In this document: in pieces, positions 1-64,000 of the stretch
Numbering within the stretch: position 1 is the first letter of the stretch
How the letters are laid out: each line of letters starts with the position of its first letter
Assembly (NCBI GenBank): GCA_017626405.1
Contig: JAGAIS010000006.1
Coordinates: 7,100 to 71,099 of the forward strand
Reading direction: 5' to 3'
Length of the DNA stretch: 64,000 nucleotides
DNA from: Bacilli bacterium
GTDB lineage: Bacteria > Bacillota_I > Bacilli_A > RF39 > UBA660
Notes under the pieces: generated by a model
What the model was told of the DNA's origin: nothing
Database searches by the model: none
Seen by the model: the letters and a program-made list of their open reading frames with translations, nothing else
Program-made: the position numbers and the translations under genes

Positions 1-1625
1 CAAGCACCTTACAAACCGTATCAAATGATGATGATATGTTTAAAGGCATAGCTAAAGAATCAGTTGTTAAATTGACTGGTACTTTAAGAGCTCGCGATGA
101 AGGAACTTACAATGAGCGTATATCTTCCGGAAAGGTTGAATTAGTAGTAGATAAACTCGAAATGTTGGGTGAATCAGTTCATGAGTTACCATTTGAAATA
201 ATGACTAGTAAACAGACAAAAGATGATGTTAGACTTAAATATCGCTATTTAGATTTAAGAAACGATAATGTAAAGAAAAATATATTGTTGAGATCAGAAA
301 TTTTACATTATTTGAGAAATAAAATGTACGATTTGGGATTTACAGAAGTACAAACGCCAATACTAACAGCATCAAGTCCTGAAGGAGCAAGAGACTTCGT
401 TGTACCATCAAGATTATATAAAGGAAAATTTTATGCATTACCACAAGCACCTCAAATATATAAAGAACTACTTATGGTAGGTGGATTCGAAAAATACTTC
501 CAAATAGCACCATGCTTTAGAGATGAAGATGCTAGAGCAGATAGAACTCTAGAATTCTACCAATTAGATTTAGAGATGTCATTCGTTGAAGAAGAAGATG
601 TGTTGAATATTGGAGAAGAAATCTTCTATGATACATTTACAAAATTCTCAAATAAAAAGGTAAGTCCAAGACCATTTAGAAGAATAAGTTATCTAGATGC
701 AATGGAAATGTATGGAACAGATAAACCAGATTTAAGAAATCCACTTATTATCAAAGATGCGTCAGTTGTTTTAAAAGATACTACTTTTGGTCCATTCAAA
801 AATTCAACAATTAAAGTTATAGTAGCTGATGGAATAGGTGAATATTCAAATTCATGGTTCAATGATGTAGTTGATTTTGCATCAAGTATTGGAATGCCAG
901 GAATCGGATATATTACTCTTATGAGTGATGGATCCCTAAAAGGACCTATTGACAAGTTCTTAAGTGATGAAGAGAGAAAGTCTTTAATTGAAGAATTTGA
1001 TATGAAAGAAAACTCAGTAATGTTCTTCATTGCAAATAAGAGATTAAACATTGCTCAAAAATTTGCTGGTCAAATAAGAGATTATCTTGGAAAAAAGATG
1101 GATTTAATAGATCCAGATAGATTAGAATTATGTATAATAAATGACTTCCCAATGTTTGAATATGATGAACAAAAGAAGAAATGGGATTTCTGTCATAATC
1201 CATTCAGTTTACCTCATGGAGGAATAGAAGACTATGATACAAAAGATCCAAGTGAAATCTTGGCATATCAATATGACTTTGTATGTAATGGAAATGAAAT
1301 GGCATCAGGAGCAATAAGAAACCATGATTTAAATTCACTAGCAAAGGGATTTGAAATAGTAGGATATACAAGAGAAGAAGTAGAAAATAGATTCAAGAGT
1401 ATATTTACAGCATTTAAATATGGATGTCCACCACACGGAGGAATGGCGCCAGGAATAGACAGAATAATAATGTTAATCCAAGACGAACCAAACTTAAGAG
1501 AGGTACAAGCATTCCCACCAAATGCAAGTGGACAAGATTTAATGATGGGAAGTCCATCAGAATTGACAAGCGAACAATTAGAAGAACTTGGAATAGTAAT
1601 TAAGGAGGATGAAGATAATGAATAG
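1..1625 (+). CDS. aspS: aspartate--tRNA ligase, 5' end cut by the window edge
   Basis: The reading frame stays open upstream of the listed Met at 36, back to the window edge. Class II aaRS motifs are present (FYQLDLEMSF, GGMAPGIDRIIML). Length fits a bacterial-type AspRS with an insertion domain. Sits directly upstream of gatCAB. Confidence 0.9.
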   Translation, partial: STLQTVSNDDDMFKGIAKESVVKLTGTLRARDEGTYNERISSGKVELVVDKLEMLGESVHELPFEIMTSKQTKDDVRLKYRYLDLRNDNVKKNILLRSEILHYLRNKMYDLGFTEVQTPILTASSPEGARDFVVPSRLYKGKFYALPQAPQIYKELLMVGGFEKYFQIAPCFRDEDARADRTLEFYQLDLEMSFVEEEDVLNIGEEIFYDTFTKFSNKKVSPRPFRRISYLDAMEMYGTDKPDLRNPLIIKDASVVLKDTTFGPFKNSTIKVIVADGIGEYSNSWFNDVVDFASSIGMPGIGYITLMSDGSLKGPIDKFLSDEERKSLIEEFDMKENSVMFFIANKRLNIAQKFAGQIRDYLGKKMDLIDPDRLELCIINDFPMFEYDEQKKKWDFCHNPFSLPHGGIEDYDTKDPSEILAYQYDFVCNGNEMASGAIRNHDLNSLAKGFEIVGYTREEVENRFKSIFTAFKYGCPPHGGMAPGIDRIIMLIQDEPNLREVQAFPPNASGQDLMMGSPSELTSEQLEELGIVIKEDEDNE

Positions 1626-1917
1626 TGGATTTACTCCTGAAAAAGTGGATAAATTGGCTGATTTACTCCTAATAGGTTTAACTGAAGAAGAAAAACAAAT
1701 GGTATTCGATGAATTTGCAGTAATTGATGCCAATATCAATAAAATCAATGAAATTGATAATATCGAAAGTATAAAACCTATGACACATGCTCTAGATGAT
1801 TTTGAATTTTCTTTAAGAGAAGATGTAGTTGAAGAATCTATTCCAATTGAAATAGCTTTATCTAACTGTGATCAAATAGAAGATAGAGAAATAGAAGTTC
1901 CAAAGGTGGTGGGATAA
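1618..1917 (+). CDS. gatC: Asp/Glu-tRNA amidotransferase subunit C
   Basis: Small acidic GatC-like protein in the gatCAB order. Start moved to ATG 1618, 9 nt after GGAGG at 1604-1608; ATG 1609 is too close to the SD. Confidence 0.85.
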   Translation: MNSGFTPEKVDKLADLLLIGLTEEEKQMVFDEFAVIDANINKINEIDNIESIKPMTHALDDFEFSLREDVVEESIPIEIALSNCDQIEDREIEVPKVVG

Positions 1918-3374
1918 TGAAATATATGAATAAAAGTATAACTGAGTTACATGAAATGTTAGTTAAAGGAGAAGTAACTTCAGAAGAATTAGTTAAAGAA
2001 TCATTAGAGTTATCTCATAAAGTACAAGAAAGATGTAATGCTTTTGTAACAATTATGGATGATGCATCAGGAGGAGAAGTAAACGACGAATTATTATCAG
2101 GTATTCCTTATGGTGTAAAAGATAATTACTCATTAAAAGATGTATTATCAACAGGTAGTTCAAATACATTAAAAGATTATGTTCCATTCTTTACGGCAAC
2201 AGCAGTAGAAAATTTGAGTAAACATGGTGCTATTCCTGTAAATAAAACAGCTATGGATGAATTTGGTATGGGAGGAACTGGTACTACCGGACATACTGGA
2301 GTACAAAAAAATCCATGGGACTTGACTCGTATGTGTGCTGGATCTTCAAGTGGATCTGCAGCCTCTGTTGCAAGTGGAGTATATCCATACGCGTTAGGTT
2401 CAGATACAGGAGATTCAATAAGAAAACCGGCCGCATATTGTGGTATTGTAGGATATAAACCTACATACGGAATGATTTCTCGATATGGACTATTTGCATT
2501 TGCATCAAGTTTAGATCATTGCGGAGTTTTAACTCGAAGTGTAAGAGATGCTGCAATAGTAGTAGATGGAATGAAGGGAATAGATAAGTATGATATGACT
2601 ACTTGGGATTCAAGTAACATTCACTTAAATGATGATCTAAATGATGATGTAAAAGGTAAAAAACTATTCTATATTAAAGAATTAGTAGATATTGAAAATT
2701 ATCCTGATGCCAGTGATGAATTAAAGAAACATTTAGAAATATTCAATGAGACAGTTGAAAAATGCCGTTCATTAGGAATGACTGTTGAAGGTGTTTCAAT
2801 TGATAAAAAATTATTAGAAGCTATTCCATCAGTATATGTCGTTATTTCTTGTGCTGAAGCAACAAGTAATATGTCTAATCTAACTGGTATAGTATTCGGT
2901 CCAAGAAGCGATGGAAATAACTACTATGAAATGATGAAAAATTATCGTACAACAGGTTTTAGTCCATTAATTAAACGTAGATTCGTAATTGGTTCATATG
3001 TTTTACAAACTGAAAATCAAGAAAGATATTTTAAAAATGCACAAAGAGTAAGAAGACTAGTTGTTGATACAATAAAAGAACAATTTAAAAAATATGATGG
3101 ATTAATATTGCCAGTTGGTACGGGAGCTGCAAAACATTTAGATGGATCGCTTGACGCATTAAATAGTGGAACATCAGCACTAGAAGACCATTTACAAATT
3201 GGAAACTTTGGAGGATTCCCATCAATAACAATTCCGGATGGATTTATTGATGGATTACCAGTAGGTGTAAATATTACAGGTAATTGTTATGATGATCAAA
3301 ATGTTTTAAATATTGCTTATGCTTTAGAAAAAACAATGAATTATAAAGGTCAAATAGCTGGAGGTGAAGAATAA
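1917..3374 (+). CDS. gatA: Asp/Glu-tRNA amidotransferase subunit A
   Basis: Amidase-signature protein (GSSSGSAASVASG ... GSDTGDSIRKPAA). The ATG overlaps the gatC stop (TAATG). Confidence 0.9.
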   Translation: MKYMNKSITELHEMLVKGEVTSEELVKESLELSHKVQERCNAFVTIMDDASGGEVNDELLSGIPYGVKDNYSLKDVLSTGSSNTLKDYVPFFTATAVENLSKHGAIPVNKTAMDEFGMGGTGTTGHTGVQKNPWDLTRMCAGSSSGSAASVASGVYPYALGSDTGDSIRKPAAYCGIVGYKPTYGMISRYGLFAFASSLDHCGVLTRSVRDAAIVVDGMKGIDKYDMTTWDSSNIHLNDDLNDDVKGKKLFYIKELVDIENYPDASDELKKHLEIFNETVEKCRSLGMTVEGVSIDKKLLEAIPSVYVVISCAEATSNMSNLTGIVFGPRSDGNNYYEMMKNYRTTGFSPLIKRRFVIGSYVLQTENQERYFKNAQRVRRLVVDTIKEQFKKYDGLILPVGTGAAKHLDGSLDALNSGTSALEDHLQIGNFGGFPSITIPDGFIDGLPVGVNITGNCYDDQNVLNIAYALEKTMNYKGQIAGGEE

Positions 3375-4819
3375 TGGCTAAATATTTTGTTACTATTGGA
3401 CTTGAAATGCATTGTGAAGGTTCTAAGACAAATTCAAAAGTATTTTCAAGTGCAAGAAATGAATATACAGACATTCCAAACGCAAATATTAGACCATTAG
3501 ATATGGGATTCCCAGGGACTCTTCCAGTATTAAATAAAGAAGCAGTAAGAATGGCTTTAATGATGAGTATAATATTGCATGCTAAACAACCTGAGTATAT
3601 GTATTTTGAAAGAAAAAACTACTATTATCCAGATATGCCAAAAAACTATCAAATTACTCAAAACCCTCCTGAAGATTGCGTAGGTATGGGAGGATATTTA
3701 GATATAATTAGAGAAGACGGTTCTACTTTTAGAGTTGATATCGATAACTTCCACTTAGAAGAAGATGCAGCTTCAATGAACCACTTATATGATACTTCAA
3801 CAATAGATTATAATCGTGCAGGTAATCCACTTTTTGAACTTGTTACTAAACCATGTTTACATTCTGCAGATGATGCAGTTTCATTCCTTGAATATGTAAG
3901 AGCAATATATCAATATTGTGGAATAAGTGAAGCGGATTCTAAAAAAGGACATATTAGATGCGATGTAAATGTTTCAATAAGTGATGACGAGAATACTTTA
4001 GGAACAAAAGTTGAAATGAAAAATGTAAATTCATTTGGTGGAGTACATGATTGTATAGTATATGAAATTAAAAGACAATCAGAATTAAAAGATGCAGGAC
4101 GTTATGATGAAGTAATTCAAGAAACTCGTCGTTGGGATGAAGAATCGGGAACTACTATTCATATGCGTGATAAAGTAGATGCAGAAGATTATAAATACTT
4201 TGTTGAACCAAATATACCTAAATTTAAGATTACTCAAGAGTGGATTGAAGAGATAAGAAAAAGTATTCCAGAATTACCATATGAAAGAAAAGAAAAGTAC
4301 ATGGGAGAATATGGTCTTTCTAATTATGATGCAGGTATATTAATTAAAGATATTAATACTGCTCAGTATTTTGAAAAATGTATTGAACTTGGTGCAGATG
4401 CTAAAAGTGCTGCAAACTGGATTACGGGAAATATTTTAGGATACGTTTATAAATACGAAATTAATATAGAAGATCTATATTTAACTCCTGAAAGATTAAA
4501 TGTAATATTAAATTCTATGAAGGAGGGAAAGATTTCTTCAAAACAAGCAAAAGAATTATTCTATATGGTTCTTGAAAGAAAAGAAGAACCTGATGATATT
4601 ATGAAATCTGTTGGTATGCAACAAATTTCTGATGATAGCACTTTAACAAATATTGTTTCTGAAGTTTTATCAGAAAATCCAAGTCAAATAGAGGAATATA
4701 AAAATGGTAAAACTAATATGTTTGATTACTTTGTTGGACAGGTCATGAAAAAAACGCGTGGACAAGCCAACCCAGTTAAAGTAAAAGAATTGTTAAATAC
4801 TGAATTAAGTAAGAGATAA
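3374..4819 (+). CDS. gatB: Asp/Glu-tRNA amidotransferase subunit B
   Basis: GatB catalytic region plus a C-terminal YqeY-like helical domain. GGAGGTG SD; the ATG overlaps the gatA stop. Confidence 0.95.
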   Translation: MAKYFVTIGLEMHCEGSKTNSKVFSSARNEYTDIPNANIRPLDMGFPGTLPVLNKEAVRMALMMSIILHAKQPEYMYFERKNYYYPDMPKNYQITQNPPEDCVGMGGYLDIIREDGSTFRVDIDNFHLEEDAASMNHLYDTSTIDYNRAGNPLFELVTKPCLHSADDAVSFLEYVRAIYQYCGISEADSKKGHIRCDVNVSISDDENTLGTKVEMKNVNSFGGVHDCIVYEIKRQSELKDAGRYDEVIQETRRWDEESGTTIHMRDKVDAEDYKYFVEPNIPKFKITQEWIEEIRKSIPELPYERKEKYMGEYGLSNYDAGILIKDINTAQYFEKCIELGADAKSAANWITGNILGYVYKYEINIEDLYLTPERLNVILNSMKEGKISSKQAKELFYMVLERKEEPDDIMKSVGMQQISDDSTLTNIVSEVLSENPSQIEEYKNGKTNMFDYFVGQVMKKTRGQANPVKVKELLNTELSKR

Positions 4820-4835
4820 ACTCTTACTTTTTTTA
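4807..4835 (+). terminator. rho-independent terminator after gatB
   Basis: Stem aagtaagag/ctcttactt followed by a T-run; overlaps the gatB stop. Confidence 0.6.
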
Positions 4836-4841
4836 CTTTTT

Positions 4842-4850
4842 TGGTATAAT
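4842..4850 (+). promoter_or_regulatory. extended -10 promoter element (TGgTATAAT)
   Basis: TGgTATAAT lies immediately after the gatB terminator and about 40 nt upstream of ATG 4889. Confidence 0.45.
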
Positions 4851-4888
4851 AATAAATAGAAACATAGAATAAAAAAGGATTGATTATT

Positions 4889-6358
4889 ATGATAAAGATA
4901 AAACATTGTATTTTTTTATTATTATTGATAATTGTGCCAGTAAATATTTATGCTTATGAATTAACATGTGATAGATCAAATGTAAATTATGATGAGAATT
5001 TCTTTTGCTATTTAACGGGAGAGTCGAATCAAGTATACAATGAATTAAGTGGAAACATACTTAGCAATAATAATATAATCAAATGTACTCCAACTTCTTT
5101 CTCTAATGGATTGAGTATTATTGAAAGTAGTAAAAGTTTTGCATATATGGGGAAACCAACAGATGAAAAATTAGTGACTTTCAGTTGTAAACTTACTGAA
5201 CAATTATCTAATGTTGAAAAAACACAAATAAAGATAGATAGTTTTAAATACGATGTTGGAGGAAATGGATTATCTAGTGAAAACGAGATCCTATCAACAG
5301 ATTTTATCAATGCTAATATCTATGATAATGAAACAGAAATCGACGACTTACCACGAAATACTTCGAATCCAGATTCTCTATTAAAAGAGTTGTCTGAAGA
5401 AAATCTAAACATTGTTTTTTCTCGTTTTGTTACCATATATAATCAGGAAGTATTGTATGAAGTAGAAAAGCTAAATCTAAATGTGGTTGCTAATAATCCA
5501 CAAGCTACTATTAGAATCGAAGTAAATGGAATAGATAATAATACTAATCTAAATATTGGAAAGAATGTAATTAATATATTCGTTACTTCTCCGGATGGCG
5601 TAAGTACGACATGTTATACTTTAAATGTTACTAGACTTGCTCGAGGAGAGAGTATTTACTACCCTGAAAAAGACGCAACTCTTTATAGTTTAATTCTTCC
5701 TGGATATGCAATTTCTTTTGATAAGGATACTTATGAATATCGCGTTCATCTAACAAGCGATGTATCAAAATTAACTGTTAATGCAGTACCAACTTACGAT
5801 GAGGCAACAGTAGATATATCATCAACTACAAATTTGCGAAATAATAGTATTATTAAAGTGACAGTTACTAGCAAAGATAAATCAAATACTCTTGTGTATT
5901 CAATTAAAGTAACCAAAGATGCACCAAAAGTGAACTATATTCCCTATATCGTAGCGGGAATAATTGGTATATTATTGATAGTTATGATTGTGTTATTCAT
6001 AAAAACTAGTAAGACGAAAAAGTCTGGAGGGCCAACAGTAATACCTGATGTTGATTTAAATAGTAATATTAATCAAACGAATGCAAATATTCCAAATAGT
6101 CAAGCCCCTAGTAATACTCAAGAGATAAATAGTAATGTGATTTCAAATAATATTCCTGAACAGAATATTGTACAACCGGTAAGTGTTCAAACAAATAATG
6201 AAACTCCAATTGGAAATCAATTAAATCAAATTCAAAAGGAAAATAATATAAATTACACAAGTAATGCAGTAAGTCAAATTACTACAGAAGAAAATACAAT
6301 TAATCAAAGTAATATAACAAATGATCAAAGTAATATAACAAATGAAAACAATCAATAG
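4889..6358 (+). CDS. membrane-anchored surface protein with two cadherin-like beta-sandwich modules and an Asn/Gln-rich tail
   Basis: Signal peptide MIKIKHCIFLLLLIIVPVNIYA. Two ~85-aa modules with the L..L.....F....Y.Y.v ... Y.i.V.R pattern. TM helix YIPYIVAGIIGILLIVMIVLFI, then a low-complexity N/Q/S/T tail. Start set to ATG 4889 (AGGA 9 nt upstream). Confidence 0.6.
   Translation: MIKIKHCIFLLLLIIVPVNIYAYELTCDRSNVNYDENFFCYLTGESNQVYNELSGNILSNNNIIKCTPTSFSNGLSIIESSKSFAYMGKPTDEKLVTFSCKLTEQLSNVEKTQIKIDSFKYDVGGNGLSSENEILSTDFINANIYDNETEIDDLPRNTSNPDSLLKELSEENLNIVFSRFVTIYNQEVLYEVEKLNLNVVANNPQATIRIEVNGIDNNTNLNIGKNVINIFVTSPDGVSTTCYTLNVTRLARGESIYYPEKDATLYSLILPGYAISFDKDTYEYRVHLTSDVSKLTVNAVPTYDEATVDISSTTNLRNNSIIKVTVTSKDKSNTLVYSIKVTKDAPKVNYIPYIVAGIIGILLIVMIVLFIKTSKTKKSGGPTVIPDVDLNSNINQTNANIPNSQAPSNTQEINSNVISNNIPEQNIVQPVSVQTNNETPIGNQLNQIQKENNINYTSNAVSQITTEENTINQSNITNDQSNITNENNQ
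6303..6344 (+). repeat. perfect 21-bp tandem duplication inside the coding tail
   Basis: atcaaagtaatataacaaatg occurs twice back to back, encoding (N/D)QSNITN x2. Confidence 0.8.
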
Positions 6359-6373
6359 TTGATTGTTTTTTTT
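6348..6373 (+). terminator. rho-independent terminator
   Basis: Stem acaatcaa/ttgattgt around the stop codon, then a T-run. Confidence 0.6.
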
Positions 6374-6400
6374 GACTATTTAGATAAAGAATTGTATACT
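6372..6400 (+). promoter_or_regulatory. sigma-A-like promoter (TTGACT-17-TATACT)
   Basis: TTGACT at 6372-6377, a 17-nt spacer, TATACT at 6395-6400; 24 nt upstream of ATG 6424. Confidence 0.5.
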
Positions 6401-6423
6401 TAATATGAGGGCAAGGTGATAAT

Positions 6424-7410
6424 ATGGCATATTATTTAGGATATAGAAAAGATGGTGAACTTCATCCGATTGATTTAAACATAGAGAATGCAAATGACAT
6501 ATTATCAATTGTTAACTTTACATGTAGTTTCGAAAATGAAGAACAATTTATGGAATATTTGTGTTCCGAAGATTTAATTCCTTTAGAAGATGTAGAATTA
6601 GTGTATTTGATAGAAAAAGGGAAAAAAGGAAGTAAAATCTACAATGAACTTCCAAATGTTAAGGAGATATTCTATTATTGCAGTTCAAATAATTTTAATA
6701 TCGAAAAGATTAAAAACTATTTAGAACGAAACTCTCATGATAGTGCATTAATAAAATATTTATTATCAAATTTATTAAAAAAATATGGGATTATAGCATG
6801 TGCAAAAAAATTTTTAATTGAAAATATTAAGACATCGAGCAGAAGGGAGTACTTAATATCAGTACTTGAAACATTGAGCACACATTCTTCATCTATCAAT
6901 CTTAACTGTAAACTCAGTAAGTTAATTGATTCAATAAAAAGCGAGTCAAATTTTATAGAAATGTCAGTTGAGGATTTAATGGATTTATTGAATAACGACA
7001 ACGAATCTTTAGTATATTTTTATAGATTATTAAAAAAACATCTAAAATTTCCGAAATTATTGGCGGTTGATGACTTGTTAAAACTTGAATATATGATTGA
7101 AGGTTATCATTTAAATAAAACTGAGCAAACAGAATTAATTGAAAGATTTGTTAATCACTGTATCTTTAATGGAACAAAGATGAATTCGCGAAATTTAGTT
7201 GATTTAGGTATTATTATTCATAGTTATAAAGAGTATATTATAGAGTTAGAAATTCAGAATTATAAACCTTTTTCAAATATAAATGAAGAGTATGATGAGA
7301 GAGATGAATTCTTAGAAGAATCAGATTTTACTAGAATTGATATGACAAGTGAAAGTGCTGGAATTAGATTACGACCAACAGATTCAACAAGATGGGGCGA
7401 AAATAATTAA
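6424..7410 (+). CDS. hypothetical protein (328 aa, predicted helical, no recognised domain)
   Basis: Long ORF with AAGGTGA SD; its stop abuts the recombinase start. I recognise no family motif. Confidence 0.5.
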   Translation: MAYYLGYRKDGELHPIDLNIENANDILSIVNFTCSFENEEQFMEYLCSEDLIPLEDVELVYLIEKGKKGSKIYNELPNVKEIFYYCSSNNFNIEKIKNYLERNSHDSALIKYLLSNLLKKYGIIACAKKFLIENIKTSSRREYLISVLETLSTHSSSINLNCKLSKLIDSIKSESNFIEMSVEDLMDLLNNDNESLVYFYRLLKKHLKFPKLLAVDDLLKLEYMIEGYHLNKTEQTELIERFVNHCIFNGTKMNSRNLVDLGIIIHSYKEYIIELEIQNYKPFSNINEEYDERDEFLEESDFTRIDMTSESAGIRLRPTDSTRWGENN

Positions 7411-7411
7411 A

Positions 7412-8302
7412 ATGAATACAAAAATAGATGAATTTATCGAATATATAAAAAAAGAGAGAAATTATTCCGATTATACAGAAACTAATTATACAATTGATTT
7501 AGATAATTTTTCAGAATATATAAGCAAAAAGAAAATAAATTATAAAAGCATTACTTATAAGCAGATTACTGAATATATTAAATACTTAAAAATAGAAAAG
7601 AATTTAAATTCAACAAGTATAAATAGACATCTATCCTCACTTCGAAGTTTTTATAATTATTTAATAAGAATAGGAGATGTCGTTAATAATCCATTTAATC
7701 TAATAAAAGGTCCTAAAAAAGCAATTAAATTACCCAATTATATGAAGTATAATGAATTTGAAGAAATGGTCAATTCTTGTGATAACTCGGATTTAGGAAT
7801 TCGCAATAGAGCAATTTTAGAGACTCTTCTTTCGACGGGAGCACGAGTAGGGGAAATAAAGAATGTAAAACTCTCTGATATTGATTTTTCCAATCATGAG
7901 ATAAAAGTATTAGGGAAAGGTAATAAAGAGAGAATATGTTATTTTAACGATCATACAAAAGAGGCATTAAGAAATTATATTGATAACTCGCGCTTAAATC
8001 TATTAGGAGAGAAAAAATCCGATTATCTATTTATAAATCATATCGGTGGTCACTTAACTGATAGAGGTATTAGATTAATAATTGATAATATTATAAAAAT
8101 TAGTTCTATAAATACAAAAGTAACTCCACATACTTTCCGACATACATTTGCTACGATGCTATTAAATGAAGGATGTGATTTAAAAAGTGTTCAAGAACTT
8201 CTTGGACATGTCAATTTGAGTACAACTAGTATATATACTCATGTTACTAATGATCGTATAAAAGAAATTTATCTTCATACTCATCCTAGAAGCAAAAAAT
8301 AA
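7412..8302 (+). CDS. XerC/XerD-family tyrosine recombinase
   Basis: N-terminal SAM-like core-binding domain (IDEFIEYIKKERNYS..T...Y..DL..F). Catalytic R (TGARVGE), HxxR (HTFRHTFAT), and H/Y (LGHVNLSTTSIYTH). Start moved from 7349 to ATG 7412 to remove the overlap with the upstream gene. Confidence 0.85.
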   Translation: MNTKIDEFIEYIKKERNYSDYTETNYTIDLDNFSEYISKKKINYKSITYKQITEYIKYLKIEKNLNSTSINRHLSSLRSFYNYLIRIGDVVNNPFNLIKGPKKAIKLPNYMKYNEFEEMVNSCDNSDLGIRNRAILETLLSTGARVGEIKNVKLSDIDFSNHEIKVLGKGNKERICYFNDHTKEALRNYIDNSRLNLLGEKKSDYLFINHIGGHLTDRGIRLIIDNIIKISSINTKVTPHTFRHTFATMLLNEGCDLKSVQELLGHVNLSTTSIYTHVTNDRIKEIYLHTHPRSKK

Positions 8303-9213
8303 TTATTAAAAATATCATCATCGACAAAATATAGTACATTATCTATATTTGTATATGTATCCTTAATAGAAGAGTTTATTGCATAGGTAATCTCTTCTTT
8401 TATTGTCTTACTGTTTATATCAGTAAATATGCTATCCGTAAAATTTAAAACAAGTGATCTATCGATAAATTCATAGTTTATCAATTCAGTTTCTTCATTT
8501 ATAAATTCGACAAAATTCGTGTTATATGTAGTAGAACTCTTTAATTCATTGATAATAATTTCAATCTTTTCATTCTTATCATCAGTGATTTTGGTTATTG
8601 GTATATAATATAAAAAATCATCAATGGTTGCAGGATAATATATTGTTACTTCCTTTAAATTATTAATAGAATTAGAATTAAACTCCTTATTTATTTTAAA
8701 ACTTCTATCGAGAACTTCAGGTAGAACTTTATTATTATATTCTATCTTATTTAATATATTATTATTTACTTTTATCGTAATTCCATTAATCCCTTTTATT
8801 GAAGTTAAACTATAAACAATAGCTTCGATCATTTTCTCTTCTAAATAATTCTCGATATTCAATAATTCTTTAGAGAAATTTAATACTAATATTCCATTTT
8901 TTATGTGATAATCAAGCAATCTAGTATTCTCGGGAATAGGAGCTAGAAAACCACTTCTAAGTTTATAACTTAATAAATCATTTTTAGTCATTAATGATAT
9001 TTTTTCATTGATTAAATCATATGTGTTAGTCGATTTAACTTGGATATTCACTCTTGATACATAATTATTATTGTCAAATAGATAAATATCAGTTTCATTT
9101 GTATTTATTGCTGTAATATAGTCTTCTTTTTTAGGAAATAAAAATAATATTTGTACAACTAATATTACTGCTAAAACTATTCCAATATTTTTTAGTATTT
9201 TTAGTTTTAACAT
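8281..9213 (-). CDS. gerM: GerM-like sporulation/germination protein (two GerMN-type domains)
   Basis: N-terminal TM/signal anchor. Repeated pattern IP..T.LL...I.NGILVLNFS.E........E..MIEAIVYSLTSIKGINGI.I.VN, typical of GerMN domains. GAGGTGA SD. Confidence 0.55.
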   Translation of the reverse strand: MLKLKILKNIGIVLAVILVVQILFLFPKKEDYITAINTNETDIYLFDNNNYVSRVNIQVKSTNTYDLINEKISLMTKNDLLSYKLRSGFLAPIPENTRLLDYHIKNGILVLNFSKELLNIENYLEEKMIEAIVYSLTSIKGINGITIKVNNNILNKIEYNNKVLPEVLDRSFKINKEFNSNSINNLKEVTIYYPATIDDFLYYIPITKITDDKNEKIEIIINELKSSTTYNTNFVEFINEETELINYEFIDRSLVLNFTDSIFTDINSKTIKEEITYAINSSIKDTYTNIDNVLYFVDDDIFNNYFLLLG

Positions 9214-9243
9214 ACATTCACCTCAATTAATTATATGTAAAAG

Positions 9244-9274
9244 CAAAAAAATAAGTCGCATAATAGCGACTTAT
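9244..9274 (-). terminator. rho-independent terminator of gerE
   Basis: Stem ataagtcgc/gcgacttat directly after the gerE stop, followed on the minus strand by a T-run. Confidence 0.55.
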
Positions 9275-9480
9275 TATATTTTTAATTCATCCAATTTTAC
9301 AAGTTCTATAACAGCTTGATAGCGAGTATTAACTTCTAATTTTTGAATTACATTAGAAATATGATTTCTAACAGTTTTTTCACTAATATTAAGTTTGCTA
9401 GATATTTCTTTTGTGACATATCCTTCGATTAATAGATTGAATATTTCTCTTTCTCTAGTGGTAAGAATACTTTTATTCAT
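9274..9480 (-). CDS. gerE: GerE-type LuxR-family HTH regulator
   Basis: 68 aa. TTREREIF.LL..G..TKEIS..L.ISEKTVRNHISN..QKL.V..R.QAV.EL closely parallels B. subtilis GerE. Start moved to the ATG 5 nt after GTGAGGA. Confidence 0.8.
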   Translation of the reverse strand: MNKSILTTREREIFNLLIEGYVTKEISSKLNISEKTVRNHISNVIQKLEVNTRYQAVIELVKLDELKI

Positions 9481-9543
9481 AACTATCCTCACTTTCACAA
9501 TTATTCATTATATAATATGAAAAAAGGAGAGTAGGAGTGAATA

Positions 9544-10041
9544 TTATTCAAACTTTACTGTACAATAATAATTCCCATCTAATTCAGAATTTACATATAC
9601 AATTATGTCATTTGCCAGTGAATTAGATTCTTTTGTGTTAGCTAAGACTATTTTGATATTATTATCTTTAATTTGAACAAAAAAATTTTTATTAAATTTA
9701 TCAACGAGCTCTTTTTCTAATTTTTCTTCAATCGATTTATTATTGTTTAGGTTTTTTATTTGTTCATAAGCTTCATTTTTCTCTTGTACAGTTTTACTGC
9801 TACTTAAAAGAATTTCTTGTAACAATTTAGTGCTTTCTAAATGTTCTTCTTCTTTCTGTACACGCATTGCTGTAATGATTTCGCTTTCACTAATGGATGT
9901 ACTTTCAGCAGCTTCTTCTTTTTCACTAGTGTTATTAAAAACTAGATAATCACTATCATTAGGTATAGCTATATAATAAATAGCAAGCACTAAAATAATA
10001 CTAGATAATGTCAAAAACCACAACTTAGATTTATTAATCAT
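9544..10041 (-). CDS. spoIIIAH: SpoIIIAH-like protein
   Basis: The N-terminus KSKLWFLTLSSIILVLAIYYI parallels SpoIIIAH K..VWLLT.LS..VVLSVYYI. An acidic linker follows, then the EK.EAY......L helix and a C-terminal beta region ending V.F. GGAGG SD. Confidence 0.6.
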   Translation of the reverse strand: MINKSKLWFLTLSSIILVLAIYYIAIPNDSDYLVFNNTSEKEEAAESTSISESEIITAMRVQKEEEHLESTKLLQEILLSSSKTVQEKNEAYEQIKNLNNNKSIEEKLEKELVDKFNKNFFVQIKDNNIKIVLANTKESNSLANDIIVYVNSELDGNYYCTVKFE

Positions 10042-10063
10042 TGTTATCCTCCAATACTGTTAT

Positions 10064-10092
10064 ATTATATGGATAAGTTAAGAAATATATTA
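10064..10092 (-). promoter_or_regulatory. possible sigma-E-type promoter for spoIIIAH
   Basis: On the minus strand: TAATATA, 14 nt, CATATAAT, compared with the recalled sigma-E consensus kmATAww-14-CATAcanT. Chance matches are likely in AT-rich DNA. Confidence 0.25.
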
Positions 10093-10301
10093 CTAAATTA
10101 GTGTAAGTAAAATTCTTAAAACTCTTCTAATAATTATATAAAACATAGATATTCCTTTCTAATTCTCTTCTTACTTTATATATTAACGAAAAAAACTTAT
10201 TTTACTTTATTATTTTTAATAAAAGAATTATTTAAAAATTTATAATAAAACAAGTAATTTGAAAAAAGATTTACTATATATAAAAGTGAAGGGAGAAAAA
10301 A

Positions 10302-12344
10302 ATGAAAAAGAATTTAGTAGTAATTCAAGAGGAAATAAGCGATTGTGGTGTTTGTTCATTATTATCAATTATTAGATATTATGGAGGAAATGAAAGCTTA
10401 GAAAATCTTAGAATTGACTCACTAACGACAAAAGATGGAGTAAATGCTTACAATTTAATAGAGTGTGCTAAAAAGCATGGTTTCGATGCAAAAGGTATAA
10501 AATCTTCGTTAAATGAAATTCATATTCCATGTATTGCTCATATTAATATAAATGAATCATTATCGCATTTTATTGTTATTTATAAAATAACTAATAGTTA
10601 TATTATGATAATGGACCCATCTAAAGGAATGAATAAGATTAGTTTAAGCGAATTTAAAAAAATGTCATCGAATATTTTTATAGAACTAGTGCCAAAGTAT
10701 AAGTTTAGTTACAAAAAAATACGTAATACATCGGAGTTAAAATTTAAAAGTGTAATAAAAAAATATAACCATTCTCTTCTTAAAATAATCATCCTAAATA
10801 TAATATTTATCATACTTACACTTATATCTAGTTCCTATATTGAAATACTTAATTATAGAGATAATTTTTTCATTCTAAGTATATTTTTTATAATAATAAA
10901 CATACTAATTAATCTATTGTCATATTCTATTGATTCATCTGTGCTCATATTAAATAATAAAATTAATAAACAATTACTATTTGAATTTCTTTCTCATATA
11001 TTTAAACTTCCTTTAAAATATATCCACATAAAAGATAAAAACGAGATAATTAAAAGAGTAGAAGAAATAGAAATTATTAATAATCTTATGTCAAACACAA
11101 TTATCAATTCATTATTAAACATAATGGTTATAGTATCAATTATAATCATTGAATGTTTTTTGTTCATATTTAATTTAATCCCAATATTATTTTTAATTAT
11201 ACTATCATTTCTTATTACCATCCTATCTTTAAAAAAAATCAAATCATTTATTAATGAATCGATAGTTAATTCAACTAATTATAAAAGTTGCTTAATAAAT
11301 TACATAAGTAATATTAATAGTATATATCATTCTAACTCGACAAATATTTTCTTAAATATTTTAAATGATAAACTAAAGAATTATTTTGATACTGACTTGA
11401 ATAGCAATAGATATATTTCTAAAATAAAACTATTAAAGTCATCTATATCGACTACATTTATTCTTTTAACGAATCTAATTTTAATCTATTCTATAATTAA
11501 TAACGATTTATCTATATCAATAATTATTATAATAAATTATCTTAATAGTATATTATCTAACACTATCGATAATTTAACTAATACAATTCCAAGTTTTTAT
11601 TATTGTAAAAGTATATTGAATAAGGTCAATGAATTTTATAATATAGAAGAACTAAATAGTAATAATAAAGAAAATATCAATAATTATGATATCGATATAA
11701 ATAATTTGTATTATGAATATAATGAGTTTAATAAGCCAATAAAAAATTTAAACTTGAGTATTAAAAGTGGAGAAAAAGTATTAATAAAAGGATCTAGTGG
11801 ATGTGGAAAATCAACTCTTTTTAAAATATTGACGAAAGAATATCTTGATTATAGAGGATTTATAAGTTTGGGCAATAATTCTATTAAAAATTTAAGTTTC
11901 TCTCATATTGCAAACATAATATATTATTCTTCTCAAGATGAATATATTTTTATCGATACAATAAAGAATAATATTACTATGCATAACAATTATTCTGAAT
12001 CAGAAATCAATAAAATAATAAGTATTACTGGTTTAGAATTAATAATAAATAAAAAGTCTTTTGGAATCAATACATTCTTATATAGTGGAGGAGAAGAATT
12101 AAGTGGTGGCGAAAGACAGCTTATTTTGCTTGCGAGAGCACTAATCAGTAATAAAAGGATTATTATATTAGATGAAAGCTTATCAGAGATAAATGAAGAC
12201 TTAGAAGATAGTATTATTGACAATATTGTAAATTACTATCAGGATAGAACTATAATATATGTGTCACATAGAAGTAATAAAAATTATCCGTTGAAAACAA
12301 TAAATGTGGAAGAAAGGAGTATAAATGGAGATTCGAGAAAATGA
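10302..12344 (+). CDS. bacteriocin-type ABC exporter with N-terminal C39 peptidase domain
   Basis: C39 motifs: Q-x5-C (IQEEISDCGVCS), His (SHFIVIY), Asp (IMIMDPS). About 6 TM helices. NBD with Walker A GSSGCGKST, signature LSGGERQ, Walker B IIILDE and H-loop VSH. GGGAG SD. Confidence 0.9.
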   Translation: MKKNLVVIQEEISDCGVCSLLSIIRYYGGNESLENLRIDSLTTKDGVNAYNLIECAKKHGFDAKGIKSSLNEIHIPCIAHININESLSHFIVIYKITNSYIMIMDPSKGMNKISLSEFKKMSSNIFIELVPKYKFSYKKIRNTSELKFKSVIKKYNHSLLKIIILNIIFIILTLISSSYIEILNYRDNFFILSIFFIIINILINLLSYSIDSSVLILNNKINKQLLFEFLSHIFKLPLKYIHIKDKNEIIKRVEEIEIINNLMSNTIINSLLNIMVIVSIIIIECFLFIFNLIPILFLIILSFLITILSLKKIKSFINESIVNSTNYKSCLINYISNINSIYHSNSTNIFLNILNDKLKNYFDTDLNSNRYISKIKLLKSSISTTFILLTNLILIYSIINNDLSISIIIIINYLNSILSNTIDNLTNTIPSFYYCKSILNKVNEFYNIEELNSNNKENINNYDIDINNLYYEYNEFNKPIKNLNLSIKSGEKVLIKGSSGCGKSTLFKILTKEYLDYRGFISLGNNSIKNLSFSHIANIIYYSSQDEYIFIDTIKNNITMHNNYSESEINKIISITGLELIINKKSFGINTFLYSGGEELSGGERQLILLARALISNKRIIILDESLSEINEDLEDSIIDNIVNYYQDRTIIYVSHRSNKNYPLKTINVEERSINGDSRK

Positions 12345-12465
12345 ATTATGCACGATAACCGGTGGAGCTATAAAGATTGCTGGCTGGTTAATAGGCGGTG
12401 GAATATTTACACTTGTTGTAGGTATTATTGATGGATTTCTTCGACCATTAACATGTCATAAATGA
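12325..12465 (+). CDS. double-glycine-leader peptide A (46 aa; predicted 32-aa mature peptide)
   Basis: Absent from the ORF track because it is shorter than 60 aa. AAAGGAG SD 5 nt upstream; the start lies 20 nt inside the ABC gene. Sequence MEIRENELCTITGG|AIKIAGWLIGGGIFTLVVGIIDGFLRPLTCHK. The leader fits E(-8) L(-7) I(-4) GG(-2,-1). Confidence 0.75.
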   Translation: MEIRENELCTITGGAIKIAGWLIGGGIFTLVVGIIDGFLRPLTCHK

Positions 12466-12617
12466 GCGGAAAAGAATTATATTTAATCGTGGCAGGTTCT
12501 TCTAAAATTTCTGGAACTCTTCTAAATTCAGTCAGTAAGTTAATAAATACTCTATTGGACTTTGGAAGAGTTATAGGAACATCAATAAGATACTTAATAT
12601 CTGGAAGATCATGTTAA
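12462..12617 (+). CDS. double-glycine-leader peptide B (51 aa; predicted 39-aa mature peptide)
   Basis: Absent from the ORF track. Its ATG overlaps the peptide A stop (ATGA). Sequence MSGKELYLIVAG|SSKISGTLLNSVSKLINTLLDFGRVIGTSIRYLISGRSC. The leader fits S(-11) E(-8) L(-7) I(-4) A(-2) G(-1). Confidence 0.7.
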   Translation: MSGKELYLIVAGSSKISGTLLNSVSKLINTLLDFGRVIGTSIRYLISGRSC

Positions 12618-12618
12618 T

Positions 12619-12647
12619 AAAAAAGGACTTGTGTCCTTTTTTATTTT
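12619..12647 (+). terminator. rho-independent terminator closing the exporter-peptide unit
   Basis: Stem aaaaggac/gtcctttt, loop ttgt, then a T-rich run; begins 2 nt after the peptide B stop. Confidence 0.7.
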
Positions 12648-12653
12648 AAACTA

Positions 12654-12681
12654 TTAACAAATTTGCAATATATGATATAAT
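12654..12681 (+). promoter_or_regulatory. sigma-A-like promoter for cca (TTAACA-16-TGaTATAAT)
   Basis: TTAACA at 12654-12659, a 16-nt spacer containing TG, TATAAT at 12676-12681. Confidence 0.45.
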
Positions 12682-12699
12682 TTTTATAGGTGAATACTT

Positions 12700-13782
12700 G
12701 TGAATGAAAAAATTAGATTAGTGTTAAACAAAATAAAGGACAAAGGATTTGAAGCTTATTTAGTAGGCGGATTTGTTCGTGATTATTTTTTGGGACGCGA
12801 AACATATGATGTAGACATCGCAACTAATGCATTACCTAAAGACATTATTGAAATATTTAATTTAAATACTAGTACAGAAGACAATTATGGAAGTATAACA
12901 TTTAAAGATAAAACATATAGTTATGAAATTACAACATACCGTAAAGATGTATCCTATGAATCAAGAAAGCCTACAGTAGAATTTGTCAATGATATTAAAA
13001 TAGATGTTCAGAGGAGAGATTTTACAATTAACTCTCTATATATGGACATCGATGGCAACATAATAGATGAATTAAATGGAATTGAAGATTTGAAAAACAA
13101 AATTGTTAGATGTATTGGGAATATTAATGATAAGATGATTGAAGATCCTTTGCGAATACTTAGAACTATTAGATTTGCAACTTTATTGGATTTTAGAATA
13201 GAAGAAAACTTATATTTTTATATCAAACAGAATAAAGAATTGATATCTACTTTGAGTTATACAAGAAGAAAAGAAGAATTAGACAAAATCTTTAAAAGCA
13301 AAAATGTTTTGAGAGGGATTGAAATAATTAAATCTTTAGGCATAGAAAAATACTTGGACATCAAAATTGATAATGTTATTCCATGTAAGAACTATTTAGG
13401 AATATGGGCTCAAATCGAAGTAAGTTCCAAGTATCCATTTAATAATCAGGAATTAGATACAATTGAAAAACTAAAAAAAGTATTAAATTATGGTATAATA
13501 GACAACATAGTTTTATATCAATATGGATTGTTTGTCTCTATAATAGCTGGAGAAATACTTGGATATCCTAAATCATATATTTCTGAAATATATAAAGATA
13601 TGCCAATATACAATTCAAAAGATATAGTTTTAAATGGAGAAGATATTATGAAAATACTAAATATCGAACCTTCAGAAAAAATAAGTAGGATATATGAAGA
13701 TTTGGAATTAAATATCTTACACAATAATTTGAAAAATGAATATGAGGAATTAAAAGATTACATAATAAAGAACTGGAAGTGA
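12700..13782 (+). CDS. cca: CCA-adding tRNA nucleotidyltransferase
   Basis: GTG start after AGGTGA. PolyA-polymerase head motifs (YLVGGFVRDYFLGR..YDVDIAT, RRDFTINSLY, DPLRILR). Confidence 0.85.
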   Translation: MNEKIRLVLNKIKDKGFEAYLVGGFVRDYFLGRETYDVDIATNALPKDIIEIFNLNTSTEDNYGSITFKDKTYSYEITTYRKDVSYESRKPTVEFVNDIKIDVQRRDFTINSLYMDIDGNIIDELNGIEDLKNKIVRCIGNINDKMIEDPLRILRTIRFATLLDFRIEENLYFYIKQNKELISTLSYTRRKEELDKIFKSKNVLRGIEIIKSLGIEKYLDIKIDNVIPCKNYLGIWAQIEVSSKYPFNNQELDTIEKLKKVLNYGIIDNIVLYQYGLFVSIIAGEILGYPKSYISEIYKDMPIYNSKDIVLNGEDIMKILNIEPSEKISRIYEDLELNILHNNLKNEYEELKDYIIKNWK

Positions 13783-13787
13783 TTTAT

Positions 13788-14429
13788 ATGGATGAAATCG
13801 TATTTAAGACTTTAAAAGCAAAAGATTATATAATAAAAAATTATATTATTAAAGTTGCTAAAGAATTGAATTTATCTTTAAACGAGTTTATCTTGTTAAT
13901 TTATTTTTATAATCAAGAAGAACCAGTACTTGATTGTGCAGCCATTTCTAAAGCAACATCGATGACAGAAGACGAGGTGATGGAAGCATTTTCAAGATTA
14001 AATGGTATTAAACTAATCGATATCATAATCATGAAGGATGAAAAAGGAATTAGGAAAGAAACTATATCTCTTGACAATTTGACTAAACAAGCGGCAAACG
14101 ACATTGCCCAAAGTATTAAAACAAGAGAAGAGAGTGATATCTATAGCAAATTTGAAGCTGAATTTGGGCGCCCATTAAGAAGAACTGAGTACGAAATAAT
14201 AAACGAGTGGATTGAAGAGGGAATATCGAGAGATTTAATTTTAGAAGCCCTACGCTTAGCCGTTTATAACGGAGCATTATCACTAAGATATATTAGCACT
14301 ATCTTACTTGATTGGAAGAAAAAGGGATATAAATCAAAAAGTGAACTTAGTACAGGATTAAAGATAAATAATGAATCCAATATATTGGTAGATTTATTTG
14401 ATAGTGATTGGTTAAATGAAAACGAATGA
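13788..14429 (+). CDS. dnaD: DnaD-domain replication initiation protein
   Basis: C-terminal DnaD/DnaB-type repeat (FE.EFGRPL...E...I..W......S..LI.EAL..AV.N......YI..IL..W...G). dnaD-nth adjacency as in B. subtilis. Start moved to ATG 13788. Confidence 0.7.
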   Translation: MDEIVFKTLKAKDYIIKNYIIKVAKELNLSLNEFILLIYFYNQEEPVLDCAAISKATSMTEDEVMEAFSRLNGIKLIDIIIMKDEKGIRKETISLDNLTKQAANDIAQSIKTREESDIYSKFEAEFGRPLRRTEYEIINEWIEEGISRDLILEALRLAVYNGALSLRYISTILLDWKKKGYKSKSELSTGLKINNESNILVDLFDSDWLNENE

Positions 14430-15036
14430 TATAATTGAAATTCTCGATTCAATTCTACCTGATGCCAAATGTTCACTTAACTATAATTTTGACTATGAAT
14501 TATTAATAGCAACCGTATTATCAGCTCAATGTACAGATGAAAGAGTAAATAAAGTAACTCCCATTCTATTTGATAAATATGATATATTTACACTTGCCGA
14601 AGCGGATATTGAAGATATAAAAAGAATAATTACTCCTTGTGGCAATATGAATAAAAAGAGCGTATATATCAAAGAAATCGCACAATCTTTAGTTAAAAAT
14701 TTTAATGGAATAGTTCCCAACAATCGAGATTATCTTGAAAGCTTACCAGGAGTCGGAAGAAAGACAGCAAATGTTGTTTTATCAAATATTTATAACGTGC
14801 CTGCAATAGCCGTCGATACTCATGTCTCAAGAGTGTCAGTAAGACTTGGTTTAGCTAAGAAAGACGATGATGTTATGACAATAGAAAGAAAGTTAATGAA
14901 AAAGTTTCCTAAAGATAAATGGATAAAATTACATCATCAATTACTACTATTTGGAAGATATACTTGTAAAAGTCAAAATCCACTTTGTTCTAATTGTCCA
15001 CTTGCTAAATATTGCAAATATAATAAATGCATTTAA
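14416..15036 (+). CDS. nth: endonuclease III
   Basis: HhH-GPD fold (LPGVGRKTANVVL), catalytic D (AVDTHV), and C-terminal 4Fe-4S loop CKSQNPLCSNCPLAKYC. Confidence 0.9.
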   Translation: MKTNDIIEILDSILPDAKCSLNYNFDYELLIATVLSAQCTDERVNKVTPILFDKYDIFTLAEADIEDIKRIITPCGNMNKKSVYIKEIAQSLVKNFNGIVPNNRDYLESLPGVGRKTANVVLSNIYNVPAIAVDTHVSRVSVRLGLAKKDDDVMTIERKLMKKFPKDKWIKLHHQLLLFGRYTCKSQNPLCSNCPLAKYCKYNKCI

Positions 15037-15107
15037 TGCATTTTTTTCTTTACAAAAAGAATTAAAATTACTATAATAAATAGCAAATATTTGAGGAGGT
15101 TTTGCAA

Positions 15108-17396
15108 GTGTTAGAAAATTTACCTGTACTGCTATTGAGAAAACTTGTATTACTTCCTTATCAAGAAGTACGTTTAGAATTAAATATTGAACTAAGTAAA
15201 GAAATAATAGATTTATCTGAGAAAAATTACGGGAATAAATTACTTGTTGTGTGTCCAAATAACACTTTAGAGTTAAATCCTAGCGAGACAGATTTACCTA
15301 CTGTTGGTGTACTAACTAAAGTAAAATCCAAATTAGTATTGCCAAACGGAAATTACCGAGTAGTGCTATGTGGGTTAAATAGAGTTACTATTAGAGAATA
15401 TCGTAATTTAAAGACAAATAATCAAATATTAGAATCTACGGTTAAAAGACTTTATATTAATAAGGCAGATGAAGTTGAGCAAACAGCAAATCTTCGAGCA
15501 TTAAAATTATTAATTGAAAAATATATGTCCATTAATCCTCAAGCTTCCAATAGCGTTAAAAACTCAATAAGCAATATGACAGACTTAGATATGCTTACTG
15601 ATGTAATCACTAACTTTATGCCTTTTGAAATAAAGAAAAAAGTGTCTTATATGAATGAATTTGATTGCATGGTAAGAGCTAATAATTTAATTAAAGATAT
15701 CAATTTAGAATTAGAAGTATTAAGTATTGAAAATAAAATAGATGAAGAAATTCAAAACTTACTCGAAAAAGAGAATCGCGATTATATTATTAAACAAAAA
15801 ATAAATGCACTAAATGAAGAATTAGGAGTAAGCGTAGATAAACAAACAGAGATAATGGATTATGAATCTAAATTAGATAAATTAGAAATAGATTCAAAGA
15901 TAAAAATGCGAATCGGACGAGAAATTAGAAAGTATTCATATACTTCAGAATCAAATCCAGATAGTTCAGTTATTAGAAACTACTTAGATACAGTTTTAGA
16001 ACTTCCATGGAACAAATATTCAAAAGATGAGACAAATATTCAAAAAATTAAAAAATCACTCGATAAGACTCATTTTGGATTAGAAGAAGCAAAACGTAGA
16101 ATACTTGAGTTTATTACAATCAAGAAAAATAACAAGGATATATCGAGCCCAATTATATGCTTAGTAGGGCCTCCAGGAACTGGTAAAACAACTCTTGGTA
16201 TGTCTATTGCCAAATCTCTAAATCGTGAATTCTATAAAATAAGTGTTGGAGGATTAAACGATTCTTCCGTTCTTACTGGTCATAAAAGAACATATTTAGG
16301 ATCTTCACCAGGAAAAATTATTCAAGGAATAAAAAAATGTGGCACAGCCAATCCTGTTATTCTAATTGATGAAGTAGATAAAATAATTAGTGATTTTAAA
16401 GGGGATCCTAGTGCAACTTTACTAGATATACTAGACCCTACTCAAAATAGTGCATTTATCGATAATTATATTGAAGAGCCATTTGATCTATCCAAAGTTT
16501 TGTTTGTCCTTACTGCAAACGATATTAAGAGTATCTCAGAGCCACTAAAAGATCGTTTAGAAATAATTGAAATAAGTTCTTATACTGAATTCGAAAAAGT
16601 CGATTTGGCAAAAAGATATATTATTCCAAATATTGTAGAGAATTATAAAACTAAAAAGTTAAAAATTAGCGATGAAGTATTATTATATCTAATTAATTAT
16701 TATACGAAAGAATCTGGTGTTCGTGAATTGTCGAGAGTGCTTGATAAGATATACCGTTATGAAATAATGAATAATTTTGAATATAAGAATATTTCTAAAG
16801 AATTATTAGTAAATATTTTAGGACCTATAAAATATGATATAACATACGTTAGAAAGAATCATTTTGGTTCAACTTATACTTTGGGAGTTACTCCTTATGG
16901 GGGAACTGTAATATCAATTGAATCAATCGGAATTCCTGGAGATGGAAATCTAATACTCACAGGTAATGTATTAGATTCTATTAAAGAAAGTGCAACAATA
17001 GCAATTAACTATATTTTAGGCAATGCAAATCAATTTAAAATAAATTTAACTAAAATCAAAAAATTAGATATTCATATAAATGCTTTAAACTATAATATAA
17101 AAAAAGAGGGAACAAGTGGAGGTTTAGCATTTACAACTTCACTACTATCTTTATTTTTAGAAAAAGAAATACCATCTAATATTGCATTTACGGGTGAGAT
17201 TACTCTTCATGGTGATATTTGTAAAGTAGGAAGTATTAAGGAAAAAATAATAGGTGCATATAATAATGGATTCAAAAAAATTTATATTCCACTAGAGAAC
17301 ACTCCTGATTTAATAAATGTTCCAGACTATATTAAAGAGGCGGTAGAGATAAAGTGTATTTCTGATTATATGGAAGTATTTAAAGATCTATTTTAA
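15108..17396 (+). CDS. lon: LonA-type ATP-dependent protease
   Basis: LON N-domain (LPVLLLRK.VLLP), AAA+ Walker A GPPGTGKTT, Walker B ILIDEVDK. Protease domain with Ser in EGTSGG and Lys in GSIKEK. Start moved to GTG 15108, 8 nt after GAGGAGG. Confidence 0.85.
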   Translation: MLENLPVLLLRKLVLLPYQEVRLELNIELSKEIIDLSEKNYGNKLLVVCPNNTLELNPSETDLPTVGVLTKVKSKLVLPNGNYRVVLCGLNRVTIREYRNLKTNNQILESTVKRLYINKADEVEQTANLRALKLLIEKYMSINPQASNSVKNSISNMTDLDMLTDVITNFMPFEIKKKVSYMNEFDCMVRANNLIKDINLELEVLSIENKIDEEIQNLLEKENRDYIIKQKINALNEELGVSVDKQTEIMDYESKLDKLEIDSKIKMRIGREIRKYSYTSESNPDSSVIRNYLDTVLELPWNKYSKDETNIQKIKKSLDKTHFGLEEAKRRILEFITIKKNNKDISSPIICLVGPPGTGKTTLGMSIAKSLNREFYKISVGGLNDSSVLTGHKRTYLGSSPGKIIQGIKKCGTANPVILIDEVDKIISDFKGDPSATLLDILDPTQNSAFIDNYIEEPFDLSKVLFVLTANDIKSISEPLKDRLEIIEISSYTEFEKVDLAKRYIIPNIVENYKTKKLKISDEVLLYLINYYTKESGVRELSRVLDKIYRYEIMNNFEYKNISKELLVNILGPIKYDITYVRKNHFGSTYTLGVTPYGGTVISIESIGIPGDGNLILTGNVLDSIKESATIAINYILGNANQFKINLTKIKKLDIHINALNYNIKKEGTSGGLAFTTSLLSLFLEKEIPSNIAFTGEITLHGDICKVGSIKEKIIGAYNNGFKKIYIPLENTPDLINVPDYIKEAVEIKCISDYMEVFKDLF

Positions 17397-17425
17397 AAAC
17401 ATAAATATTCATTTATGTTTTTTTG
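17395..17425 (+). terminator. rho-independent terminator after lon
   Basis: Stem aaaaacataaat/atttatgttttt followed by a T-run. Confidence 0.6.
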
Positions 17426-17457
17426 ATGCATATATATAATTAGAAAGGATTGATTTA

Positions 17458-18195
17458 ATGCAGATTATCAAGAAGATAAACAGAGAACTTGAATTTAACT
17501 ATAACATTTCTGAAATAACTAGTATATGCATGGATATCGATTATAAAGTAAATAATAACAGAATATTAGGTATATTGAATTTAGAAGGAGATTATGTAAG
17601 TAGCAACTTTGAAGATACGCGTGAAGACTTCGATAAGAAAATTGATTTTAGTATTGATCTTGATGAAAACATAGATTTAAATACTGTTAAAGTTGAAATA
17701 GATGATTTTACATATTCTATTGACCAAAACAAACTATTAATAAATGTCGATTTATCCTTATCTTATGAATTTATATTGTTTGATGAGAAAAAAGAATTCG
17801 ATAAATTTATTGAAAGTAGAGAAATAGATGCAAATAAAATAGAAGAAGATAGAGAAGAAGAAAGTAAGGATTTAGAGAGTGTAGAAGAAATAAAAGAAGA
17901 AGCAAATGATATAGAAGAGATTCGAGAAGAAAAAATTGAGAAAACAGAAGAAATCGAAGAAACTCACAAAGGACTAGATGAAGATAAAAGAAAAATCGAA
18001 GATAGTATCATCGATATGGCATCTAACTTTGAAGATGAATTTATAACATACCATATATATATTGTAAATGATGTAGATACATTAGAAGGAATTGCTGAGA
18101 AATATCATATTTCAATAGATATAATCAAAGAATATAATAGTGTAGAAAATCTAAAAAGTGGAATGAAATTAGTTATTCCAATATGTGATGAATAG
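17458..18195 (+). CDS. spoVID: SpoVID-like spore-coat morphogenetic protein (N-domain, Glu-rich linker, C-terminal LysM)
   Basis: The N-terminal pattern (I.G.L.LEGDY ... F.Y.I....LLI.VDL) parallels SpoVID. The centre is E-rich. The C-terminal LysM reads YHIYIV...DTLE.IAEKY.IS...I..YN....L..G..L.IP. Followed by ysxE, as in B. subtilis. Confidence 0.6.
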   Translation: MQIIKKINRELEFNYNISEITSICMDIDYKVNNNRILGILNLEGDYVSSNFEDTREDFDKKIDFSIDLDENIDLNTVKVEIDDFTYSIDQNKLLINVDLSLSYEFILFDEKKEFDKFIESREIDANKIEEDREEESKDLESVEEIKEEANDIEEIREEKIEKTEEIEETHKGLDEDKRKIEDSIIDMASNFEDEFITYHIYIVNDVDTLEGIAEKYHISIDIIKEYNSVENLKSGMKLVIPICDE

Positions 18196-19027
18196 AATAT
18201 CTAAAAAGGGTAAAATCAAGATAATAGATGATGAATATATTGAAAAAGAAGAAAAAGATTTGAAAAAAATATATGATTATTTATTATCTCGAGATTTTAC
18301 TTCTTTTGTACCTCTAATAGAACACGATAGAGATATTAGTAAATATAGATATATTGAAGATTTAAGTGCAAGTGATTATCAAAAAAGTGAAGATTTGATA
18401 AAAACGATAAGTTCTCTTCATAATAAAACTTCTTTTAATAAAGAAGTTAGCAAAGAGACATATAAAAAAATATATGAGGATATGTTAGGTTATATAAATT
18501 ATTTGGAAGAATACTATAATAGATTGCTAGTCAGTATGGAATATAGTGATTTCCCATCACCAAGCGAAACTTTGATGTTAGAGAATTTTTATAAACTAGA
18601 AGAGGTTTTATCTTTTTTAAAAAGAGAAATTGATAACTGGTATAATATGGTTAAGGATAAAACAAAACAGAGAGTCTGTCTAAACCATGGAAAACTAGAA
18701 TTGCAGCATTTATTAAAAAATGACAAAAATTATCTAATAAGTATGGATAAAGCTAATTTTTCATCACCGATCAACGATCTTGTAAGATTTTATCATAAAG
18801 AGTGGGAAAATGTAGAGTTCTCTTCATTATTAGATCTATATTTAAAACATACAACATTAAATCCTGATGAAATAAAACTACTCCTTATAAATATTACAAT
18901 TCCAAAGAAAATTGAATTAAGTAATAATGAATATAAAAACGTTACAAATGTTAGAAAACTATTCGATTATATATTTAAGACTGAAGAATTAATAAGGCCA
19001 TATTATTCGAGCGAGCAAACAGAATAA
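18188..19027 (+). CDS. ysxE: YsxE/CotS-family kinase-like spore coat protein
   Basis: Phosphotransferase-like motif LNHGKLELQHLL...YLISMDKANFSSPINDL; sits downstream of spoVID. Confidence 0.5.
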   Translation: MNRISKKGKIKIIDDEYIEKEEKDLKKIYDYLLSRDFTSFVPLIEHDRDISKYRYIEDLSASDYQKSEDLIKTISSLHNKTSFNKEVSKETYKKIYEDMLGYINYLEEYYNRLLVSMEYSDFPSPSETLMLENFYKLEEVLSFLKREIDNWYNMVKDKTKQRVCLNHGKLELQHLLKNDKNYLISMDKANFSSPINDLVRFYHKEWENVEFSSLLDLYLKHTTLNPDEIKLLLINITIPKKIELSNNEYKNVTNVRKLFDYIFKTEELIRPYYSSEQTE

Positions 19028-19195
19028 TATAAAGATTTCTACAAGTAGTATAAAAATATTAAATCTAAATGGCAGGATAAGTGTGATAATTAGTTGATAG
19101 AATATTAAACACGATAGTATCAATATAAATATGACCGAGAAAAAGCCACCACCATTATTATTGCAACAATTATTACATCTTCGATTCATAGACAT
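18989..19195 (-). CDS. possible small Cys/Asn/Gly-rich hydrophobic protein (YjcZ-like N-terminus?)
   Basis: AGGTGA sits just upstream of the ATGs at 19195 and 19189. Sequence M(SM)NRRCNNCCNNNGGGFFSVIFILILSCL... The 3' end overlaps ysxE by 39 nt, and a +-strand terminator lies upstream, so it may be spurious. Confidence 0.25.
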   Translation of the reverse strand: MSMNRRCNNCCNNNGGGFFSVIFILILSCLIFYQLIITLILPFRFNIFILLVEIFILFCLLARIIWPY

Positions 19196-19271
19196 CACCT
19201 AATATATTATATGAAGACATAGCAAATATGTCTTTTTTTATTGTAAATTAATTTAATTTAATCTCTTAATC

Positions 19272-19300
19272 TTGCTAAAATATATTAATTATTCTATAAT
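19272..19300 (+). promoter_or_regulatory. sigma-A-like promoter of the minor-pilin cluster (TTGCTA-17-TATAAT)
   Basis: TTGCTA at 19272-19277, a 17-nt spacer, TATAAT at 19295-19300. Confidence 0.55.
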
Positions 19301-19324
19301 AAAATATAGAATAGGAGAGGTAAT

Positions 19325-20314
19325 ATGAAAAAGAATGGTTTTATTGCGACAAGTATATTATATTCATTCTTTTTGGTATTTGTAACTCTTTTTGTAGCTT
19401 TGATTTCTGCATACTTGCACAATAGGATACTATTATCTAATATGAATGAGGCAGCATGGGATACCCTAGTTGGAATTAATAATACAAAAATATCAGATTT
19501 GAGTGTTGGTGATTATATATCTTTTGATACAGATAAGGCCGGTTCTGTTATAAATACTGGTGCAAAGTGGATTACAGCATATATAACTACTAATGGCGAT
19601 AATAAAACTTATTACTTTATTAGTGATACTTCAGCTCAAAAACAAGAAGTAATATTTAGAGCAAGTTATGATACAATTGAGAAAGTCCATGTATTTACAC
19701 CGATTTTATATCGAGAATTAGTTGCTACTCCATCGTATACTAATTCATTCTATATTCCAGGATTTAAGGTCTATTTACCAACAGTTTCACTACTAGAGAA
19801 TATTAGAAAACAAAACATTCATCCTGATGTAATGGATGCTATATTTGATATTAATAGTAGTTATATCGTGAATATGGATAAAGCAATTAGTGGATATCAA
19901 CAGAATCAATTTTATGAATATAGAATGTATAATTTTTCGCTTGGAAGTCAGCAAAACAATGTTGTGCCATCTTATTGTGGCGGATCATTTAATGGTTCAA
20001 AAGTTACATATAATTCAAACAATACATTCGGTTATATAAATGTTGTTAAAGACTCAGTAAAGAACGAAAAATATGTAGACTATTGTTCCTACGCTTCACC
20101 AATTGCATACTCTCATAATGCTAACGATTTAGTAGTGAGTACTACAGAAAATAAGCCTTCGGGAGATTTAGTCGAAAATTTATATTCAGCATCATATAGT
20201 TACCGCTTAGTTGCTGAAATTACTGTAAACACTTCTCAAAATAATACATACATTGCTGGTGGAAAAGGAAATTATATGGATCCTTATCTATTTACGAATG
20301 GGGTGAAGCAATAA
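19325..20314 (+). CDS. prepilin-type N-terminal domain protein, large minor pilin lacking Glu5
   Basis: MKKNG|FIATS plus a hydrophobic helix; position +5 is Ser rather than Glu. First gene of three translationally coupled pilin-like genes. GGAGAGG SD. Confidence 0.55.
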   Translation: MKKNGFIATSILYSFFLVFVTLFVALISAYLHNRILLSNMNEAAWDTLVGINNTKISDLSVGDYISFDTDKAGSVINTGAKWITAYITTNGDNKTYYFISDTSAQKQEVIFRASYDTIEKVHVFTPILYRELVATPSYTNSFYIPGFKVYLPTVSLLENIRKQNIHPDVMDAIFDINSSYIVNMDKAISGYQQNQFYEYRMYNFSLGSQQNNVVPSYCGGSFNGSKVTYNSNNTFGYINVVKDSVKNEKYVDYCSYASPIAYSHNANDLVVSTTENKPSGDLVENLYSASYSYRLVAEITVNTSQNNTYIAGGKGNYMDPYLFTNGVKQ

Positions 20315-20862
20315 TGAAGAAAAATGGTTTTGTCTTTTTAGAGACCATTGTAGTAATTAGTGTATTGTCAATTACCTTACTACTTTTATTCTCTTCGTAT
20401 TCCTTTATGTTGCGCAAATCACGAGAAAGAGATACTTTTGACAATATTGATTTAATATATAAAACCTATTATATTAAGGATATATTAGATAATTATAAAG
20501 CTAGTAGAGGAGCAAATGATCCTAGGAGTAGTATAATGTTCTATATTGATAAAAATAGCTTAGAGTGTAAAAAAATGGGATCTTTCAATAGTTATGTTTG
20601 TGATTTATCAAATCCTTCCTATAGTGGATCACTTTTATCAGCTAAAGCAGCTTTTGAAGCAGATAAAATCTATCTACTTAATCCAAATGAATTATTAAAA
20701 TCAAGTAATAAAAACAATTGGTTAGCTTTATTTGATGCAACAACTATCGATTATATAAATGAACTTGGAGTAGCAACAAATAAGCAAATAATGGTTGTTA
20801 AATATAAGAAAGTCTATGGCGATGGAACTTATGAAGTATTCCATTCCTCAATAGAAGTATAG
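20314..20862 (+). CDS. type IV minor pilin / pseudopilin
   Basis: MKKNG|FVFLE (Glu5) plus a hydrophobic helix; the ATG overlaps the upstream stop (TAATG). Confidence 0.6.
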   Translation: MKKNGFVFLETIVVISVLSITLLLLFSSYSFMLRKSRERDTFDNIDLIYKTYYIKDILDNYKASRGANDPRSSIMFYIDKNSLECKKMGSFNSYVCDLSNPSYSGSLLSAKAAFEADKIYLLNPNELLKSSNKNNWLALFDATTIDYINELGVATNKQIMVVKYKKVYGDGTYEVFHSSIEV

Positions 20863-20870
20863 GTGATATC

Positions 20871-21674
20871 ATGACAAGAAAGAAAAATGGAATGACTATC
20901 GTCGAAGTATTAATCAGTATACTATTAATCAGTATAGTAGTTGCTCTTTTATTTAATATGTTGATTCAAATTAGAAACGAAGACGTAGATAATACAATTC
21001 AATCGAATTTTTTATTGTCGCAGGCTATGTTTACTAAGACAGTTGAAGAAGATGCCATCAATTATGGGGTTTCTAGAGTTAGCTCTTGTAATTTAACTGA
21101 TGCTAATATTTCTATAGAATTATTAAATTCAGCATATGCTAATGAATTTAAATGTATAAGAATAGATTATGCTGCTGATTATACTGAAGATAATATTGGA
21201 TTCCTTATGGCATATAATACATTTGAAAAATATGATGTTGTAAATGGTAAATATCAAGGAATTCAAGATACATCCTCATGGATGATCCAATATATTAGAG
21301 GACACTATGAAAAAGATCAAAGCGGCCACAAATTGGGAGATCCAGCATTTAGCATCAATTATCCTGATGTTTCAACTTGGAAGAGTTTAACTCAAACAAT
21401 GCGATCACTTCCTGCAGATATAGACATGTCATATACATCATACATTAATTATACAGCAGCTCCTTCTTCAACTATTGGGGGAATAATTACTAATTATAAT
21501 GCTGCTAATTTAGTAATGCCAATTGTTAATCCTGATGGAGAACATTACGATATCAATATTGCTTTCACTTTTAATGGAAATAACAATTTTAAATGTGATA
21601 TGAAAAAACCTAAATCATTAGATTGTAGATGTAAGAGTAGTAATTCATTATGTCAAAATACATATCAATACTGA
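20871..21674 (+). CDS. type IV minor pilin / pseudopilin with a Cys-rich C-terminus
   Basis: MTRKKNG|MTIVE (Glu5) plus a hydrophobic helix. AGGTGA SD. C-terminus KCDMKKPKSLDCRCKSSNSLC. Confidence 0.6.
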   Translation: MTRKKNGMTIVEVLISILLISIVVALLFNMLIQIRNEDVDNTIQSNFLLSQAMFTKTVEEDAINYGVSRVSSCNLTDANISIELLNSAYANEFKCIRIDYAADYTEDNIGFLMAYNTFEKYDVVNGKYQGIQDTSSWMIQYIRGHYEKDQSGHKLGDPAFSINYPDVSTWKSLTQTMRSLPADIDMSYTSYINYTAAPSSTIGGIITNYNAANLVMPIVNPDGEHYDINIAFTFNGNNNFKCDMKKPKSLDCRCKSSNSLCQNTYQY

Positions 21675-22481
21675 TATTATGAATACTACTAATCTCTGAA
21701 TTACTATATGATAATAATTTATTCTGATATCCTTTAATATTCCTTTTATTTGAGTAAAAATAGAAATACCCCCAAATGATAGAATTAAAAGATATAGATA
21801 ATTATTACCTTTGAAAAATATATTTGTTTTATACAAACCTGTTGTTAATTCAAAAAATCCTCCAAGGATACAAGAAACAATAGGTTTTTTAATTATTATG
21901 ATATTTGATAATAACATAAATATGGAAATTGTACCCAAGATATTTAACAAGATATGTATACCTTTTTCAATACTTTTATTCAAATCAAATTCATTATTAG
22001 AATTTAGTTCTATTTCTATAATATTATTATTTTTCCCTCTAAATAATAAACCGGTAATAATTGTAGATATAAAAAGAATAGCATACACTTTAATATTGGT
22101 AAAATTAATAACAAAGATAGGATTAAAGAAAAGACAAAGCGGGATGAGTTTATTTATATCATCTTCATTTAATAAATTCTTTTTATAAAGATTGTATGCA
22201 AGAGACATATTACTTGGTGTACCACAAAGTAAAGACACAATAAATACTAGTAATCCATATTTATTAATTTTAAATAATTTTTGAAATATGTTTCCTCCGC
22301 TTTTTATTAAGAATTCAAATACATTGAAAGAAACAATTAAATCACAAAGAATGAGTACGGGGAAAATTGATGGGAATAAATTCTTATACCATATATTAAT
22401 TGACTCCAAAATACTCATTGAAACTAAATCTTTATTGTAAAAAAATAATCCAATTAAAAATAATATTAATATTTTCATCAT
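21648..22481 (-). CDS. ylbJ: YlbJ-like sporulation integral membrane protein (nucleoside-recognition/Gate domain)
   Basis: Polytopic membrane protein. W.NLFPSIFP, GTPSNMSLAYNLYKKNLLNEDDINKLIPLCLFFNPIF parallels YlbJ G.P.GA.....LY......T..EA.RL..F.N...PLF. Adjacent to ylbL. Confidence 0.55.
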   Translation of the reverse strand: MMKILILFLIGLFFYNKDLVSMSILESINIWYKNLFPSIFPVLILCDLIVSFNVFEFLIKSGGNIFQKLFKINKYGLLVFIVSLLCGTPSNMSLAYNLYKKNLLNEDDINKLIPLCLFFNPIFVINFTNIKVYAILFISTIITGLLFRGKNNNIIEIELNSNNEFDLNKSIEKGIHILLNILGTISIFMLLSNIIIIKKPIVSCILGGFFELTTGLYKTNIFFKGNNYLYLLILSFGGISIFTQIKGILKDIRINYYHIVIQRLVVFIISVLICILT

Positions 22482-22496
22482 AAATTCCTATTCTAG

Positions 22497-22505
22497 TGCT
22501 ATAAT
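22497..22505 (+). promoter_or_regulatory. extended -10 element (TGcTATAAT) directly upstream of the ylbL start codons
   Basis: TGcTATAAT ends 7-10 nt before GTG 22513 / ATG 22516, and no SD lies between them. Confidence 0.4.
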
Positions 22506-22515
22506 GTAAAATGTG

Positions 22516-23529
22516 ATGAATATGTTTAATAAATTATATACAAATACAAAAAAATATATTAAGGGAAATATAGTATTTTTACTAATTATTCTTCTATATG
22601 TATTAATTGTAAATGTTAAATTGCCTTTTAGTATTGAATCTCCCGGAGGATTAATTAATATAAATGACAGATTGAGTGGCAATATATACAATAGTAAGGG
22701 ATCAATTAATCTAACTTATGTAACAGTAAGAGATGGAACAATACCAAACTTAATTATTGCTGCATTAAATAAAGATTGGGATATCATAAGTAATAATAAT
22801 ATAAAACTTGATAATGAAACGATGCAAGAATCATTAATAAGAAGTAGATTAGAATACGATGCCTCAGTAAATTCTTCTTATTATGTGGCCTATAACTATG
22901 CCAATTTAGATCCTAAGATACTTGATAGCAATATCTATGTTGAATATATCTTAGAAGAAGCTAATACGGATATTCAAGTAGGAGACAAGATAATTGAGTT
23001 CGATGATAGAAAGATGAATAATATTACAGATTTTTATAGTTATATTCAAAATCTAAATATTGGAGATGAGGTTAAATTTATTGTTGAAAATAATAAAAAA
23101 CATTATAAAAGGACTGCCAATATCATTGAGTATGAGGGAAACAAAATGATTGGTATTACAATTATTAATATTCCAAATATCGAAGTAGAAAATAAAATTA
23201 CATATAAGAGTGAAGATAATGAGAATGGACCTTCAGGTGGTCTTATGTTTACTTTATCAATCTATAATGCGATAACTGAGTATGATATTACAAATGGATA
23301 TAAGATAAGTGGAACGGGTACTATTAATATGGACGGAACTATCGGAATAATAGGTGGAGTAAAATATAAGTTAGCTGGCGCTGTTAAGAAAAATGCCGAT
23401 ATATTTATTGCTCCATCAGAAAATTATGAAGAGGCATTAGAACTTAAAAAGAAGAATAAATATGATATTAAAATTGTTAAAGCTGATACATTCGAAGAAG
23501 CGTTGGAAGAGTTAAAAAAACTAAAATAA
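22516..23529 (+). CDS. ylbL: YlbL/SepM-family PDZ plus Lon-like (S16) serine protease
   Basis: N-terminal TM, a PDZ region (GDKIIEFDDRKM), and a Lon C-terminal protease domain (GPSGGLMFTLSIYN ... GTGTI..DGTIG.IGGV..K). The exact start (22513, 22516 or 22522) is uncertain. Confidence 0.75.
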   Translation: MNMFNKLYTNTKKYIKGNIVFLLIILLYVLIVNVKLPFSIESPGGLININDRLSGNIYNSKGSINLTYVTVRDGTIPNLIIAALNKDWDIISNNNIKLDNETMQESLIRSRLEYDASVNSSYYVAYNYANLDPKILDSNIYVEYILEEANTDIQVGDKIIEFDDRKMNNITDFYSYIQNLNIGDEVKFIVENNKKHYKRTANIIEYEGNKMIGITIINIPNIEVENKITYKSEDNENGPSGGLMFTLSIYNAITEYDITNGYKISGTGTINMDGTIGIIGGVKYKLAGAVKKNADIFIAPSENYEEALELKKKNKYDIKIVKADTFEEALEELKKLK

Positions 23530-23541
23530 CTCTTTTTTTTA
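23508..23541 (+). terminator. rho-independent terminator after ylbL
   Basis: Stem agagtta/taactct (12-nt loop) followed by T8. Confidence 0.5.
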
Positions 23542-23581
23542 AGTTTTAAAAAGTTTATAATAATAAGTATGGGTGAAGTAT

Positions 23582-26119
23582 ATGAAACTAAGTGAAGTAA
23601 ATCGTGATGAATTATCACCAATGATGCAACAATACATGGATATTAAAATGCGTTATGCAGATGATCTATTATTTTTTAGATTAGGCGATTTTTACGAATT
23701 GTTTTTTGAAGATGCCGAAGTTACTAGTCATGAATTAGAACTAACACTAACTGGCAAAAATGCTGGATTAAAAGAGAGAGTTCCAATGTGTGGGGTACCT
23801 CACCATGCTGTAAAGTCATATATTGAAAAACTTATAAATAAAGGATATAAAGTTGCTATTTGTGAGCAACTTGAAGATCCTAGGTTTACTAAGGGTATGG
23901 TAAAAAGAGATGTTATTGAGGTAATAACTAAAGGGACAATGGTTGATCTAGAATTCTTAAATGAAAGAGATTTTAATTATATTGCATCAGTAATAGATTA
24001 TAATTATGCCTTTTTAGTAACATTCATTGATATTTCAACCGGAGAAGTAAATTCAATAATGATAGAACATGATAATAATAAATTATTAAATGAACTTTTA
24101 AGTATAAATGTAAAAGAAGTAATAGTTACTAGTGATGTTGAACTTGAAATTATTAATTCTTTAAGCAATAATTACAACATAAATATATCTATAAGTGACG
24201 ATTATTCTGATAATGATTATAAGTCTATATATGAGGGTATTCAAGACGAACGAGTTATTAAAGGTGTAAAACATTTAATATATTACTTGCATGTCAAGGA
24301 ATTGAAAGATTTATCTCATTTATCTAGGGTAAATATCCTAAATAAAGAAGATTATTTAAAAATGGACATACATACTATTAGAAATCTTGAATTAGTTGAA
24401 ACTTTAAGGCTAAAAGAGAGAAAGAATTCACTAATTTGGTTGCTTGATAAAACTAAGACAGCTCCGGGAGCAAGATTGCTAAAAAACTGGCTTTTAAATC
24501 CTCTAAGAGACAAAAAAAGAATAGAAGATAGATATAACTATATTGATACCTTAAATTCGCACTTTTTAGAGAGGGAAGAAATAAGAAATGCCCTTTATGA
24601 AGTATATGATCTTGAGAGACTATGTGGAAAAATAATATGTGGCAATTTAAATGCTAGAGATGTATTGCAAATTAAGAATTCGCTAAAAGTTATACCAATG
24701 TTAGATGAATTAATAAAAAAATTGAAGTTTAATTTTAAATTGAATAATCATGAAGAATTATATAAATTACTAGATTCCGCTATTTATGAAGAACCACCTA
24801 TATCTGTTAAAGAGGGCTATCTAATTAAAGAAGGTTATAATAAAGAACTAGATGAACTAAAAGTAATTAGAAGTGGTGGAAAAGATTTTATTTCGGGAAT
24901 CGAAAGTGAATTAAAAGAAAAAACTGGAATTCAAAATCTAAAAGTAGGATATAACAAAGTGTTTGGCTATTATATTGAAGTAACAAAGGGACAAGTTGAC
25001 AAAATTGATCCATCTCTTGGATGGGAGAGAAGACAGACCCTTACAGGTGCAGAAAGGTATATTACTCCTGAATTAAAAGAGAAAGAGGCATTAGTTTTAA
25101 ATGCCGAAGAAAAGATTGTTGAATTAGAATATAACTTATTTAATGAAATAAGAGATGTATTGAGACAAAATGTATTTAGTTTAAAAGAAACAGCAAGTGC
25201 TCTTAGTCAAATCGATTGTCTAACAAGTTTATCAATAGTATCAGAAGAATATCATTTAGTTAGACCTAAAATACTAGACGAGAGAAGTATTAAAATAATC
25301 AATGGTTCGCATCCGGTAGTAGAATGTGTAAGCAATGAACAATATATTAAAAATGATTGCATAATGGATGAAGGTACCCAAACTTTATTGATCACTGGTC
25401 CAAATATGTCTGGTAAATCAACGTATATGAGACAACTTGCGATAACAATAATACTTGCTCAAATGGGTTCATTTGTTCCTGCTGAATCAGCAGAACTGCC
25501 AATATTTGATTCTATATTTACGAGAATTGGAGCAAGTGATGATCTAGTTAGTGGGGAATCTACTTTTATGGTTGAAATGTTAGAGGCGAGAAATGCTATT
25601 GATAACGCAACTGAAAATTCACTTATACTGTTTGATGAATTAGGCAGAGGAACGGCAACATTCGATGGTATGAGTTTAGCTCGAGCAATACTGGAATATG
25701 TCAATACTCATATTAAATGTAAGACATTATTTTCAACGCACTATCACGAATTGACAGGATTGGAAAAAGAGTTCTCTACCATAAAAAATATTCATGTAGA
25801 TGCCATAGAGGAAGATGGACACATTACTTTTTTACACAAAATTAAAAGCGGAGCAGTAGACAAATCTTATGGTATACATGTAGCAAGACTTGCCGGTATG
25901 CCAAACGAATTATTAGAAAGAGCAGATGAAATATTAAAATACTATGAATCTAATAAAGATAAATCTGATCATGTTGAACAGATATCTTTAAACTTAGATG
26001 AAGAACCTAAAAATGATGAATTAAGAGATTATATTAAAGAGATAGATCCGTTAAAACTAACCCCATTAGATGCAATAAATGAAATATTTAAAATAAAAGA
26101 TATGAGTAAAAAGAATTAA
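23582..26119 (+). CDS. mutS: DNA mismatch repair protein MutS
   Basis: N-terminal TPMMQQY-like motif (SPMMQQYMDIK), FYELFFEDA, Walker A GPNMSGKST, STFMVEM, DELGRGT, and FSTHYHEL. Start moved to ATG 23582 (GGGTGA plus 5 nt). Confidence 0.95.
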   Translation: MKLSEVNRDELSPMMQQYMDIKMRYADDLLFFRLGDFYELFFEDAEVTSHELELTLTGKNAGLKERVPMCGVPHHAVKSYIEKLINKGYKVAICEQLEDPRFTKGMVKRDVIEVITKGTMVDLEFLNERDFNYIASVIDYNYAFLVTFIDISTGEVNSIMIEHDNNKLLNELLSINVKEVIVTSDVELEIINSLSNNYNINISISDDYSDNDYKSIYEGIQDERVIKGVKHLIYYLHVKELKDLSHLSRVNILNKEDYLKMDIHTIRNLELVETLRLKERKNSLIWLLDKTKTAPGARLLKNWLLNPLRDKKRIEDRYNYIDTLNSHFLEREEIRNALYEVYDLERLCGKIICGNLNARDVLQIKNSLKVIPMLDELIKKLKFNFKLNNHEELYKLLDSAIYEEPPISVKEGYLIKEGYNKELDELKVIRSGGKDFISGIESELKEKTGIQNLKVGYNKVFGYYIEVTKGQVDKIDPSLGWERRQTLTGAERYITPELKEKEALVLNAEEKIVELEYNLFNEIRDVLRQNVFSLKETASALSQIDCLTSLSIVSEEYHLVRPKILDERSIKIINGSHPVVECVSNEQYIKNDCIMDEGTQTLLITGPNMSGKSTYMRQLAITIILAQMGSFVPAESAELPIFDSIFTRIGASDDLVSGESTFMVEMLEARNAIDNATENSLILFDELGRGTATFDGMSLARAILEYVNTHIKCKTLFSTHYHELTGLEKEFSTIKNIHVDAIEEDGHITFLHKIKSGAVDKSYGIHVARLAGMPNELLERADEILKYYESNKDKSDHVEQISLNLDEEPKNDELRDYIKEIDPLKLTPLDAINEIFKIKDMSKKN

Positions 26120-26137
26120 ATAATTAATTCTTTTTTT
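26111..26137 (+). terminator. rho-independent terminator after mutS
   Basis: Stem aagaattaa/ttaattctt spanning the stop codon, then a T-run. Confidence 0.6.
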
Positions 26138-26191
26138 CATGGTTCGACAATTTTTGTAATAGATTTATTATACATTTATTGTGGTGATATT

Positions 26192-26638
26192 ATGAAAAAC
26201 ATTTTAGCAGTTACTTTTGGAGTTATTATATCAGTAATTATCGGTAGTCTATTTATGAAAGTGTCAAATAATCCAAGCGATTCTTCAACACTTGTAAATT
26301 ATGAAAATAACATAAAGGCATTTCAGGTGGCTGCATATACTTCTACTCAAGCTGCTGAGGAAGAAGCTAAAAACAAAAATGGAATAGTAATTAAAGACGA
26401 CGATTATTACTGCGTATATATTGCAATACTTCGCGATTCATCAAATGTCAATCGCATGATTAAATACTTAAACGATACACAAACCTATTACTATGTTAAA
26501 AATATAGATTTATCTTCTGATATACAAGATAATCTGACCAAATATGAAGAATTAATGAAAAATACTAATTCTGATGTTGCATTCATCAAACTGAATAATC
26601 AAATTCTTAAAATGGTAGGTGAATTCAATGAAGATTAG
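26192..26638 (+). CDS. membrane-anchored SPOR-domain-like protein
   Basis: N-terminal TM. FQVAAYTS.QAAEEEAK......V.....YY.VYIA resembles the SPOR peptidoglycan-binding fold pattern. Confidence 0.45.
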   Translation: MKNILAVTFGVIISVIIGSLFMKVSNNPSDSSTLVNYENNIKAFQVAAYTSTQAAEEEAKNKNGIVIKDDDYYCVYIAILRDSSNVNRMIKYLNDTQTYYYVKNIDLSSDIQDNLTKYEELMKNTNSDVAFIKLNNQILKMVGEFNED

Positions 26639-27305
26639 AGAACTTCCAGATAGTTCAAAACCTCGAGAAAAATTAATGTATTATGGAGTTGAAAATCTCA
26701 GTAATGCAGATTTACTTGGAATAATCTTGCGTACAGGTACTAAGGATACCAATGCAATTGATCTTGCCAATCATATATTAAATAAAGTTGGCAACATAAA
26801 TAATCTTGCTAATATTGGAATACGTGAATTATCAAATTTTAAAGGAGTTGGGAATGCCAAAGCTATTACAATATTAGCATCTATTGAGTTTGGTAAGAGA
26901 GTAACCAATAGAGAAATAACACCTAGAATGTCATTAAATAATTCGTTTTATGTTCACGAAGCATTTAAAAGTCATTTCAAAAACTTAAGACAAGAAAAGT
27001 TAATGGCTATATTTTTAGATAATAAAAAATGTTTGATTAACTATAAAACGCTTTTTATTGGAACTATAGACCGAACAATAATACATCCGAGAGAAATTTT
27101 TAATGAGGCTATAAAATATTCGGCTTCGGGAATAATAATAATGCATAATCATCCAAGTGGCTCACTAAAACCAAGTAAAGAGGATATTATCGCGACAAAA
27201 AATCTTATGGAATCTGGCAATATTATCGGTATACCGATACTTGACTCAATAATAACAAATGGAGAGGAGTATTATAGTTTTAATGATGAAAATAATGCAA
27301 CATAG
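26628..27305 (+). CDS. radC: RadC-family JAMM protein
   Basis: MKIRELP...KPREKL, an HhH region, and the JAMM motif HNHPSG...PS..D. Start moved to ATG 26628 (AGGTGA plus 5 nt). Confidence 0.85.
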   Translation: MKIRELPDSSKPREKLMYYGVENLSNADLLGIILRTGTKDTNAIDLANHILNKVGNINNLANIGIRELSNFKGVGNAKAITILASIEFGKRVTNREITPRMSLNNSFYVHEAFKSHFKNLRQEKLMAIFLDNKKCLINYKTLFIGTIDRTIIHPREIFNEAIKYSASGIIIMHNHPSGSLKPSKEDIIATKNLMESGNIIGIPILDSIITNGEEYYSFNDENNAT

Positions 27306-27942
27306 TTACTTGTACTTCGTTATTTTAATAATTATTCTATGTCATTCATTAATTATAAATCTAATTACTAATATAAGTGGATTTATAACTAACAATAGAA
27401 ATGAATACTTAACTGAAGTAAATATATTAAAAGAAGAAAATAACTATCTAAAAGAAGAAATAGATAATATAACTAAGCTTAATAGTTTTGCTAGTTACAA
27501 TTATAAATTGACGAGATTGAGTTATCGAAGCGTAAGTGATAAAAATATATTTTATATCAACGGAGGTAGAGATAATAATTTTCATGAAAACTATTTTCTT
27601 GTAAATGAACTTGGCTTAGTTGGAATTATAAATAAAGTAAATGATACATATTCAGAATGTTCTACAATATTAGATGCCAATAATTTAAGTATTAAAATAG
27701 GAGAATTTTATGGGACAATTAGTAAATATCAAGAAAATTATTTAGTAACTGAAGATTTCTCAAATAGGGATGATGTAAAATTAAACGACATTGTATATTC
27801 ATCAGAACTAGGAACAGTAAAGGAAAAGATTAAAATTGGGACAGTAAAGAAAATTGATAATACAAGTATAACTAAAAAGATCTATATCGAACCATTTGTC
27901 GATTTTAATAATATTAGTTATTTATATGTAATAGGTGAATAA
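27283..27942 (+). CDS. mreC: rod shape-determining protein MreC
   Basis: TM, coiled coil (LKEENNYLKEEIDNI), and beta domains (GLVGIINKV......STIL; SSELGTV...IKIGTVKKI). radC-mreC-mreD synteny. The start (27283, 27286 or 27295) is uncertain. Confidence 0.7.
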   Translation: MMKIMQHSYLYFVILIIILCHSLIINLITNISGFITNNRNEYLTEVNILKEENNYLKEEIDNITKLNSFASYNYKLTRLSYRSVSDKNIFYINGGRDNNFHENYFLVNELGLVGIINKVNDTYSECSTILDANNLSIKIGEFYGTISKYQENYLVTEDFSNRDDVKLNDIVYSSELGTVKEKIKIGTVKKIDNTSITKKIYIEPFVDFNNISYLYVIGE

Positions 27943-28298
27943 TGGGATATTTATTATTAGATACATTTATCAATAGTTATACTAAATATTCGATTTTTTC
28001 CTACCTTTATATCATAAATTTTATGTCGCTAAATAGTTTTATACCTTCTTTATTGTTACTATATCTTATTACTAATGATATTATATTTGTATTACTTTTA
28101 CTTTCTATTTATATTCTCAATCACTTAGTATTTAGATATATAAGATTTAATCTCATATCATCATTACCGTTGTTTATCGTATATTATATAATTATTTTCG
28201 GAATAAATTCCAGTTTAATTATCAATGTATTAATTGTTATATTACTCTATTTTAATAAATATAATAAATTAGGTGATATTTATAAAAAAGTTATATAA
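27942..28298 (+). CDS. mreD: MreD-like small polytopic membrane protein
   Basis: Called on position after mreC, size and hydrophobic profile only. Confidence 0.4.
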   Translation: MGYLLLDTFINSYTKYSIFSYLYIINFMSLNSFIPSLLLLYLITNDIIFVLLLLSIYILNHLVFRYIRFNLISSLPLFIVYYIIIFGINSSLIINVLIVILLYFNKYNKLGDIYKKVI

Positions 28299-28800
28299 AT
28301 ATATATCTAAAATATATCTTTCATTAATTCTATTTATTATTATTTCTATTATCTTAACGCAAAACAATTTGTATTATCAAGCATATAGAATTGTGTTCGA
28401 ATCAGATATTAATTTTCAATATATAAAGAGCAAGAGCAAATTCTTGCTTGGAAGTATAATTGATAATAAGAGTCATTTTGTTTCATCAAACAAATTAATA
28501 GCTAAAAAAATAGAAAAAATAGATAACTCTTATTACTTATACTTAGATACAAATTATGTAATTAATAATATCAATAGTGGGGTAGTTACCTTCATTGGAA
28601 ATAAAGACAATTTAGGAAAAACTGTTATTGTATCAAGCGATAATGGTATTAATTATTGGTATTCTAATATTGAAAATATCTCCGTAAATTTATACGATTA
28701 CATAGATACAGATACAATAATTGGAAGTATTATAGATGATCATCTAATACTGACATTAATGAAGGACAATAGGTATTTAGACTATGAAAATTACTATTAG
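28273..28800 (+). CDS. spoIVFA: SpoIVFA-like protein with a degenerate M23/LytM domain
   Basis: N-terminal TM. The LytM-like core G.VTFIGNKDNLGKTVIVSSDNGINYWYSNIENISVNLYDYIDTDTIIGSI lacks the metal-binding His. Directly precedes and overlaps spoIVFB. GTG start is uncertain. Confidence 0.45.
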   Translation: MIFIKKLYKYISKIYLSLILFIIISIILTQNNLYYQAYRIVFESDINFQYIKSKSKFLLGSIIDNKSHFVSSNKLIAKKIEKIDNSYYLYLDTNYVINNINSGVVTFIGNKDNLGKTVIVSSDNGINYWYSNIENISVNLYDYIDTDTIIGSIIDDHLILTLMKDNRYLDYENYY

Positions 28801-29512
28801 CATATTTACATATATATTCTATATTATCTTAATACTATCAGGATATATTAATTATTTAATAATATATCTTTTTATTATGTCGTTCCATGAACTTGGACAT
28901 ATAATTTCTATTAAACTATTTAAATATATAATTGAAGAGATAGTAATTCTTCCTTGCGGAGGAATAATTAAGACGAATATTTCAATTAATATAAACAGCA
29001 TCAAACAATTTATAATTAGTGTTTCAGGAATATTGTTTCAATTAATTCTTCTACTAATAATAAAGAATAATGGATCTTATCTATATTCGATATTCTATAA
29101 ATTAAACATTTCTATAATAATATTTAATCTGACTCCCATATATCCATTAGATGGATATAAAATTTTACTATCGATAATGGAATATTTTTATAAATATAAA
29201 ATTATAATTAAAATATCTTATATAATCAGTATAATATCTCTATTATTTGTTTTTGTATCAACAAAAAATATTTTTATCTTTATATTTCTATATATTATAA
29301 ATGTTAAATATATTTTAAATCATAAGTATTATTATAATAAATTCATTTTAGAGAGATATTTAAATTCTACTAAACATCATAGAATAAAGATAGTAGATGG
29401 GATATGTGATTTTTATAAATGCTTTAATAATATAATGATTGTTAATGGCAAAATCGTAAAAGAGAGGGAAATATTAGAAAATACCTATAAATCAATTGAC
29501 AAAATAATGTAA
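28784..29512 (+). CDS. spoIVFB: SpoIVFB-type site-2 (M50) intramembrane metalloprotease
   Basis: HELGH in a TM helix, NLTPIYPLDGYKIL (NxxPxxxLDG), polytopic. Position immediately upstream of rplU-ysxB-rpmA, as in B. subtilis. Confidence 0.75.
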   Translation: MKITISIFTYIFYIILILSGYINYLIIYLFIMSFHELGHIISIKLFKYIIEEIVILPCGGIIKTNISININSIKQFIISVSGILFQLILLLIIKNNGSYLYSIFYKLNISIIIFNLTPIYPLDGYKILLSIMEYFYKYKIIIKISYIISIISLLFVFVSTKNIFIFIFLYIINVKYILNHKYYYNKFILERYLNSTKHHRIKIVDGICDFYKCFNNIMIVNGKIVKEREILENTYKSIDKIM

Positions 29513-29524
29513 ATCATTTATAAT
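29496..29524 (+). promoter_or_regulatory. consensus sigma-A promoter of the rplU operon (TTGACA-17-TATAAT)
   Basis: TTGACA at 29496-29501 lies inside the last codons of spoIVFB. A 17-nt spacer follows, then TATAAT at 29519-29524. Confidence 0.65.
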
Positions 29525-29530
29525 TTAACA

Positions 29531-29615
29531 TGTTTGTAAGTGTTCATTACAAACCGCACTGAAAAGGTTAAAGAGATTGATTCCACCTTAAAGGCGAGTC
29601 TTCAAAATTTATAAG
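29531..29615 (+). promoter_or_regulatory. structured 5' leader of rplU (possible L21-leader-type element)
   Basis: About 95-nt untranslated leader containing the hairpin gtttgtaa-N7-ttacaaac (29532-29554) and a relatively GC-richer segment. A ribosomal-protein L21 leader motif is known upstream of rplU in Firmicutes, but I cannot verify a consensus match. Confidence 0.3.
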
Positions 29616-29626
29616 GAGGTATAGTA

Positions 29627-29926
29627 ATGAAAGCAATATTTGTAACTGGTGGTAAACAATACTACGTATCAGAAGGCGATGTTATCTATGTTGAAAAATT
29701 AGATGCAGAAGCTGGTCAAACAATAGAATTTAAAGAAGTTTTATGTGTTGGCGACAAAACTGGTACTCCATATGTAAAAGGAGCAACAGTCACTTGTGAA
29801 GTAGAAAAACATGGTAAAGCTAAGAAAATTGTAGTATTCAAGTATAGACCTAAAAAGAAATATCGTAATAAACAAGGTCATAGACAACCATATACTAAAC
29901 TTGTTGTTAAAAAGATTGTAGGTTAA
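29627..29926 (+). CDS. rplU: 50S ribosomal protein L21
   Basis: MKAIF..GGKQY.V.EGD...VEKL; AAGGAGG SD. Confidence 0.95.
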
Positions 29927-29927
29927 T

Positions 29928-30221
29928 ATGATAGTTATTAAAAGAGAAGATAATAAGATTACTATTCTCGGGCATGCTGATTATAGCAATAAAGAAGATA
30001 TTGTTTGTTCTAGTGTATCTTCAATAATGTATACGACAGTAAATGCCTGTTTAAGATTAAATAACAAATCCATCGATTATAAAGATAATGGTAAGTTGGT
30101 AGTAATTGAAAATATAACTAAAGATGAAATAACTAATGAATTATTATTAAATATGATGTCATTATTTCAAGATTTATCTTCTAAATATCCAAAAAATATT
30201 AGAATTGAAAGCGAGGAATAA
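29928..30221 (+). CDS. prp: ribosomal-processing cysteine protease Prp (YsxB)
   Basis: GHADYS...DIVCSSVSS (catalytic His/Cys); lies between rplU and rpmA. Confidence 0.85.
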
Positions 30222-30225
30222 GATT

Positions 30226-30525
30226 ATGAAAGATTTATATCTATTAGTATCTTTAAATATCGAACGTTTCGCCCATGTTAAAGCACAAGGTTCAACACAC
30301 AATGGTCGTGATAGTGAAGGTAGAAGACTTGGAGCAAAAGTTGCTGATGGTCAAGTAATTAATGCTGGATCTATTATCTATAGACAAAGAGGAACAAAGA
30401 TTTATCCTGGTAAAAACGTTGGTATGGGAAAAGATCATACATTATTTGCTCTTGTTAAGGGTACCGTTAAATTCGAAAGATGCGGAAGAGACAAGAAAAA
30501 AGCAAGTGTTTACGAAGTTAAGTAA
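30226..30525 (+). CDS. rpmA: 50S ribosomal protein L27 with an N-terminal propeptide
   Basis: [20 protein letters not shown]......[21 protein letters not shown]. Start moved to ATG 30226 (GAGGAA SD). The predicted Prp site is ...NIERF|AHVKAQ. Confidence 0.9.
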
Positions 30526-30538
30526 ACACTTTTTCTTT
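30504..30538 (+). terminator. rho-independent terminator after rpmA
   Basis: 10-bp stem aagtgtttac/gtaaacactt overlapping the last rpmA codons, followed by a T-rich run. Confidence 0.6.
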
Positions 30539-30569
30539 GCATTAATACTATATTATTATATAAAGAACC

Positions 30570-30598
30570 TTGTTAGAAAAAAGCAAGTATGCTATAAT
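30570..30598 (+). promoter_or_regulatory. sigma-A-like promoter of trmB (TTGTTA-17-TGcTATAAT)
   Basis: TTGTTA at 30570-30575 and TATAAT at 30593-30598 with an upstream TG. This shows that the ORF-track start at 30570 is not coding. Confidence 0.55.
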
Positions 30599-30614
30599 GA
30601 GACCGGTGATAAAT

Positions 30615-31253
30615 ATGCGCTATAACGTAGTTAAAGATGCGAAATCGATTATTCATAATAGTCGGATTTTAGTAAATAATCCAGAAAAATCAAAGAATAA
30701 TTGGAACAATGTATTTGGAAATAAAAATCCAATATGTCTTGAACTTGGAATGGGTAGAGGGTCATTTATTATAGATATGGCTTTAAAACATCCTAATATC
30801 AATTTTATTGGTTTAGAATTAGATGAATCACAGACGGCAACAGCGATTAAAAATGTCGGATCAAAAACGATTCCTAATTTGCGAATGATTTGCGATGATG
30901 CTGCTAATATAATTAATATTTTTGGTCGTGAAATTGATACTATATATTTGACATTCTCTGAACCATGGCCTAAAAAGATTGATGAAAAGAAGAGATTTAC
31001 TTCTATTAACTATTTAAAATTGTATGATAGAATATTTAAGAAAAATAAACATATAATTCTTAAAACAGACAATAAAATATTATTTGCATCTTCTCTAGAA
31101 AGTTTGAGTGATTATTGGTATACATTCGATAAAGTTAGTTTAGATTTACATAACGATGAGAGACATATCGATACATGTATTACTGATTTTGAAAGCCAAT
31201 ATATTAAAGAGGGAAGACCTATTTATTATCTTGATGCATCATTTAAAATATAA
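30615..31253 (+). CDS. trmB: tRNA (guanine46-N7)-methyltransferase
   Basis: From MRYNVVKD the protein aligns with B. subtilis TrmB (W..VFGN.NP...E.G.G.G.F, FSEPWPKK...KRR). GGTGA SD. Confidence 0.85.
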   Translation: MRYNVVKDAKSIIHNSRILVNNPEKSKNNWNNVFGNKNPICLELGMGRGSFIIDMALKHPNINFIGLELDESQTATAIKNVGSKTIPNLRMICDDAANIINIFGREIDTIYLTFSEPWPKKIDEKKRFTSINYLKLYDRIFKKNKHIILKTDNKILFASSLESLSDYWYTFDKVSLDLHNDERHIDTCITDFESQYIKEGRPIYYLDASFKI

Positions 31254-31311
31254 AAATGTATTTTTGTACATTTTTTTTGTTTTCAAAAATAATATTATAA
31301 TAGGTGATGTT

Positions 31312-31650
31312 ATGGATAAGAAAGATGAATTTAAGAAATTTGTAAGTAATCATCCTAATATAGTAGAATTTGTGAAGAATAAAGAAATGACATTTCAAGA
31401 TTTCTATGAAATATATGACATATATGGGGAAGATAGTAATGTATGGGATAAGTACTTTAATCGTGTTGGTACTGGTGATGATAAGATTAAAGAACTTACA
31501 AGTATATTTAAAAACATTAATATGGATAATATTGAAAAACACATCAATAATGCCCAAAAAGCTATTGGAATAATTCAAGAACTAACTAAAAAGACTCCTG
31601 AAGTAAAGACGATAGTTGAAAATCCGGTGAAAAATATATTTGGTGATTAG
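31312..31650 (+). CDS. ylbD: YlbD-like protein (putative coat protein family)
   Basis: DEFKKFVSNHPNIVEFVKNKEMTFQDFYEIYDIYGEDSNVWDKY parallels B. subtilis YlbD (FKEFVKKHPKMIKEVRKDNKTWQEVYENWYLLGEEDPMWDPY). Start moved to ATG 31312 (AGGTGA SD). Confidence 0.55.
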   Translation: MDKKDEFKKFVSNHPNIVEFVKNKEMTFQDFYEIYDIYGEDSNVWDKYFNRVGTGDDKIKELTSIFKNINMDNIEKHINNAQKAIGIIQELTKKTPEVKTIVENPVKNIFGD

Positions 31651-31872
31651 ATGGAACTTGATATATTATTAAAAATTAAAAGTAATAAAAAATTATATGA
31701 TTATTTGCATAGTCATAGTTATTACTATCGATATTTAAATAGAGATAGAAACTTTTATGATAAATTATTAAAAATCTATAAAAAAGATAACAGAAATAAT
31801 AACATCAACAAATTCAATGAAGTTATTGATAATGCAGAAATGATTTCGAATATACTAAAAGTTGTAGAGTAA
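31651..31872 (+). CDS. ylbE: YlbE-like protein
   Basis: 73 aa. The pattern L....P.YYRYL.R....Y..L resembles YlbE; lies immediately after ylbD, as in B. subtilis. Confidence 0.45.
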   Translation: MELDILLKIKSNKKLYDYLHSHSYYYRYLNRDRNFYDKLLKIYKKDNRNNNINKFNEVIDNAEMISNILKVVE

Positions 31873-31893
31873 GAGTAATCTTATTCTTTTTTT
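31867..31893 (+). terminator. rho-independent terminator after ylbE
   Basis: Stem gagtaaga/tcttattc (one G-U pair), loop gtaa, then T7. Confidence 0.5.
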
Positions 31894-31894
31894 A

Positions 31895-31923
31895 TTGAAA
31901 AAAAAGAATTACTATCTTATAAT
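31895..31923 (+). promoter_or_regulatory. sigma-A-like promoter (TTGAAA-17-TATAAT) of the pilin-adhesin gene
   Basis: TTGAAA at 31895-31900, a 17-nt spacer, TATAAT at 31918-31923. Confidence 0.55.
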
Positions 31924-31956
31924 TGTATATAGAATAGAAAGATAGGTTTGATGATA

Positions 31957-33975
31957 ATGAGAAAGAAAAATGGTTTTACTCTTGTCGAATTGCTTGCTGT
32001 TATTATTGTACTAGCACTCATTATGGTAATTGCGATTCCATCAGTAATGGATGCTATGAATAAAGCGAAAAAGGAAAACTTTTTCCTATTTGTACAAAGT
32101 TTAAATAGCAAAGCAACAAATAGATATATTCAAGAGTCTGATATCGATCCCGATATCGCATCGTGTGCTGTATACGATATATCAACAGATTTAGATTTAT
32201 CGAATACAGGAGAATATGAAGGTTGGGTTAAAGTTGAGAGAACACCAGTCAATTCAGGATATAACTCGGTAAGTATTGATGTTTCATCTTCTACAGCTCT
32301 TCAGGGAGTTAAATACTGTGTTATTAAAGGTAGCAAATGTGTGCCGAATACATCTTTTAAAGTGGAAGAGGGAAGTTCAAAAGCAACAGTTACTAAAAGA
32401 TTAAAAGAAGGACAAGTGTTATGTGTTAACTACCAATATACTACGGGTAATACAGTTAATACATCAGGAACAACTTGTAAGTCTTATTCTGATGGAACCG
32501 CATCTAATGATACATACGATTATAAAGTAGAAGTTACATTGACTGATAAAGCATATGTTGTTCAAGATTATGCATTAGTCGGTGGAGACAATATTAAAAA
32601 AACTGATTTTTATAAATTGTTAGATAGTAATAAGTCAGCCCCTCCTTTAGGAGATACTAAGAATCCTACAAAGATAGCGTCTCCTAGATGTAGTACAGAA
32701 GAAGCTGTTACATATAAAGGAATTACAGATACTAAAACAACACTTATTACTACGACATCAACAACTAAGAAAACATGTGATATAACATCGACAGTAAGTA
32801 ATCAATACAGAATTAAATTTAACACATATGGTGGAACTAAGATAGATCCTATTGAAACATGTACTACATGCAATAGTAATGAAACTTTACCTATTCCAAA
32901 GAGAGATGGTTATACTTTCGGTGGATGGTATTTTGATACGACATTTACAAAACCAGTTAATGGAGTATATGTAAATAACATTACAACAGAAGAAAAATAT
33001 GATTCGGGTGGATGTTTATCAGGATATAAAGATGTTAGTTTATATGCTAAATGGAATAGTGATGCAACGACAACAACAACTAAAGGAACACAAATAATTG
33101 ATCCAAATTCAACGACAACTAGAGGAAGTTCTGAAGTTACTACATCTACAACTACAGAGAGATCAAGTAATACAGTCACTACAACTACAACAAATAGAGA
33201 TAAAACTGATTATTCATTACTACTTAAGAGTTTAACTATTGGCGGATATGATATTGGTTTTGATTCTCTAGAATACACTTATGCAATAAATGTACCAAAT
33301 AGTCAAACTAGTCTAAATATATCTTATGAGGCAATGGAACCAGAAAATGTTCAAGTTACTGTCATAGGAAATGATAACTTAAATGTTGGTACAAACAATG
33401 TAAATGTAGAAGTATTCAATATCTATACGGGAAAGAGATTAATGTATAGAATATATGTTAAGAGATTTGGAGCAAATGAAGTATATGATCCTCATGCTAC
33501 TAAACCGATAGAGAATCCAAACGGAGATCCCGATGCACCAGATCCAACATTAGAAGAATCAAATGCTCAATTAAAGAGTTTATTAATATCAGGATATATC
33601 CTTAAATTTGATCCTCAAATCTACGAATACGACTTAGAGATTGCCGATGAGGAAACATTGAATGTGTCTTATAGGGCAGCATCCTCAAAGGCTACAGTAG
33701 TTGTAACTGGAAATGAAAATATTAAAGATGGATCTGTAATTGAAGTATATGTTCAAAGTCAAAATGGATATTACAATAAAACTTATAAAGTTAATCTAAA
33801 GAGAAATGTACCTGAGTCTAATACGACGAAAGTATTAAGAACTGTAGCTATTGGCTTAGGAGCGACGCTAGTTATACTACTTATAGTTACGGCAATAAAT
33901 AAGAAAAACGGTTCGAGAATAGTTAAGAAAACTAATAATCAACCATATACAAGTACTACTACGGGAGAAAAATAA
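31957..33975 (+). CDS. type IV pilin-like protein fused to a Listeria-Bacteroides-type repeat, Thr-rich linkers, two cadherin-like beta-sandwich modules and a C-terminal TM anchor
   Basis: MRKKNG|FTLVELLAVIIVLALIMVIAIPS (prepilin motif with Glu5). A pilin head paralogous to the 34070 gene. YRIKFNTYGG.......LPIPKRDGYTFGGWYFD (Flg_new-type repeat). TTTT linkers. Two L.SL.I.GY...F....Y.Y ... Y.I.VKR modules. TM VLRTVAIGLGATLVILLIVTAI. Start is 31951 or 31957. Confidence 0.7.
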   Translation: MRKKNGFTLVELLAVIIVLALIMVIAIPSVMDAMNKAKKENFFLFVQSLNSKATNRYIQESDIDPDIASCAVYDISTDLDLSNTGEYEGWVKVERTPVNSGYNSVSIDVSSSTALQGVKYCVIKGSKCVPNTSFKVEEGSSKATVTKRLKEGQVLCVNYQYTTGNTVNTSGTTCKSYSDGTASNDTYDYKVEVTLTDKAYVVQDYALVGGDNIKKTDFYKLLDSNKSAPPLGDTKNPTKIASPRCSTEEAVTYKGITDTKTTLITTTSTTKKTCDITSTVSNQYRIKFNTYGGTKIDPIETCTTCNSNETLPIPKRDGYTFGGWYFDTTFTKPVNGVYVNNITTEEKYDSGGCLSGYKDVSLYAKWNSDATTTTTKGTQIIDPNSTTTRGSSEVTTSTTTERSSNTVTTTTTNRDKTDYSLLLKSLTIGGYDIGFDSLEYTYAINVPNSQTSLNISYEAMEPENVQVTVIGNDNLNVGTNNVNVEVFNIYTGKRLMYRIYVKRFGANEVYDPHATKPIENPNGDPDAPDPTLEESNAQLKSLLISGYILKFDPQIYEYDLEIADEETLNVSYRAASSKATVVVTGNENIKDGSVIEVYVQSQNGYYNKTYKVNLKRNVPESNTTKVLRTVAIGLGATLVILLIVTAINKKNGSRIVKKTNNQPYTSTTTGEK

Positions 33976-34014
33976 TTTTCCGTAGTAAACTTGATATAAA
34001 ATATTCAATTAGTA

Positions 34015-34043
34015 TTGACTAAAAATATAATAAAATATATAAT
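34015..34043 (+). promoter_or_regulatory. near-consensus sigma-A promoter (TTGACT-17-TATAAT) of the major pilin gene
   Basis: TTGACT at 34015-34020, a 17-nt spacer, TATAAT at 34038-34043. Confidence 0.6.
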
Positions 34044-34069
34044 AAAATTATGATAGAGAGGAAATATTT

Positions 34070-34585
34070 ATGAAGAAGAAAAATGGTTTTACTTTAGTTG
34101 AATTATTAGCAGTTATCGTTGTACTAGCATTAATTATGGTTATTGCTATACCATCAGTACTTGATGCAATGAATAAAGCTAGAAGGAGTGCATTTGTTGA
34201 ATATGCTCAAAAAGTAATTAATAATACAACAACAGAATATACTTTTGATGCAAGTGCTACTATTCCTGGAGTTGGTATTTATGTTTATGACATTACTCAA
34301 GATTTAGGAAATTTACATTCAGGAAGCTACAAAGGATATGTTGTAGTTGATGCTACTGATGTTGACAAACCTAGATATATCTTAACTATGTGGGATGATA
34401 ACTATCAAATCGTATCATTTGATACTTCAAGAGGTTATCCAACAACTGATACTGCAGAGATTACAGGTGTAACTCAATCAACTAAAAATTTAACTGCTAT
34501 TGATGCTTGCTCAGCTGTTTCTTCAACAGATCCTTGTTATAATAGACAAGGCTATGTTCTAAAAGCTGGAAACGCAACAGAATAA
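34070..34585 (+). CDS. type IV major pilin-like protein
   Basis: MKKKNG|FTLVELLAVIVVLALIMVIAIPS; 171 aa. Monocistronic, between a strong promoter and a terminator. GAGAGG SD. Confidence 0.8.
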   Translation: MKKKNGFTLVELLAVIVVLALIMVIAIPSVLDAMNKARRSAFVEYAQKVINNTTTEYTFDASATIPGVGIYVYDITQDLGNLHSGSYKGYVVVDATDVDKPRYILTMWDDNYQIVSFDTSRGYPTTDTAEITGVTQSTKNLTAIDACSAVSSTDPCYNRQGYVLKAGNATE

Positions 34586-34601
34586 TTTAATAAATAAAAA
34601 G

Positions 34602-34628
34602 TCAACTATATATTAGTTGATTTTTTTA
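34602..34628 (+). terminator. rho-independent terminator after the pilin gene
   Basis: Stem tcaacta/tagttga, loop tatat, then T7. Confidence 0.55.
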
Positions 34629-34637
34629 TGTTATAAT
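34629..34637 (+). promoter_or_regulatory. extended -10 element (TGtTATAAT) for nfo
   Basis: Lies directly after the terminator T-run, 20 nt upstream of ATG 34658. Confidence 0.4.
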
Positions 34638-34657
34638 TTATATGTTAGGTGATAATT

Positions 34658-35551
34658 ATGTTATTAATAGGTTCTCATGTATCATATAAAAATGAAACGC
34701 AATTACTTGGAAGTGTAAAAGAAGCACTATCATATAAATCAAATTGCTTTATGTTCTATACTGGAGCACCTCAGAATACGCAAAGAGGAAAAATTGATGA
34801 TGAATTAACTTATAGGGCATATGAATTAATGAAGGAGAATGGAATAGATTTGGAAAATATTATTTGCCATGCCCCTTATATTGTCAATTTAGCTAATGAT
34901 TTAGATAGTGAAAAATATGAATTTGCTATAAATTTTCTTACAAACGAATTAAGAAGATGTGACCAATTAGGAATTAAATATTTAGTTTTACATCCTGGAA
35001 GTCATATGAAAATAGAAAAGAATCATGCTATTTACAATATAGTTAAAGGCCTTAATATTGCTCTATCAACTTCAAGTAATACTGTTGTTTTACTTGAAAC
35101 TATGGCTGGTAAAGGTACTGAACTAGGTACAAATATATGTGAATTAAAAGAAATAATTAATAATATTGATGATAAGAATAGAATAGGGGTATGTCTTGAT
35201 ACTTGTCATTTGAATGATTCGGGAATTGATATTTCTTATTTTGATGAGTATTTAAATGAATTTGATAAAGAAATAGGAATAGATAAGATAAAGTGTGTTC
35301 ATGTTAATGATTCTAAAAACCCTCTTGGCAGTCACAAAGATAGACATGAAAATATTGGGTATGGAACAATTGGATTTGATTCTCTTATAGGTGTAATCTA
35401 TAATAAAAAACTTGAAAATGTCCCTAAAATACTAGAAACGCCTTATGTGAATCGCGAATATCCTCCATATAATCAAGAAATTGAAATGATTAGGAGCAAA
35501 ACATTTAATCCAAATCTATATCAAGATATATTAGATTATTATAGAAAGTAG
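34658..35551 (+). CDS. nfo: endonuclease IV
   Basis: Xylose-isomerase-like TIM barrel: IGSHVS, HAPYI.NLA, LVLHPGSH, LETMAGKG, G.C.DTCH..D.G and VH.NDSK...GS.KDRHE.IG.G.IG. Start moved to ATG 34658. Confidence 0.9.
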   Translation: MLLIGSHVSYKNETQLLGSVKEALSYKSNCFMFYTGAPQNTQRGKIDDELTYRAYELMKENGIDLENIICHAPYIVNLANDLDSEKYEFAINFLTNELRRCDQLGIKYLVLHPGSHMKIEKNHAIYNIVKGLNIALSTSSNTVVLLETMAGKGTELGTNICELKEIINNIDDKNRIGVCLDTCHLNDSGIDISYFDEYLNEFDKEIGIDKIKCVHVNDSKNPLGSHKDRHENIGYGTIGFDSLIGVIYNKKLENVPKILETPYVNREYPPYNQEIEMIRSKTFNPNLYQDILDYYRK

Positions 35552-35560
35552 CTGATAATA

Positions 35561-36727
35561 ATGAATAATATGGTATCAATTAAAGAAAAAGGAAAAACTA
35601 TCGACAATAATGTTGTTAATTTTTTAAATCCAAATTATCTATATATACCTATTAAAGAAGGGTATAATCTTTCAGTAAAAACTAATTCTATAATCAATAA
35701 AGAGGACATACTACTTCATAACAATGAGGATTATATTTATAGTCCAGTATCTGGGATAGTACTAGGAAAAACTAATTCTATGAAAGTAAGCAACAATTTA
35801 ACAAATTGTATTGTAATTGAAAATGATTTTAAAGAGCATGTTAAAGTTCGAAAATTTGCCAATAAATATATAAATGAAATCGATAAAGAGAAGATGATAG
35901 AACAAATAAAAAAATATAATGGATGTTTAAAAGATTTAAATATTGAGTTTAAACATATAGTTATAAATGGGATAGACCGAGATCCTTATGAGAAGACATA
36001 CTCTTTTATCATAAATAAATATAATTCAAAAATATTGGAGACTATTGATGCTTTGGCGACAATATTTAATCCTACATCAACAGTTTTAGCTGTAAATAAT
36101 AACGATTCGTTAAATGTAATTAATTTGAGTAATAATATTGGTACTTATCCTAATATCAAGCAAAAACTTGTCCCTGACATTTATCCGATAGGATTTAAAG
36201 ATGTTTTAATTAAGAATATATTTAATAAAAGAGAAATAAATGAAGGAGTTTTATATTTAAATGTCGAAGATATTTATAATATATATAATGTTTTAAAAAG
36301 AAATAAACCAATAACAGAAAAACTAATTACTATTGGCGGAAATGCTATTGAAAAACCCTTTGTATTAAATGTAAAAATTGGTACTTCAATTGCTGATATT
36401 ATCAAGAATTGTTGTAAAGTTATCGATGATAAGTATTTTTGCGTTATAAATGGTTTAATTGCTGGCCGAACTCTAGACTCTTTAAATGGAGTAGTTGATT
36501 TTGATACGAGAAGTATATTTTTAAATACTAAAGATAGCGAATCAGAAAAGAAATGTATTAATTGTGGACTATGTAATATGAAGTGTCCTGTCGGTTTAAA
36601 TCCTAAGCGAATAAGAGAACATAAGAATGCTGACAGATCTAAATGCATTCATTGTGGACTTTGTACCTATATATGTCCATCTAAGATAAATTTTAAAAAG
36701 TATTTAGAAAAACAGGATAGAAAGTAG
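35561..36727 (+). CDS. RnfC-like iron-sulfur protein (barrel-sandwich N-domain, 51K-like domain, two 4Fe-4S motifs)
   Basis: N-terminal hybrid-barrel pattern (....SPVSGIVLG), INGIDRDPY compared with the canonical NGAECEPY, and CINCGLCNMKCP plus CIHCGLCTYICP. Confidence 0.6.
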   Translation: MNNMVSIKEKGKTIDNNVVNFLNPNYLYIPIKEGYNLSVKTNSIINKEDILLHNNEDYIYSPVSGIVLGKTNSMKVSNNLTNCIVIENDFKEHVKVRKFANKYINEIDKEKMIEQIKKYNGCLKDLNIEFKHIVINGIDRDPYEKTYSFIINKYNSKILETIDALATIFNPTSTVLAVNNNDSLNVINLSNNIGTYPNIKQKLVPDIYPIGFKDVLIKNIFNKREINEGVLYLNVEDIYNIYNVLKRNKPITEKLITIGGNAIEKPFVLNVKIGTSIADIIKNCCKVIDDKYFCVINGLIAGRTLDSLNGVVDFDTRSIFLNTKDSESEKKCINCGLCNMKCPVGLNPKRIREHKNADRSKCIHCGLCTYICPSKINFKKYLEKQDRK

Positions 36728-36734
36728 TGATAAT

Positions 36735-37643
36735 ATGAATAATAATATCTATGTTCGCAGTAGTAAATCAATATTTTCTATTTCATTAACTAGAATGTTA
36801 TTTATAGTTCCAATGATTTTATATGGCTTTTATAAAAATGGCATATACTTATACCAAAATAATTATATTAGTCTATTTAATATGTTTAGACCTCTTATAA
36901 TAATATTTGGAAGTGCTGTAATTGGGGCTTTAATAAACATTATTTATGAAATTTTTATAAAAAAGAACAAAGATAAATTAATAAATATACTTTTTTCTTC
37001 TTTTACGATAGAATATGCTGTCTTAATTGCTTGTGTAATGAGCATAAATGTAAATTTACTTATATACTTTAGCATTCTTTTTATCCTATTATTTATATCT
37101 AAATTTTTAAATAATAGAATAAATATAATGGCAATAATATTCTTAGTAATATATGCTATAAGTTATTTTACAGGAGGTTTTTCTTTTGCAAATAATTATG
37201 AAAATAGCAAGGTGTTTTCATATACATTGATGGATTATTTTATAGGTCGTGATTCAGGTGGTATTGCATCGACTCATATAATTTTTTTAAGCCTTGCAAT
37301 ATTCGGATTATTTATCACGAATAATAATAAGACTGATATTACTCTGTCAAGTATAGTTACATTCGTTATTCTAATGACATTAGTTAGTGTATTTAATCAT
37401 GTTGATGTTATAAAGGTTATATTTAACAATAATATTCCATTTATATTTTCCCTTATAGCAACTGATTCTGTAACTAGTTGTTATACGGGAAAAGGAATGA
37501 TTACATTTGGTATATTAATTGGTGTAATAACAGCATTAATTAGTATTGTTAATCCGATAATCGCTCCATATATTGCAATAGCTATAGCATCCTTATTTAA
37601 TGTTTTAATAGATAAATATGTAAATATATTGATTAAAAAGTGA
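36735..37643 (+). CDS. RnfD/NqrB-family integral membrane protein (divergent)
   Basis: Polytopic. FIGRDSGGIASTHIIFLSLAIFGLF and SLIATDSVTSCYTGKGMITFG match the family patterns G..GS.GE.S and FMATD.VTSP...G. Confidence 0.55.
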   Translation: MNNNIYVRSSKSIFSISLTRMLFIVPMILYGFYKNGIYLYQNNYISLFNMFRPLIIIFGSAVIGALINIIYEIFIKKNKDKLINILFSSFTIEYAVLIACVMSINVNLLIYFSILFILLFISKFLNNRINIMAIIFLVIYAISYFTGGFSFANNYENSKVFSYTLMDYFIGRDSGGIASTHIIFLSLAIFGLFITNNNKTDITLSSIVTFVILMTLVSVFNHVDVIKVIFNNNIPFIFSLIATDSVTSCYTGKGMITFGILIGVITALISIVNPIIAPYIAIAIASLFNVLIDKYVNILIKK

Positions 37644-37681
37644 AAATTTTATATAATTAGAATATAGAAAAGAGGTATTAT

Positions 37682-38074
37682 ATGGGTAAATTTTGTACTA
37701 ATTGTGGATCTGAATTAGTAAGTGGTCAAGATAAGTGCCAATATTGTGGTAAAGCAACAAATGAGGCTGCAACTAATCAAAATGCACAAGTATCACAAGA
37801 ACAAACTGTTCAAAACAACACTCAGACAGTTAATAATCAAACTCAACCAAAGAGCAAGATTGCTGCCGGATTACTAGGAATTTTCTTAGGTTATTTTGGG
37901 GTTCATAATTTTTATTTAGGATATACAGGTAAGGCTGTTGGACAATTACTAATTACATTACTTTCATGCTTTGTTCTATCATTCATATCTGGTATATGGG
38001 GACTAATTGAAGGCATTCTAATTTTAACTGGAAGCATATCTACTGATGCTGATGGAAATAAATTAGTAGATTAG
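37682..38074 (+). CDS. zinc-ribbon plus TM2-domain membrane protein
   Basis: CTNCG....(12)..CQYCG, a Q/N/T linker, and TM2 motif AAGLLGIFLGYFGVHNFYLGY..KAV.QLL. Confidence 0.75.
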   Translation: MGKFCTNCGSELVSGQDKCQYCGKATNEAATNQNAQVSQEQTVQNNTQTVNNQTQPKSKIAAGLLGIFLGYFGVHNFYLGYTGKAVGQLLITLLSCFVLSFISGIWGLIEGILILTGSISTDADGNKLVD

Positions 38075-38100
38075 TTAGACATTTACTTAACAAATATAAT

Positions 38101-38128
38101 AAAAACAATTCTTAGGAATTGTTTTTTT
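38101..38128 (+). terminator. rho-independent terminator
   Basis: Stem aaaaacaattc/gaattgttttt, loop ttag, then a T-run. Confidence 0.6.
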
Positions 38129-38155
38129 ATGTTAAAATTAAAATAGGTGGGACAT

Positions 38156-39322
38156 ATGAAATTGAGAAGGCTATTCCGCAACTTAGATAAGAGATTATTG
38201 ATTATTTCAGTATTATTTATTGTTTTTGGCTTGATAATGATATTCTCAGCATCGAGTATTTCAGCAACTCTTCAATATGGAGCAACTGAGTATTATTTTT
38301 TTCGCAAACAATTAATAATAATTATTATAGGTGGAATTGCAAGTTTTATTTGTCTCTTTATTCCAATTAAGAGATATAAATTCTTAAGTTTACTTGGGAT
38401 AATGGGTATTATATGTGTATTAGCATTATTAAAAACATACGGTACAGTTACTAATTCAGCAAGGAGCTGGTTCTCCTTATTTGGTGGATTCTCAATTCAA
38501 CCCTCAGAATTTGCAAAATTATTTATTATTCTTTTTTTAGCATGTTCGTATGGGTCAAAGAAGAAAATTAAAAATGTTCAAGATTTTTTTATTCCATTGA
38601 TACCTTGTGCTATAATCGCAGTGTTAGTTGCCTGTGAACCAGATTTGGGTACTGCACTTATTATAACTTGTATTACGGCATTAATATTCTTTGCATTGCC
38701 AATTGAAAAAAATAAAACTATGCAATTAGTTAAAGCATTAGCAATAATAGCAATATGTTTAGGTGTAATCTTTTTAAATAACATTCCTTCATTTCTCACA
38801 GATACTCAAGCAAGTAGATTTAATTATCATAATCCATGCAGTAGATACTTAGAAGAAACTGGATATCAAGTCTGCAATGGATATATTGCTATCAATAATG
38901 GTGGATTAACAGGAGTTGGGCTCGGTAAATCGACTCAGAAGTATTTATATTTGCCGGAAGCTCATACCGATTTCATATTTCCAATTATCGTAGAAGAATT
39001 GGGGCTTATTGGTGGAATTATAGTATTATTAGCTTATATCATATTGCTCTATAGCCTGCTTGTCATAGCTTGTAATTCACATAATTTAACTGGATCAATT
39101 ATTGCATTTGGAACATTTAGTTATATTTTAATGCATATTATTGTTAATATAGGAGGGCTTCTTGCTTTAATTCCTCTAACTGGAGTTCCGCTACCATTCT
39201 TATCTTATGGTGGTAGTTATATGTTAAATTTAATGATTCTACTTGGATTATGCCAAAGAGTAGCGATAGAAACAAATGAGCACAAATATAGATTAGAAGT
39301 AAAGAAAACATTGGAAGGATAG
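38156..39322 (+). CDS. SEDS-family peptidoglycan polymerase (FtsW/RodA/SpoVE)
   Basis: About 10 TM helices. QPSEFAK, EPDLGTA, G.GLG.S.QK..YLPE.HTDFIF and P.TG.PLPF.SYGGS. Start moved to ATG 38156 (AGGTGGG SD). Confidence 0.85.
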   Translation: MKLRRLFRNLDKRLLIISVLFIVFGLIMIFSASSISATLQYGATEYYFFRKQLIIIIIGGIASFICLFIPIKRYKFLSLLGIMGIICVLALLKTYGTVTNSARSWFSLFGGFSIQPSEFAKLFIILFLACSYGSKKKIKNVQDFFIPLIPCAIIAVLVACEPDLGTALIITCITALIFFALPIEKNKTMQLVKALAIIAICLGVIFLNNIPSFLTDTQASRFNYHNPCSRYLEETGYQVCNGYIAINNGGLTGVGLGKSTQKYLYLPEAHTDFIFPIIVEELGLIGGIIVLLAYIILLYSLLVIACNSHNLTGSIIAFGTFSYILMHIIVNIGGLLALIPLTGVPLPFLSYGGSYMLNLMILLGLCQRVAIETNEHKYRLEVKKTLEG

Positions 39323-39329
39323 ATAGTAT

Positions 39330-40682
39330 ATGAGTCCAACAGAAGAAATAAATAATAGATTTAAAGTTAAAATAGATGAATCCGGGTTAATAATTAATAT
39401 TGGTGAATTTCATAAAAACCTCGATGCAACAGTAATGGATGATGATATTGAAACATATCTCATTACATTAAATAATAGAATTAAGAATTCGAATTTCCCG
39501 AATAGAGAAGAATTATCACATATCATCGAATCGAAATTACTGGAGTATCAAGCAGCAAAACAAGATAAAATGGATAATAGAGAATCTCTTAGAATGATGA
39601 TTGAAGCTAATGAAGATTTAAAGAAACTTGGAATAATTACAACAAAGGCTATAGATAACGATTCGAATAAAGATATCGACTATCTAACATTTACAAATGA
39701 ATCAGGAGTAACAGAAGTATTAGTATGTGCTTCATCTAATACTCTAAATGATTATATTAAGAGCAATTATGATAAAATATCTTCAATGACTGCAAAAGAA
39801 GTATTTCATCATTTTAAAGAATACATTCATGTCGATTTAAGATTTGTGGATCCGACTAAAGAAGAAGATTATAAATTATTAAATCATGGTGACGAAAAAT
39901 TTCAAGATGATGAAATCTTATCCTCGGAATATGAAGAAGTAAAGAAATACTCTGATAAATATAGCATTGGATGTAAACCGGAAGTTACTATTGATCCTAA
40001 TGGGGAAAGAATATATCGTTTGAAAGATGGTTTATTCAAATTTCGAACAACTGAAAACAAAAGAGAAATGGTTATCCTTAAAACTCCATCAATTAATTTA
40101 GATGACACTAACGATTTGCTTGCCGAACTAGATGTCGATGCACAAGAGTATGAAGTTGTAGATATTACTCCTATAAATACAGATAAATTAGCACTTCCAG
40201 TTAATTATGATGAAGTACCTATTACTAGTATCAATGAAGAAAATATTAATAGAGTTATGGAATTGATTCAAAAAAGTGATGTCTATGGAGCAGAACTCAC
40301 TAGCAATGAATTAATAGAGATAGACAGAATGATTAAGACTCTAATAGAATCGATGGTTGAACGTGTTAAAGGAAATACTAATTCAGAACTAGACATGCTA
40401 TTGAGTGATTATATTAATAAATTGATTGAAAAGGAAGAAAATGAAGAATTAGATGAAAATTCTGAAAATACTTTGACAGATTTAGAAAGAGAATTCATAG
40501 AAAAATATAATTCAAAAATGGATTATATAAAAGAGAATAATTTAGATATGCGCAAGAATAAAAAACTAGAATTAGAGCTTCCTAATAAAGGATCAGAAAG
40601 TGGAATTGCAACTATTGTAATGCTACTAGAAATTATGCTTCTTGCATTATTTGTATTGTTATTTTCACATATTGATATATAA
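39330..40682 (+). CDS. hypothetical acidic protein with a C-terminal TM anchor
   Basis: 450-aa ORF, 7 nt after the SEDS gene stop. Tail SGIATIVMLLEIMLLALFVLLFSHI. I recognise no domain. Confidence 0.5.
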   Translation: MSPTEEINNRFKVKIDESGLIINIGEFHKNLDATVMDDDIETYLITLNNRIKNSNFPNREELSHIIESKLLEYQAAKQDKMDNRESLRMMIEANEDLKKLGIITTKAIDNDSNKDIDYLTFTNESGVTEVLVCASSNTLNDYIKSNYDKISSMTAKEVFHHFKEYIHVDLRFVDPTKEEDYKLLNHGDEKFQDDEILSSEYEEVKKYSDKYSIGCKPEVTIDPNGERIYRLKDGLFKFRTTENKREMVILKTPSINLDDTNDLLAELDVDAQEYEVVDITPINTDKLALPVNYDEVPITSINEENINRVMELIQKSDVYGAELTSNELIEIDRMIKTLIESMVERVKGNTNSELDMLLSDYINKLIEKEENEELDENSENTLTDLEREFIEKYNSKMDYIKENNLDMRKNKKLELELPNKGSESGIATIVMLLEIMLLALFVLLFSHIDI

Positions 40683-40700
40683 TAATTAATAAAGTATAAT
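40672..40700 (+). promoter_or_regulatory. sigma-A-like promoter of frr (TTGATA-17-TATAAT)
   Basis: TTGATA at 40672-40677, inside the last codons of the upstream gene; TATAAT at 40695-40700. Confidence 0.5.
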
Positions 40701-40719
40701 AAGATTAGAGGAGATAATT

Positions 40720-41262
40720 ATGAATTATTTAGAAAATACAGAAATGGAAATGATGAGTGCTATTAGTTCACTCGAACAAAGATTAATTACAGTCAGAGCA
40801 GGTAGAGCAAATGCCTCAATGTTAAATGGCATTATGGTTGAGTACTATGGAACTCCAACTCCTATTAATTCATTAGCTAATATAACAGTTCCAGAAGCAA
40901 GGCAACTATTTATCAAACCATTTGATAGAGGAGTATTAAAAGATATTGAAAGAGCTATAAATGAGGCAAATATTGGTATTACTCCTACTAATAATGGAGA
41001 AATAGTTATTTTGACAGTTCCTCAACTAACAGAAGAAACGAGAAGAACTTATGTTAAGCAAGTACATGAAATGGGAGAAAATGCAAAAGTAGCATTGAGA
41101 AATGCTAGACAAGATGCCAATAATAAAATTAAAAAAGATGAAGCATTAACTGAGGATCAAAAAGAATCAATGCAAGAAGATGTTCAAGAACTAATAAATA
41201 AATATAATAAAATAGTTGATGGAAAAATTAAAGAAAAAGAGACCGAATTAATGAGTGTATAA
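40720..41262 (+). CDS. frr: ribosome recycling factor
   Basis: R.GRA...ML..I.V.YYG..TP....A.I.VPE.R...I.P.D and ...RN.R.D.N..IKK; AGAGGAG SD. Confidence 0.95.
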   Translation: MNYLENTEMEMMSAISSLEQRLITVRAGRANASMLNGIMVEYYGTPTPINSLANITVPEARQLFIKPFDRGVLKDIERAINEANIGITPTNNGEIVILTVPQLTEETRRTYVKQVHEMGENAKVALRNARQDANNKIKKDEALTEDQKESMQEDVQELINKYNKIVDGKIKEKETELMSV

Positions 41263-41279
41263 AATACACTCATTTTTTG
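41253..41279 (+). terminator. rho-independent terminator after frr
   Basis: Stem gagtgtat/atacactc spanning the stop codon, then T6. Confidence 0.6.
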
Positions 41280-41295
41280 TTGAAAAGTATTATTA

Positions 41296-41330
41296 AAAAA
41301 GCAAAAAAATTCCACATAATTTGTGGAATT
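41296..41330 (-). terminator. rho-independent terminator of the small minus-strand gene
   Basis: Stem aattccaca/tgtggaatt, followed on the minus strand by a T-run. Confidence 0.5.
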
Positions 41331-41345
41331 AAATAAATAATACAA

Positions 41346-41525
41346 TTAGTTACTACTGATAATAGAAAATAGATAATAGATAAGAGGTCCAGCAAATGAT
41401 GCTAACATAGCTATAAACATAAACCAAATAAATATTCTCTTTCCAATAGACAAATCACTTTTTTTACTCTTTTTCTTTTTTGGCTCCTTAATTCTTATGT
41501 TGCCAACTAATTCTTTATTATCCAT
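41346..41525 (-). CDS. small basic tail-anchored membrane protein (59 aa), unannotated
   Basis: One codon below the ORF-track cutoff. AGGTGA SD 4 nt upstream. Sequence MDNKELVGNIRIKEPKKKKSKKSDLSIGKRIFIWFMFIAMLASFAGPLIYYLFSIISSN. Has its own terminator. Confidence 0.5.
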   Translation of the reverse strand: MDNKELVGNIRIKEPKKKKSKKSDLSIGKRIFIWFMFIAMLASFAGPLIYYLFSIISSN

Positions 41526-41601
41526 AAAATCACCTAAGAATAATTATAATATATTTAGAATAAATTTTAAAGTATAAAATATAATGTGTTAGGAGGAAAT
41601 T

Positions 41602-42147
41602 ATGAAAAAATATAAAAGATTCTTAATTATGGTTTTAGTAATAATATTAATAAGTGTTATAACAGGTTTTGTTTATGGCATTAATAACAATTATGATTTA
41701 ACAGGATATTTAGAAAATTTAAGTACAAATAATTCCCTTTTTACTTATCATTTAATATTTATCGGACTCTGTTTAATAATGACCATTAGTCTAGTAGGGA
41801 TAGTGGGAATAAGCGTTGTTATTGGATTTGAATCGATAAGTATTGGATATATATTAAGTATTTTTTATCATAACTATAAAATAAATGGTTTATTATATGG
41901 ATTAATAAATGTCGGAATAAATAAACTATTATATCTAATAATTCTAATATATTTATTCATAGTTTCTTGTATATATTTAAAAAAGTCTATAGATAATATT
42001 AGTGGTGCCCATAAAGATTACTATGCTGCAATTGTCTTACCATTATTAAAAAAATACATTATTATTACTATTATATTAATGCTTTATGATATTCTCATAT
42101 ATTTATTCGGCAACATAATTTTAAATAATTTAACAAATATGCTATAA
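41602..42147 (+). CDS. SpoIIM-like polytopic membrane protein
   Basis: 181 aa with about 5 TM helices. The size and hydrophobic pattern are reminiscent of stage II sporulation protein M. AGGAGG SD. The assignment is weak. Confidence 0.35.
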   Translation: MKKYKRFLIMVLVIILISVITGFVYGINNNYDLTGYLENLSTNNSLFTYHLIFIGLCLIMTISLVGIVGISVVIGFESISIGYILSIFYHNYKINGLLYGLINVGINKLLYLIILIYLFIVSCIYLKKSIDNISGAHKDYYAAIVLPLLKKYIIITIILMLYDILIYLFGNIILNNLTNML

Positions 42148-42165
42148 TTCTTCTAGGTGATAAGC

Positions 42166-43209
42166 ATGAAAAAAGTAGTAATTGGTTTGTCTGGTGGAGT
42201 GGATTCGAGTGTAGCAGCCTATCTTTTAAAGAAACAGGGTTATGAAGTAATTGGAATTTCTTTTAAATTTATTTCAGAATTTGATGATAGTGATGCTAGA
42301 AGAGTAGCAGATAAGTTAGGTATTGAATTTCACACTGTTGATTATCGAGAGGATTTTAAAAGCATAGTAATAGATAATTTTATCAAAGATTATGAAGAGG
42401 GATTAACACCTAATCCTTGTAGTATTTGTAATAAGAATGCAAAGATGAAGTTTTTATATGATGAGATGATTAAATACAATGCTGATTTTATAGCAACGGG
42501 ACATTATGCTAAAAATGATGGTGGTAAGCTTTATCGTTCAGCTGATCTATTTAAAGATCAAACATATTTTTTGGCATCGGTACCATCAAAAATATTGAGT
42601 GTCACTCTATTTCCCTTAGAGGGATTAGAAAAAGAAGATGTCAGAAATATCGCTTGTGAAATTGGTCTAGACGTCTACAATAAAAAGGATTCAACAGACG
42701 TTTGCTTTATAAGTACTAATTTCAAAGAATATATGATGAAACACGCTAAAATGATTAAAGGAGATATTATTGATATCGATACAAAAAAAATACTAGGTCA
42801 ACATAATGGTTTATCTTTATATACAATAGGCCAGAGAAAAGGTCTCAATATAGGTGGAATGGATAATAGAATGTTTGTTGTAGGAAAAAATACAAAAGAA
42901 AATGTTCTGTATGTTGCAAAAAAAGATACAAACGATTATCTAATCAGTGATGAATGCATTATTGATAGCGTAAATCTTATATCTATACATCATCCAACAT
43001 TTTGTACAGCAAAGTTTAGGTATCATTCAAAAGAAATTCCTGTCATATTAGAGTACTTAAGTAATAATCAAATAAGAGTAAAATATAATAGTAAAGCATC
43101 ATCTGTTACTCCAGGACAAACTTGTGTTTTATATCTTGGAAATGAATGTATTGGAAGCGGAATTATTAGAAAAATTTATAAAAATAATGAAGAACTATGG
43201 TATTTATAG
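42166..43209 (+). CDS. mnmA: tRNA 2-thiouridine(34) synthase
   Basis: PP-loop GLSGGVDSSVAA, NPC..CN, ATGHYA and KDQ.YFL. Start moved to ATG 42166 (AGGTGA SD). Confidence 0.9.
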   Translation: MKKVVIGLSGGVDSSVAAYLLKKQGYEVIGISFKFISEFDDSDARRVADKLGIEFHTVDYREDFKSIVIDNFIKDYEEGLTPNPCSICNKNAKMKFLYDEMIKYNADFIATGHYAKNDGGKLYRSADLFKDQTYFLASVPSKILSVTLFPLEGLEKEDVRNIACEIGLDVYNKKDSTDVCFISTNFKEYMMKHAKMIKGDIIDIDTKKILGQHNGLSLYTIGQRKGLNIGGMDNRMFVVGKNTKENVLYVAKKDTNDYLISDECIIDSVNLISIHHPTFCTAKFRYHSKEIPVILEYLSNNQIRVKYNSKASSVTPGQTCVLYLGNECIGSGIIRKIYKNNEELWYL

Positions 43210-43220
43210 TTCTTTTTTGT
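43190..43220 (+). terminator. rho-independent terminator after mnmA
   Basis: Stem aagaactat/atagttctt overlapping the stop codon, then a T-run. Confidence 0.55.
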
Positions 43221-43300
43221 CATTTTTTTCAAAAAAATGAATTTTTTTCAAGTAAAATCAAGTAGTTGAGTTAATAAATATATAATAGAGGGTGATTTTT

Positions 43301-45019
43301 ATGGCCATTTCTAACGAAGAAATTAAAAATATCCAAAACTCTGCTAATATTGCTGAAATAATAAGCTCATATATCAGCCTTGAAAAAAAAGGGAAAAATT
43401 TTTTTGGTGTCTGTCCTTTTCACGACGATCACAATCCATCTATGAGTGTAAATGTCGAAAAAGGAATATTTACATGTTTTGTGTGCCATAAAACTGGAAC
43501 AGTATTTACCTTCGTTCAAGATTATTTAAATATTTCATTTTTAGAAGCTGTAAAAGTAGTTGCTGATAAAATTGGAATTACTCTATCAGCAGGCTACAAG
43601 ACAGTAAGCAAATATGATAAACATTATGAAGCATTAGATTTGGCTATTAAATTTTATCAGAATAACTTGAAGAGTAGTGAAGGAGCACCTGCAAGAGAAT
43701 ATTTAAAAAATAGAGGTATTAGCGATGAAATAATCGATGAGTTCAATATTGGGTTTGCTCCGAAAAACTTTGATACGATAGTTAAACTTCTGACAAGCAA
43801 GGGGTTTGACGAAAATACTTTATTAGAAACAGGTTTGATCAATCGAAATAATACTCTCTATGATATTTTTCGAGATCGTATTACGTTCCCAATCCACAAT
43901 GCAAGAGGGAATCCTGTAGGCTTCTCAGCGCGTATTTATAAAGATGTCGATGAAGCTAAATATGTAAATACGAAAGAAACTGTCATATTTAAAAAAGGTG
44001 AAATACTATTCAATTATCATCGAGCACAGAATGAAGCTAGAAGATTAAAATATTTAGTAATAGTTGAAGGACAAATGGATGCTATAAGATTATATGCATC
44101 AGGTATAAAAAACGTCGTCGCTACAATGGGTACTGCACTAACTAGTTACCATGCAGAACTGCTCAAAAAGACAAATGTAAAAATCATTTTATGTATGGAT
44201 AATGATTCAGCGGGAGAAATGGCGACTTTAAAAAACGGGGAGATACTTGAAAATATCGGATGTGATTTAAGCGTCTTGAGAATATCCGATGCAAAAGACC
44301 CGGATGAATATATTTTAAAACATTCTAAAGAAGAATTTATTGATGCCATAAATCATGCAACAACATTCTTTGATTTCAAAATGAAATTACTCAAGAAAGA
44401 TAAGAATTTAAATAAAGTTGATGATGTGTCAAAATATATAAATCAAGTAATAAAAGAACTAAATAAGAGTAATGATGAGGTATTAATTGATCTAACTGTA
44501 AATAGATTAGTAGAAGAATTCAATATCGATAAAAATGTTTTGCTAAATAAGATTATCAAAGTGGAAACTCCTAAAATCGTAAAAGTAGAGAAAACTCCTA
44601 AGAAAAAACTATCAAAGAATCATCGATTAGCAGCAACATTGTTATATTATATGATGAATGATGTAAAATATATTAAATTATATGAGCAAGAATTATCATA
44701 TATACCAGACAGAAAGTATATGGATATTGCAAATGATATACTTGCATTTTATCTAAAATACAATTATATTAATATAGCAGATTTTATTACGAGCGAGATA
44801 GATAGCGATTATTATAGTGATGTACTAGAGATAATAGATTCCAACATAGATACAGAATTAATAGACAATGAGTATGTTGGAATAATTAATAAAATCAAAA
44901 TATGGATAGATGAAAATAAAATTGAAGAATTAAAAATTAAACTTCAAAATGTCACTGACATTAATGAAAAATTGAGTATTACTGACGAAATTGCCAGATT
45001 AAAGAAGAGGGAAGTGTAG
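43301..45019 (+). CDS. dnaG: DNA primase
   Basis: Zinc finger CPFH.D..PS......G.F.CF.C...G, a TOPRIM domain (VEG..D) and a C-terminal helicase-interaction region. dnaG-sigA order. Confidence 0.95.
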   Translation: MAISNEEIKNIQNSANIAEIISSYISLEKKGKNFFGVCPFHDDHNPSMSVNVEKGIFTCFVCHKTGTVFTFVQDYLNISFLEAVKVVADKIGITLSAGYKTVSKYDKHYEALDLAIKFYQNNLKSSEGAPAREYLKNRGISDEIIDEFNIGFAPKNFDTIVKLLTSKGFDENTLLETGLINRNNTLYDIFRDRITFPIHNARGNPVGFSARIYKDVDEAKYVNTKETVIFKKGEILFNYHRAQNEARRLKYLVIVEGQMDAIRLYASGIKNVVATMGTALTSYHAELLKKTNVKIILCMDNDSAGEMATLKNGEILENIGCDLSVLRISDAKDPDEYILKHSKEEFIDAINHATTFFDFKMKLLKKDKNLNKVDDVSKYINQVIKELNKSNDEVLIDLTVNRLVEEFNIDKNVLLNKIIKVETPKIVKVEKTPKKKLSKNHRLAATLLYYMMNDVKYIKLYEQELSYIPDRKYMDIANDILAFYLKYNYINIADFITSEIDSDYYSDVLEIIDSNIDTELIDNEYVGIINKIKIWIDENKIEELKIKLQNVTDINEKLSITDEIARLKKREV

Positions 45020-45022
45020 GAA

Positions 45023-46339
45023 ATGGAAAAAGAAAAAGTATTAGAAAGTATAACAAAAAAATTAATTAAATTAGGGCAAAAAAATGGAACTATCGCGTTG
45101 GAAGAAATTACTAAGACAATTGGCGATGCTGACATTACTCAGGAAGATGTCGAAGAATTATACAAAAAATTAAATGATGAGGGAATTACTATTTCAACTG
45201 ATGATGTTAAGAACGAAGAAAATAATAGTAAAAAATCAAAAAAGGTTCATGAGGTAAAAACTCTAGATGAAAGGAAAAATGAATTAATTGAAGAGGGGAA
45301 GAAAAAAGGATATATAACATTTGAAGAATTAGCAAGTGCTTTAAGAGGACTAGATATGGATGCTGATTCATTAGATGAATTATATAATGCATTTGTAGAC
45401 GCTGGAATAAGTGTAATTACTGAAGAAGATGCTAATCAAGGCGGAAGCGGTAAAAAAATTGAAGAGGAAGTCGTTGTTTTAGATGATGAAGATTTAACTA
45501 AAGATGTAAATATTAACGATCCTGTTAGAATGTATTTAAAAGAAATTGGTAGAATATCTCTTTTAACTCCTGAAGAGGAAATGGATTTATCTGTAAGAGT
45601 TGCAAATGGTGAAGAGGAAGCAAGAAATATCTTAGCTGAATCTAATCTTCGACTTGTAGTATCAATTGCTAAAAGATATGTAGGTAGAGGTTTACTTTTC
45701 CTAGATTTAATTCAAGAGGGAAATATTGGACTAATGAAAGCGGTAGAAAAATTTGATTTTGGAAAAGGATACAAATTTTCTACATATGCTACTTGGTGGA
45801 TTCGTCAAGCAATAACTCGTGCACTAGCTGATCAAGCGAGAACTATTCGTGTTCCTGTTCATATGGTAGAAACTATTAATAAGATGGCTCGTATTCAAAG
45901 ACAAATGACACTAGAATTAAATCGTGAGCCTAGTGATGAGGAACTTGCAAAGAAAATGGGTATCTCTGTAGATAAAGTACGTGAAGTTATTAAAATTAGT
46001 CAAGATCCAGTATCTTTAGAGACTCCAATTGGTGAGGAAGACGATTCACATTTAGGCGATTTTATTAAAGACGAATCTAGTCTTTCTCCTGAAGAATATG
46101 CAACAAACGAAATACTTAAAGAAGAGATTAAATCTGTACTTTCTACACTTCAGCCAAGAGAACAACAAGTATTGGAACTTCGCTTTGGTCTTATTGATGG
46201 AACAAGCTATACTTTAGAAGAAGTAGGAAAGAGATTCAATGTTACTCGTGAACGTATTAGACAAATTGAAGCTAAGGCATTAAGAAAATTGCGCCACCCA
46301 TCTCGCGCTAAGAAATTAAAAGACTTCATGGTTGATTAA
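45023..46339 (+). CDS. sigA: primary RNA polymerase sigma factor
   Basis: Acidic region 1, [41 protein letters not shown]...[18 protein letters not shown], and region 4 [26 protein letters not shown]. Confidence 0.95.
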
Positions 46340-46340
46340 T

Positions 46341-46997
46341 ATGATTAGTAAAAGATTAAAAACTTTAGTTAAATATGTTGACGAAATTGATAATATAATG
46401 GATATTGGATGTGATCATGCTCTATTGGATATTTATTTAATAAAAAATAAATATACTGATAAAATTATTGCATCAGATATTCATGAAAACGCATTGAATG
46501 CAGGAATAGAAAATATTAAGAGAAATAATCTTGAAAGTAAGATCGACGCCAGATTAGGCGATGGTTTAGATGTATTGAGTGATGATGATACGATAAACAC
46601 TCTTCTAATTTCTGGAATGGGAACTAGTACTATATTAAAAATACTAGATAATGATAAAATAGAACGTATATATAAACTCATAATTCAATCCAATAATGAT
46701 CATGATATTTTAAGAAAAAAAGTCACTGATTTAGGATTCTATATTGATTCTGAAGAATATTTTCAAGATAATAACAAGAATTACATAAACATAGTATTTA
46801 AAAAAGGAAATAGATCATATACTAAAACTGAATTAAAATATGGACCTTTTTTAATCAATAATAAAGAATATTTAGAATTTGAATTATCAAAAATATATAA
46901 AATTTATAATCTAATTCCAAAACTAAAACTAAGATACCGTTTAGAGTTGAGATTAGAGATTATTAAACTAAATAAATATTTAAAAAAATGTAGTTAG
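46341..46997 (+). CDS. trmK: tRNA (adenine22-N1)-methyltransferase
   Basis: [13 protein letters not shown]......A.D......L......I.....L...I..RLGDGL. Lies downstream of sigA, as B. subtilis yqfN does. Start moved to ATG 46341. Confidence 0.8.
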
Positions 46998-47005
46998 GTG
47001 ATGAT

Positions 47006-48799
47006 ATGAATTTAGATCATATTAGAAATTTTAGCATTATTGCTCATATAGATCACGGCAAAAGTACTCTTGCTGATCGCATTCTTGAACTTACTGGCGC
47101 TGTAGATAAACACGATATGAAAAATCAGTTATTGGATAATATGGAGCTCGAAAGAGAACGTGGAATTACAATTAAATTAAATGCCGTAGAATTAAATTAT
47201 AAGTATAATAACGAAGACTATATTTTGCATTTAATAGATACTCCAGGACATGTTGACTTTTCTTATGAGGTTTCAAGAAGTTTAGCAGCATGCGAAGGGG
47301 CAATTTTACTCGTTGATGCAGCTCAAGGAATTGAAGCCCAAACACTAGCTAACCTTTATTTGGCAATAAATAATGATTTGACAATAATTCCCGTAATTAA
47401 TAAAATTGATTTACCCAATGCTGATGTTCCAAAAATTATTGATGAATTAGTTAATGTTTTAGGATTTAAAAAAGAAGAAATTTTATTGTGCAGTGGGAAA
47501 ACGGGAGTTGGAGTTAAAGAATTGTTAGATGCAATAGTTGAAAGAATTAAACCTCCAAAAGAAGAGGATACAACTACTAAAGCTCTTGTATTTGACTCAT
47601 ACTTTGACCCATATCGAGGAGTTATTGCTTCTGTATGTGTGAAATCTGGATCGATTAAGAAAAACGACACCATAAAATTTATGTCGACAGGAAAAGAATA
47701 TGAAGTAATAGAACTAGGTGTTAATACTCCAAAACCAAAAGAATTAAATTGTCTTTCTACTGGATCTGTTGGTTGGATTAATGCATCGATTAAAACTATT
47801 GATGAGTCTTGTGTAGGAGATACGATAACAACTAAGAAAAATGAGGCAGATAAACCTCTTTCTGGTTATCAACCGATGAAACCAATGGTATATTCAGGAT
47901 TGTTTCCAATCGAACCAAATAAATTTGAGGCATTAAAAGAGGCATTAGAAAAACTTAAACTAAATGATGCAGCACTTACCTTTGAACCTGAAACTAGCGA
48001 GGCTCTAGGTTTCGGTTTTAGATGTGGTTTTTTGGGACTATTACATATGGAAATAATTGAGGAAAGAATATCTCGTGAATTCAATATCGATATAATTCCT
48101 ACAAGTCCTTCGGTTATATACGAGGTTACCCTTACAAATGGTGAAGTTATTTCAGTTGATTCACCATCTAAAATGCCAGATAGAGCAAATATTAAGGAAA
48201 TTAAAGAACCATTTATAACAACTAGCATATTTGTTCCTCAAGAGTATATTGGTGCTATTATGGAACTATGTCAAGATAAACGTGGAATATACAAGAGTAT
48301 GGAATATATTAATGATACGCGAGTTAATATTCACTATGATTTACCTCTATCTGAGATTGTTTATGATTTTTTTGATCGATTAAAGTCCAGTACTAAAGGA
48401 TACGCTTCATTCGATTATGAAGTATGCGGAAATATTGCACAGGATTTAGTAAAAATGGATATATTAATAAATGGAGAAATAGTTGATGCTCTAAGTTTAA
48501 TAGTACATAAGGACTTTGCTTATCAAAGAGGAAAGAAGATAGTTGAAAATCTTAAAAATATTATTCCTAGACAATTATTTCAAGTTCCTATTCAGGCTAG
48601 TATAGGTTCTAAAGTAATTGCTCGTGAGAATATTAGTCAAATGCGCAAAAATGTACTTGCCAAATGTTATGGTGGAGATATCTCTCGTAAAAGAAAACTT
48701 CTAGAAAAACAAAAAGAAGGTAAAAAGAGAATGAAAATGGTGGGCTCGGTAGAAATACCGCCTGAAGCATTTTTAACTGTTCTAAAGACGGAAAAATAG
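47006..48799 (+). CDS. lepA: translation elongation factor 4
   Basis: [34 protein letters not shown], and the LepA C-terminal region ([25 protein letters not shown]). Confidence 0.95.
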
Positions 48800-48805
48800 A
48801 TATTA

Positions 48806-48871
48806 AAACAATATAAATTACGCAGTACTATAAACTAACTGATTAAAACAATTTATATTGTTTTTTTTTTT
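48806..48871 (+). terminator. long-loop hairpin plus T-run after lepA
   Basis: 14-bp arms aaacaatataaatt/aatttatattgttt separated by 30 nt, followed by T10. Confidence 0.45.
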
Positions 48872-48905
48872 GAATTATTATAAAATTTATTTATAAGGTG
48901 ATATT

Positions 48906-49988
48906 ATGGAGTCAGTTTATATTCATATACCTTTTTGCAAGCATATATGCTCTTATTGTGACTTTTCAAAAGTGCTTCATATTGATACTTTTGTCGATGA
49001 CTATTTGAGTAGTTTACAGAAAGAAATTGAAGACAGCTATGACGGTGAACGTATTAAAACTATTTATATTGGTGGAGGAACTCCTTCTTGTCTTACAAAA
49101 AAAGAGAGAATTAAATTATTTCGCATTTTAAGTATATTTAATCGTACACCGGACTGTGAGTATACTTTTGAGTGCAATCCCGATGATATCAACGAAGATT
49201 TGCTTGATGATATAGTAGAGGGTGGAGTAAATAGAATTAGCATAGGAATAGAGTCTTTTGATGAGGAAAATCTTAAGATACTAGAGAGAAATGTAACTTA
49301 TAAAGACATGGAAAATAAAATAAAAATGATTAAATTGAGGGGAATTGATAATATCAATCTCGATTTAATGTATGCAATACCAAAAGAAAAATTATCTACA
49401 GTAAAAAAAGACATAACTAAACTCATAAAGTTAGAACCAACACATATATCGACTTATTCGCTTATACTTGAGGGACATACTAAATTAAAGATAGATGGAG
49501 CATGCTATATAAATGAAGATTTAGATCGCAAGATGTATGATGCAATATGCAATATAATGAAACAAAATGGCTTTAATCACTATGAAGTTAGTAATTTTGC
49601 GCTTCCTGGATATGAATCAATTCACAACCTAAACTATTGGGATAATGGAGAGTATTACGGGTTTGGATTGGGAGCATCGGGAAATAAGGACGGATTTAGA
49701 TATACCAATACGAGAAATATTCACGAATATATAGCCGGAAACTATCGTGAAGAGGAAAATCTAATAACATATAAAGAACAAATGGATAATGAAATAATGT
49801 TGGGATTAAGAAAAATACAAGGTATTAATGTTATGACTTTCTATGATAGATATGGAAAGAGTATTCAAGATGTCTATCCCGTAAAAGAACTAATAGAATC
49901 AAAAGACTTAATATACAAAAACGGATACTTATATATTCCCAAGAATAAGATTTATATCATGAATGAAATACTAATTAAGTTATTATAG
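48906..49988 (+). CDS. hemW: radical SAM heme chaperone HemW (HemN-like, oxygen-independent CPO family)
   Basis: YIHIPFCKHICSYCDF (CxxxCxxC), GGGTPS, and an HemN C-terminal domain; lepA-hemW order. Confidence 0.85.
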   Translation: MESVYIHIPFCKHICSYCDFSKVLHIDTFVDDYLSSLQKEIEDSYDGERIKTIYIGGGTPSCLTKKERIKLFRILSIFNRTPDCEYTFECNPDDINEDLLDDIVEGGVNRISIGIESFDEENLKILERNVTYKDMENKIKMIKLRGIDNINLDLMYAIPKEKLSTVKKDITKLIKLEPTHISTYSLILEGHTKLKIDGACYINEDLDRKMYDAICNIMKQNGFNHYEVSNFALPGYESIHNLNYWDNGEYYGFGLGASGNKDGFRYTNTRNIHEYIAGNYREEENLITYKEQMDNEIMLGLRKIQGINVMTFYDRYGKSIQDVYPVKELIESKDLIYKNGYLYIPKNKIYIMNEILIKLL

Positions 49989-49990
49989 TA

Positions 49991-50019
49991 TTGAAAAAAA
50001 CATAAGTATTTGATAGAAT
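49991..50019 (+). promoter_or_regulatory. sigma-A-like promoter (TTGAAA-17-TGaTAGAAT)
   Basis: TTGAAA at 49991-49996 and TAGAAT at 50014-50019 with an upstream TG. Confidence 0.5.
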
Positions 50020-50044
50020 TTATATTAAGATAGAAGGGTAAAAA

Positions 50045-51604
50045 ATGAAAAGAAAATTAAGTATATTGATTATTTCAATATTTACATTATTATTATGGGG
50101 AAATAAGGTTGATGCTGCATCTTTAGCTTATGCATCGGATATGAAAAAAGATGGTAATACAACAGAAATTGGTGTTTTTTTACATGTTTCCTCAGGAGAA
50201 AACGTAACACAGGCAAAATTTGTATGTTCAACAGATAATGCTGAAGTAAAATGTGAAGTTAAAAAAAATGAAAACTATAAAAGGGCAACTATCCTATTTG
50301 ATGGAGGTATAATAAGCACTTTATCTGAAGAAGGGTTGCCTGATGGAGAAAATGAAGTAGTTAAAATAGTATTAACTAACGAATCTAGCAAAGCAGTTTC
50401 AGTAAAAGTTTCGTTAGATGGGTCCACTTATTCAACAAACGAAAGCCAAAAGAGTTATACTTTATCAGTAGATAAAAAATCGAGCGGTAATGCCTTAGCT
50501 TCTAGTGTTAAATTTAGCCAAGGAACAATGGTACCTGAATTTAATCCAAATGTTTTTGAATACACAGTATACAATATTCAAGATACCATTAATTCAGTTA
50601 TTGGAACTCACGAATGTCAAGACGCCAATACATGCGATTTCTCATGGAGTGGTGGTAAAAGTATATCTAATTTAAATAAGATATTTTTAAATATGGGAGA
50701 GAACAAAGTAACTCTTGAACTAACTAGTGAGAATGGTCAAAATAAACAGACGTATAACTTTACCATTATACGTGGAGAATCGGCATTCAATAGTTCAAAG
50801 CTTGCAACATTAAAAATTGGAAATTATATCTTAACACCAGCTTTTTCTAAAGATATATTTGAATACTCTGTAAATATTCCAAATAAAATAACTTCAATTG
50901 ATAATGAACTTTCGTATACTGCTGAAGATTTAAAAGCAAATATATCAATTGAAAAACCTGATAGTTTAGTTGTTGGTGAAAATATAATTAAAATTACAGT
51001 TGATAATGTTAATTCAGATGGAACTTCTACATATACAATTAAAGTCAATAGAATGTCTTTAGAAAGCATTGAAGTAACTAATTACAAAAATGGGATTGTT
51101 ACATATTTAGATAGCGAAGGTGTAAAATACGAATTAGCTGAAGATGAATTTAAAATGCAATATCCTGATGACTATATAAAAATTATTGATAATACTTACA
51201 AATTTGATGATAATGGTGAGAGAATTACTGATACTAATAAAGACGATGGCGAGATAGCAAAAGAAGAGAAGAAGGAAACAAAAAAAGATAATAAAGTACT
51301 TCTTATTGTATGTTTAGTAATTGTTGGGTTAATAATTATTATTGTCTCAGGAATCCTAATATTTAAGAAGAAACCTGAAAATAAAAACAATAAGAAAGAT
51401 AAAACTAATAAAGAAGATAAAACATCAGAAGAAGATTCAAAAGATGATGAAATTGATGAAACGGGAGTAGAGGAAGAAGCAATTAAACTAACAAGAGTTA
51501 CACCTCATAATGAAGATGATACAGTTGATATTGATGAAGCTCTATCAGATTTAATGAGTACTAAACAATATAATTTAGATGATTTAACAAAAAAAGAAGA
51601 ATAG
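50045..51604 (+). CDS. secreted, membrane-anchored protein with two cadherin-like beta-sandwich modules and a Lys/Asp/Glu-rich tail
   Basis: Signal peptide ...LLLWGNKVDA|AS. Modules ...F.P.VFEYTVY ... YNFTIIRG and L.TLKIGNY.L.P.F....FEYSV.IP ... YTIKVNR. TM VLLIVCLVIVGLIIIIVSGILIF, then a charged tail. Confidence 0.6.
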   Translation: MKRKLSILIISIFTLLLWGNKVDAASLAYASDMKKDGNTTEIGVFLHVSSGENVTQAKFVCSTDNAEVKCEVKKNENYKRATILFDGGIISTLSEEGLPDGENEVVKIVLTNESSKAVSVKVSLDGSTYSTNESQKSYTLSVDKKSSGNALASSVKFSQGTMVPEFNPNVFEYTVYNIQDTINSVIGTHECQDANTCDFSWSGGKSISNLNKIFLNMGENKVTLELTSENGQNKQTYNFTIIRGESAFNSSKLATLKIGNYILTPAFSKDIFEYSVNIPNKITSIDNELSYTAEDLKANISIEKPDSLVVGENIIKITVDNVNSDGTSTYTIKVNRMSLESIEVTNYKNGIVTYLDSEGVKYELAEDEFKMQYPDDYIKIIDNTYKFDDNGERITDTNKDDGEIAKEEKKETKKDNKVLLIVCLVIVGLIIIIVSGILIFKKKPENKNNKKDKTNKEDKTSEEDSKDDEIDETGVEEEAIKLTRVTPHNEDDTVDIDEALSDLMSTKQYNLDDLTKKEE

Positions 51605-51625
51605 TTGCTATTCTTCTTTTTTTGT
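51585..51625. terminator. perfect 19-bp inverted repeat acting as a bidirectional terminator between convergent genes
   Basis: aacaaaaaaagaagaatag-ttg-ctattcttctttttttgtt. The A/T runs give a U-tract on both strands. The arms contain both stop codons. Confidence 0.7.
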
Positions 51626-52492
51626 TAGAACATTTTGTTTATCGATTTCTAGTGTAGTGCCTTCGGGAACACTTAGTTTTGCATTTTCAGAAACGACTAA
51701 TTCTAAGTTATTAGTTTTTTCTATTGTAACCAATACATTACTATTATTTGAAGTGATAACCAAATTATCTATTGTCATTGTAATATCACTACCGTTATTG
51801 ATATATTCATAGTACATAGTATCTGTTACTTTACTTAATTGCATTTTTATATCTCCATTCCCTGAAGATGCACATACTCTTGATATCTTTAAATCAGGAG
51901 TTCTTACATTATAAATGTATTTATAAAAATCAGTATATTCAGAAGTTATAGTAACGGAAGCTGCATTTATTGCATGATTCTTTAATTGTTCAGCGAACTC
52001 CAAACTACTTTTAACATCTAGTAATTTTATTGTTAGATCTATTTCTGATAAATCATTATTTTTTAAATAATCAAATAATCCTTTAATATTTGTCGATTCA
52101 TTAATAGCAATCTCTAATTTTTCTAATTCATCGATACTCGATACAGTACTAAAATCAAAATTTTCATTAGGCATAGATATTGTTAAATCTCTAATGTCTA
52201 TATCTTCTAATCTTTCAAAATTAAATAAATTTGGATTGTTTAGAGTAAATCTATTATAATCATTTCCATACATTTCTAATAAATCGCGATATGTCTTAGC
52301 ATTAAATCCGTCTCTTTTCTCTTCATTAACAATCATAGAATCAGAAGAATCGATGTAATATGCTGTAATATCATCTGATTTATATTCGTTTTCAAAATTC
52401 CTTCCTTGGTCATTACCGCATCCTCCTAAAGAGATTGAAGATACGAGTAATCCTATTGTTCCATATACTTTCAAATTTTTAAAAATCCCCAT
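51608..52492 (-). CDS. hypothetical lipoprotein
   Basis: Start moved to ATG 52492 (GAGGTGA plus 6 nt). Signal plus lipobox MGIFKNLKVYGTIGLLVSSISLGG|C. No domain recognised. Confidence 0.55.
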   Translation of the reverse strand: MGIFKNLKVYGTIGLLVSSISLGGCGNDQGRNFENEYKSDDITAYYIDSSDSMIVNEEKRDGFNAKTYRDLLEMYGNDYNRFTLNNPNLFNFERLEDIDIRDLTISMPNENFDFSTVSSIDELEKLEIAINESTNIKGLFDYLKNNDLSEIDLTIKLLDVKSSLEFAEQLKNHAINAASVTITSEYTDFYKYIYNVRTPDLKISRVCASSGNGDIKMQLSKVTDTMYYEYINNGSDITMTIDNLVITSNNSNVLVTIEKTNNLELVVSENAKLSVPEGTTLEIDKQNVLTKKEE

Positions 52493-52585
52493 TAAATTCA
52501 CCTCAATATTGGTAGTTATGATAGCATAAAAGAAATTATCAGTCAATTATCACATAAAATATTCAAAAATATAGAAAATTAAGTC

Positions 52586-52614
52586 TTGCACTTAATTATT
52601 AATTGTATTATAAT
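52586..52614 (+). promoter_or_regulatory. sigma-A-like promoter of rpsU (TTGCAC-17-TATAAT)
   Basis: TTGCAC at 52586-52591 and TATAAT at 52609-52614. The ORF-track start at 52603 lies inside this promoter. Confidence 0.55.
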
Positions 52615-52644
52615 ACTATTGAACTTGAGAGGAGGGAAGCAATA

Positions 52645-52839
52645 ATGACTACCGTTGAAGTTAAAAATGGCGATGTAAACAGCGCTTTAAAAAGATTAAA
52701 AGTTAAAGTAGCTAAAAGTGGTGTCCCTTCTGAACTTAAAAAACACAAACACTACGACAAACCAGGAGTAAGAAGACGTGAGGAAAAGAAAGAAATGATA
52801 AAGAACTCACACAGAAGAAATAAGAGAAGAGGTAACTAA
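52645..52839 (+). CDS. rpsU: 30S ribosomal protein S21
   Basis: MTTVEVKNGDVNSALKRLK.......V..E.KKH..Y.KPG.RR. GAGGAGGG SD. Start moved to ATG 52645. Confidence 0.9.
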   Translation: MTTVEVKNGDVNSALKRLKVKVAKSGVPSELKKHKHYDKPGVRRREEKKEMIKNSHRRNKRRGN

Positions 52840-52870
52840 TCTCTTTTTTAATTAGAAAGAAGAATTTAAA

Positions 52871-53308
52871 ATGTTTGATAAGGTAAAAAAAGATTTAATT
52901 GAAGCAATGAAGAGTCAAGATAAATTTAAACTTGATTGCATAAGAATGCTTAAGAGTGCAATCCAAAATGAAACTATAAGCGCAATGCATGAACTATCTG
53001 ATGATGAAGTAATTGCAGTTATCAAAAGAGAAGTAAAAAAACGCGCATCATCTATTGAAGAATATAAAAAATATAACAAAATGGAAGTAGTAGAATCCCT
53101 AGAGAAAGAAATTGCGATACTAAATGTATATTTACCTGAAGAGTTAAACGATGATGAGTTAAATAGAGTAATTGATGAAACAATAACTGAATTAAATGCC
53201 TCATCAATGAAAGATATGGGAAATGTAATTAAAACTGTTGGATCAAAAGTTGGATCTAGAGCAGATATGTCAAAAGTATCAAAAATAGTTAAAGAAAAAT
53301 TAAATTAA
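52871..53308 (+). CDS. yqeY: GatB/YqeY-domain protein
   Basis: L..D...AMK..DK..L...R.L.SAI.N.E and MGNVIK.V......ADM..VS..VKE.L. Lies downstream of rpsU, as in B. subtilis. Confidence 0.85.
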   Translation: MFDKVKKDLIEAMKSQDKFKLDCIRMLKSAIQNETISAMHELSDDEVIAVIKREVKKRASSIEEYKKYNKMEVVESLEKEIAILNVYLPEELNDDELNRVIDETITELNASSMKDMGNVIKTVGSKVGSRADMSKVSKIVKEKLN

Positions 53309-53329
53309 CACCAACGAGGTGTTTTTTTT
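53307..53329 (+). terminator. rho-independent terminator after yqeY
   Basis: Stem aacacc/ggtgtt, loop aacga, then T8. Confidence 0.55.
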
Positions 53330-53361
53330 ATTTATAAATCATATCATTTAATGGTGATATC

Positions 53362-53595
53362 ATGATTGATATATTAAAATCTTACCTAAATAATGAGGAT
53401 TTCTATATAATAATTAATAAAGATGGATTGCTGATAAATAATTTTAACAAAATAATAGTGCTCGATGATAATAAATTAGTAATCTTAATTCAGGATAAAA
53501 AATATGTATTTAAAGGGAAAAATTTTAAAATCAAGAGAAGCATAGATAAATCATTAGAACTTACTTGTAAAATAGAAAGCATTGAATGTAAATGA
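53362..53595 (+). CDS. yqfC: YqfC-like sporulation protein
   Basis: 77 aa. The pattern I.N...I..L....L.I......V.KG.NF.I.......L.L..KIESIE resembles YqfC. Overlaps and precedes yqfD. Confidence 0.5.
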   Translation: MIDILKSYLNNEDFYIIINKDGLLINNFNKIIVLDDNKLVILIQDKKYVFKGKNFKIKRSIDKSLELTCKIESIECK

Positions 53596-54716
53596 TTTTA
53601 AAGATAGAGAATAATATAGAAAAATTCATTATTAAATGTATAAGTTCCAATATAAATATTTTAAATATAGAATATCATGATAAATATGTATTGATAAAAA
53701 TAGATAAAAAAGAATATAGAAAAATCAAGAAACTAAGTTACTATACTAAAATAGACATAGTAAAATATACCGGAATCGAAAATATAAAAAGAATTATTAA
53801 GAAGTATTTATTTGACTTATTTATGATCATATTATTTATCATTTTAATCTATATACAGAGTAATATTATTGTTAAAGTTACAGTAAAACATGAGAATAAA
53901 AATCTAAAAGAAATAGTAAATAATCTAGTTAGAAAAAATGGTATTAAACCACTAACTATTGCAAAAAATAATAGAGAACTAAATGATATAAGTGATAAAA
54001 TATTAAATAATAATCGAGATATATTAGATTTTATTTCAATAACTAGAAATGGTATGACTTATACTATTTCATTAGAAGAGAGAATTATAAAAAACGAAAT
54101 AAAAGAAGACTCATATTGCAACATTATTTCTAACAAAGATGCCGTTGTAAATAAAATAACAACTTATAAGGGAATAAGTTTAGTAGAAAAGAATCAGTCA
54201 GTAAAAAAGGGAGACATTTTAATAAGTGGAGATTTAATCTTAAATGAAGAAGTAAAGAATCGAGTTTGTGCTGATGGTATTGTAATTGGAACTACTTGGT
54301 ATAAAATAAATATCAGTTATCCATTAGAGGAAAAGGAAAAAATACTAACTAAAAAACACAAATATAATGTAAGTATAAATAATAGGTTACTTTTAAAAAA
54401 TAAGTTTAAATTATATAAAATTGAAAATAAATTTAAATTTTTAAATATTAGAATTATAGACATAAGAGAAAAAGAAATAAAAACTATAAAATATAGTAAA
54501 GAAGAAGCAATTAAATTGGCAATTAAAAAAGCGGAGAATGAGTTATCCAAGAAAAAAGATAATAATTTTAAAATAATTGACGAAAAAGTTTTGAAAGTAA
54601 ACGAATTTAATAGTAAAATAGAATTAGAATTATTCTTAAGTGTAGAAGAAAATATTGGAATTAAAGAATTGGGTGATTTGAGTGATACCGAGCAAAGTTT
54701 ACGATATACTAATTAA
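53592..54716 (+). CDS. yqfD: YqfD-like sporulation protein
   Basis: 374 aa with a single internal TM (LFMIILFIILIYIQSNIIV) about 75 aa from the N-terminus. yqfC-yqfD order. Confidence 0.6.
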   Translation: MILKIENNIEKFIIKCISSNINILNIEYHDKYVLIKIDKKEYRKIKKLSYYTKIDIVKYTGIENIKRIIKKYLFDLFMIILFIILIYIQSNIIVKVTVKHENKNLKEIVNNLVRKNGIKPLTIAKNNRELNDISDKILNNNRDILDFISITRNGMTYTISLEERIIKNEIKEDSYCNIISNKDAVVNKITTYKGISLVEKNQSVKKGDILISGDLILNEEVKNRVCADGIVIGTTWYKINISYPLEEKEKILTKKHKYNVSINNRLLLKNKFKLYKIENKFKFLNIRIIDIREKEIKTIKYSKEEAIKLAIKKAENELSKKKDNNFKIIDEKVLKVNEFNSKIELELFLSVEENIGIKELGDLSDTEQSLRYTN

Positions 54717-55305
54717 CTTACTACCAATGATTATACTTTTTAGTGTCGTTATGATTTTAGTAAAAATAGTAGCAGTAATCTATAATAAAGAAAAGATAAT
54801 AGTATATAAAGATATTAAAAATCTTTTATATATAATTTATTGTTTTGCTCTATTCATGTTAGTTACAACTACGGATTTTAGTAGTTATTCTAACAATTTT
54901 ATTCCATTTAATGAGATAATGAGGTATGAATTAACTTCAGCATTATTCTATCGAAATATAATTGGCAATATTGCTCTTTTTATTCCGTTTGCCTTTATTA
55001 TAAGCGATATGATTAAAGATAAAATTGGAAAATCAAATCTTTTAATAACGTCATTTATATGCCTATTTACTTCATGTACAATCGAAACAATTCAAATGTT
55101 TATTGGAAGAAGTTTTGATGTCGATGACATAATTCTTAATTTCTTTGGTAGTATTCTTGGTTATATAATGTTTAAAGTTCTACATAAATTATATGACTTT
55201 CTTCCTAAATTTCTCCATAAAGATATGTTTAAAGCACTTTTCTTAATAGTTTTTGTAATAATATTTTTAATAATTTTTGTAATATATTATGAGGTGACAA
55301 GATGA
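54682..55305 (+). CDS. VanZ-family membrane protein
   Basis: NI.LFIPFAF and E.IQ.F.GRSFDVDDI.LN..G...GY. GTG start 5 nt after GGGTGA. Confidence 0.7.
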   Translation: MIPSKVYDILINLLPMIILFSVVMILVKIVAVIYNKEKIIVYKDIKNLLYIIYCFALFMLVTTTDFSSYSNNFIPFNEIMRYELTSALFYRNIIGNIALFIPFAFIISDMIKDKIGKSNLLITSFICLFTSCTIETIQMFIGRSFDVDDIILNFFGSILGYIMFKVLHKLYDFLPKFLHKDMFKALFLIVFVIIFLIIFVIYYEVTR

Positions 55306-55745
55306 ATCAATATGAAATATTTAATGAGTATGATTATAAAGAAGATTATAGATACTTAGATGAAGTAATTGAATATACTTTAAAAAAGCAAAATATTAGT
55401 AATGCGTATCTTTCCGTGATTTTTATCGATGATGATAAAATGCATGAAATGAACAAAGAATATCGCGGTATTGATAGAACAACGGATGTTTTATCATTTG
55501 CCTATGAGGACAATGAAAATATAATAGGAGAGGTTAGGGAATTAGGTGATATTTTTATATCAATTCCTAAAATGAAGAGTCAGGCTTTAGAATATGGCCA
55601 CTCAGAGAAGAGAGAACTATCTTTTTTAGTAGTACATGGAATACTTCATCTTCTAGGATTTGATCATACAATAGATTTAGAACATGAAAAAGCACAGTTT
55701 TCTCTACAGGATGAAATTTTGAATGAACTAAATATAACGAGATAA
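55302..55745 (+). CDS. ybeY: rRNA maturation endoribonuclease YbeY
   Basis: TDVLSF and HGILHLLGFDH (zinc site). The ATG overlaps the upstream stop. Confidence 0.9.
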   Translation: MNQYEIFNEYDYKEDYRYLDEVIEYTLKKQNISNAYLSVIFIDDDKMHEMNKEYRGIDRTTDVLSFAYEDNENIIGEVRELGDIFISIPKMKSQALEYGHSEKRELSFLVVHGILHLLGFDHTIDLEHEKAQFSLQDEILNELNITR

Positions 55746-55801
55746 TAAATTTACATAATATAATTCTCATGATATAATGAACTATAGTAGGAAGTGATTG
55801 A

Positions 55802-56683
55802 ATGAAAAGTGGATTTGCAAGTATAGTTGGAAGACCAAATACTGGAAAAAGTACATTGATTAATACTATCATTAATAATAAAATTGCTATCGTATCTAAT
55901 GTAGCTGGTACGACAAGAAATACTATTCAAGGTATTTATCATGATGATGATACTCAAATTGTATTTGTTGATACTCCAGGTATTCATAAAGCAGCTGATA
56001 AACTTGGAAAACACTTAAATAAGCAATCCTATGAATCACTTGAGGATATCGATGTCATCCTTTTCGTAGTTGATGCATCAGCAGGTCTTGGAAAAGGCGA
56101 TAGATTTATTATCGAAGCATTAAAACACACGACAGTTCCAGTAATTCTCGTCTTAAATAAAATAGATAAGATTACCAAGGATGGAATCCTAAAATGTATA
56201 AATAATTATAAAGATCTTTATGAATTTGCCGATATTATACCGATAAGTGCGTTGCGAGATGACAATGTTGACCGATTAATTACATTGACTAAAAAATATC
56301 TTAAAGATTCAATTAAGTATTATGATGATGATACTATAACAAATAATGATCCTATGTTTATGATATCAGAATTAGTCCGCGAGAAGATTTTAAATCTAAC
56401 AACCGATGAAGTACCGCATTCAATTACATGTGTACTCACATCGTACAATGAAACTTCAAATTTAATTAATATATCAGTTGATGTCATAGTATCGAGAGAT
56501 TCGCAAAAGAAAATAATAATAGGTAAACAAGGTAATATGCTAAAGACTATTGGTACAGAAGCGAGAAAAGATATTGAAAGAATGCTTGGAAAACAAGTAT
56601 ACTTAGAATTATATGTAAAAACAGTAAAGAATTGGAGAAATAAAGAAAAGTATTTAGCTGAATTGGGATTTGACAATAAATAG
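55802..56683 (+). CDS. era: GTPase Era
   Basis: G1 GRPNTGKST, DTPG, NKID, and a C-terminal KH domain (VKNWR). Confidence 0.95.
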   Translation: MKSGFASIVGRPNTGKSTLINTIINNKIAIVSNVAGTTRNTIQGIYHDDDTQIVFVDTPGIHKAADKLGKHLNKQSYESLEDIDVILFVVDASAGLGKGDRFIIEALKHTTVPVILVLNKIDKITKDGILKCINNYKDLYEFADIIPISALRDDNVDRLITLTKKYLKDSIKYYDDDTITNNDPMFMISELVREKILNLTTDEVPHSITCVLTSYNETSNLINISVDVIVSRDSQKKIIIGKQGNMLKTIGTEARKDIERMLGKQVYLELYVKTVKNWRNKEKYLAELGFDNK

Positions 56684-56700
56684 GATAGAAAGGTGAAAAT

Positions 56701-58017
56701 ATGGAAGTAGTATTAAAACTGGAAGATTTACTTGAACGTGAAAAAGAAGTATTTAATCAATACATAAAAAGCCAAAAAGAAATTGATATGCTTCCATTAT
56801 TAGATCGTTTTAGTGAAGAAGATAAAAAAATATATTCTATAGATGATGCATATAGATATTTACGAATGTATACATCTTCAAATATAATTACCAAAGAAGA
56901 ACAAGAAAAATTCATGATGGCCAAAAAAGTAGATCCTATCTTAGTATTCAAAAGAGGCAAAAAAGCCGTAAAGAAGTTAATAGAATCTAATGTTGATGAA
57001 AAGGAATTGTTTGTTTTAGCATCTGAATTTTCTAAAATTGATGGACGCATAAAAAATTATCCAATATCTTATGTAAAAAATTGTATTGAATACTATAAGA
57101 GAAATACAAAGAATACAGAGTTGATAAAAACACTCGAAGCTCTTGAAAAACTAGTTACAGATAATAATAACAGAGAATTTGATTTGTCATTAATACCGGT
57201 TATAATTAGTTTTGACGACTTTATTGCGTCTGTTAACTTTATAAAATCAATAAATATATCTTTTAAAGCACTAAAAAGACTAATAGACACCTATTGTGTG
57301 CTTTATCCAGGAAACGAATCAGATATTTCATATTTAAAAGAAGTTTCTAGTATTTTAAAGAGACAAGAGAAGAATATTATCCCATCATCCGATAATAATA
57401 TTTCTAAAAGACTTACTAAGTTGTCTCATCTACTTGAAATATATCTAACGACAGATATTGATGATGTACTTAAAATCGAAGGCAAGTATCATATGTCTGA
57501 ATATGAGTTTAATCTAGCATTAAAAGAAGGAATTATCTCAAAAGAGCCTGTTATTATATCTTTAATAGATAAATACAATATCAAAGAAAGAGCAATAGAT
57601 GAGTATAATACTAGTATTTCCGTTTCCATTGGAAATGCTATTATGCATGGCGCACATTATGGAAATGGGAACCGACCATTCAATATTATTGACTATTTTA
57701 ATATGAATAATGGATTATCAATTGAAATAATAAAAAGAAAAGTAAGAGAAAACTTTGATAGTAAACAAGCTGAATACATTATAAAAGCACTTGAATCACT
57801 AGATTTCAAAAACGCTTATCAATCAGAAAAAGATCTAAGTGCTAGTATTGGTGTATTTAGCAAAAATGGAAGAAACATGTCTAAGGAAGAAAAAGAGATT
57901 ATAATAAGATATATGGTAGACAATAATTTACCTATAAATAATTCAGTATTCTTTGCTGCTTGTGAAAGATATTTCGATGGAGATTTAGAAATAGAAGCTG
58001 AAAAAAAGATTGCTTAA
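56701..58017 (+). CDS. hypothetical protein (438 aa) between era and yqzL/recO
   Basis: Long ORF with AAAGGTGA SD, 17 nt after the era stop. Predicted helical; no domain recognised. Confidence 0.5.
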   Translation: MEVVLKLEDLLEREKEVFNQYIKSQKEIDMLPLLDRFSEEDKKIYSIDDAYRYLRMYTSSNIITKEEQEKFMMAKKVDPILVFKRGKKAVKKLIESNVDEKELFVLASEFSKIDGRIKNYPISYVKNCIEYYKRNTKNTELIKTLEALEKLVTDNNNREFDLSLIPVIISFDDFIASVNFIKSINISFKALKRLIDTYCVLYPGNESDISYLKEVSSILKRQEKNIIPSSDNNISKRLTKLSHLLEIYLTTDIDDVLKIEGKYHMSEYEFNLALKEGIISKEPVIISLIDKYNIKERAIDEYNTSISVSIGNAIMHGAHYGNGNRPFNIIDYFNMNNGLSIEIIKRKVRENFDSKQAEYIIKALESLDFKNAYQSEKDLSASIGVFSKNGRNMSKEEKEIIIRYMVDNNLPINNSVFFAACERYFDGDLEIEAEKKIA

Positions 58018-58034
58018 TTGAATAAAAAACATAA

Positions 58035-58073
58035 ATATCATCCATTATATATTTAGAAAGGATGATATTTTTT
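58035..58073 (+). terminator. hairpin plus T-run after the 438-aa gene, overlapping the yqzL SD and start
   Basis: Stem atatcatcc/ggatgatat (16-nt loop) followed by T5, running into TTG 58072. Confidence 0.4.
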
Positions 58074-58149
58074 GAATAAAAAAGAGGCTTGGGAGTTATT
58101 TAAAAAGACTGGCAAAATAGAATATTATTTAGAATATAAAAAGAAGTGA
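58072..58149 (+). CDS. yqzL: YqzL-like micro-protein (25 aa), unannotated
   Basis: TTG start. MNKKEAWELFKKTGKIEYYLEYKKK fits the YqzL pattern W..F..TG.I..YL.YK. Occupies the era-yqzL-recO position seen in B. subtilis. Stop lies 4 nt before recO. Confidence 0.5.
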   Translation: MNKKEAWELFKKTGKIEYYLEYKKK

Positions 58150-58153
58150 TTTT

Positions 58154-58876
58154 ATGCTAAAAACTATTGAAGGTGTTGTAGTTTCGACAACCCCTTTCAG
58201 TGAAAATTCAAAAATTATAAATATTTTAACTAAGGATGGTATTATTAGTGTTATGTCTAAGGGATCAAAAAAAGTTAATAGTCCACTTAGAATTATATCT
58301 AATAAACTAACTTACGGAGAATATACTATATATTATAATAAAGATAAGTTATCTACCTTAAAAGAGGGATCTGTGATTAATGAATTTAAACACATTCATT
58401 CTGAACTTTCTTTAATATCCTATTTTACATATATTACTGAATTATCTAGTCAAGTAATGAAAGAGAATACATTTGAAGAAATATATAATTTATATATAAA
58501 AACTATTTTAAAAATCGAGAATGGTTTTAATCCTATTGTAATGATGAATATATTGGAAATTAAATTACTTGATTATCTTGGTGTAACATTATCACTTAAT
58601 GGATGTGCTAAATGTGGAAGTGATAAAGATATAATTACAATTGATCCCGATGCAGGAGGATATCTATGTAAAAACTGTTATACTAATGAAGTAATATATG
58701 ATGAGAAGGTTAGAAAGATGCTTAGAATGTATTATTTAGTTGATATTGATAGTATAAAAGAGTTAAAAATTACAGACTATGTAATAGATGCAATTAATCA
58801 CTTTATGACAGTCTACTATGATCGCTATACGGGAATTTATACTCATAGTAAGAAATTTCTCAACGAAAAATACTAA
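58154..58876 (+). CDS. recO: DNA repair protein RecO
   Basis: N-terminal OB fold (G.V......SE.SKI...T..G) and a zinc-finger region C.KCGS......D...GG..C..C. Lies downstream of era. Confidence 0.85.
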   Translation: MLKTIEGVVVSTTPFSENSKIINILTKDGIISVMSKGSKKVNSPLRIISNKLTYGEYTIYYNKDKLSTLKEGSVINEFKHIHSELSLISYFTYITELSSQVMKENTFEEIYNLYIKTILKIENGFNPIVMMNILEIKLLDYLGVTLSLNGCAKCGSDKDIITIDPDAGGYLCKNCYTNEVIYDEKVRKMLRMYYLVDIDSIKELKITDYVIDAINHFMTVYYDRYTGIYTHSKKFLNEKY

Positions 58877-58897
58877 ATTGATATTTAGTATTTTTTT
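58869..58897 (+). terminator. rho-independent terminator after recO
   Basis: 10-bp stem aatactaaat/atttagtatt spanning the stop codon, then T7. Confidence 0.6.
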
Positions 58898-58910
58898 AAT
58901 GAATAATTAA

Positions 58911-58919
58911 TGGTATAAT
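58911..58919 (+). promoter_or_regulatory. extended -10 element (TGgTATAAT)
   Basis: Lies between the recO terminator and GTG 58938. Confidence 0.4.
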
Positions 58920-58937
58920 TTAAAATAGGTGAGTAGT

Positions 58938-60188
58938 GTGAACTTATTTAAAAGAGCGAAAAGAGAATTAACTGAAGATGAAATCATCGAGAAAGAATTA
59001 AATGAAGAATTTAAAGAGCCAAATCTTTTTGATTTTAAAGAAATTATTAATTTAATCAAGACAAAAACTGACGATGAAATCGAATACGAAAACCTTCTAA
59101 CAGAAGAGGAAAAACTAGAAGAAAAACGTGAAAAAGAAGAAGATAAAAAGTTTATGATTAAAGCATTTTCAATACTAGCTGGCATATTTATCGTGATTAT
59201 TGGTATTAGTGCATTCTTGGTAAATGAAAATAAAAGTGACTTATATAAAATTACTGAACCTTTATTAAAAGAATATTATAAAAAGAATTACAACGAAAGG
59301 GTTTCTTTTAAATCTTTAGAAAAACTTAAAATTGATGATGAAGAAACTGGAATTGTATTAGCCACTACTAAAGATGGCAAACATATAATGACTATAAATA
59401 ATGAATTAATTGGCGATGATATTAGCAATAAAATTCATAAAGAACTAAAAAGTGAACTCGATAATAAAATGGCTAATTTTAGCATCTTGAATAGTGAAAT
59501 TAGTCTATCTTATAAAGACTATTATCAGGAATATAATAAAAAAATAGAATATATAAATGTCATCCCTAATTTAAAATTAGAAGAATTGAAAATCACAAAA
59601 AAATTAACTGTTGAATATGTAGCATTTTATAATGGATATTTAGATAATAATACTGTTTTGGAGATTTTAAATGATTATTCTGATGATTCAAAGTTCTATT
59701 TTATAAAACTTGAAAATGGTTTTCCTACTAGACTAGATGTAATTAATAATAAAGCTCAATTTAACATTGCTATTACTGGAAATCGTGAAGTAGAGAAAGG
59801 TGTATTCATATATGATTTAGATCGAACTATAAATTCAACAAATACAGTAAAATTTAGTAGATATGCCGATAATACAATTGAGGAATATCCAAACTATAAA
59901 CTTAAAAATATCTTTAAAATAGAATTAGAATCCGACTATTACTACGATAAAGATAAAATCATCAGTAAATACTTTTTAATTAAAATGAATAACTTAAATA
60001 AGAATAATTTGTTACAAGTTGATTATAACGAAGATGACCGTACTTTTTTTGAAATGAATATAAAGAACTATCACAACTATATTATTACTAGTTTTGGGGG
60101 ATCTACATATCTAATAGGAGATAATGATGTAACATTTGGTACATTAGAGGAAAATAAGTCACCTCTTTGTAATTTAGGTCTATGCTAA
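58938..60188 (+). CDS. hypothetical single-pass membrane protein (acidic N-terminus, large extracytoplasmic domain)
   Basis: GTG start 5 nt after AGGTGA. TM FMIKAFSILAGIFIVIIGISAFLV. No domain recognised. Confidence 0.5.
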   Translation: MNLFKRAKRELTEDEIIEKELNEEFKEPNLFDFKEIINLIKTKTDDEIEYENLLTEEEKLEEKREKEEDKKFMIKAFSILAGIFIVIIGISAFLVNENKSDLYKITEPLLKEYYKKNYNERVSFKSLEKLKIDDEETGIVLATTKDGKHIMTINNELIGDDISNKIHKELKSELDNKMANFSILNSEISLSYKDYYQEYNKKIEYINVIPNLKLEELKITKKLTVEYVAFYNGYLDNNTVLEILNDYSDDSKFYFIKLENGFPTRLDVINNKAQFNIAITGNREVEKGVFIYDLDRTINSTNTVKFSRYADNTIEEYPNYKLKNIFKIELESDYYYDKDKIISKYFLIKMNNLNKNNLLQVDYNEDDRTFFEMNIKNYHNYIITSFGGSTYLIGDNDVTFGTLEENKSPLCNLGLC

Positions 60189-60199
60189 ATATTTATTTA

Positions 60200-60208
60200 T
60201 GATATAAT
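60200..60208 (+). promoter_or_regulatory. extended -10 element (TGaTATAAT)
   Basis: 47 nt upstream of ATG 60255. Confidence 0.4.
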
Positions 60209-60254
60209 ATTAAAGAAAATTGACATTTATAAATTAATTAAGGGAGGAAATATT

Positions 60255-62006
60255 ATGAATCTAAAAGATTTATATATTAATTTTTTTGTAAGTAAAGGAC
60301 ATAAACAAATTCCAAGTGCGCCAGTCGTTCCCGAAAATGATAATACTGTTTTATTTAATACTGCCGGTATGCAACCATTAATTCCATATTTAATGGGTGA
60401 ACCACATCCTTATGGAACGAGATTGTGCGATTATCAAAAATGTATAAGAACAAACGATTTAGATGAAGTTGGAGATTCATTTCACCATACTTTTTTTGAA
60501 ATGTTAGGCAATTGGAGTTTAGGTGATTACTTTAAAGAAGATGCCATCAAGTGGAGTTTTGAATTTTTAACTGAAGTATTACATATACCTGTAGAAAGAT
60601 TGGCAGTTACTGTCTTTGCTGGTAACGAAATTGCTCCAAGAGATGAAGAAGCCATTAATCTATGGAAGAGTCTTGGAATTAGTGAAAAGAGAATCTATGA
60701 GACAAAGGAAGATAATTGGTGGCCAAACTTAGAAATGCCAGGATTGTGTGGTCCAGACAGCGAAATGTTCTATTTTAGAAGCGACGATGAGATTCCTGAA
60801 GTATTTGATCCTGAAGATGATAGATGGGTAGAAATATGGAATGATGTATTTATGCAATACAATCACAATGAAGATGGAACAATCACAACTTTAAAGAACA
60901 AAAATGTCGATACCGGTATGGGAGTAGAAAGAGTGACAGCGATTCTTGAAGGAGTAAATGATAACTATCTATCAAGTATATTTAAAGATATAATTGATTT
61001 AATATCAGAGATAAGTAATTTACCATACGAAGGAAATGAAAAGAGTATGAGAATAATTGCTGATCACATGCGTACTAGTGTATTTATAGCTGCTGATTAT
61101 TCTTCAATTAAACCTAGTAATGTTGGCCAAGGATATATTTTGCGAAGATTAATAAGAAGAGTAATTAGACATGCTAAGAAGCTCAATATAGACATTAGTA
61201 GTAATTTTGAAGAAAGAATCGCAAATATGATAATGGATAAATATGAAAAGTACTATAAAGAAATTAAAGAAAATAGACAAATAGTACTAGATGTCTTAAA
61301 AAATGAAAAAGAAAAGTTTAATAGAACACTAGAAAAGGGATTGCGCGAATTCGAAAAAGTAGTTACTAGATATGAGAAAATAGATGCTGATAATGCCTTC
61401 CACTTGTACGATACTTATGGTTTCCCAATCGAGTTAACTGTTGAACTTGCAAACGAAAGACAAATAAAAGTCGATGAGAAGGGATTCGAGATGAAATTCA
61501 AAGAGCATCAAGAATTATCGAGAACAGCATCGAGTGGCCAATTTAAAGGTGGTCTTGGTGGATCTGGTGAAATTGAAACTAGATATCATACTGCAACACA
61601 CTTATTAAATGCAGCCTTAAAAGTAATAGTAGATAAAGATGTTCATCAAAAGGGCTCCAATATTACTGCCGAGAGAATGCGTTTTGACTTCTCATGTGAT
61701 CATAAACTAACAGATGAAGAAAAACAAAATACAGAAAATCTTGTAAATAAATGGATTAGCGAAGGATTAGATGTCACAGTTGAGAGCATGCCAAAAAGTG
61801 ATGCTATAGCATCAGGAGCAGAATGTATGTTTATCGAAAAATATCCCGATATTGTAACAGTTTATACAATAGGAGACAATATATCAAAAGAATTATGTGG
61901 AGGGCCTCATGTAAAGAACACTAAAGAACTTGGACACTTCAAGATAGTTAAAGAAGAGGCATCATCTCAAGGCGTTAGAAGAATTAAAGCAATTTTGGAG
62001 GATTAA
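60255..62006 (+). CDS. alaS: short alanine--tRNA ligase (catalytic, tRNA-recognition and editing domains; no C-terminal C-Ala domain)
   Basis: F..KGH...PS...VP.ND.T.LF..AGM, QKCIR, HHTFFEMLGNWS.GDYFK, and editing-site HTATHLL plus CGGPHV. Only 583 aa, against roughly 870-880 aa for typical bacterial AlaRS. GGGAGG SD. Confidence 0.8.
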   Translation: MNLKDLYINFFVSKGHKQIPSAPVVPENDNTVLFNTAGMQPLIPYLMGEPHPYGTRLCDYQKCIRTNDLDEVGDSFHHTFFEMLGNWSLGDYFKEDAIKWSFEFLTEVLHIPVERLAVTVFAGNEIAPRDEEAINLWKSLGISEKRIYETKEDNWWPNLEMPGLCGPDSEMFYFRSDDEIPEVFDPEDDRWVEIWNDVFMQYNHNEDGTITTLKNKNVDTGMGVERVTAILEGVNDNYLSSIFKDIIDLISEISNLPYEGNEKSMRIIADHMRTSVFIAADYSSIKPSNVGQGYILRRLIRRVIRHAKKLNIDISSNFEERIANMIMDKYEKYYKEIKENRQIVLDVLKNEKEKFNRTLEKGLREFEKVVTRYEKIDADNAFHLYDTYGFPIELTVELANERQIKVDEKGFEMKFKEHQELSRTASSGQFKGGLGGSGEIETRYHTATHLLNAALKVIVDKDVHQKGSNITAERMRFDFSCDHKLTDEEKQNTENLVNKWISEGLDVTVESMPKSDAIASGAECMFIEKYPDIVTVYTIGDNISKELCGGPHVKNTKELGHFKIVKEEASSQGVRRIKAILED

Positions 62007-62459
62007 ATGAAAAAAGAAGTAAAAAATATTGATGTTAAAGCAAGTGCCAAAGAAATGAAAGATAAAGGATTCAAATTTATTCAGGAATTTAAATCTTTTG
62101 TCCTAAGGGGAAATGTGATGGATATGGCTATTGGTGTCATCATAGGTGGTGCATTTACAAGTATCGTATCTGCTCTAACTGCCGATTTTATCAATCCCTT
62201 AATAAATTGCTTTGGTGGTGCCGAAGTAAAAGGTCAATTAGAAATATTTAATACTGGTCAATATATCAATTGGGGACATTTCCTAACTGCTATAATTAAT
62301 TTTCTAATAATGGCAGCAGTACTATTTATTCTATTAAAAGTAGTACATAAAATTACTGAAATTGGCCGTAAAAAGGAAGAACAAGAAGTAGAAGTTAAGA
62401 AAAGCGATGAAGTAATACTTTTAGAAGAAATAAGAGATTTATTAAAAAAGAATAAATAG
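62007..62459 (+). CDS. mscL: large-conductance mechanosensitive channel
   Basis: FKSFVLRGNVMDMAIGVIIGGAFTSIVSAL..D.I.PLI, with a second TM. Starts 1 nt after the alaS stop. Confidence 0.9.
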   Translation: MKKEVKNIDVKASAKEMKDKGFKFIQEFKSFVLRGNVMDMAIGVIIGGAFTSIVSALTADFINPLINCFGGAEVKGQLEIFNTGQYINWGHFLTAIINFLIMAAVLFILLKVVHKITEIGRKKEEQEVEVKKSDEVILLEEIRDLLKKNK

Positions 62460-62467
62460 AGGTTATT

Positions 62468-63757
62468 ATGAAAAAAAGAAGAAATAAGAAAAAAAGAGTG
62501 CTATCATTCTTAATGATAATATTATTAGTTGGTATAATTGGTACATCTTGTTATTTTCTAATAACTAATAAAGAAAACAATAATAATAAAGATAATCCTA
62601 CAATAAAGACAACTAAGAAGAATAATAGTAAAGACAAAGATTATTCTTTCTCGACGACTATTGATGAATTAGATACTTATTATTTAGCATTAAATGGCAA
62701 GAAGACTATGAGTATTACCTATAATACTGATTCTAATTATGATAATAAAATCAAATGGACAGTAGCTGATGAATCAATAATTACGATAGATGATAATAAT
62801 TGTATTCACGGTATTAAAAATGGTACAACTACACTTACTGGTGAACTAAAAAATGGATTCAAGAGAACTTATAATATAATGGTTACTGATTTAATTGTAC
62901 CACCAAAAGTAAATCATAAAAAAACAGCATTACCTTGTGAAAGATATACTAAAGAAGAAGCCGATTTATTAGATAAAATATTGGCGTCACGCGTTCAAGA
63001 GGGTGGAGAAGGTTCTCGTGGCGGAGTACTTGCTGCTGCTAGATTTATTACATTGGAATTCCCTTACTTAATTAAATATTTCAATGAGAACGGAAGAATG
63101 CCATTTAAAAGCGATTCAGGGAAAGAAGTATCGATTAAAACTCCAGTTGATGGAGAGGGAAGATACTATCATAAGGGATTATACTTACATGAATCGAAAT
63201 TCGAAACTCTATATAAAAATCCTACAACCGGAAAAGCATATACAAAACAAGGTCCTGCTATTTGGGGTTGTCCATTATATGATGAATTTGTCGGCAGAAA
63301 AAAAGCCAATGGACTAACTTGTTCAGGATTTGTAACATGGGCTATGTACAATGGCGGGTTTGATGTTGGAGATCTTGGTGCTGGAACATTAGGATATGAA
63401 AAAGAACTATATAAACTAGGTGAACACCATGAAATAACTAGAGCATATATAGATGGTAAGACATATAAAGTGGGAGACTATATTGCAAGACAAGGACATG
63501 CTGCATTAATTATTGGTATTGATGATAAAGCAATATATGTTGCTGAAGAATTGCCAAAAGTTAGTATTGGTGCTGGAGGTTCTTCAGGAAACCTTGATTT
63601 AAATGCTTATGTATACGGAAAATATGATAATACGACACCACTACCAGGACATAATAAAAAAGGTATCCTAGTAGATGGAAATTTAAAATTTGTTATTGAA
63701 ATGTCTGATATCTATCCAAATGGGGATGGATGGTACACAGATATGTGGGAATCTTAA
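62468..63757 (+). CDS. secreted Big_2 (Ig-like) domain protein with a C-terminal NlpC/P60-like cysteine peptidase region
   Basis: Signal anchor; Ig-like pattern (I.WTVADESIITID....I.GIKNGTTTLTG); LTCSGFVTWAMYNGG (catalytic Cys context) and GHAALIIG (His). Confidence 0.5.
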   Translation: MKKRRNKKKRVLSFLMIILLVGIIGTSCYFLITNKENNNNKDNPTIKTTKKNNSKDKDYSFSTTIDELDTYYLALNGKKTMSITYNTDSNYDNKIKWTVADESIITIDDNNCIHGIKNGTTTLTGELKNGFKRTYNIMVTDLIVPPKVNHKKTALPCERYTKEEADLLDKILASRVQEGGEGSRGGVLAAARFITLEFPYLIKYFNENGRMPFKSDSGKEVSIKTPVDGEGRYYHKGLYLHESKFETLYKNPTTGKAYTKQGPAIWGCPLYDEFVGRKKANGLTCSGFVTWAMYNGGFDVGDLGAGTLGYEKELYKLGEHHEITRAYIDGKTYKVGDYIARQGHAALIIGIDDKAIYVAEELPKVSIGAGGSSGNLDLNAYVYGKYDNTTPLPGHNKKGILVDGNLKFVIEMSDIYPNGDGWYTDMWES

Positions 63758-63758
63758 T

Positions 63759-63788
63759 AAAAACACTTTAAACTAAGTGTTTTTTTTG
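63759..63788 (+). terminator. rho-independent terminator
   Basis: Stem aaacactt/aagtgttt, then T-run. Confidence 0.55.
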
Positions 63789-63795
63789 TTATAAT
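63787..63795 (+). promoter_or_regulatory. extended -10 element (TGtTATAAT) for pdp
   Basis: Overlaps the end of the terminator T-run, 22 nt upstream of ATG 63817. Confidence 0.4.
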
Positions 63796-63816
63796 ATTTT
63801 TATAGTAGGTGATAGT

Positions 63817-64000
63817 ATGAATATTCTAAGTATTATAACGAGGAAGAAAAATGGCAACAATCTTTCCTATGATGAATTGAAGTACGCTTTTAACGGATAT
63901 TTAAATGGTGAAATACCAGATTACCAAATGAGTTCACTACTCATGGCAATAACAATAAATGGGATGAGTAAATCAGAGACACTATCACTAACAGATATAT
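63817..64000 (+). CDS. pdp: pyrimidine-nucleoside phosphorylase, 3' end cut by the window edge
   Basis: MNILSIITRKKNG..LSY.EL...FNGYLNGEIPDYQMSSLLMAI..NGMS..ET..LT. AGGTGA SD. Confidence 0.85.
   Translation, partial: MNILSIITRKKNGNNLSYDELKYAFNGYLNGEIPDYQMSSLLMAITINGMSKSETLSLTDI

Follow-up and report, generated by a model that had tools for sequence, protein, structure and literature searches.

The operon described here lies at positions 10302-12647 on the forward (+) strand of a 64,000-nucleotide stretch of contig JAGAIS010000006.1 (the whole of which is called the window in what follows), and consists of a gene for an ABC exporter with a C39 peptidase domain, the small and overlapping genes of the peptides PepA and PepB, and a terminator hairpin. 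The GC content was 27%. The exporter gene (10302..12344, +), defined by its ORF and domain matches, encodes a protein of 680 aa. Alignment with the orthologous loci L006 and L007 revealed a nearly invariant block immediately upstream, AAGTAATTTGA...ACTATATAT...AGTGAAGGGAG (10253..10301, +), with the Shine-Dalgarno sequence of the exporter gene, AAGGGAG (10289-10295, +), at its 3' end. The promoter is presumed to be located within this same block. A sequence scan of 10253..10301 gave no good sigma-70 match, and no convincing sigma-70 or sporulation-sigma match was found upstream of the exporter gene, where the conserved block alone was visible.

The PepA gene (12325..12465, +, 46 aa) overlaps the 3' end of the exporter gene by 20 nt. 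Its Shine-Dalgarno sequence, AAAGGAG (12313..12319, +), lies within the 3' end of that gene, 5 nt from the ATG, and was kept in identical form at L006 and L007. The PepB gene (12462..12617, +, 51 aa) begins in an ATGA start/stop overlap with PepA (12462-12465). Both overlaps, exporter/PepA and PepA/PepB, were also present at L006 and L007. The coordinates and translations of the three ORFs given in the initial annotation were exactly reproduced, and the ribosome-binding site of PepA and the two overlaps that it had described could all be read in the DNA. No gene was present between PepB and the intrinsic-terminator-like hairpin that closes the unit, AAAAAAGGAC-TTGT-GTCCTTTTTT followed by ATTTT (12619..12647, +). 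The hairpin (12619-12642), taken with its T-run, had a fold energy of -14.4 kcal/mol with a z score of -4.5; none of 200 shuffled sequences was as stable. It was missed by a simple terminator scan because A-U pairs lengthen the stem into the T tract. The hairpin proposed earlier as a terminator is real, but calling it strong was generous, since the stem contains three G-C pairs only. A separate promoter-like site for cca, with 11 of 12 positions matched and an extended -10, was located downstream of the hairpin at 12654-12681.

Three domains were recognised in the exporter: a C39 peptidase domain (aa 6-131, nt 10317-10694, +; Pfam Peptidase_C39, PF03412, E 6.3e-29), a transmembrane domain (aa ~155-411, +; ABC_membrane, PF00664, 1.9e-06, 28.2 bits, just above its cut-off of 28) and an ATPase domain (aa ~481-660, +; ABC_tran, PF00005, 4.4e-24). 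Residues 2-659 were aligned with residues 11-685 of PCAT1 (4ry2) with an E value of 7.6e-72, and Q9, C15, the His of SHFIVIY and the Asp of IMIMDP fell on the matching PCAT1 residues, so the catalytic Gln, Cys, His and Asp claimed for the C39 domain were borne out by Pfam and by this alignment. The ATPase domain had been called intact, in agreement with the ABC_tran match and with the presence of all its motifs, GSSGCGKS (Walker A), SQD (Q-loop), LSGG (signature), IIILDE (Walker B) and SHR (H-loop). The features used to recognise PCAT/AMS exporters, that is, the catalytic C39 residues and the transmembrane and ATPase domains, were thus all found. The TIGR01193 model matched the exporter with an E value of 5.3e-81 and 273.1 bits, under its curated cut-off of 523.85, and the exporters of relatives scored 374-410 bits. 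Judged by its sequence, the window exporter is a divergent, AT-biased branch of the PCAT/AMS type.

The precursors of PepA and PepB, both supported by their ORFs, homologues and dN/dS values, carry leaders of 12-14 residues that were delimited by the double-glycine rule, Leu(-12)-x3-Glu(-8)-Leu(-7) with Val(-4) (PMC6363468). The PepA leader, MEIRENELCTITGG (12325-12366, +), has I-12, E-8, L-7 and I-4 and ends in Gly-Gly. The PepB leader, MSGKELYLIVAG (12462-12497, +), has M-12, E-8, L-7 and I-4 and ends in Ala-Gly. The agreement with the double-glycine consensus noted earlier holds for both leaders at -8, -7 and -4 and extends to -12, with Ala-Gly as the dipeptide of PepB. The usual cleavage dipeptides are Gly-Gly, Gly-Ala and Gly-Ser, and Ala at -2 is no documented common variant (PMC6363468). 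Across the family (n=145), hydrophobic residues were found at -4 in 97%, at -7 in 96% and at -12 in 95% of the leaders, and an acidic residue at -8 in 90%. The cleavage dipeptide was Gly-Gly in 132 members and Ala-Gly in 10, and deeper PepB orthologues showed the canonical Gly-Gly at the column aligned with the Ala-Gly of the window.

Cleavage after Gly-Gly is predicted to release a 32-aa mature PepA, AIKIAGWLIGGGIFTLVVGIIDGFLRPLTCHK (12367-12462, +), which is Gly-rich and hydrophobic, has a net charge of +2 and, by its physico-chemical values, resembles a membrane-spanning helix whose C-terminal tail is basic. Its invariant motif is G-[IV]-x-D-G-x-x-R-P-x-x-C, and its GxxxG is represented by GIIDG, with G33 and G37 invariant. 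Cleavage after Ala-Gly is predicted to release a 39-aa mature PepB, SSKISGTLLNSVSKLINTLLDFGRVIGTSIRYLISGRSC (12498-12614, +), with a net charge of +4 and a predicted amphipathic helix with a hydrophobic moment of 0.65. AlphaFold2 modelled PepB as a single helix over residues 4-47. The calculated monoisotopic masses of the predicted mature peptides are 3377.94 Da for PepA and 4168.30 Da for PepB, and a disulfide-linked heterodimer of the two would have a mass of about 7544.2 Da. In PepB, GxxxG is represented by GRVIG, with G35, G39 and the C-terminal Cys all invariant. A GxxxG motif and one C-terminal Cys were therefore invariant in the PepA and PepB families alike.

Both small ORFs were considered real genes because they are under purifying selection and are conserved in all relatives. 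Against orthologues, dN/dS was 0.09-0.13 for PepA and 0.15-0.17 for PepB, with synonymous sites near-saturated. Gene order was conserved in all the related loci fetched, the anatomy was seen again in L006, L007 and L009-L011, and frames, leaders and overlaps were kept down to ~45% identity. A search with a PepB profile yielded at least 187 clusters (50% identity) of ~50-aa peptides; the proposal of the pair as a singular novelty was thus not sustained, and the PepA/PepB family occurs widely among low-GC uncultured Bacilli. Apparent PepB cluster "members" of 683 aa were topoisomerase-like proteins and were discarded as a database artefact. PepA directly preceded PepB at 15 of 17 metagenome loci and at every syntenic locus, and the two co-occurred at every distinct locus examined, contig permitting, except for L021, where a recombinase element occupies the place of PepA and PepB is retained without a detectable PepA.

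The identity to L006 and L007 was 75-76% for PepB and 61-72% for PepA, compared with 65-67% for cca, 58-63% for dnaD and 60% for the exporter. At greater depth the peptides retained 49% identity versus 47% for cca, 38% for dnaD and 35% for the exporter. The rate at which PepA and PepB evolve does not exceed that of cca, nth and dnaD, and is lower than that of their own transporter. Such housekeeping-like conservation is unusual for bacteriocins. In three clades each locus had a single copy of the operon, in a syntenic position on the chromosome; its codon usage (GC3) was native, and a second copy of PepA or PepB was not found in the window.

Although the initial annotation presented the peptides as unannotated, both are already deposited in GenBank (MBO5475705.1 and MBO5475706.1) as "MAG: hypothetical protein [Bacilli bacterium]". 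The same annotation had recognised neither of them as a described bacteriocin and, in agreement with this, no relative of either was detectable among described bacteriocins. When the Pfam and NCBIfam models were compared, as had been proposed, neither peptide reached any curated bacteriocin cut-off: PepB had no match, and PepA had only sub-threshold matches to NF038034 and to TIGR03949 (E 0.012, 15.4 bits; cut-off 21.5). The leader models TIGR01847, PF10439 and PF03047 did not match either peptide at E values up to 10. Among 116 PepB relatives, weak matches were obtained to TIGR01847 in 23, to PF10439 in 21, to PF03047 in 5 and to TIGR03949 in 27. PDB sequence searches with the PepA and PepB profiles gave nothing significant, tblastn against plasmids and scans of viral contigs detected no relatives, and literature searches on the sequence motifs, on PCATs with two-peptide bacteriocins in MAGs and on the mycoplasma locus tags found no description of the family. 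For the predicted mature peptides, then, these searches of curated families, solved structures, plasmids, phages and the literature yielded no match.

The neighbours of the operon in the window were spoIIIAH, gerE, gerM, cca, dnaD, nth and lon. The operon adjoins spoIIIAH, gerE and gerM in the clades of the window, L010 and L013, and lies beside ftsA/ftsZ or rpe in other clades. No immunity, accessory, histidine kinase or response regulator gene was found in or beside the operon in five genomic contexts (the window and four others), and no conserved immunity candidate emerged from the other contexts. Nine ORFs, among them seven small membrane ORFs from elsewhere in the window, were scanned, and no Pfam bacteriocin-immunity or CPBP/Abi match was obtained; as immunity candidates, the small membrane ORFs were rejected, being VanZ, MreC, M23, M50 or Gate-like, or giving no match. 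In many relatives a ~144-aa single-pass membrane protein is encoded between the exporter gene and PepA. The window contained no homologue of this protein, of a CmpB-like protein or of the 100-aa membrane protein of relatives; the ~144-aa protein was lost in the clade of the window and the peptides were retained.

The layout suggests a self-contained secretion operon in which the exporter, PepA and PepB would be carried on a single mRNA ending at the 12619-12647 hairpin. PepA would be translated from its own Shine-Dalgarno sequence inside the end of the exporter gene and PepB by re-initiation at the ATGA, an arrangement that should supply both precursors in similar quantity. By analogy with PCAT1, ComA and LahT, the leader helix would dock in the C39 groove, Cys15 would cleave PepA after Gly-Gly and PepB after Ala-Gly, and the 32-aa and 39-aa peptides would be expelled by ATP hydrolysis. 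The anatomy of the peptides is consistent with PepA acting as a hydrophobic, Gly-rich helix and PepB as a cationic amphipathic helix. The two might pair via their invariant GxxxG motifs, as class IIb bacteriocins do, then insert into the target membrane and permeabilise it. The invariant C-terminal Cys of each may lock a disulfide-linked heterodimer or be a functional thiol.

We lean, with modest confidence, towards a new class-IIb-like family of two-peptide, dedicated PCAT substrates, whose role would most likely be antagonism against related gut Firmicutes, and by analogy with class IIb systems we infer an antimicrobial activity of the PepA/PepB pair. The pair fits class IIb in its invariant GxxxG motifs, in the positive charge of both peptides and in the helix predicted for PepB. 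One criterion of class IIb is that either peptide carries a helix-packing motif of the GxxxG type (Nissen-Meyer), and in the window pair such motifs were found together with adjacent genes in one operon. The two-peptide bacteriocin system proposed in the initial annotation stands as regards two coupled double-glycine genes behind an intact exporter, but not as a singular novelty. Caution about a bacteriocin function is nevertheless advisable because no immunity, regulator or two-component gene was linked in the five contexts, because the peptides are conserved like the neighbouring housekeeping genes and above their own transporter, and because the codon usage is native and plasmid or phage copies were not found.

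These same observations agree with an alternative that we consider less likely, in which the export route is identical and the peptides are no weapon: a vertically inherited pair serving the physiology of the producer (envelope, signalling or sporulation/germination), possibly as a disulfide-linked heterodimer at the surface or in the membrane. Evolutionary rates no higher than those of cca, nth and dnaD and lower than that of the transporter, dN/dS values of 0.09-0.17, single-copy loci that are chromosomal and syntenic in three clades, a native GC3 without detected plasmid or viral copies, and the lack of an immunity gene in the contexts seen all speak for it. So do the loss of the ~144-aa partner from a clade that kept the peptides, the adjoining spoIIIAH, gerE and gerM in three clades, and the resemblance of mature PepA to a membrane-spanning helix with basic residues in its C-terminal tail. 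However, no receptor kinase or regulator is linked to the operon, the sporulation link is not general, given the ftsA/ftsZ or rpe neighbours of other clades, and a cationic amphipathic peptide together with a hydrophobic one, both with GxxxG, is the textbook class IIb design. Moreover, conserved bacteriocins do occur within lineages. A bolder version appeared to us somewhat less probable still, namely that the two peptides, rather than a strain-level weapon, form a secreted heterodimer belonging to the vertically inherited core of a whole order-level group of uncultured low-GC Bacilli. It would be linked covalently through the invariant C-terminal Cys of each peptide, would benefit its own producer in the envelope, in signalling between cells or in spore-related processes, and would be related to the likewise uncharacterised PCAT and MAG1140 module of mycoplasmas.

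It is improbable that PepA and PepB work separately and have no more than a transporter in common, whether both are one-peptide bacteriocins or one is a pheromone and the other a bacteriocin. A PCAT often serves several double-glycine peptides that are unrelated to one another (PMC6363468; PMC7018657), and L021 has kept PepB, with no PepA detectable, after the recombinase-bearing element was inserted; yet at every locus except L021 the two genes are strictly adjacent and their start/stop coupling is conserved, GxxxG and the single C-terminal Cys are kept in both families, and no kinase or regulator for a pheromone was found. Finally, the view that the small ORFs are chance frames in 3' untranslated or intergenic DNA and that the ABC protein exports something else, which their shortness and the AT-rich genome might suggest, is effectively refuted by the conservation data, that is, dN/dS well below 1 at saturated synonymous sites, reading frames, leaders and overlaps conserved to ~45% identity, and a family of 187 clusters.

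If PepA and PepB kill competitors, as in the favoured class-IIb-like reading, they would represent a large untouched two-peptide bacteriocin family (at least 187 clusters) of uncultured gut and rumen bacteria, with predicted products that are short (32 and 39 residues), carry no modification and can easily be synthesised. Without killing activity the system would be more interesting, as double-glycine/PCAT export would then have a cellular role throughout the lineage, which could also account for the related but unstudied mycoplasma PCAT module; the core heterodimer, if real, would be a housekeeping use of bacteriocin export machinery.

Among known systems, the streptococcal pheromone exporters of the ComA/ComC and Blp type (PDB 8hf4) have a transporter homologous over its full length (E 3.5e-64) and, like the window peptides, substrates with double-glycine leaders. 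Unlike in ComC/BlpC systems, no kinase or response-regulator domain was present among the called neighbours in any context; the ComC and BlpC models did not match the window peptides and weakly matched 1-5 of 116 relatives. The mycoplasma module is defined by NF045998 (Mbov_0121 family peptidase-domain ABC transporter) and NF045999 (MAG1140 family protein), and no literature description of it was found. With NF045998 the window exporter scored 243.9 bits (E 2.9e-72) and those of relatives 302-310 bits, for a cut-off of 500. The ~144-aa protein of relatives matched NF045999 over its full length in four of five distinct proteins, with E values of 4e-4 to 2e-3 that did not reach the 35-bit cut-off, whereas the window has no MAG1140-like ORF.

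The class IIb bacteriocins (lactococcin G, plantaricin EF/JK and TIGR03949, lactobin A/cerein 7B) share with the window pair two adjacent, co-translated double-glycine genes, mature peptides of 30-40 residues that are cationic and helical or hydrophobic, a GxxxG in each and export by a C39 ABC transporter. The window operon is atypical of that class in that no immunity gene or regulatory locus follows, a single invariant Cys lies close to the C-terminus of either peptide, the codons are native, and the system is syntenic across the whole lineage and conserved at a housekeeping rate, on a par with cca, nth and dnaD. All scores lay below the curated cut-offs, with no TIGR03949 match for PepB, and the class IIb matches of relatives involved models of the double-glycine-leader type, no curated model covering the mature peptides.

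Comparison with PCAT1 of Clostridium thermocellum (PDB 4ry2, 6v9z, 7t54) showed that the window has two short cargo peptides in place of one, and that their mature parts have no detectable similarity to its cargo, CtA; the best PDB match of the PepB profile was the CtA leader peptide (7s5j_B), at a non-significant E value of 0.6. In both systems, on the other hand, the cargo is encoded next to the exporter, carries a double-glycine leader and is accompanied by no separate accessory protein, and the two exporters are homologous over their full length, with the same three-domain order.

The operon described in the initial annotation was confirmed, and its coordinates and both peptide translations agreed exactly with the open reading frames (ORFs) of the window. 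The ABC gene, encoding a 680-aa C39-peptidase exporter (10302-12344), is followed by PepA (46 aa, 12325-12465) and PepB (51 aa, 12462-12617). The reported spacing and overlaps were all present: an AAAGGAG Shine-Dalgarno sequence (12313-12319) separated by 5 nt from the PepA ATG, this ATG lying 20 nt inside the ABC gene, and an ATGA overlap shared by the PepA stop and the PepB start. The hairpin said to close the unit was found at 12619-12642, followed by ATTTT, with a folding energy of -14.4 kcal/mol (z -4.5) equalled by 0 of 200 shuffles. Since cca has its own strong promoter-like site at 12654-12681 (11/12 positions, extended -10), ABC-PepA-PepB is a separate unit, divergent from spoIIIAH. 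No convincing sigma-70 promoter was found before the ABC gene in the divergent intergenic region (10042-10301). Three strongly conserved blocks, common to the orthologous loci L006 and L007, were observed there at about 10048-10072, 10152-10186 and 10253-10300, and could be alternative-sigma or regulator sites. The operon is adjoined on the minus strand (8281-10041) by gerM-like (Germane), gerE-like and stand-alone spoIIIAH genes; this arrangement, kept in three clades (those of the window, L010 and L013), indicates a spore-former.

Both small ORFs are real genes. They were called by gene callers in every public assembly containing the locus and, rather than being unannotated as first claimed, were already in GenBank as hypothetical proteins of a "Bacilli bacterium" MAG (MBO5475705.1 and MBO5475706.1). 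Both frames are open in the orthologous loci too, where PepA still overlaps the ABC gene by 20 nt and the ATGA junction is retained, the peptides being 61-76% identical to those of the window in L006/L007 and about 49% in the deeper orthologues L009-L011. Comparison with L006 and L007 gave a Nei-Gojobori dN/dS of 0.09-0.17, synonymous sites being nearly saturated. The contigs L008 and L009, which carry this low-GC Bacilli operon, come from MAGs labelled as Muribaculaceae and Phocaeicola vulgatus, and are probably mis-binned.

The exporter proposed initially was borne out by its Pfam domains (Peptidase_C39, 6.3e-29; ABC_membrane, at threshold; ABC_tran, 4.4e-24) and by complete ATPase motifs (Walker A, Q-loop, LSGG, Walker B and H-loop). 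Its best solved relative was the peptidase-containing ABC transporter (PCAT) PCAT1 (4ry2, E 7.6e-72 over query residues 2-659), with ComA (8hf4, 3.5e-64) next. As Q9, C15, the SHFIVIY His and the IMIMDP Asp align with the equivalent PCAT1 residues, the C39 domain is of the active type and not a C39-like domain. Its scores fell short of the curated cut-offs for TIGR01193 (273 vs 524 bits) and NF045998 (244 vs 500 bits); the protein is a divergent branch.

Both leaders carry Glu -8, Leu -7 and Ile -4, as initially proposed, with Ile (PepA) or Met (PepB) at -12. PepA ends in Gly-Gly and PepB in Ala-Gly, which is atypical because the published rule, Leu(-12)-x3-Glu(-8)-Leu(-7) plus Val(-4), allows Gly-Gly, Gly-Ala or Gly-Ser (PMC6363468). 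This Ala-Gly aligns with the Gly-Gly of deeper orthologues (MSDYELLKISGG in L009-L011, IGG in the database protein P0010); the column holds Gly-Gly in 132/145 PepB-family members and Ala-Gly in 10/145. Family leaders are hydrophobic at -4 (97%), -7 (96%) and -12 (95%), and acidic at -8 (90%). The production route is well supported by homology: translation of PepA and PepB would be coupled, the leaders would be recognised by the exporter and then cut by Cys15, and the cleaved peptides would be exported in an ATP-driven manner.

The peptides are not a singular oddity. In word-indexed searches PepA had just 3 clusters and PepB 7, whereas an exhaustive PepB profile search retrieved 187 clusters (50% identity, E <= 1e-3), nearly all of 49-57 aa. 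Three 683-aa topoisomerase-like proteins listed as members of the cluster of the 51-aa PepB (P0029, P0032 and P0033) were discarded as an evident clustering or indexing artefact of the database. Two features are invariant in mature PepB relatives, a GxxxG (G35, G39) and a Cys that is 0-3 residues away from the C-terminus; exactly one Cys is present in 122 of 145 members. Their records are named "hypothetical protein [Bacilli bacterium]", apart from one "bacteriocin [bacterium]". As anticipated, the mature peptides matched no described bacteriocin: of 116 relatives, some weakly matched models of leader type only (TIGR03949, 27; TIGR01847, 23; PF10439, 21), no curated model covered the mature part, and no relatives or descriptions were found in the PDB sequence search, plasmids, viral contigs or the literature.

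PepA-family ORFs all combine a GG leader with a Gly-rich hydrophobic stretch and an invariant G-[VIL]-x-D-G-x-x-R-P-x-x-C. Of 17 metagenome loci, 15 have such an ORF directly preceding PepB, as do all syntenic loci, so that the pair appears obligate in evolution. One of the remaining loci is cut by the contig end. In the other, L021 (Ga0256405_10000536), the PepB homologue is intact but no PepA ORF is detectable, its place before PepB being taken by small phage-like ORFs and the gene of a large serine recombinase of 560 aa (3288-5165); this operon appears to have been interrupted by the integration of a mobile element. L021 is also the exception to the C39 ABC gene found upstream in nearly every locus with a long enough contig. 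Many relatives encode an additional single-pass membrane protein of about 144 aa between the ABC gene and PepA (L013, 5411-5845; L015, 5416-5847; L017, 5415-5849; also L022, L024 and L030), absent from the window clade and several others. It belongs to no Pfam family and matches NF045999 (mycoplasma MAG1140 family) at full length, sub-threshold (E 4e-4 to 2e-3).

Mature PepA (32 aa, GRAVY 1.16, net charge +2) is hydrophobic and Gly-rich, and mature PepB has 39 aa, GRAVY 0.41, net charge +4 and a hydrophobic moment of 0.65. AlphaFold2 (102-sequence alignment) modelled PepB as one helix (residues 4-47; pLDDT 89 over 21-40). This character is that of the class IIb design, two helices packing through GxxxG, and a class-IIb-like two-peptide bacteriocin is the most likely reading, held with somewhat better than even confidence. 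A serious rival, possible rather than probable, is that the peptides have a conserved, non-antagonistic role, and several features are unlike those of a routine bacteriocin locus. Genes for immunity, regulators, kinases or accessory proteins were linked neither in the window nor in the four other genomic contexts (spoIIIAH/gerE/gerM, CmpB-like, ftsA/ftsZ and rpe), and small membrane ORFs in the rest of the window had no match to a Pfam bacteriocin-immunity or CPBP/Abi family. The peptides are conserved as well as, or better than, their housekeeping neighbours and transporter: identities to L006/L007 and to L010 were 75-76% and 49% for PepB, 61-72% and 49% for PepA, 65-67% and 47% for cca, 58-63% and 38% for dnaD, and 60-61% and 35% for ABC. 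The GC3 of the three genes (0.16-0.19) is that of their neighbours, in a window of 27.4% GC, and plasmid and viral-contig searches gave no mobile copies. Each peptide has one invariant Cys, which may form an intermolecular disulfide or act as a functional thiol.

At 41602-42147 lies an ORF of 181 aa for which about five membrane helices are predicted and Pfam gave no match. One related species has an extra 100-aa ORF between PepB and cca (L006, 8221-8523). This ORF has a -10-like box and a Shine-Dalgarno of its own, and its product is predicted to have two or three membrane helices; it is a possible immunity candidate with no counterpart in the window. Five ORFs with prepilin-type N-termini (KNGF.. 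and KKNGFTLVELL; 19325-21674 and 31948-34585) suggest gene sets for type IV pili or Com pseudopilins; the N-terminus at 19325 is matched by that of the 253-aa protein encoded after PepB in L013 (E 3.7e-9). The sole Rfam match in the window was a ribosomal protein L21 leader (RF00559, 41.2 bits, 29541-29611).

Of the candidate novel two-peptide bacteriocin system proposed initially, the observation itself was confirmed; the bacteriocin function is inferred, and the system is neither unique nor unannotated. Its unusual features merit experiment, and the peptides constitute a new, large family inside the known category of double-glycine peptides with a PCAT.

What the first reader, a model, noticed from the sequence alone, without database searches (positions are those of the whole stretch)
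12367..12614. Both predicted mature peptides carry GxxxG motifs and exactly one Cys, at the extreme C-terminus
Mature PepA (32 aa) is hydrophobic and contains GWLIG and GIIDG. Mature PepB (39 aa) is an amphipathic, cationic sequence (2 Lys, 3 Arg, 1 Asp) containing GRVIG. GxxxG helix-packing motifs in both partners are the hallmark of class IIb two-peptide bacteriocins. What is unusual is that each mature peptide has a single Cys 2-4 residues from its end (..LTCHK and ..GRSC). An intramolecular disulfide is therefore impossible, but an inter-peptide disulfide (a covalent heterodimer) or homodimers are conceivable. I am not aware of this as a standard feature of class IIb systems.
Basis: inference. 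Interest (0 to 1): 0.6.

Follow-up and report, generated by a model that had tools for sequence, protein, structure and literature searches.

The report
Exported peptide pair with coupled cysteines
Two small exported peptides in an uncultured gut bacterium each end in one cysteine, and in about 160 related genomes the two cysteines are always kept or lost together, which suggests they bond the peptides into one molecule, something not reported for this class of bacterial peptides.

Summary
Behind a C39-peptidase ABC exporter lie pepA (46 aa, leader ending GG) and pepB (51 aa, leader ending AG). Each mature peptide has a GxxxG motif and one C-terminal Cys.

Comparative data support a functional Cys pair.
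- The Cys sits at a fixed distance from the conserved motif: PepA G-x3-G-x6-C and PepB G-x3-G-x11-C.
- In 160 curated PepA/PepB pairs, 153 have both Cys and 7 have neither. None is genuinely discordant. At least five of the losses are independent.
- The motifs carry complementary charges (PepA GxxDG, PepB GRxxG), with one double charge swap.
- AlphaFold gives one helix per peptide. PepA's Cys sits on a short non-helical tail.

PepA's second motif (GWLIG) is not conserved.

The operon is not a patchy accessory bacteriocin. It occurs, nearly always as a single copy, in 289 of 301 genomes and 126 of 127 genera of one order of small-genome gut Bacilli, and almost nowhere outside it. The window has no immunity or accessory gene. 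Some relatives carry a leaderless, membrane-anchored PepB mimic.

Best reading: a class-IIb-type heterodimer, probably linked by an interpeptide disulfide. This is unproven, and its biological role is open.

The parts
10302..12344 (+). Peptidase-containing ABC exporter (PCAT, 680 aa). It has an N-terminal C39 peptidase domain, a transmembrane domain and an ATPase domain. It overlaps the pepA start by 20 nt.
   Evidence: Pfam Peptidase_C39 6e-29, ABC_membrane and ABC_tran. NCBIfam TIGR01193 5e-81, below its cut-off. Aligns end to end with PCAT1 (4ry2), E 7.6e-72, with the DCG, HF(I/V)V and DP catalytic motifs conserved.
12325..12366 (+). PepA double-glycine leader, MEIRENELCTITGG. It matches the E-L-x-x-I-x-G-G pattern. 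An AGGAG ribosome-binding site lies 8 nt upstream.
   Evidence: Leader columns E7, G13 and G14 are invariant or nearly invariant in 31-70 relatives.
12367..12462 (+). Mature PepA, 32 aa and hydrophobic (GRAVY 1.16). It forms one helix followed by the tail LRPLTCHK.
   Evidence: AlphaFold2 with a 70-sequence alignment gave pLDDT 83, with helix over precursor residues 14-39 and a non-helical tail over 40-46. Family consensus: F-x-x-G-x-x-D-G-(Y/F)-x-R-P-L-x-C.
12421..12435 (+). PepA conserved GxxxG motif (GIIDG). Both Gly are invariant and Asp is present in 90% of relatives.
12454..12456 (+). PepA Cys30 codon (TGT), always 6 residues after the second Gly of the motif.
   Evidence: The G-x3-G-x6-C spacing holds in 144 of 147 PepA sequences. 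All 120 best database relatives have GxxxGxxxPxxC.
12462..12497 (+). PepB leader, MSGKELYLIVAG. Its ATG overlaps the pepA stop codon (ATGA), which indicates translational coupling.
   Evidence: Relatives have GG in the same alignment column.
12498..12614 (+). Mature PepB, 39 aa, an amphipathic cationic helix (maximum 18-residue hydrophobic moment 0.65, net charge +4).
   Evidence: Family consensus: SGTLINS..K....L(D/E)LGRxLGSAIRR......C. In a natural PepA-PepB fusion the PepB part is helical to 3 residues before the Cys.
12564..12578 (+). PepB conserved GxxxG motif (GRVIG). Both Gly are invariant and Arg is present in 83% of relatives.
12612..12614 (+). PepB Cys39 codon (TGT), the last residue, always 11 residues after the second Gly of the motif.
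   Evidence: The G-x3-G-x11-C spacing holds in 137 of 146 PepB sequences and in 133 or more of the best 150 cluster representatives.
12620..12646 (+). Terminator-like hairpin (AAAAAGGAC-TTGT-GTCCTTTTT followed by a T-run) that ends the three-gene operon. A strong promoter-like site for cca follows at 12654-12681.
   Evidence: The hairpin was read directly from the sequence; the consensus terminator scan did not flag it. The promoter-like site scored 11 of 12 with a TG extension.

Best explanation
PepA and PepB are the two halves of a class-IIb-type exported peptide pair.

Shown:
- The upstream C39-peptidase ABC transporter has an intact catalytic triad.
- These are the only two double-glycine-leader peptides found in the genome.
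- Each peptide has one invariant GxxxG motif and one C-terminal Cys at a fixed spacing from it.
- The two Cys are present or absent only together.

Inferred:
- The transporter removes the leaders after GG (PepA) and AG (PepB) and exports the peptides.
- Outside the cell the hydrophobic PepA helix and the amphipathic cationic PepB helix pack side by side in parallel. Packing goes through the conserved motifs, PepA G-x-x-D-G against PepB G-R-x-x-G, with an Asp-Arg contact.
- That packing brings PepA's Cys, on a short proline-kinked tail, next to PepB's Cys at the end of its helix. The two then form an interpeptide disulfide, giving a covalent heterodimer that acts in a membrane.
- An unpaired reactive Cys would be harmful, which explains why the two residues are lost only together.

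Whether the heterodimer is a weapon against competitors or has another conserved role in this lineage is left open.
For: - Anatomy: exporter, leaders, overlapping genes and a terminator-like hairpin.
- PepA and PepB are the only double-glycine-leader peptides in the 1.25 Mb genome.
- Spacing is fixed: GxxxG-x6-C in 144 of 147 PepA and GxxxG-x11-C in 137 of 146 PepB sequences.
- Cys state is strictly concordant. 153 pairs have both and 7 have neither; none is genuinely discordant. Fisher p = 2e-12, without phylogenetic correction.
- The Cys-less pairs lie in five different genera (g4, g41, g138, g87, g56) plus one ENA contig. Other members of g41, g87 and g56 keep both Cys.
- In L080, PepA keeps ...GFLRPLK but has Thr in place of Cys, and its PepB is truncated before the Cys.
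- The Cys-less loci still have open exporter and accessory genes, so they are not decayed operons.
- Charges are complementary: Asp in 90% of PepA motifs and Arg in 83% of PepB motifs. There is one double swap (GIIKG with GEGVG, L152) and an association with p = 0.004.
- The top inter-peptide mutual-information pairs cluster at the two motifs with a positive slope. This is consistent with parallel packing and with the offset between PepA Cys (+11) and PepB Cys (+16).
- AlphaFold2 places the PepA helix up to the residue before R-P, then a non-helical 7-residue tail (pLDDT 83). In a natural PepA-PepB fusion the PepB part is helical to 3 residues before the Cys.
- The genome encodes secreted, membrane-anchored thioredoxin-fold proteins with WCGNC and TCPHC motifs. 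This family is in 30 of 32 related genomes checked.
- 68 of 70 PepA relatives hit the class IIb model TIGR03949 at E <= 0.01.
Against: - No disulfide has been observed, and the heterodimer could not be modelled with the tools available.
- The organisms are gut anaerobes, where spontaneous oxidation is unfavourable.
- The secreted thioredoxin-like genes are kept in 4 of the 5 Cys-less genomes, so no dedicated catalyst is lost together with the Cys.
- Seven pairs with intact operons manage without either Cys, so a covalent link is not indispensable.
- Correlated loss shows functional coupling, not a direct bond. A shared metal site, a shared modifying enzyme or a common third partner would give the same pattern.
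- The mutual-information signal is weak, is not corrected for phylogeny, and includes pairs that do not fit the trend.
- For the bacteriocin reading, the window has no immunity or accessory gene. The operon is also a core single-copy trait of the whole family, which is unlike known class IIb loci.
Confidence: 0.5

Rival explanations
1. The two Cys are functionally coupled but not bonded to each other. They might jointly bind a metal ion. Both might be substrates of one thiol-modifying enzyme encoded elsewhere. Each might form a disulfide with a common third partner: a receptor, the PepC-like membrane protein, or a thioredoxin-like oxidoreductase.
For: - Concordant presence and absence fits any shared dependency.
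- In about 15 of about 24 loci that have it, the leaderless PepB-like third ORF carries a Cys at the same x11 spacing. Thiol partners other than PepB are therefore conceivable for PepA.
- Basic residues flank both Cys, which favours a reactive thiolate.
Against: - No modifying enzyme lies in or next to the operon in any of about 160 loci.
- PepC is missing from most genomes, including this one.
- The fixed spacing of each Cys from motifs that appear to pack against each other is explained most simply by a direct contact.
Confidence: 0.2
2. The pair is not a competition weapon. It is a conserved lineage-specific secreted or membrane heterodimer with a physiological role, for example cell-cell signalling, sporulation-linked sibling killing, or an envelope or host-interaction function. 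The Cys chemistry may still be as in the best explanation. This reading concerns what the pair is for, so it overlaps with the best explanation and its probability is not additive with it.
For: - The operon is present in 289 of 301 genomes and 126 of 127 genera of the order, nearly always as one copy.
- It is present in 50 of 50 sampled family members but, apart from one strong hit, in none of the roughly 350 Bacilli genomes sampled from other families.
- Chromosomal position is conserved: gerM-gerE-spoIIIAH <> operon > cca-dnaD-nth within the genus, and the operon lies next to rpsU-yqeY-yabP-yqfD in another relative.
- These genomes are reduced (0.6-1.6 Mb) yet keep the operon.
- No immunity gene was found in the window or elsewhere in its genome.
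- The mature-peptide core is highly conserved.
Against: - There is no sensor kinase or regulator in the operon.
- The peptide architecture (GG leader, GxxxG, hydrophobic plus amphipathic cationic partner) is that of pore-forming class IIb peptides.
- PepA relatives match TIGR03949.
- Some relatives carry immunity-like small membrane ORFs, or an extra ABC transporter, directly downstream.
Confidence: 0.3
3. Each Cys acts on its own, through A-A and B-B homodimers or independent roles.
For: One Cys per peptide allows homodimers in principle.
Against: Independent roles do not predict strictly joint loss in five or more lineages with no single losses.
Confidence: 0.05
4. The small ORFs, or the Cys positions, are chance features of AT-rich DNA.
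For: The ORFs are short and the window peptides have no Pfam hit.
Against: There are 1389 PepA clusters and 281 PepB 50%-identity representatives in public data. Motifs are invariant and gene order behind the exporter is conserved in every locus.
Confidence: 0.01

Closest known systems
Class IIb two-peptide bacteriocins (lactococcin G, plantaricin EF/JK, carnobacteriocin XY)
   Same: Two different peptides are encoded side by side. Both have double-glycine leaders and a dedicated C39-peptidase ABC exporter. Both partners have GxxxG helix-packing motifs. One partner is hydrophobic and the other is amphipathic and cationic.
   Different: According to PMC10100652, these classic members contain no Cys. 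They have an adjacent immunity gene and are strain-variable accessory loci. Here each peptide has one conserved, co-evolving C-terminal Cys, the window has no immunity gene, and the operon is a core trait of a whole family. Activity is untested.
Lactobin A/cerein 7B family of class IIb bacteriocins (NCBIfam TIGR03949)
   Same: 68 of 70 PepA relatives match the model at E <= 0.01. NCBI and JGI already name some relatives this way.
   Different: The window's PepA scores 15.4 bits, below the 21.5-bit cut-off. The match covers the leader and the Gly-rich start of the helix, not the conserved DG(Y/F)xRPLxC tail. PepB matches no model at all.
Gallocin A subgroup (gallocin A, brochocin C, thermophilin 13, ABP-118)
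   Same: These are class IIb peptides in which disulfides matter. A surface thioredoxin-like protein helps, and the immunity peptide GIP structurally mimics the bacteriocin peptides (PMC10100652). This parallels the PepB-like PepC ORF and the secreted thioredoxin-fold proteins found here.
   Different: There, each peptide has two Cys that form an intramolecular bond in a helical hairpin. Here each peptide has one Cys and is modelled as a single helix, so only an intermolecular bond is possible.
PCAT1 and ComA peptidase-containing ABC transporters
   Same: The exporter aligns over its full length (E 7.6e-72 and 3.5e-64) with the catalytic Cys, His and Asp motifs conserved.
   Different: No ComB/LcnD-type accessory protein is present in the window. 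Relatives in other genera have a small 110-160 aa single-pass membrane protein with no Pfam match in that position.
Disulfide-linked heterodimeric antimicrobial peptides of animals (distinctin, halocidin), recalled from memory
   Same: Two different short helical peptides are joined by one interchain disulfide and act on membranes.
   Different: These are eukaryotic and evolutionarily unrelated. This is a functional analogy only and was not tested here.

Membership tests
Class IIb two-peptide bacteriocin | Two different peptide genes are adjacent in one operon | tested here: met
   pepA and pepB overlap by ATGA. The same order was found in about 160 loci.
Class IIb two-peptide bacteriocin | Double-glycine-type leaders are processed by a dedicated C39-peptidase ABC transporter | tested here: met
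   The leaders are ELxxIxGG and ELxxIxAG. The exporter has an intact C39 triad. Cleavage itself is inferred.
Class IIb two-peptide bacteriocin | GxxxG helix-helix motifs are present in both peptides | tested here: met
   GIIDG and GRVIG have both Gly invariant across the family. GWLIG is not conserved.
Class IIb two-peptide bacteriocin | A cognate immunity gene lies next to the peptide genes | tested here: not met
   There is no ORF between pepB and cca in the window. The genome has no homologue of relatives' downstream small membrane ORFs. Candidate immunity ORFs exist in only a minority of relatives.
Class IIb two-peptide bacteriocin | [quoted passage not shown] | not testable with these tools
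   This needs peptides and indicator strains.
Lactobin A/cerein 7B family (TIGR03949) | Score above the curated cut-off of 21.5 bits | tested here: not met
   The window's PepA scores 15.4 bits, E 0.012. 68 of 70 relatives match at E <= 0.01, best 6e-9.
Gallocin-A-type disulfide-containing class IIb subgroup | Each peptide has two Cys forming an intramolecular disulfide in a helical hairpin | tested here: not met
   Each peptide has one Cys. The models show a single helix.
Two-component lantibiotics or sactipeptides | Modification enzymes (LanM, radical SAM) are in the locus and the core peptides are rich in Cys/Ser/Thr | tested here: not met
   The neighbours are gerM, gerE, spoIIIAH, cca and dnaD. 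No such enzyme appears in related loci.
Double-glycine peptide pheromones (ComC/BlpC type) | An adjacent histidine kinase and response regulator sense the peptide | tested here: not met
   There is none in the window's neighbourhood or in related loci. The nearby gerE-type gene belongs to the divergent sporulation cluster.
Peptidase-containing ABC transporter (PCAT) | An N-terminal C39 domain with a catalytic Cys/His/Asp triad, plus a transmembrane domain and a nucleotide-binding domain | tested here: met
   Pfam domains. Alignment to PCAT1 shows the DCG, HFIV and DP motifs.

The most novel reading that the evidence does not exclude
The operon encodes a covalently (disulfide) linked heterodimeric peptide that is a universal, vertically inherited, single-copy trait of a whole family of uncultured small-genome gut Bacilli. 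It would not be a classical strain-level bacteriocin. It would serve a core function of the lineage, such as sporulation-linked sibling killing, envelope function or host interaction. The leaderless PepB mimic would act as its membrane-bound antagonist.
Probability: 0.25. Interest if true: 0.8.

Novelty: new variant of a known kind. Interest (0 to 1): 0.66.

Why it matters
If the two Cys form an interpeptide disulfide, this would be the first covalent heterodimer among class II two-peptide bacteriocin-type systems. It would also give a natural handle for fixing the register and orientation of GxxxG-mediated helix pairing, which has been debated for class IIb peptides.

Independently of that, a two-peptide export system kept in about 96% of genomes across more than 120 genera of reduced-genome gut bacteria is unusual for a bacteriocin. 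It points to a function central to this uncultured lineage.

The family supplies hundreds of natural sequence variants, including natural Cys-less pairs and a natural charge swap. These make the hypotheses directly testable with synthetic peptides.

Tried and rejected
- **Family and structure searches on the peptides.** Pfam and NCBIfam gave no hits for PepB and only sub-threshold hits for PepA. The PDB sequence search matched only at leader level.
- **Terminator scan.** The consensus scan did not flag the hairpin after pepB. It was read by eye.
- **Dedicated oxidase lost with the Cys.** VKOR is absent from the genome. The secreted thioredoxin-like family is present in 30 of 32 genomes, including 4 of the 5 Cys-less ones, so there is no co-loss. 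DsbB was not tested.
- **Immunity by missing receptor.** UppP, the lactococcin G receptor, is present in the genome, so this idea is not supported for that receptor.
- **Immunity or accessory genes elsewhere in the genome.** tblastn with relatives' PepC, accessory protein, 100-aa and 53-aa ORFs found nothing.
- **Cys-less pairs as decaying pseudogenes.** Rejected. The adjacent exporter and accessory reading frames are open, and reading through the stop codons does not restore a Cys.
- **Inter-peptide mutual information.** Suggestive only, and not corrected for phylogeny.
- **Heterodimer modelling.** Not possible, because only single chains can be folded here. A natural PepA-PepB fusion was folded instead, but it returns no coordinates, so no Cys-Cys distance could be measured.
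- **Literature.** No paper in the library combines two-peptide bacteriocins with an interchain disulfide.
- **Taxon name.** It could not be fixed. Public relatives are labelled 'uncultured Bacilli bacterium' or 'Mollicutes bacterium'.

Full report
**1. What is in the window**

Three genes form a compact unit between a divergent sporulation cluster and cca-dnaD-nth. The sporulation cluster is gerM (8281-9213), gerE (9274-9498) and a spoIIIAH-like gene (9544-10041), all on the minus strand.

- The first gene (10302-12344) is a 680-aa ABC transporter with an N-terminal C39 peptidase domain.
- It aligns end to end with the solved bacteriocin exporter PCAT1 (E 7.6e-72). The catalytic DCG, HF(I/V)V and DP motifs are conserved.
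- pepA (12325-12465) starts 20 nt before the exporter's stop codon, behind an AGGAG site.
- pepB (12462-12617) starts on the ATGA that ends pepA.
- A hairpin with a T-run (12620-12646) follows, and then a strong promoter-like site for cca.

The peptides read MEIRENELCTITGG|AIKIAGWLIGGGIFTLVVGIIDGFLRPLTCHK and MSGKELYLIVAG|SSKISGTLLNSVSKLINTLLDFGRVIGTSIRYLISGRSC. PepB's Cys is in fact its last residue. These are the only double-glycine-leader peptides I could find in the 1.25 Mb, 28% GC genome.

**2. Relatives and conservation**

- Word-based searches found close relatives.
- A profile of 31 PepA sequences then found 1389 protein clusters.
- A PepB profile found 281 representatives at the 50% identity level.
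- I fetched about 160 genomic loci.
- Every locus holding a complete copy of the region has the order exporter, PepA, PepB.

Two features are invariant in each peptide.

- PepA has one GxxxG with consensus F-x-x-G-(V/I)-(I/V)-D-G-(Y/F)-x-R-P-L-x-C. The Cys is exactly six residues after the second Gly in 144 of 147 sequences.
- PepB has consensus L-(D/E)-L-G-R-x-L-G-S-A-I-R-R-x6-C. The Cys is exactly eleven residues after the second Gly in 137 of 146 sequences.

PepA's other motif, GWLIG, is not conserved. A minority of relatives carry extra internal Cys.

**3. The two Cys evolve as a unit**

I paired PepA and PepB locus by locus and corrected a few parsing artefacts by eye.

- 153 pairs have the C-terminal Cys in both peptides.
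- 7 pairs have it in neither.
- None is genuinely discordant. Fisher p = 2e-12, uncorrected for relatedness.

The Cys-less pairs come from genera g4, g41, g138, g87 and g56, and from an unplaced ENA contig. Other members of g41, g87 and g56 keep both Cys, so at least three of the losses are nested in Cys-bearing genera, and the different genera point to five or more separate events.

The ENA contig is telling. Its PepA keeps ...GVLDGFLRPLK but has Thr where the Cys should be, and its PepB stops before the Cys position.

There are two apparent exceptions, and both have explanations.

- One locus has a Cys-bearing PepA followed by a short Cys-less PepB-like gene and then a full PepB with Cys.
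- One PepA has a TGA in place of the invariant second Gly codon but keeps the Cys codon in frame downstream.

The Cys-less loci keep open exporter and accessory reading frames, so they look functional. The pair can therefore work without the Cys, but a single unpaired Cys seems not to be tolerated. This is the pattern expected for a disulfide between the two peptides. It also fits any other shared dependency.

**4. Do the motifs face each other?**

- PepA's motif carries Asp in 90% of sequences (GxxDG). PepB's carries Arg in 83% (GRxxG).
- When PepA lacks Asp, PepB lacks Arg more often (7 of 14 against 17 of 121, p = 0.004).
- One pair shows a double charge swap, GIIKG with GEGVG.
- The strongest inter-peptide mutual-information pairs cluster around the two motifs. 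They run with a positive slope, as parallel packing would give, and the offset matches that between the two Cys (+11 in PepA, +16 in PepB).

I treat the mutual-information result as suggestive only. It is not corrected for phylogeny, and some top pairs do not fit.

AlphaFold2 with a 70-sequence alignment models PepA as one helix ending just before Arg-Pro, followed by a non-helical seven-residue tail (pLDDT 83). A natural in-frame PepA-PepB fusion found in the database folds as two helices, the second reaching to three residues before the terminal Cys (pLDDT 67).

Rough geometry, by my own inference:
- PepA: about three helical and four extended residues after the motif, about 17 Å.
- PepB: twelve helical residues after the motif, about 18 Å.

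These lengths are compatible with the two thiols meeting if the motifs pack in parallel.

**5. Can disulfides form outside these cells?**

- The genome encodes two tandem proteins, each with a signal peptide, a thioredoxin fold and a C-terminal membrane anchor. Their motifs are WCGNC and TCPHC. A third paralogue lies elsewhere in the genome.
- This family is in 30 of 32 related genomes checked, including four of the five Cys-less ones. It shows capacity for extracytoplasmic thiol chemistry but no specific link to the peptides.
- VKOR is absent.

**6. Distribution**

- The PepB gene is in 289 of 301 genomes drawn evenly from the order, in 126 of 127 genera, almost always as one copy.
- It is in 50 of 50 family members in a class-wide sample. 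Among the roughly 350 Bacilli genomes sampled from other families there was one strong hit; the three other hits were weak and covered the leader only.
- Within the window's genus it always sits between spoIIIAH and cca.
- In another relative it lies beside rpsU, yqeY, yabP and yqfD.

This is a vertically inherited core trait of a lineage with 0.6-1.6 Mb genomes. Class IIb loci are usually patchy and strain-specific.

**7. Accessory parts**

- Outside the window's genus, a 110-160 aa single-pass membrane protein with no Pfam match lies between the exporter and pepA.
- In about 24 of 163 loci a third small ORF follows pepB. It has no leader, an N-terminal membrane helix, and a C-terminal half like PepB's (G-x-x-x-G-T-Y-x-R...). 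About 15 of these have a Cys at the same x11 spacing.
- By analogy with gallocin A, whose immunity peptide mimics the bacteriocin peptides (PMC10100652), this ORF is a plausible immunity factor that would sequester PepA.
- Other relatives have different small membrane ORFs, or an extra ABC transporter, in the slot before cca.
- The window has none of these, and its genome has no homologue of them.

**8. Comparison with what is known**

The architecture is that of class IIb two-peptide bacteriocins. PepA relatives are recognised by the lactobin A/cerein 7B model TIGR03949 (68 of 70 at E <= 0.01), and public pipelines already give some of them that name. The window's own PepA falls below the cut-off. 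PepB matches no model.

According to PMC10100652, the classic class IIb peptides have no Cys, and gallocin A was the first with a disulfide, an intramolecular one. I found no paper that links two-peptide bacteriocins with an interchain disulfide.

I therefore file this as a new variant of a known kind, on two grounds. The C-terminal Cys pair is conserved and co-evolving, and the operon is a core, single-copy trait across the family.

**9. Verdict**

- That the two Cys act together is, in my judgement, close to certain.
- That they form a direct interpeptide disulfide is the most likely mechanism, at about 50%.
- Whether the product is an antagonistic bacteriocin or serves another conserved function remains open.

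Noticed in passing
L048:5153-5320(+), L019:4828-5004(-), L037:4840-5004(-), L039:4852-5004(-), and about 20 further loci (e.g. L171, L101, L094, L106, L093, L131): A third small ORF lies directly after pepB in a minority of relatives. It has no leader, an N-terminal membrane helix and a PepB-like C-terminal half (GxxxG-T-Y-x-R). It often has a Cys at the same x11 spacing as PepB. It is a candidate immunity protein or antagonist acting by mimicry, and it has no Pfam match.
   Followed up: partly
L056 (G161), minus strand, pepA: The invariant second Gly codon of PepA's GxxxG is TGA (GVID*YSRPLVCRK), and the rest of the gene, including the Cys, stays in frame. This could be a nonsense mutation, a sequencing error or a recoded TGA. 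It was not resolved.
   Followed up: partly
P0268 (101 aa): This is a natural in-frame PepA-PepB fusion that keeps both double-glycine leaders. The C39 peptidase could presumably still release both peptides.
   Followed up: partly
G000:C5:218.9-220.4 kb (L052:683-1246 and 1315-2112), outside the window: Two tandem secreted, C-terminally membrane-anchored thioredoxin-fold proteins carry WCGNC and TCPHC motifs. A third paralogue lies on contig C2. The family is in 30 of 32 related genomes checked.
   Followed up: partly
L069/L077 (G088) and L081: Two tandem PepA/PepB pairs sit behind one exporter. One pair has both C-terminal Cys. In the other pair both peptides are shortened and lack it, and that PepA has a Cys inside its GxxxG (GVFCG).
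   Followed up: partly
L027 (G007): pepA is interrupted by a 436-aa ORF. Only the remnant ...GYLRPLSCN is left upstream of an intact pepB.
   Followed up: no
L021, L023, L024, L025, L049 (same genus), between pepB and cca: The slot before cca is variable. In these loci it holds a 53-aa two-helix membrane ORF plus a second ABC transporter (573-603 aa, no C39 domain). In L001 it holds a 100-aa two-helix membrane ORF. In L042 and L044 it holds other genes. In the window it is empty.
   Followed up: partly
L002 (CAZKFB010000032.1) and L003 (CAVIQT010000011.1): Public bins labelled Muribaculaceae and Phocaeicola vulgatus carry contigs with this AT-rich Bacilli locus, including cca-dnaD-nth. This is probably binning contamination.
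   Followed up: no
window 12654-12681 (+): A near-consensus extended -10 promoter-like site (TTAACA-16-TG-TATAAT) lies just after the operon's hairpin. cca is therefore probably transcribed separately from pepAB.
   Followed up: no

What the first reader, a model, noticed from the sequence alone, without database searches (positions are those of the whole stretch)
31957..33975. Chimeric type IV pilin: prepilin N-terminus and pilin head fused to adhesin-type domains, ending in a C-terminal transmembrane anchor
The protein begins like a standard type IV pilin (MRKKNG|FTLVE..., Glu5) with a head domain paralogous to the neighbouring 171-aa pilin. It then continues for about 550 aa. This part contains a Listeria-Bacteroides-type repeat (YRIKFNTYGG...GYTFGGWYFD), poly-Thr linkers and two cadherin-like beta-sandwich modules. 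It ends with a TM helix (VLRTVAIGLGATLVILLIVTAI) and a short tail. A subunit anchored at both ends is topologically hard to reconcile with incorporation into a pilus fibre. Three readings seem possible: (i) a pilus-tip or base adhesin released by cleavage, (ii) a pilin-like module reused as a membrane stalk, or (iii) a recent fusion between a pilin gene and a member of the cadherin-like family seen at 4889 and 50045.
Basis: partly seen in the sequence, partly recalled or inferred. Interest (0 to 1): 0.6.

Follow-up and report, generated by a model that had tools for sequence, protein, structure and literature searches.

The report
Type IV pilin with membrane anchor
An uncultured gut bacterium and nearly all species of its genus encode a pilus subunit that carries a stalk of surface-protein domains and ends in a second membrane anchor, so it is built to stay tied to the cell, a design I found nowhere in the literature I searched.

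Summary
Window 31957-33975 is one uninterrupted 672-aa gene. It has a canonical prepilin N-terminus (leader MRKKNG|F, Glu5, Pro22) and a 55-residue alpha-1 helix, followed by a Cys-rich beta head. Next come a Thr-rich linker, one Flg_new repeat, a second Thr-rich linker and two Cadherin-like domains. It ends in a transmembrane helix and a basic, low-complexity tail.

It is not a frameshift or a recent accident. More than 60 homologues keep both ends. It occurs in 19-20 of 22 species genomes of the genus, always just upstream of a 171-183-aa pilin. dN/dS is about 0.12 in every domain. Sister genera have only the small pilin at this site. The Cad-Cad-TM-tail part is shared with Sec-dependent paralogues. 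The gene is therefore an old, genus-wide fusion of a duplicated pilin with a stalk-and-anchor cassette.

PilB-, PilC- and PilD-like genes are present. PilT, PilM and PilN were not detected.

None of about 100 other large pilins in related bacteria has a second TM, and no paper I found describes one.

Best reading (inferred, about 0.4): a modular pilin that co-assembles with the neighbouring pilin but stays tied to the membrane, anchoring or stopping the fibre. Rivals are a never-polymerised hairpin protein and proteolytic release. No expression data could be obtained.

The parts
31895..31923 (+). Promoter-like site of the large pilin gene (TTGAAA, 17 nt, TATAAT; 11 of 12 matches)
31957..33975 (+). 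Whole gene: 672-aa membrane-tethered modular type IV pilin (P0001)
31957..31974 (+). Prepilin leader MRKKNG ending in Gly(-1). This is the predicted cleavage site for the A24 prepilin peptidase.
   Evidence: Pfam N_methyl and TIGR02532 above cut-off. Gly6 is invariant in 62 of 62 sequences.
31975..32145 (+). Alpha-1 helix of the pilin module (mature residues 1-57). Phe1, Thr2, Leu3, Glu5, Leu7, Val9 and Pro22 are invariant.
   Evidence: AF2 helix 9-63. Column counts. PDB profile match to S. sanguinis PilE1 8pfb. dN/dS 0.07.
32146..32730 (+). Enlarged beta-rich pilin head (residues 64-258) with conserved Cys70, 121, 128, 156, 174 and 245. Homologous to the neighbouring pilin only up to about residue 99.
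   Evidence: Foldseek gives no significant PDB match, only weak CBM/Ig-like beta-sandwich hits.
32731..32802 (+). Thr-rich disordered linker 1 (residues 259-282)
   Evidence: pLDDT below 50. S/T-rich and of variable length across the family.
32803..33063 (+). Listeria-Bacteroides (Flg_new / InlB B-repeat type) domain, residues 283-369. Present in about half of the family.
33064..33213 (+). Thr-rich disordered linker 2 (residues 370-419)
33214..33471 (+). Cadherin-like beta-sandwich domain 1 (residues 420-505)
33472..33567 (+). Inter-domain linker with the conserved motif G-x-PDPTL-x-ESNA. Its length is fixed at 33-35 aa in nearly all members.
33568..33807 (+). Cadherin-like beta-sandwich domain 2 (residues 538-617), the most constrained extracellular domain (dN/dS 0.04)
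33832..33900 (+). C-terminal transmembrane helix (residues 626-648), 9 residues after Cad2. One face is conserved: Leu627, Arg628, Gly633, Leu634, Leu638, Leu642.
33901..33972 (+). Cytoplasmic tail: a basic cluster (KKNGSRIVKK) followed by low-complexity sequence. Tails are 9-99 aa long in homologues.
34015..34043 (+). Promoter-like site of the partner pilin gene (TTGACT, 17 nt, TATAAT; 11 of 12 matches)
34070..34585 (+). Partner 171-aa type IV pilin (P0002). It lies immediately downstream in every species examined and is the ancestral occupant of this site, in front of nfo.
19325..21674 (+). Operon of three minor-pilin-like genes (329, 182 and 267 aa). The first lacks Glu5. This is the probable tip or priming complex of the same filament system.
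   Evidence: scan note e1-2844199
4889..6358 (+). Sec-dependent paralogue with the same Cad-Cad-TM-tail cassette. Its kind is the likely donor of the C-terminal half.
50045..51604 (+). Second Sec-dependent paralogue with two Cadherin-like domains, a TM and a charged tail

Best explanation
Shown:
- The gene encodes a genuine, conserved modular type IV pilin. Its N-terminal module carries every sequence hallmark of a polymerisable, major-pilin-like subunit: Gly-1, Phe1, Glu5, Pro22 and a 55-residue alpha-1 helix that is almost identical to that of the adjacent 171-aa pilin.
- Its C-terminal half is a stalk-and-anchor cassette (two Cadherin-like domains, a TM helix 9 residues later, then a basic cytoplasmic tail). 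The cassette was borrowed from a family of Sec-dependent surface proteins.
- The two halves are joined by a Ser/Thr-rich linker of variable length.
- The genome encodes a PilB/GspE-like ATPase, a PilC/GspF-like platform and an A24 prepilin peptidase.

Inferred:
- The protein inserts as a hairpin with both ends in the cytoplasm and about 600 residues outside.
- The peptidase removes the 6-residue leader.
- The pilin module is then taken up at the base of a filament built mainly from the neighbouring pilin, in the way system-specific minor pilins that share the major pilin's alpha-1N are taken up.
- Because the C-terminal helix stays in the membrane, the subunit can travel outwards only until its tether is taut. 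My estimate is about 50 nm here and 25-60 nm across the family, roughly the span of a Gram-positive wall.
- It would therefore act as a leash. It would fix the fibre to the membrane and/or stop its elongation, in a minimal system where no PilT, PilM or PilN was detected.
For: Architecture and conservation:
- Domain matches are above curated cut-offs and the AF2 domain layout agrees.
- Both anchors are present in all of about 60 full-length homologues and in all 11 further full-length 50%-identity representatives.
- 19-20 of 22 species genomes of the genus (own genome included) carry the gene next to a small pilin.
- Synteny ylbD / 73-aa gene / large pilin / small pilin / nfo / rnfC holds at 41% identity.
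- dN/dS is 0.12 overall, 0.07 for alpha-1 and 0.09 for the TM.

Polymerisation competence:
- Gly-1, Phe1, Thr2, Leu3, Glu5, Leu7, Val9 and Pro22 are invariant in 62 of 62 sequences.
- Alpha-1N pairwise identity is 0.75, against 0.39 for the C-terminal TM of the same proteins, which serves as an internal control for a mere anchor.
- Alpha-1N is 36/38 identical to the partner pilin, although the DNA differs at many synonymous sites. Selection rather than recent conversion therefore maintains it.
- There is slight but significant within-genome co-variation of alpha-1C with the partner (0.338 against 0.299, no permutation of 5000 reached it).
- The three tip-type minor pilins have divergent alpha-1N without Pro22.
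- In Neisseria, minor pilins that share the major pilin's N-terminus are distributed along the fibre (PMC10191384).

Machinery:
- PF01478, PF00437 and PF00482 match above cut-off.
- The ATPase scores 466 bits on PilB/GspE models against 261 on ComGA.

A real anchor rather than a sorting signal:
- Tails of 9-99 aa follow the TM.
- There is no LPXTG, although 5 sortases exist in the genome.
- No NCBIfam C-terminal sorting model matches.
- The Cad2-to-TM spacing is 9 aa in 61 of 62 members, and one TM face is conserved.

Specificity:
- None of 109 other prepilin ORFs (50 of them at least 300 aa) in related Bacilli MAGs has a second TM.
- None of about 50 other modular pilins has one either.
Against: - Nothing experimental. 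There is no evidence that the protein is cleaved by the peptidase, enters a fibre or keeps its C-terminus.
- The head-to-cassette linker varies from 17 to 210 residues. This argues against a precise length ruler.
- Foldseek did not match the head to any solved pilin. The pilin fold of the globular part therefore rests on homology to the neighbour (residues 1-99) and on the helix.
- Glu5 and alpha-1N conservation could also reflect recognition by the peptidase or platform, or pilin-pilin contacts within the membrane, without polymerisation.
- The genome is 89% complete, so the absence of PilT, PilM and PilN is provisional.
Confidence: 0.42

Rival explanations
1. Permanent hairpin surface protein. 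The prepilin helix is used only as a second, N-terminal membrane anchor, processed or not by the A24 peptidase, and is never extracted into a fibre. The protein would be a doubly anchored wall-zone scaffold or adhesin. Alternatively it could be a membrane accessory of the pilus machine that contacts pilins or the platform through its alpha-1N and its conserved C-terminal helix, possibly standing in for the undetected PilM/PilN alignment proteins.
For: - Topology makes this the simplest reading, with both ends carrying positive-inside signals.
- PilM and PilN were not detected.
- The conserved Leu/Gly face of the C-terminal helix suggests helix-helix contacts.
- In two members the linker is only 17-19 residues long, which keeps the head close to the membrane.
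- Another note of this scan (e1-985633, unchecked) proposes filament-independent hairpin-anchored pilin-like adhesins in archaea.
Against: - A mere anchor needs hydrophobicity, not invariant Phe1, Glu5 and Pro22 in 62 of 62 sequences.
- It also would not need near-identity to the partner pilin maintained against synonymous divergence.
- From established knowledge (not tested here), Glu5 is dispensable for cleavage but needed for assembly.
- The Sec-dependent paralogues show that this lineage already has a simpler way to make C-terminally anchored surface proteins.
Confidence: 0.25
2. Released modular adhesin. The C-terminal helix is a temporary anchor that is cut off by the rhomboid or another protease. 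After that the protein behaves like the known modular pilins (S. sanguinis PilB and PilC) and displays its Flg_new and Cadherin-like modules on the fibre.
For: - One rhomboid gene is present.
- The outer half of the TM contains helix-destabilising Gly and Ala residues (AIGLG).
- Modular pilins are widespread and are thought to sit at fibre tips (PMC8179133; PMC9934059).
- Partial release of a C-terminally anchored archaeal enzyme by an unknown mechanism is documented (PMC3387779).
Against: - There is no recognisable sorting or cleavage motif and no LPXTG, despite five sortases in the genome.
- Long cytoplasmic tails of variable length follow the TM.
- The TM and basic stretch are under purifying selection, with one conserved face.
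- About 100 other modular pilins of related bacteria manage without any C-terminal TM.
- A rhomboid is present in all 14 control genomes, so its presence here says little.
Confidence: 0.15
3. Tip-tethered pseudopilus. The protein joins the priming complex at the fibre tip. Its tether then caps the whole fibre at wall-spanning length, giving a short piston-like pseudopilus as in type II secretion or competence systems.
For: - Bulky modular pilins are modelled at the tip in S. sanguinis.
- The estimated tether reach of 25-60 nm is about the thickness of a wall (inference).
- No PilT was detected.
Against: - Its alpha-1N is of the major-pilin type, unlike the divergent alpha-1N of the three minor pilins encoded at 19325-21674.
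- The gene is not in that operon.
- The variable linker length fits a defined pseudopilus length poorly.
Confidence: 0.1
4. Assembly or annotation artefact: two genes wrongly joined, or a decaying pseudogene.
For: One congeneric genome (G004) has the gene split into two frames.
Against: - The identical ORF is found on 9 independent contigs.
- More than 60 intact homologues exist.
- dN/dS is 0.12.
Confidence: 0.01

Closest known systems
Modular type IV pilins PilB (vWA module) and PilC (Ig-like plus lectin modules) of Streptococcus sanguinis (Raynaud et al. 2021, PMC8179133; Shahin et al. 2023, PMC9934059)
   Same: - Monoderm host.
- Canonical class III signal peptide with Glu5.
- A pilin module joined by a flexible linker to domains that are not specific to pilus biology.
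- The best PDB sequence match of the alpha-1 helix is S. sanguinis PilE1 (8pfb).
   Different: - A C-terminal TM helix plus a cytoplasmic tail. The word 'transmembrane' does not occur in PMC8179133.
- The gene is not in a pil operon but paired with one pilin among housekeeping genes.
- The grafted modules are a stalk cassette shared with Sec-dependent membrane-anchored paralogues, not an obvious ligand-binding head.
- Alpha-1N is of the major-pilin type.
System-specific minor pilins ComP, PilV and PilX of Neisseria meningitidis (as summarised in PMC10191384)
   Same: They share the major pilin's N-terminal helix and are inserted along the fibre at low abundance. This is the mode of incorporation I propose here.
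   Different: They are small, have no grafted modules and have no second anchor.
Basal pilins of sortase-assembled Gram-positive pili (for example the basal subunit described in PMC4049620)
   Same: Functional analogy only: a dedicated last subunit that ends polymerisation and fixes the fibre to the cell envelope.
   Different: Unrelated proteins and chemistry (sortase transpeptidation to the wall). Here there is no LPXTG and the anchor would be a TM helix.
TadG of Tad pili (hypothesised membrane anchor of the pilus; cited in PMC4858521)
   Same: A large pilin-like protein with an extra domain, proposed to anchor a type IV filament to the membrane.
   Different: TadE-type N-terminus and a vWA domain. 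As far as I know it has no C-terminal TM. It belongs to the Tad (type IVc) system.
Sec-dependent surface proteins of the same genome with Cad-Cad-TM-tail (window 4889-6358 and 50045-51604), and archaeal S/T-stalk plus C-terminal-TM surface proteins (PMC3387779)
   Same: Membrane-proximal beta-sandwich stalk, a TM, a basic cluster and a low-complexity cytoplasmic tail. The alignment is collinear at 26% identity and includes the TM.
   Different: They have a cleavable Sec signal peptide and an unrelated head, so their N-terminus is freed. Here the N-terminus is a prepilin helix that stays hydrophobic after cleavage.

Membership tests
Type IV pilin (class III signal peptide protein) | Short basic leader ending in Gly(-1), then a hydrophobic stretch of about 20 residues with Glu at +5 | tested here: met
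   MRKKNG|FTLVELLAVIIVLALIMVIAIP. Pfam PF07963 scores 26.8 bits (cut-off 21.2) and TIGR02532 scores 23.7 (cut-off 16.3). Gly-1, Phe1 and Glu5 are invariant in 62 of 62 sequences.
Type IV pilin (class III signal peptide protein) | Extended N-terminal alpha-1 helix of about 50 residues carrying a globular beta head | tested here: met
   AF2 helix 9-63 followed by beta strands 70-207, with pLDDT 86 for the module. A profile of the family matches the alpha-1 of PilE1 8pfb, E 7e-8.
Type IV pilin (class III signal peptide protein) | Globular head with a recognised pilin fold | tested here: inconclusive
   Homologous to the adjacent pilin up to residue 99 (52% identity). Foldseek of the 262-residue model finds no pilin and nothing below E 0.01.
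Type IV pilin (class III signal peptide protein) | Cognate prepilin peptidase, assembly ATPase and platform protein in the genome | tested here: met
   PF01478 scores 40.9 bits, PF00437 scores 404 bits and PF00482 scores 111.5 and 80.8 bits in the own genome.
Type IV pilin (class III signal peptide protein) | Leader cleavage, N-methylation and incorporation into a filament | not testable with these tools
   Needs biochemistry or imaging. The organism is known only from metagenomes.
Modular pilin in the sense of Raynaud et al. 2021 | N-terminal IPR012902/N_methyl motif plus at least one domain not specific to pilus biology | tested here: met
   Flg_new (PF09479) and two Cadherin-like (PF12733) domains lie after the pilin module. 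The definition is read.
Sortase substrate (LPXTG cell-wall sorting signal) | LPXTG-type motif, a hydrophobic segment, then a short basic tail at the extreme C-terminus | tested here: not met
   There is no LPXTG before the TM in P0001 or in the family consensus. Tails of 9-99 residues follow the TM. Sortases do exist in the genome.
Other C-terminal protein-sorting signals (PEP-CTERM, GlyGly-CTERM and similar; NCBIfam models) | Match to a curated sorting-domain model at the extreme C-terminus | tested here: not met
   No such model appears among the NCBIfam hits at E up to 1.
Competence (Com) pilus pilins ComGC to ComGG | Scores above the NCBIfam equivalog cut-offs, with ComGA/ComGB-type machinery | tested here: not met
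   ComGC scores 26 bits against a cut-off of 75. ComGD, ComGE and ComGF are also far below their cut-offs. The ATPase and the platform score higher on PilB/GspE and GspF/PilC models than on ComGA/ComGB.
Cadherin-like beta-sandwich surface proteins (PF12733) | Domain match above the gathering score | tested here: met
   34 bits against 24.2, in two stretches. Foldseek of the whole model hits tandem cadherin and Ig domains, E about 1e-4.

The most novel reading that the evidence does not exclude
This family would be the first dedicated anchor or terminator subunit of a type IV filament. It would be a pilin selected to be taken up by the assembly machine but unable to leave the membrane. Its incorporation would fix the fibre to the cell and set an upper limit to further growth. 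That would be a type IV counterpart of the basal pilin of sortase pili. It would have been invented in one genus of small-genome gut Bacilli by fusing a duplicated major-type pilin to a stalk-and-TM cassette. It would also compensate for a minimal machine with no detected PilM/PilN alignment proteins or PilT.
Probability: 0.3. Interest if true: 0.75.

Novelty: new variant of a known kind. Interest (0 to 1): 0.6.

Why it matters
Type IV pilins are defined by leaving the membrane to enter a fibre. How fibres are held in the envelope of single-membrane bacteria, and what limits their length, is poorly understood.

A conserved pilin that is built to remain membrane-tethered gives a concrete, testable handle on both questions. 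One could delete the C-terminal helix, or vary the ratio of the two neighbouring pilins, and then measure fibre length and shedding.

It also extends the catalogue of modular pilins with a class that domain-based surveys would file as ordinary 'pilin plus Cadherin-like', because the decisive feature is a transmembrane helix rather than a domain.

If the rival reading is right and the protein never polymerises, it would instead show that the prepilin signal can be recruited as a plain second anchor. That matters for how pilin counts in metagenomes are interpreted.

Tried and rejected
- Frameshift or mis-assembly: rejected.
- Recent gene conversion as the cause of the shared N-terminus: rejected, because many synonymous differences separate the two 5' ends.
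- Recent fusion: rejected, because the gene is genus-wide.
- Sortase or other known sorting signal: rejected.
- A fixed molecular ruler: not supported, because the linker ranges from 17 to 210 aa.
- Com-pilus membership: not met.
- Foldseek of the whole model returned only tandem cadherin/Ig hits.
- Foldseek of the isolated pilin module returned nothing significant. The head fold therefore remains unassigned beyond weak CBM/Ig-like similarity.
- An intrinsic terminator between the two pilin genes: none was found. There is only a hairpin across the stop codon without a T-run, so co-transcription is open.
- Literature searches for a type IV pilin with a C-terminal TM or anchor found no such case. 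The library does not cover most subscription journals.
Full report
**What is there.**
Window 31957-33975 (+) is a single open frame of 672 codons. Pfam and NCBIfam place four kinds of element on it, all above curated cut-offs:
- a prepilin N-terminal methylation motif (residues 1-27);
- one Listeria-Bacteroides/Flg_new repeat (about residues 283-369);
- two Cadherin-like beta-sandwich domains.

An AlphaFold2 model built on 62 family members gives this layout (mean pLDDT 76.9):

| Residues | Element |
|---|---|
| 9-63 | continuous helix |
| 70-250 | confident beta-rich head |
| 259-272 | disordered Thr-rich segment |
| 283-368 | Flg_new fold |
| 370-415 | disordered Thr-rich segment |
| 423-503 and 539-616 | two beta-sandwiches |
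| 622-650 | helix |
| after 650 | disordered tail |

The C-terminal helix coincides with a strongly hydrophobic 19-residue window (Kyte-Doolittle 2.54). It is followed by NKKNGSRIVKK. With the basic leader MRKKNG at the other end, both termini carry positive-inside signals. The predicted topology is therefore a hairpin with about 600 residues outside the cell. This is an inference; no dedicated topology predictor was available.

The first 99 residues are 52% identical to the adjacent 171-aa pilin at 34070-34585. Beyond that point the heads differ.

**It is not an artefact and not recent.**
- The identical protein is called on nine independent contigs from different samples.
- A search of 5.8 billion proteins returned about 65 relatives of 545-777 aa with the same N_methyl plus Cadherin-like annotation. 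Every full-length one has both the GFTL(V/I)E prepilin motif and a C-terminal hydrophobic helix followed by a basic cluster.
- An exhaustive phmmer search of 1.84 billion representatives added 11 further full-length members, all with both anchors.
- In whole genomes, the gene is present in 19-20 of 22 species genomes of the window's genus (the own genome included). It always lies immediately upstream of a 171-183-aa pilin. One copy (G004) is split.
- The neighbourhood ylbD-like / 73-aa gene / large pilin / small pilin / nfo / rnfC-like / rnfD-like is kept at 41% protein identity.
- Against the orthologue of the closest species, dN/dS is 0.12 overall. By part it is 0.07 for alpha-1, 0.12 for the head, 0.04 for the second Cadherin-like domain and 0.09 for the TM plus basic stretch.

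**Origin.**
- Other genera of the same family lack the large gene. They have one 157-180-aa pilin directly in front of nfo.
- Residues 414-652 of the large protein (both Cadherin-like domains, the linker between them, the pre-TM spacer, the TM and the basic cluster) align collinearly with residues 156-380 of the protein at 4889-6358 (26% identity, E 1e-13).
- That protein, and the one at 50045-51604, begin with ordinary Sec signal peptides and unrelated heads. Further Cadherin-like paralogues lie elsewhere in the genome.
- The simplest history is a tandem duplication of the resident pilin, fused at the base of the genus to a stalk-and-anchor cassette from this family.
- The Flg_new domain is a later, optional insert, present in about half of the members.

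**The filament system around it.**
- The 1.25-Mb genome (89% complete) encodes an A24 prepilin peptidase and a PilC/GspF-type platform as a pair on another contig. It also encodes a PilB/GspE-type ATPase 66 kb downstream of the gene.
- The ATPase scores 466 bits on the PilB and GspE models, against 261 on ComGA.
- At least nine prepilin-type genes are scattered among housekeeping genes. They include an operon of three minor-pilin-like genes at window 19325-21674 whose first member lacks Glu5.
- No PilT-like second ATPase, PilM or PilN was detected. A separate Tad-like ATPase locus exists.

**Why I think the pilin module is meant to polymerise.**
- Across 62 family members, Gly-1, Phe1, Thr2, Leu3, Glu5, Leu7, Val9 and Pro22 are invariant.
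- Mean pairwise identity of leader plus alpha-1N is 0.75. The C-terminal TM of the same proteins, which is a plain anchor, has 0.39. This contrast is an internal control for what 'just a membrane anchor' looks like.
- Glu5 is known to be dispensable for leader cleavage but needed for assembly. This is established knowledge of type IV pilins and was not tested here.
- The alpha-1N is 36/38 identical to that of the partner pilin, although the two DNA sequences differ at many synonymous positions. The identity is therefore held by selection, not by recent conversion.
- Across 20 genomes, the alpha-1C of the large pilin is slightly but consistently more similar to the partner in its own genome than to partners in other genomes (0.338 against 0.299; none of 5000 permutations reached this).
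- In contrast, the three operon-encoded minor pilins have divergent alpha-1N without Pro22.
- In Neisseria, minor pilins that share the major pilin's N-terminus are distributed along the fibre, whereas the divergent core minor pilins prime it at the tip (PMC10191384; PMC9934059).
- By this analogy the large pilin would enter the fibre like a major subunit, at its base.

**Why I think the C-terminal helix is a real anchor.**
- It is followed by 9-99 further residues, so it is not at the extreme C-terminus as sorting signals are.
- No LPXTG precedes it, although five sortases are encoded.
- No NCBIfam sorting-domain model matches.
- The spacing from the second Cadherin-like domain to the helix is 9 residues in 61 of 62 members. 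The inter-domain linker is 33-35 residues in nearly all and carries a conserved PDPTL..ESNA motif.
- Leu627, Arg628, Gly633, Leu634, Leu638 and Leu642 are conserved on one face of the helix, which suggests helix-helix contact.
- Only the Ser/Thr-rich head-to-cassette linker is free to vary, from 17 to 210 residues.

**Mechanism proposed (inferred).**
After insertion and leader removal, the pilin module is taken into the base of a fibre made mainly of the neighbouring pilin. The cassette stays in the membrane.

Counting 114 unstructured residues at about 0.36 nm each, plus three domains of 3-4.5 nm, gives a maximal reach of about 50 nm here. The shortest and longest family members would reach about 25-60 nm. 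This is my estimate. It is of the order of a Gram-positive wall and equals a few tens of subunit rises.

The subunit would therefore leash the fibre to the membrane and stall further extension once the tether is taut. I put this at about 0.4.

**Rival readings.**
- A hairpin protein that is never polymerised, possibly an accessory of a machine lacking PilM/PilN (0.25).
- Proteolytic release, giving a conventional modular adhesin pilin (0.15). A rhomboid is present, but one is also present in all 14 control genomes.
- A tip-tethered short pseudopilus (0.1).

**Comparison with what is known.**
Modular type IV pilins are established and widespread: more than 1,200 proteins in 264 architectures (PMC8179133). 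This protein meets that definition.

What I could not find anywhere is a second, C-terminal membrane anchor on a pilin:
- The word 'transmembrane' does not occur in PMC8179133.
- The 2023 review of type 4 filament assembly mentions no anchored or terminating pilin.
- Four targeted full-text searches returned only sortase pili, archaeal S-layer-type proteins and TadG as a hypothesised anchor.
- About 50 other modular pilins of related Bacilli MAGs, carrying BspA-type LRR, Hint and other modules, have no C-terminal TM.
- None of 109 prepilin ORFs in 77 loci of related MAGs has one either.

Two unchecked notes of this scan describe pilin-like proteins with a second anchor in a Calescibacteriota bacterium (with a Hint domain) and in Thermoplasmatota archaea. 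The design may therefore recur.

I file the protein as a new variant of a known kind.

**Limits.**
Everything about processing, location and function is inference from sequence. The head fold beyond residue 99 is unassigned. The genome is incomplete.

Noticed in passing
window 19325-21674: Three translationally coupled minor-pilin-like genes (329, 182 and 267 aa). The first has Ser instead of Glu at +5 (G|FIATS), like the capping subunits GspK and S. sanguinis PilA. Only the third reaches the Pfam N_methyl threshold. All three have divergent alpha-1N without Pro22.
   Followed up: partly
own genome C4:107204-109888 (outside the window): The PilB/GspE-like ATPase is 894 aa long. The core lies at about residues 100-520. 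It is preceded by a duplicated motif (TQYVDEFGNPIDPSLIDE.GNYIG, twice) and followed by an extremely acidic Asp/Glu-rich tail of about 370 residues. Such a tail is unusual for this family.
   Followed up: no
own genome C4, C7, C2: The filament genes are scattered singly or in pairs among housekeeping genes. pilC-pilD lies after the ribosomal cluster on C7, pilB on C4, and pilins at C2:50038, C4:101820 and C4:199557. No PilT, PilM or PilN was detected in the 89%-complete assembly.
   Followed up: partly
own genome C4:155075-157312 (-): A second very large prepilin-type protein (745 aa, leader MKKSAKMG|FTLVE). It has no Pfam or NCBIfam match beyond the motif and no C-terminal TM. It lies next to a 667-aa membrane-anchored protein.
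   Followed up: partly
own genome C4:256801-260115 (-): A Tad-like locus. It has a CpaF/TadA-type ATPase (520 aa) with a Gln/Pro-rich C-terminal tail, flanked by a TadB-like membrane protein and a 269-aa protein with an N-terminal TM.
   Followed up: no
window 33958-33986: An inverted repeat (ACTACGG...CCGTAGT) spans the stop codon of the large pilin gene. No T-run follows it. No convincing terminator separates the two pilin genes, although each has its own 11-of-12 promoter-like site.
   Followed up: partly
L101 (G004:C56:300-3200): In one congeneric species the large pilin is split into a 352-aa frame and a second frame covering the cassette. This is either a pseudogene or an assembly error.
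   Followed up: no
proteins P0072-P0122: Related small-genome Bacilli MAGs encode many proteins that join an almost identical prepilin N-terminus to BspA-type LRR/DUF285 (PF03382) modules or to Hint-type autoprocessing domains (PF07591, PF01079, PF14890). The prepilin signal appears to be a common carrier for surface modules in this clade.
   Followed up: partly
L111 5399-6852; L113 3072-4590; window 34070-35551: The linkage of a small pilin gene directly upstream of nfo (endonuclease IV) is conserved across several genera of the family. This is an odd, stable pairing of a pilus gene with a DNA-repair gene.
   Followed up: partly
P0138 (401 aa): A minimal family member: the pilin module (aligned to residues 2-258), then only about 110 residues, then the TM. 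The tethered-pilin design evidently persists without the full cassette.
   Followed up: no
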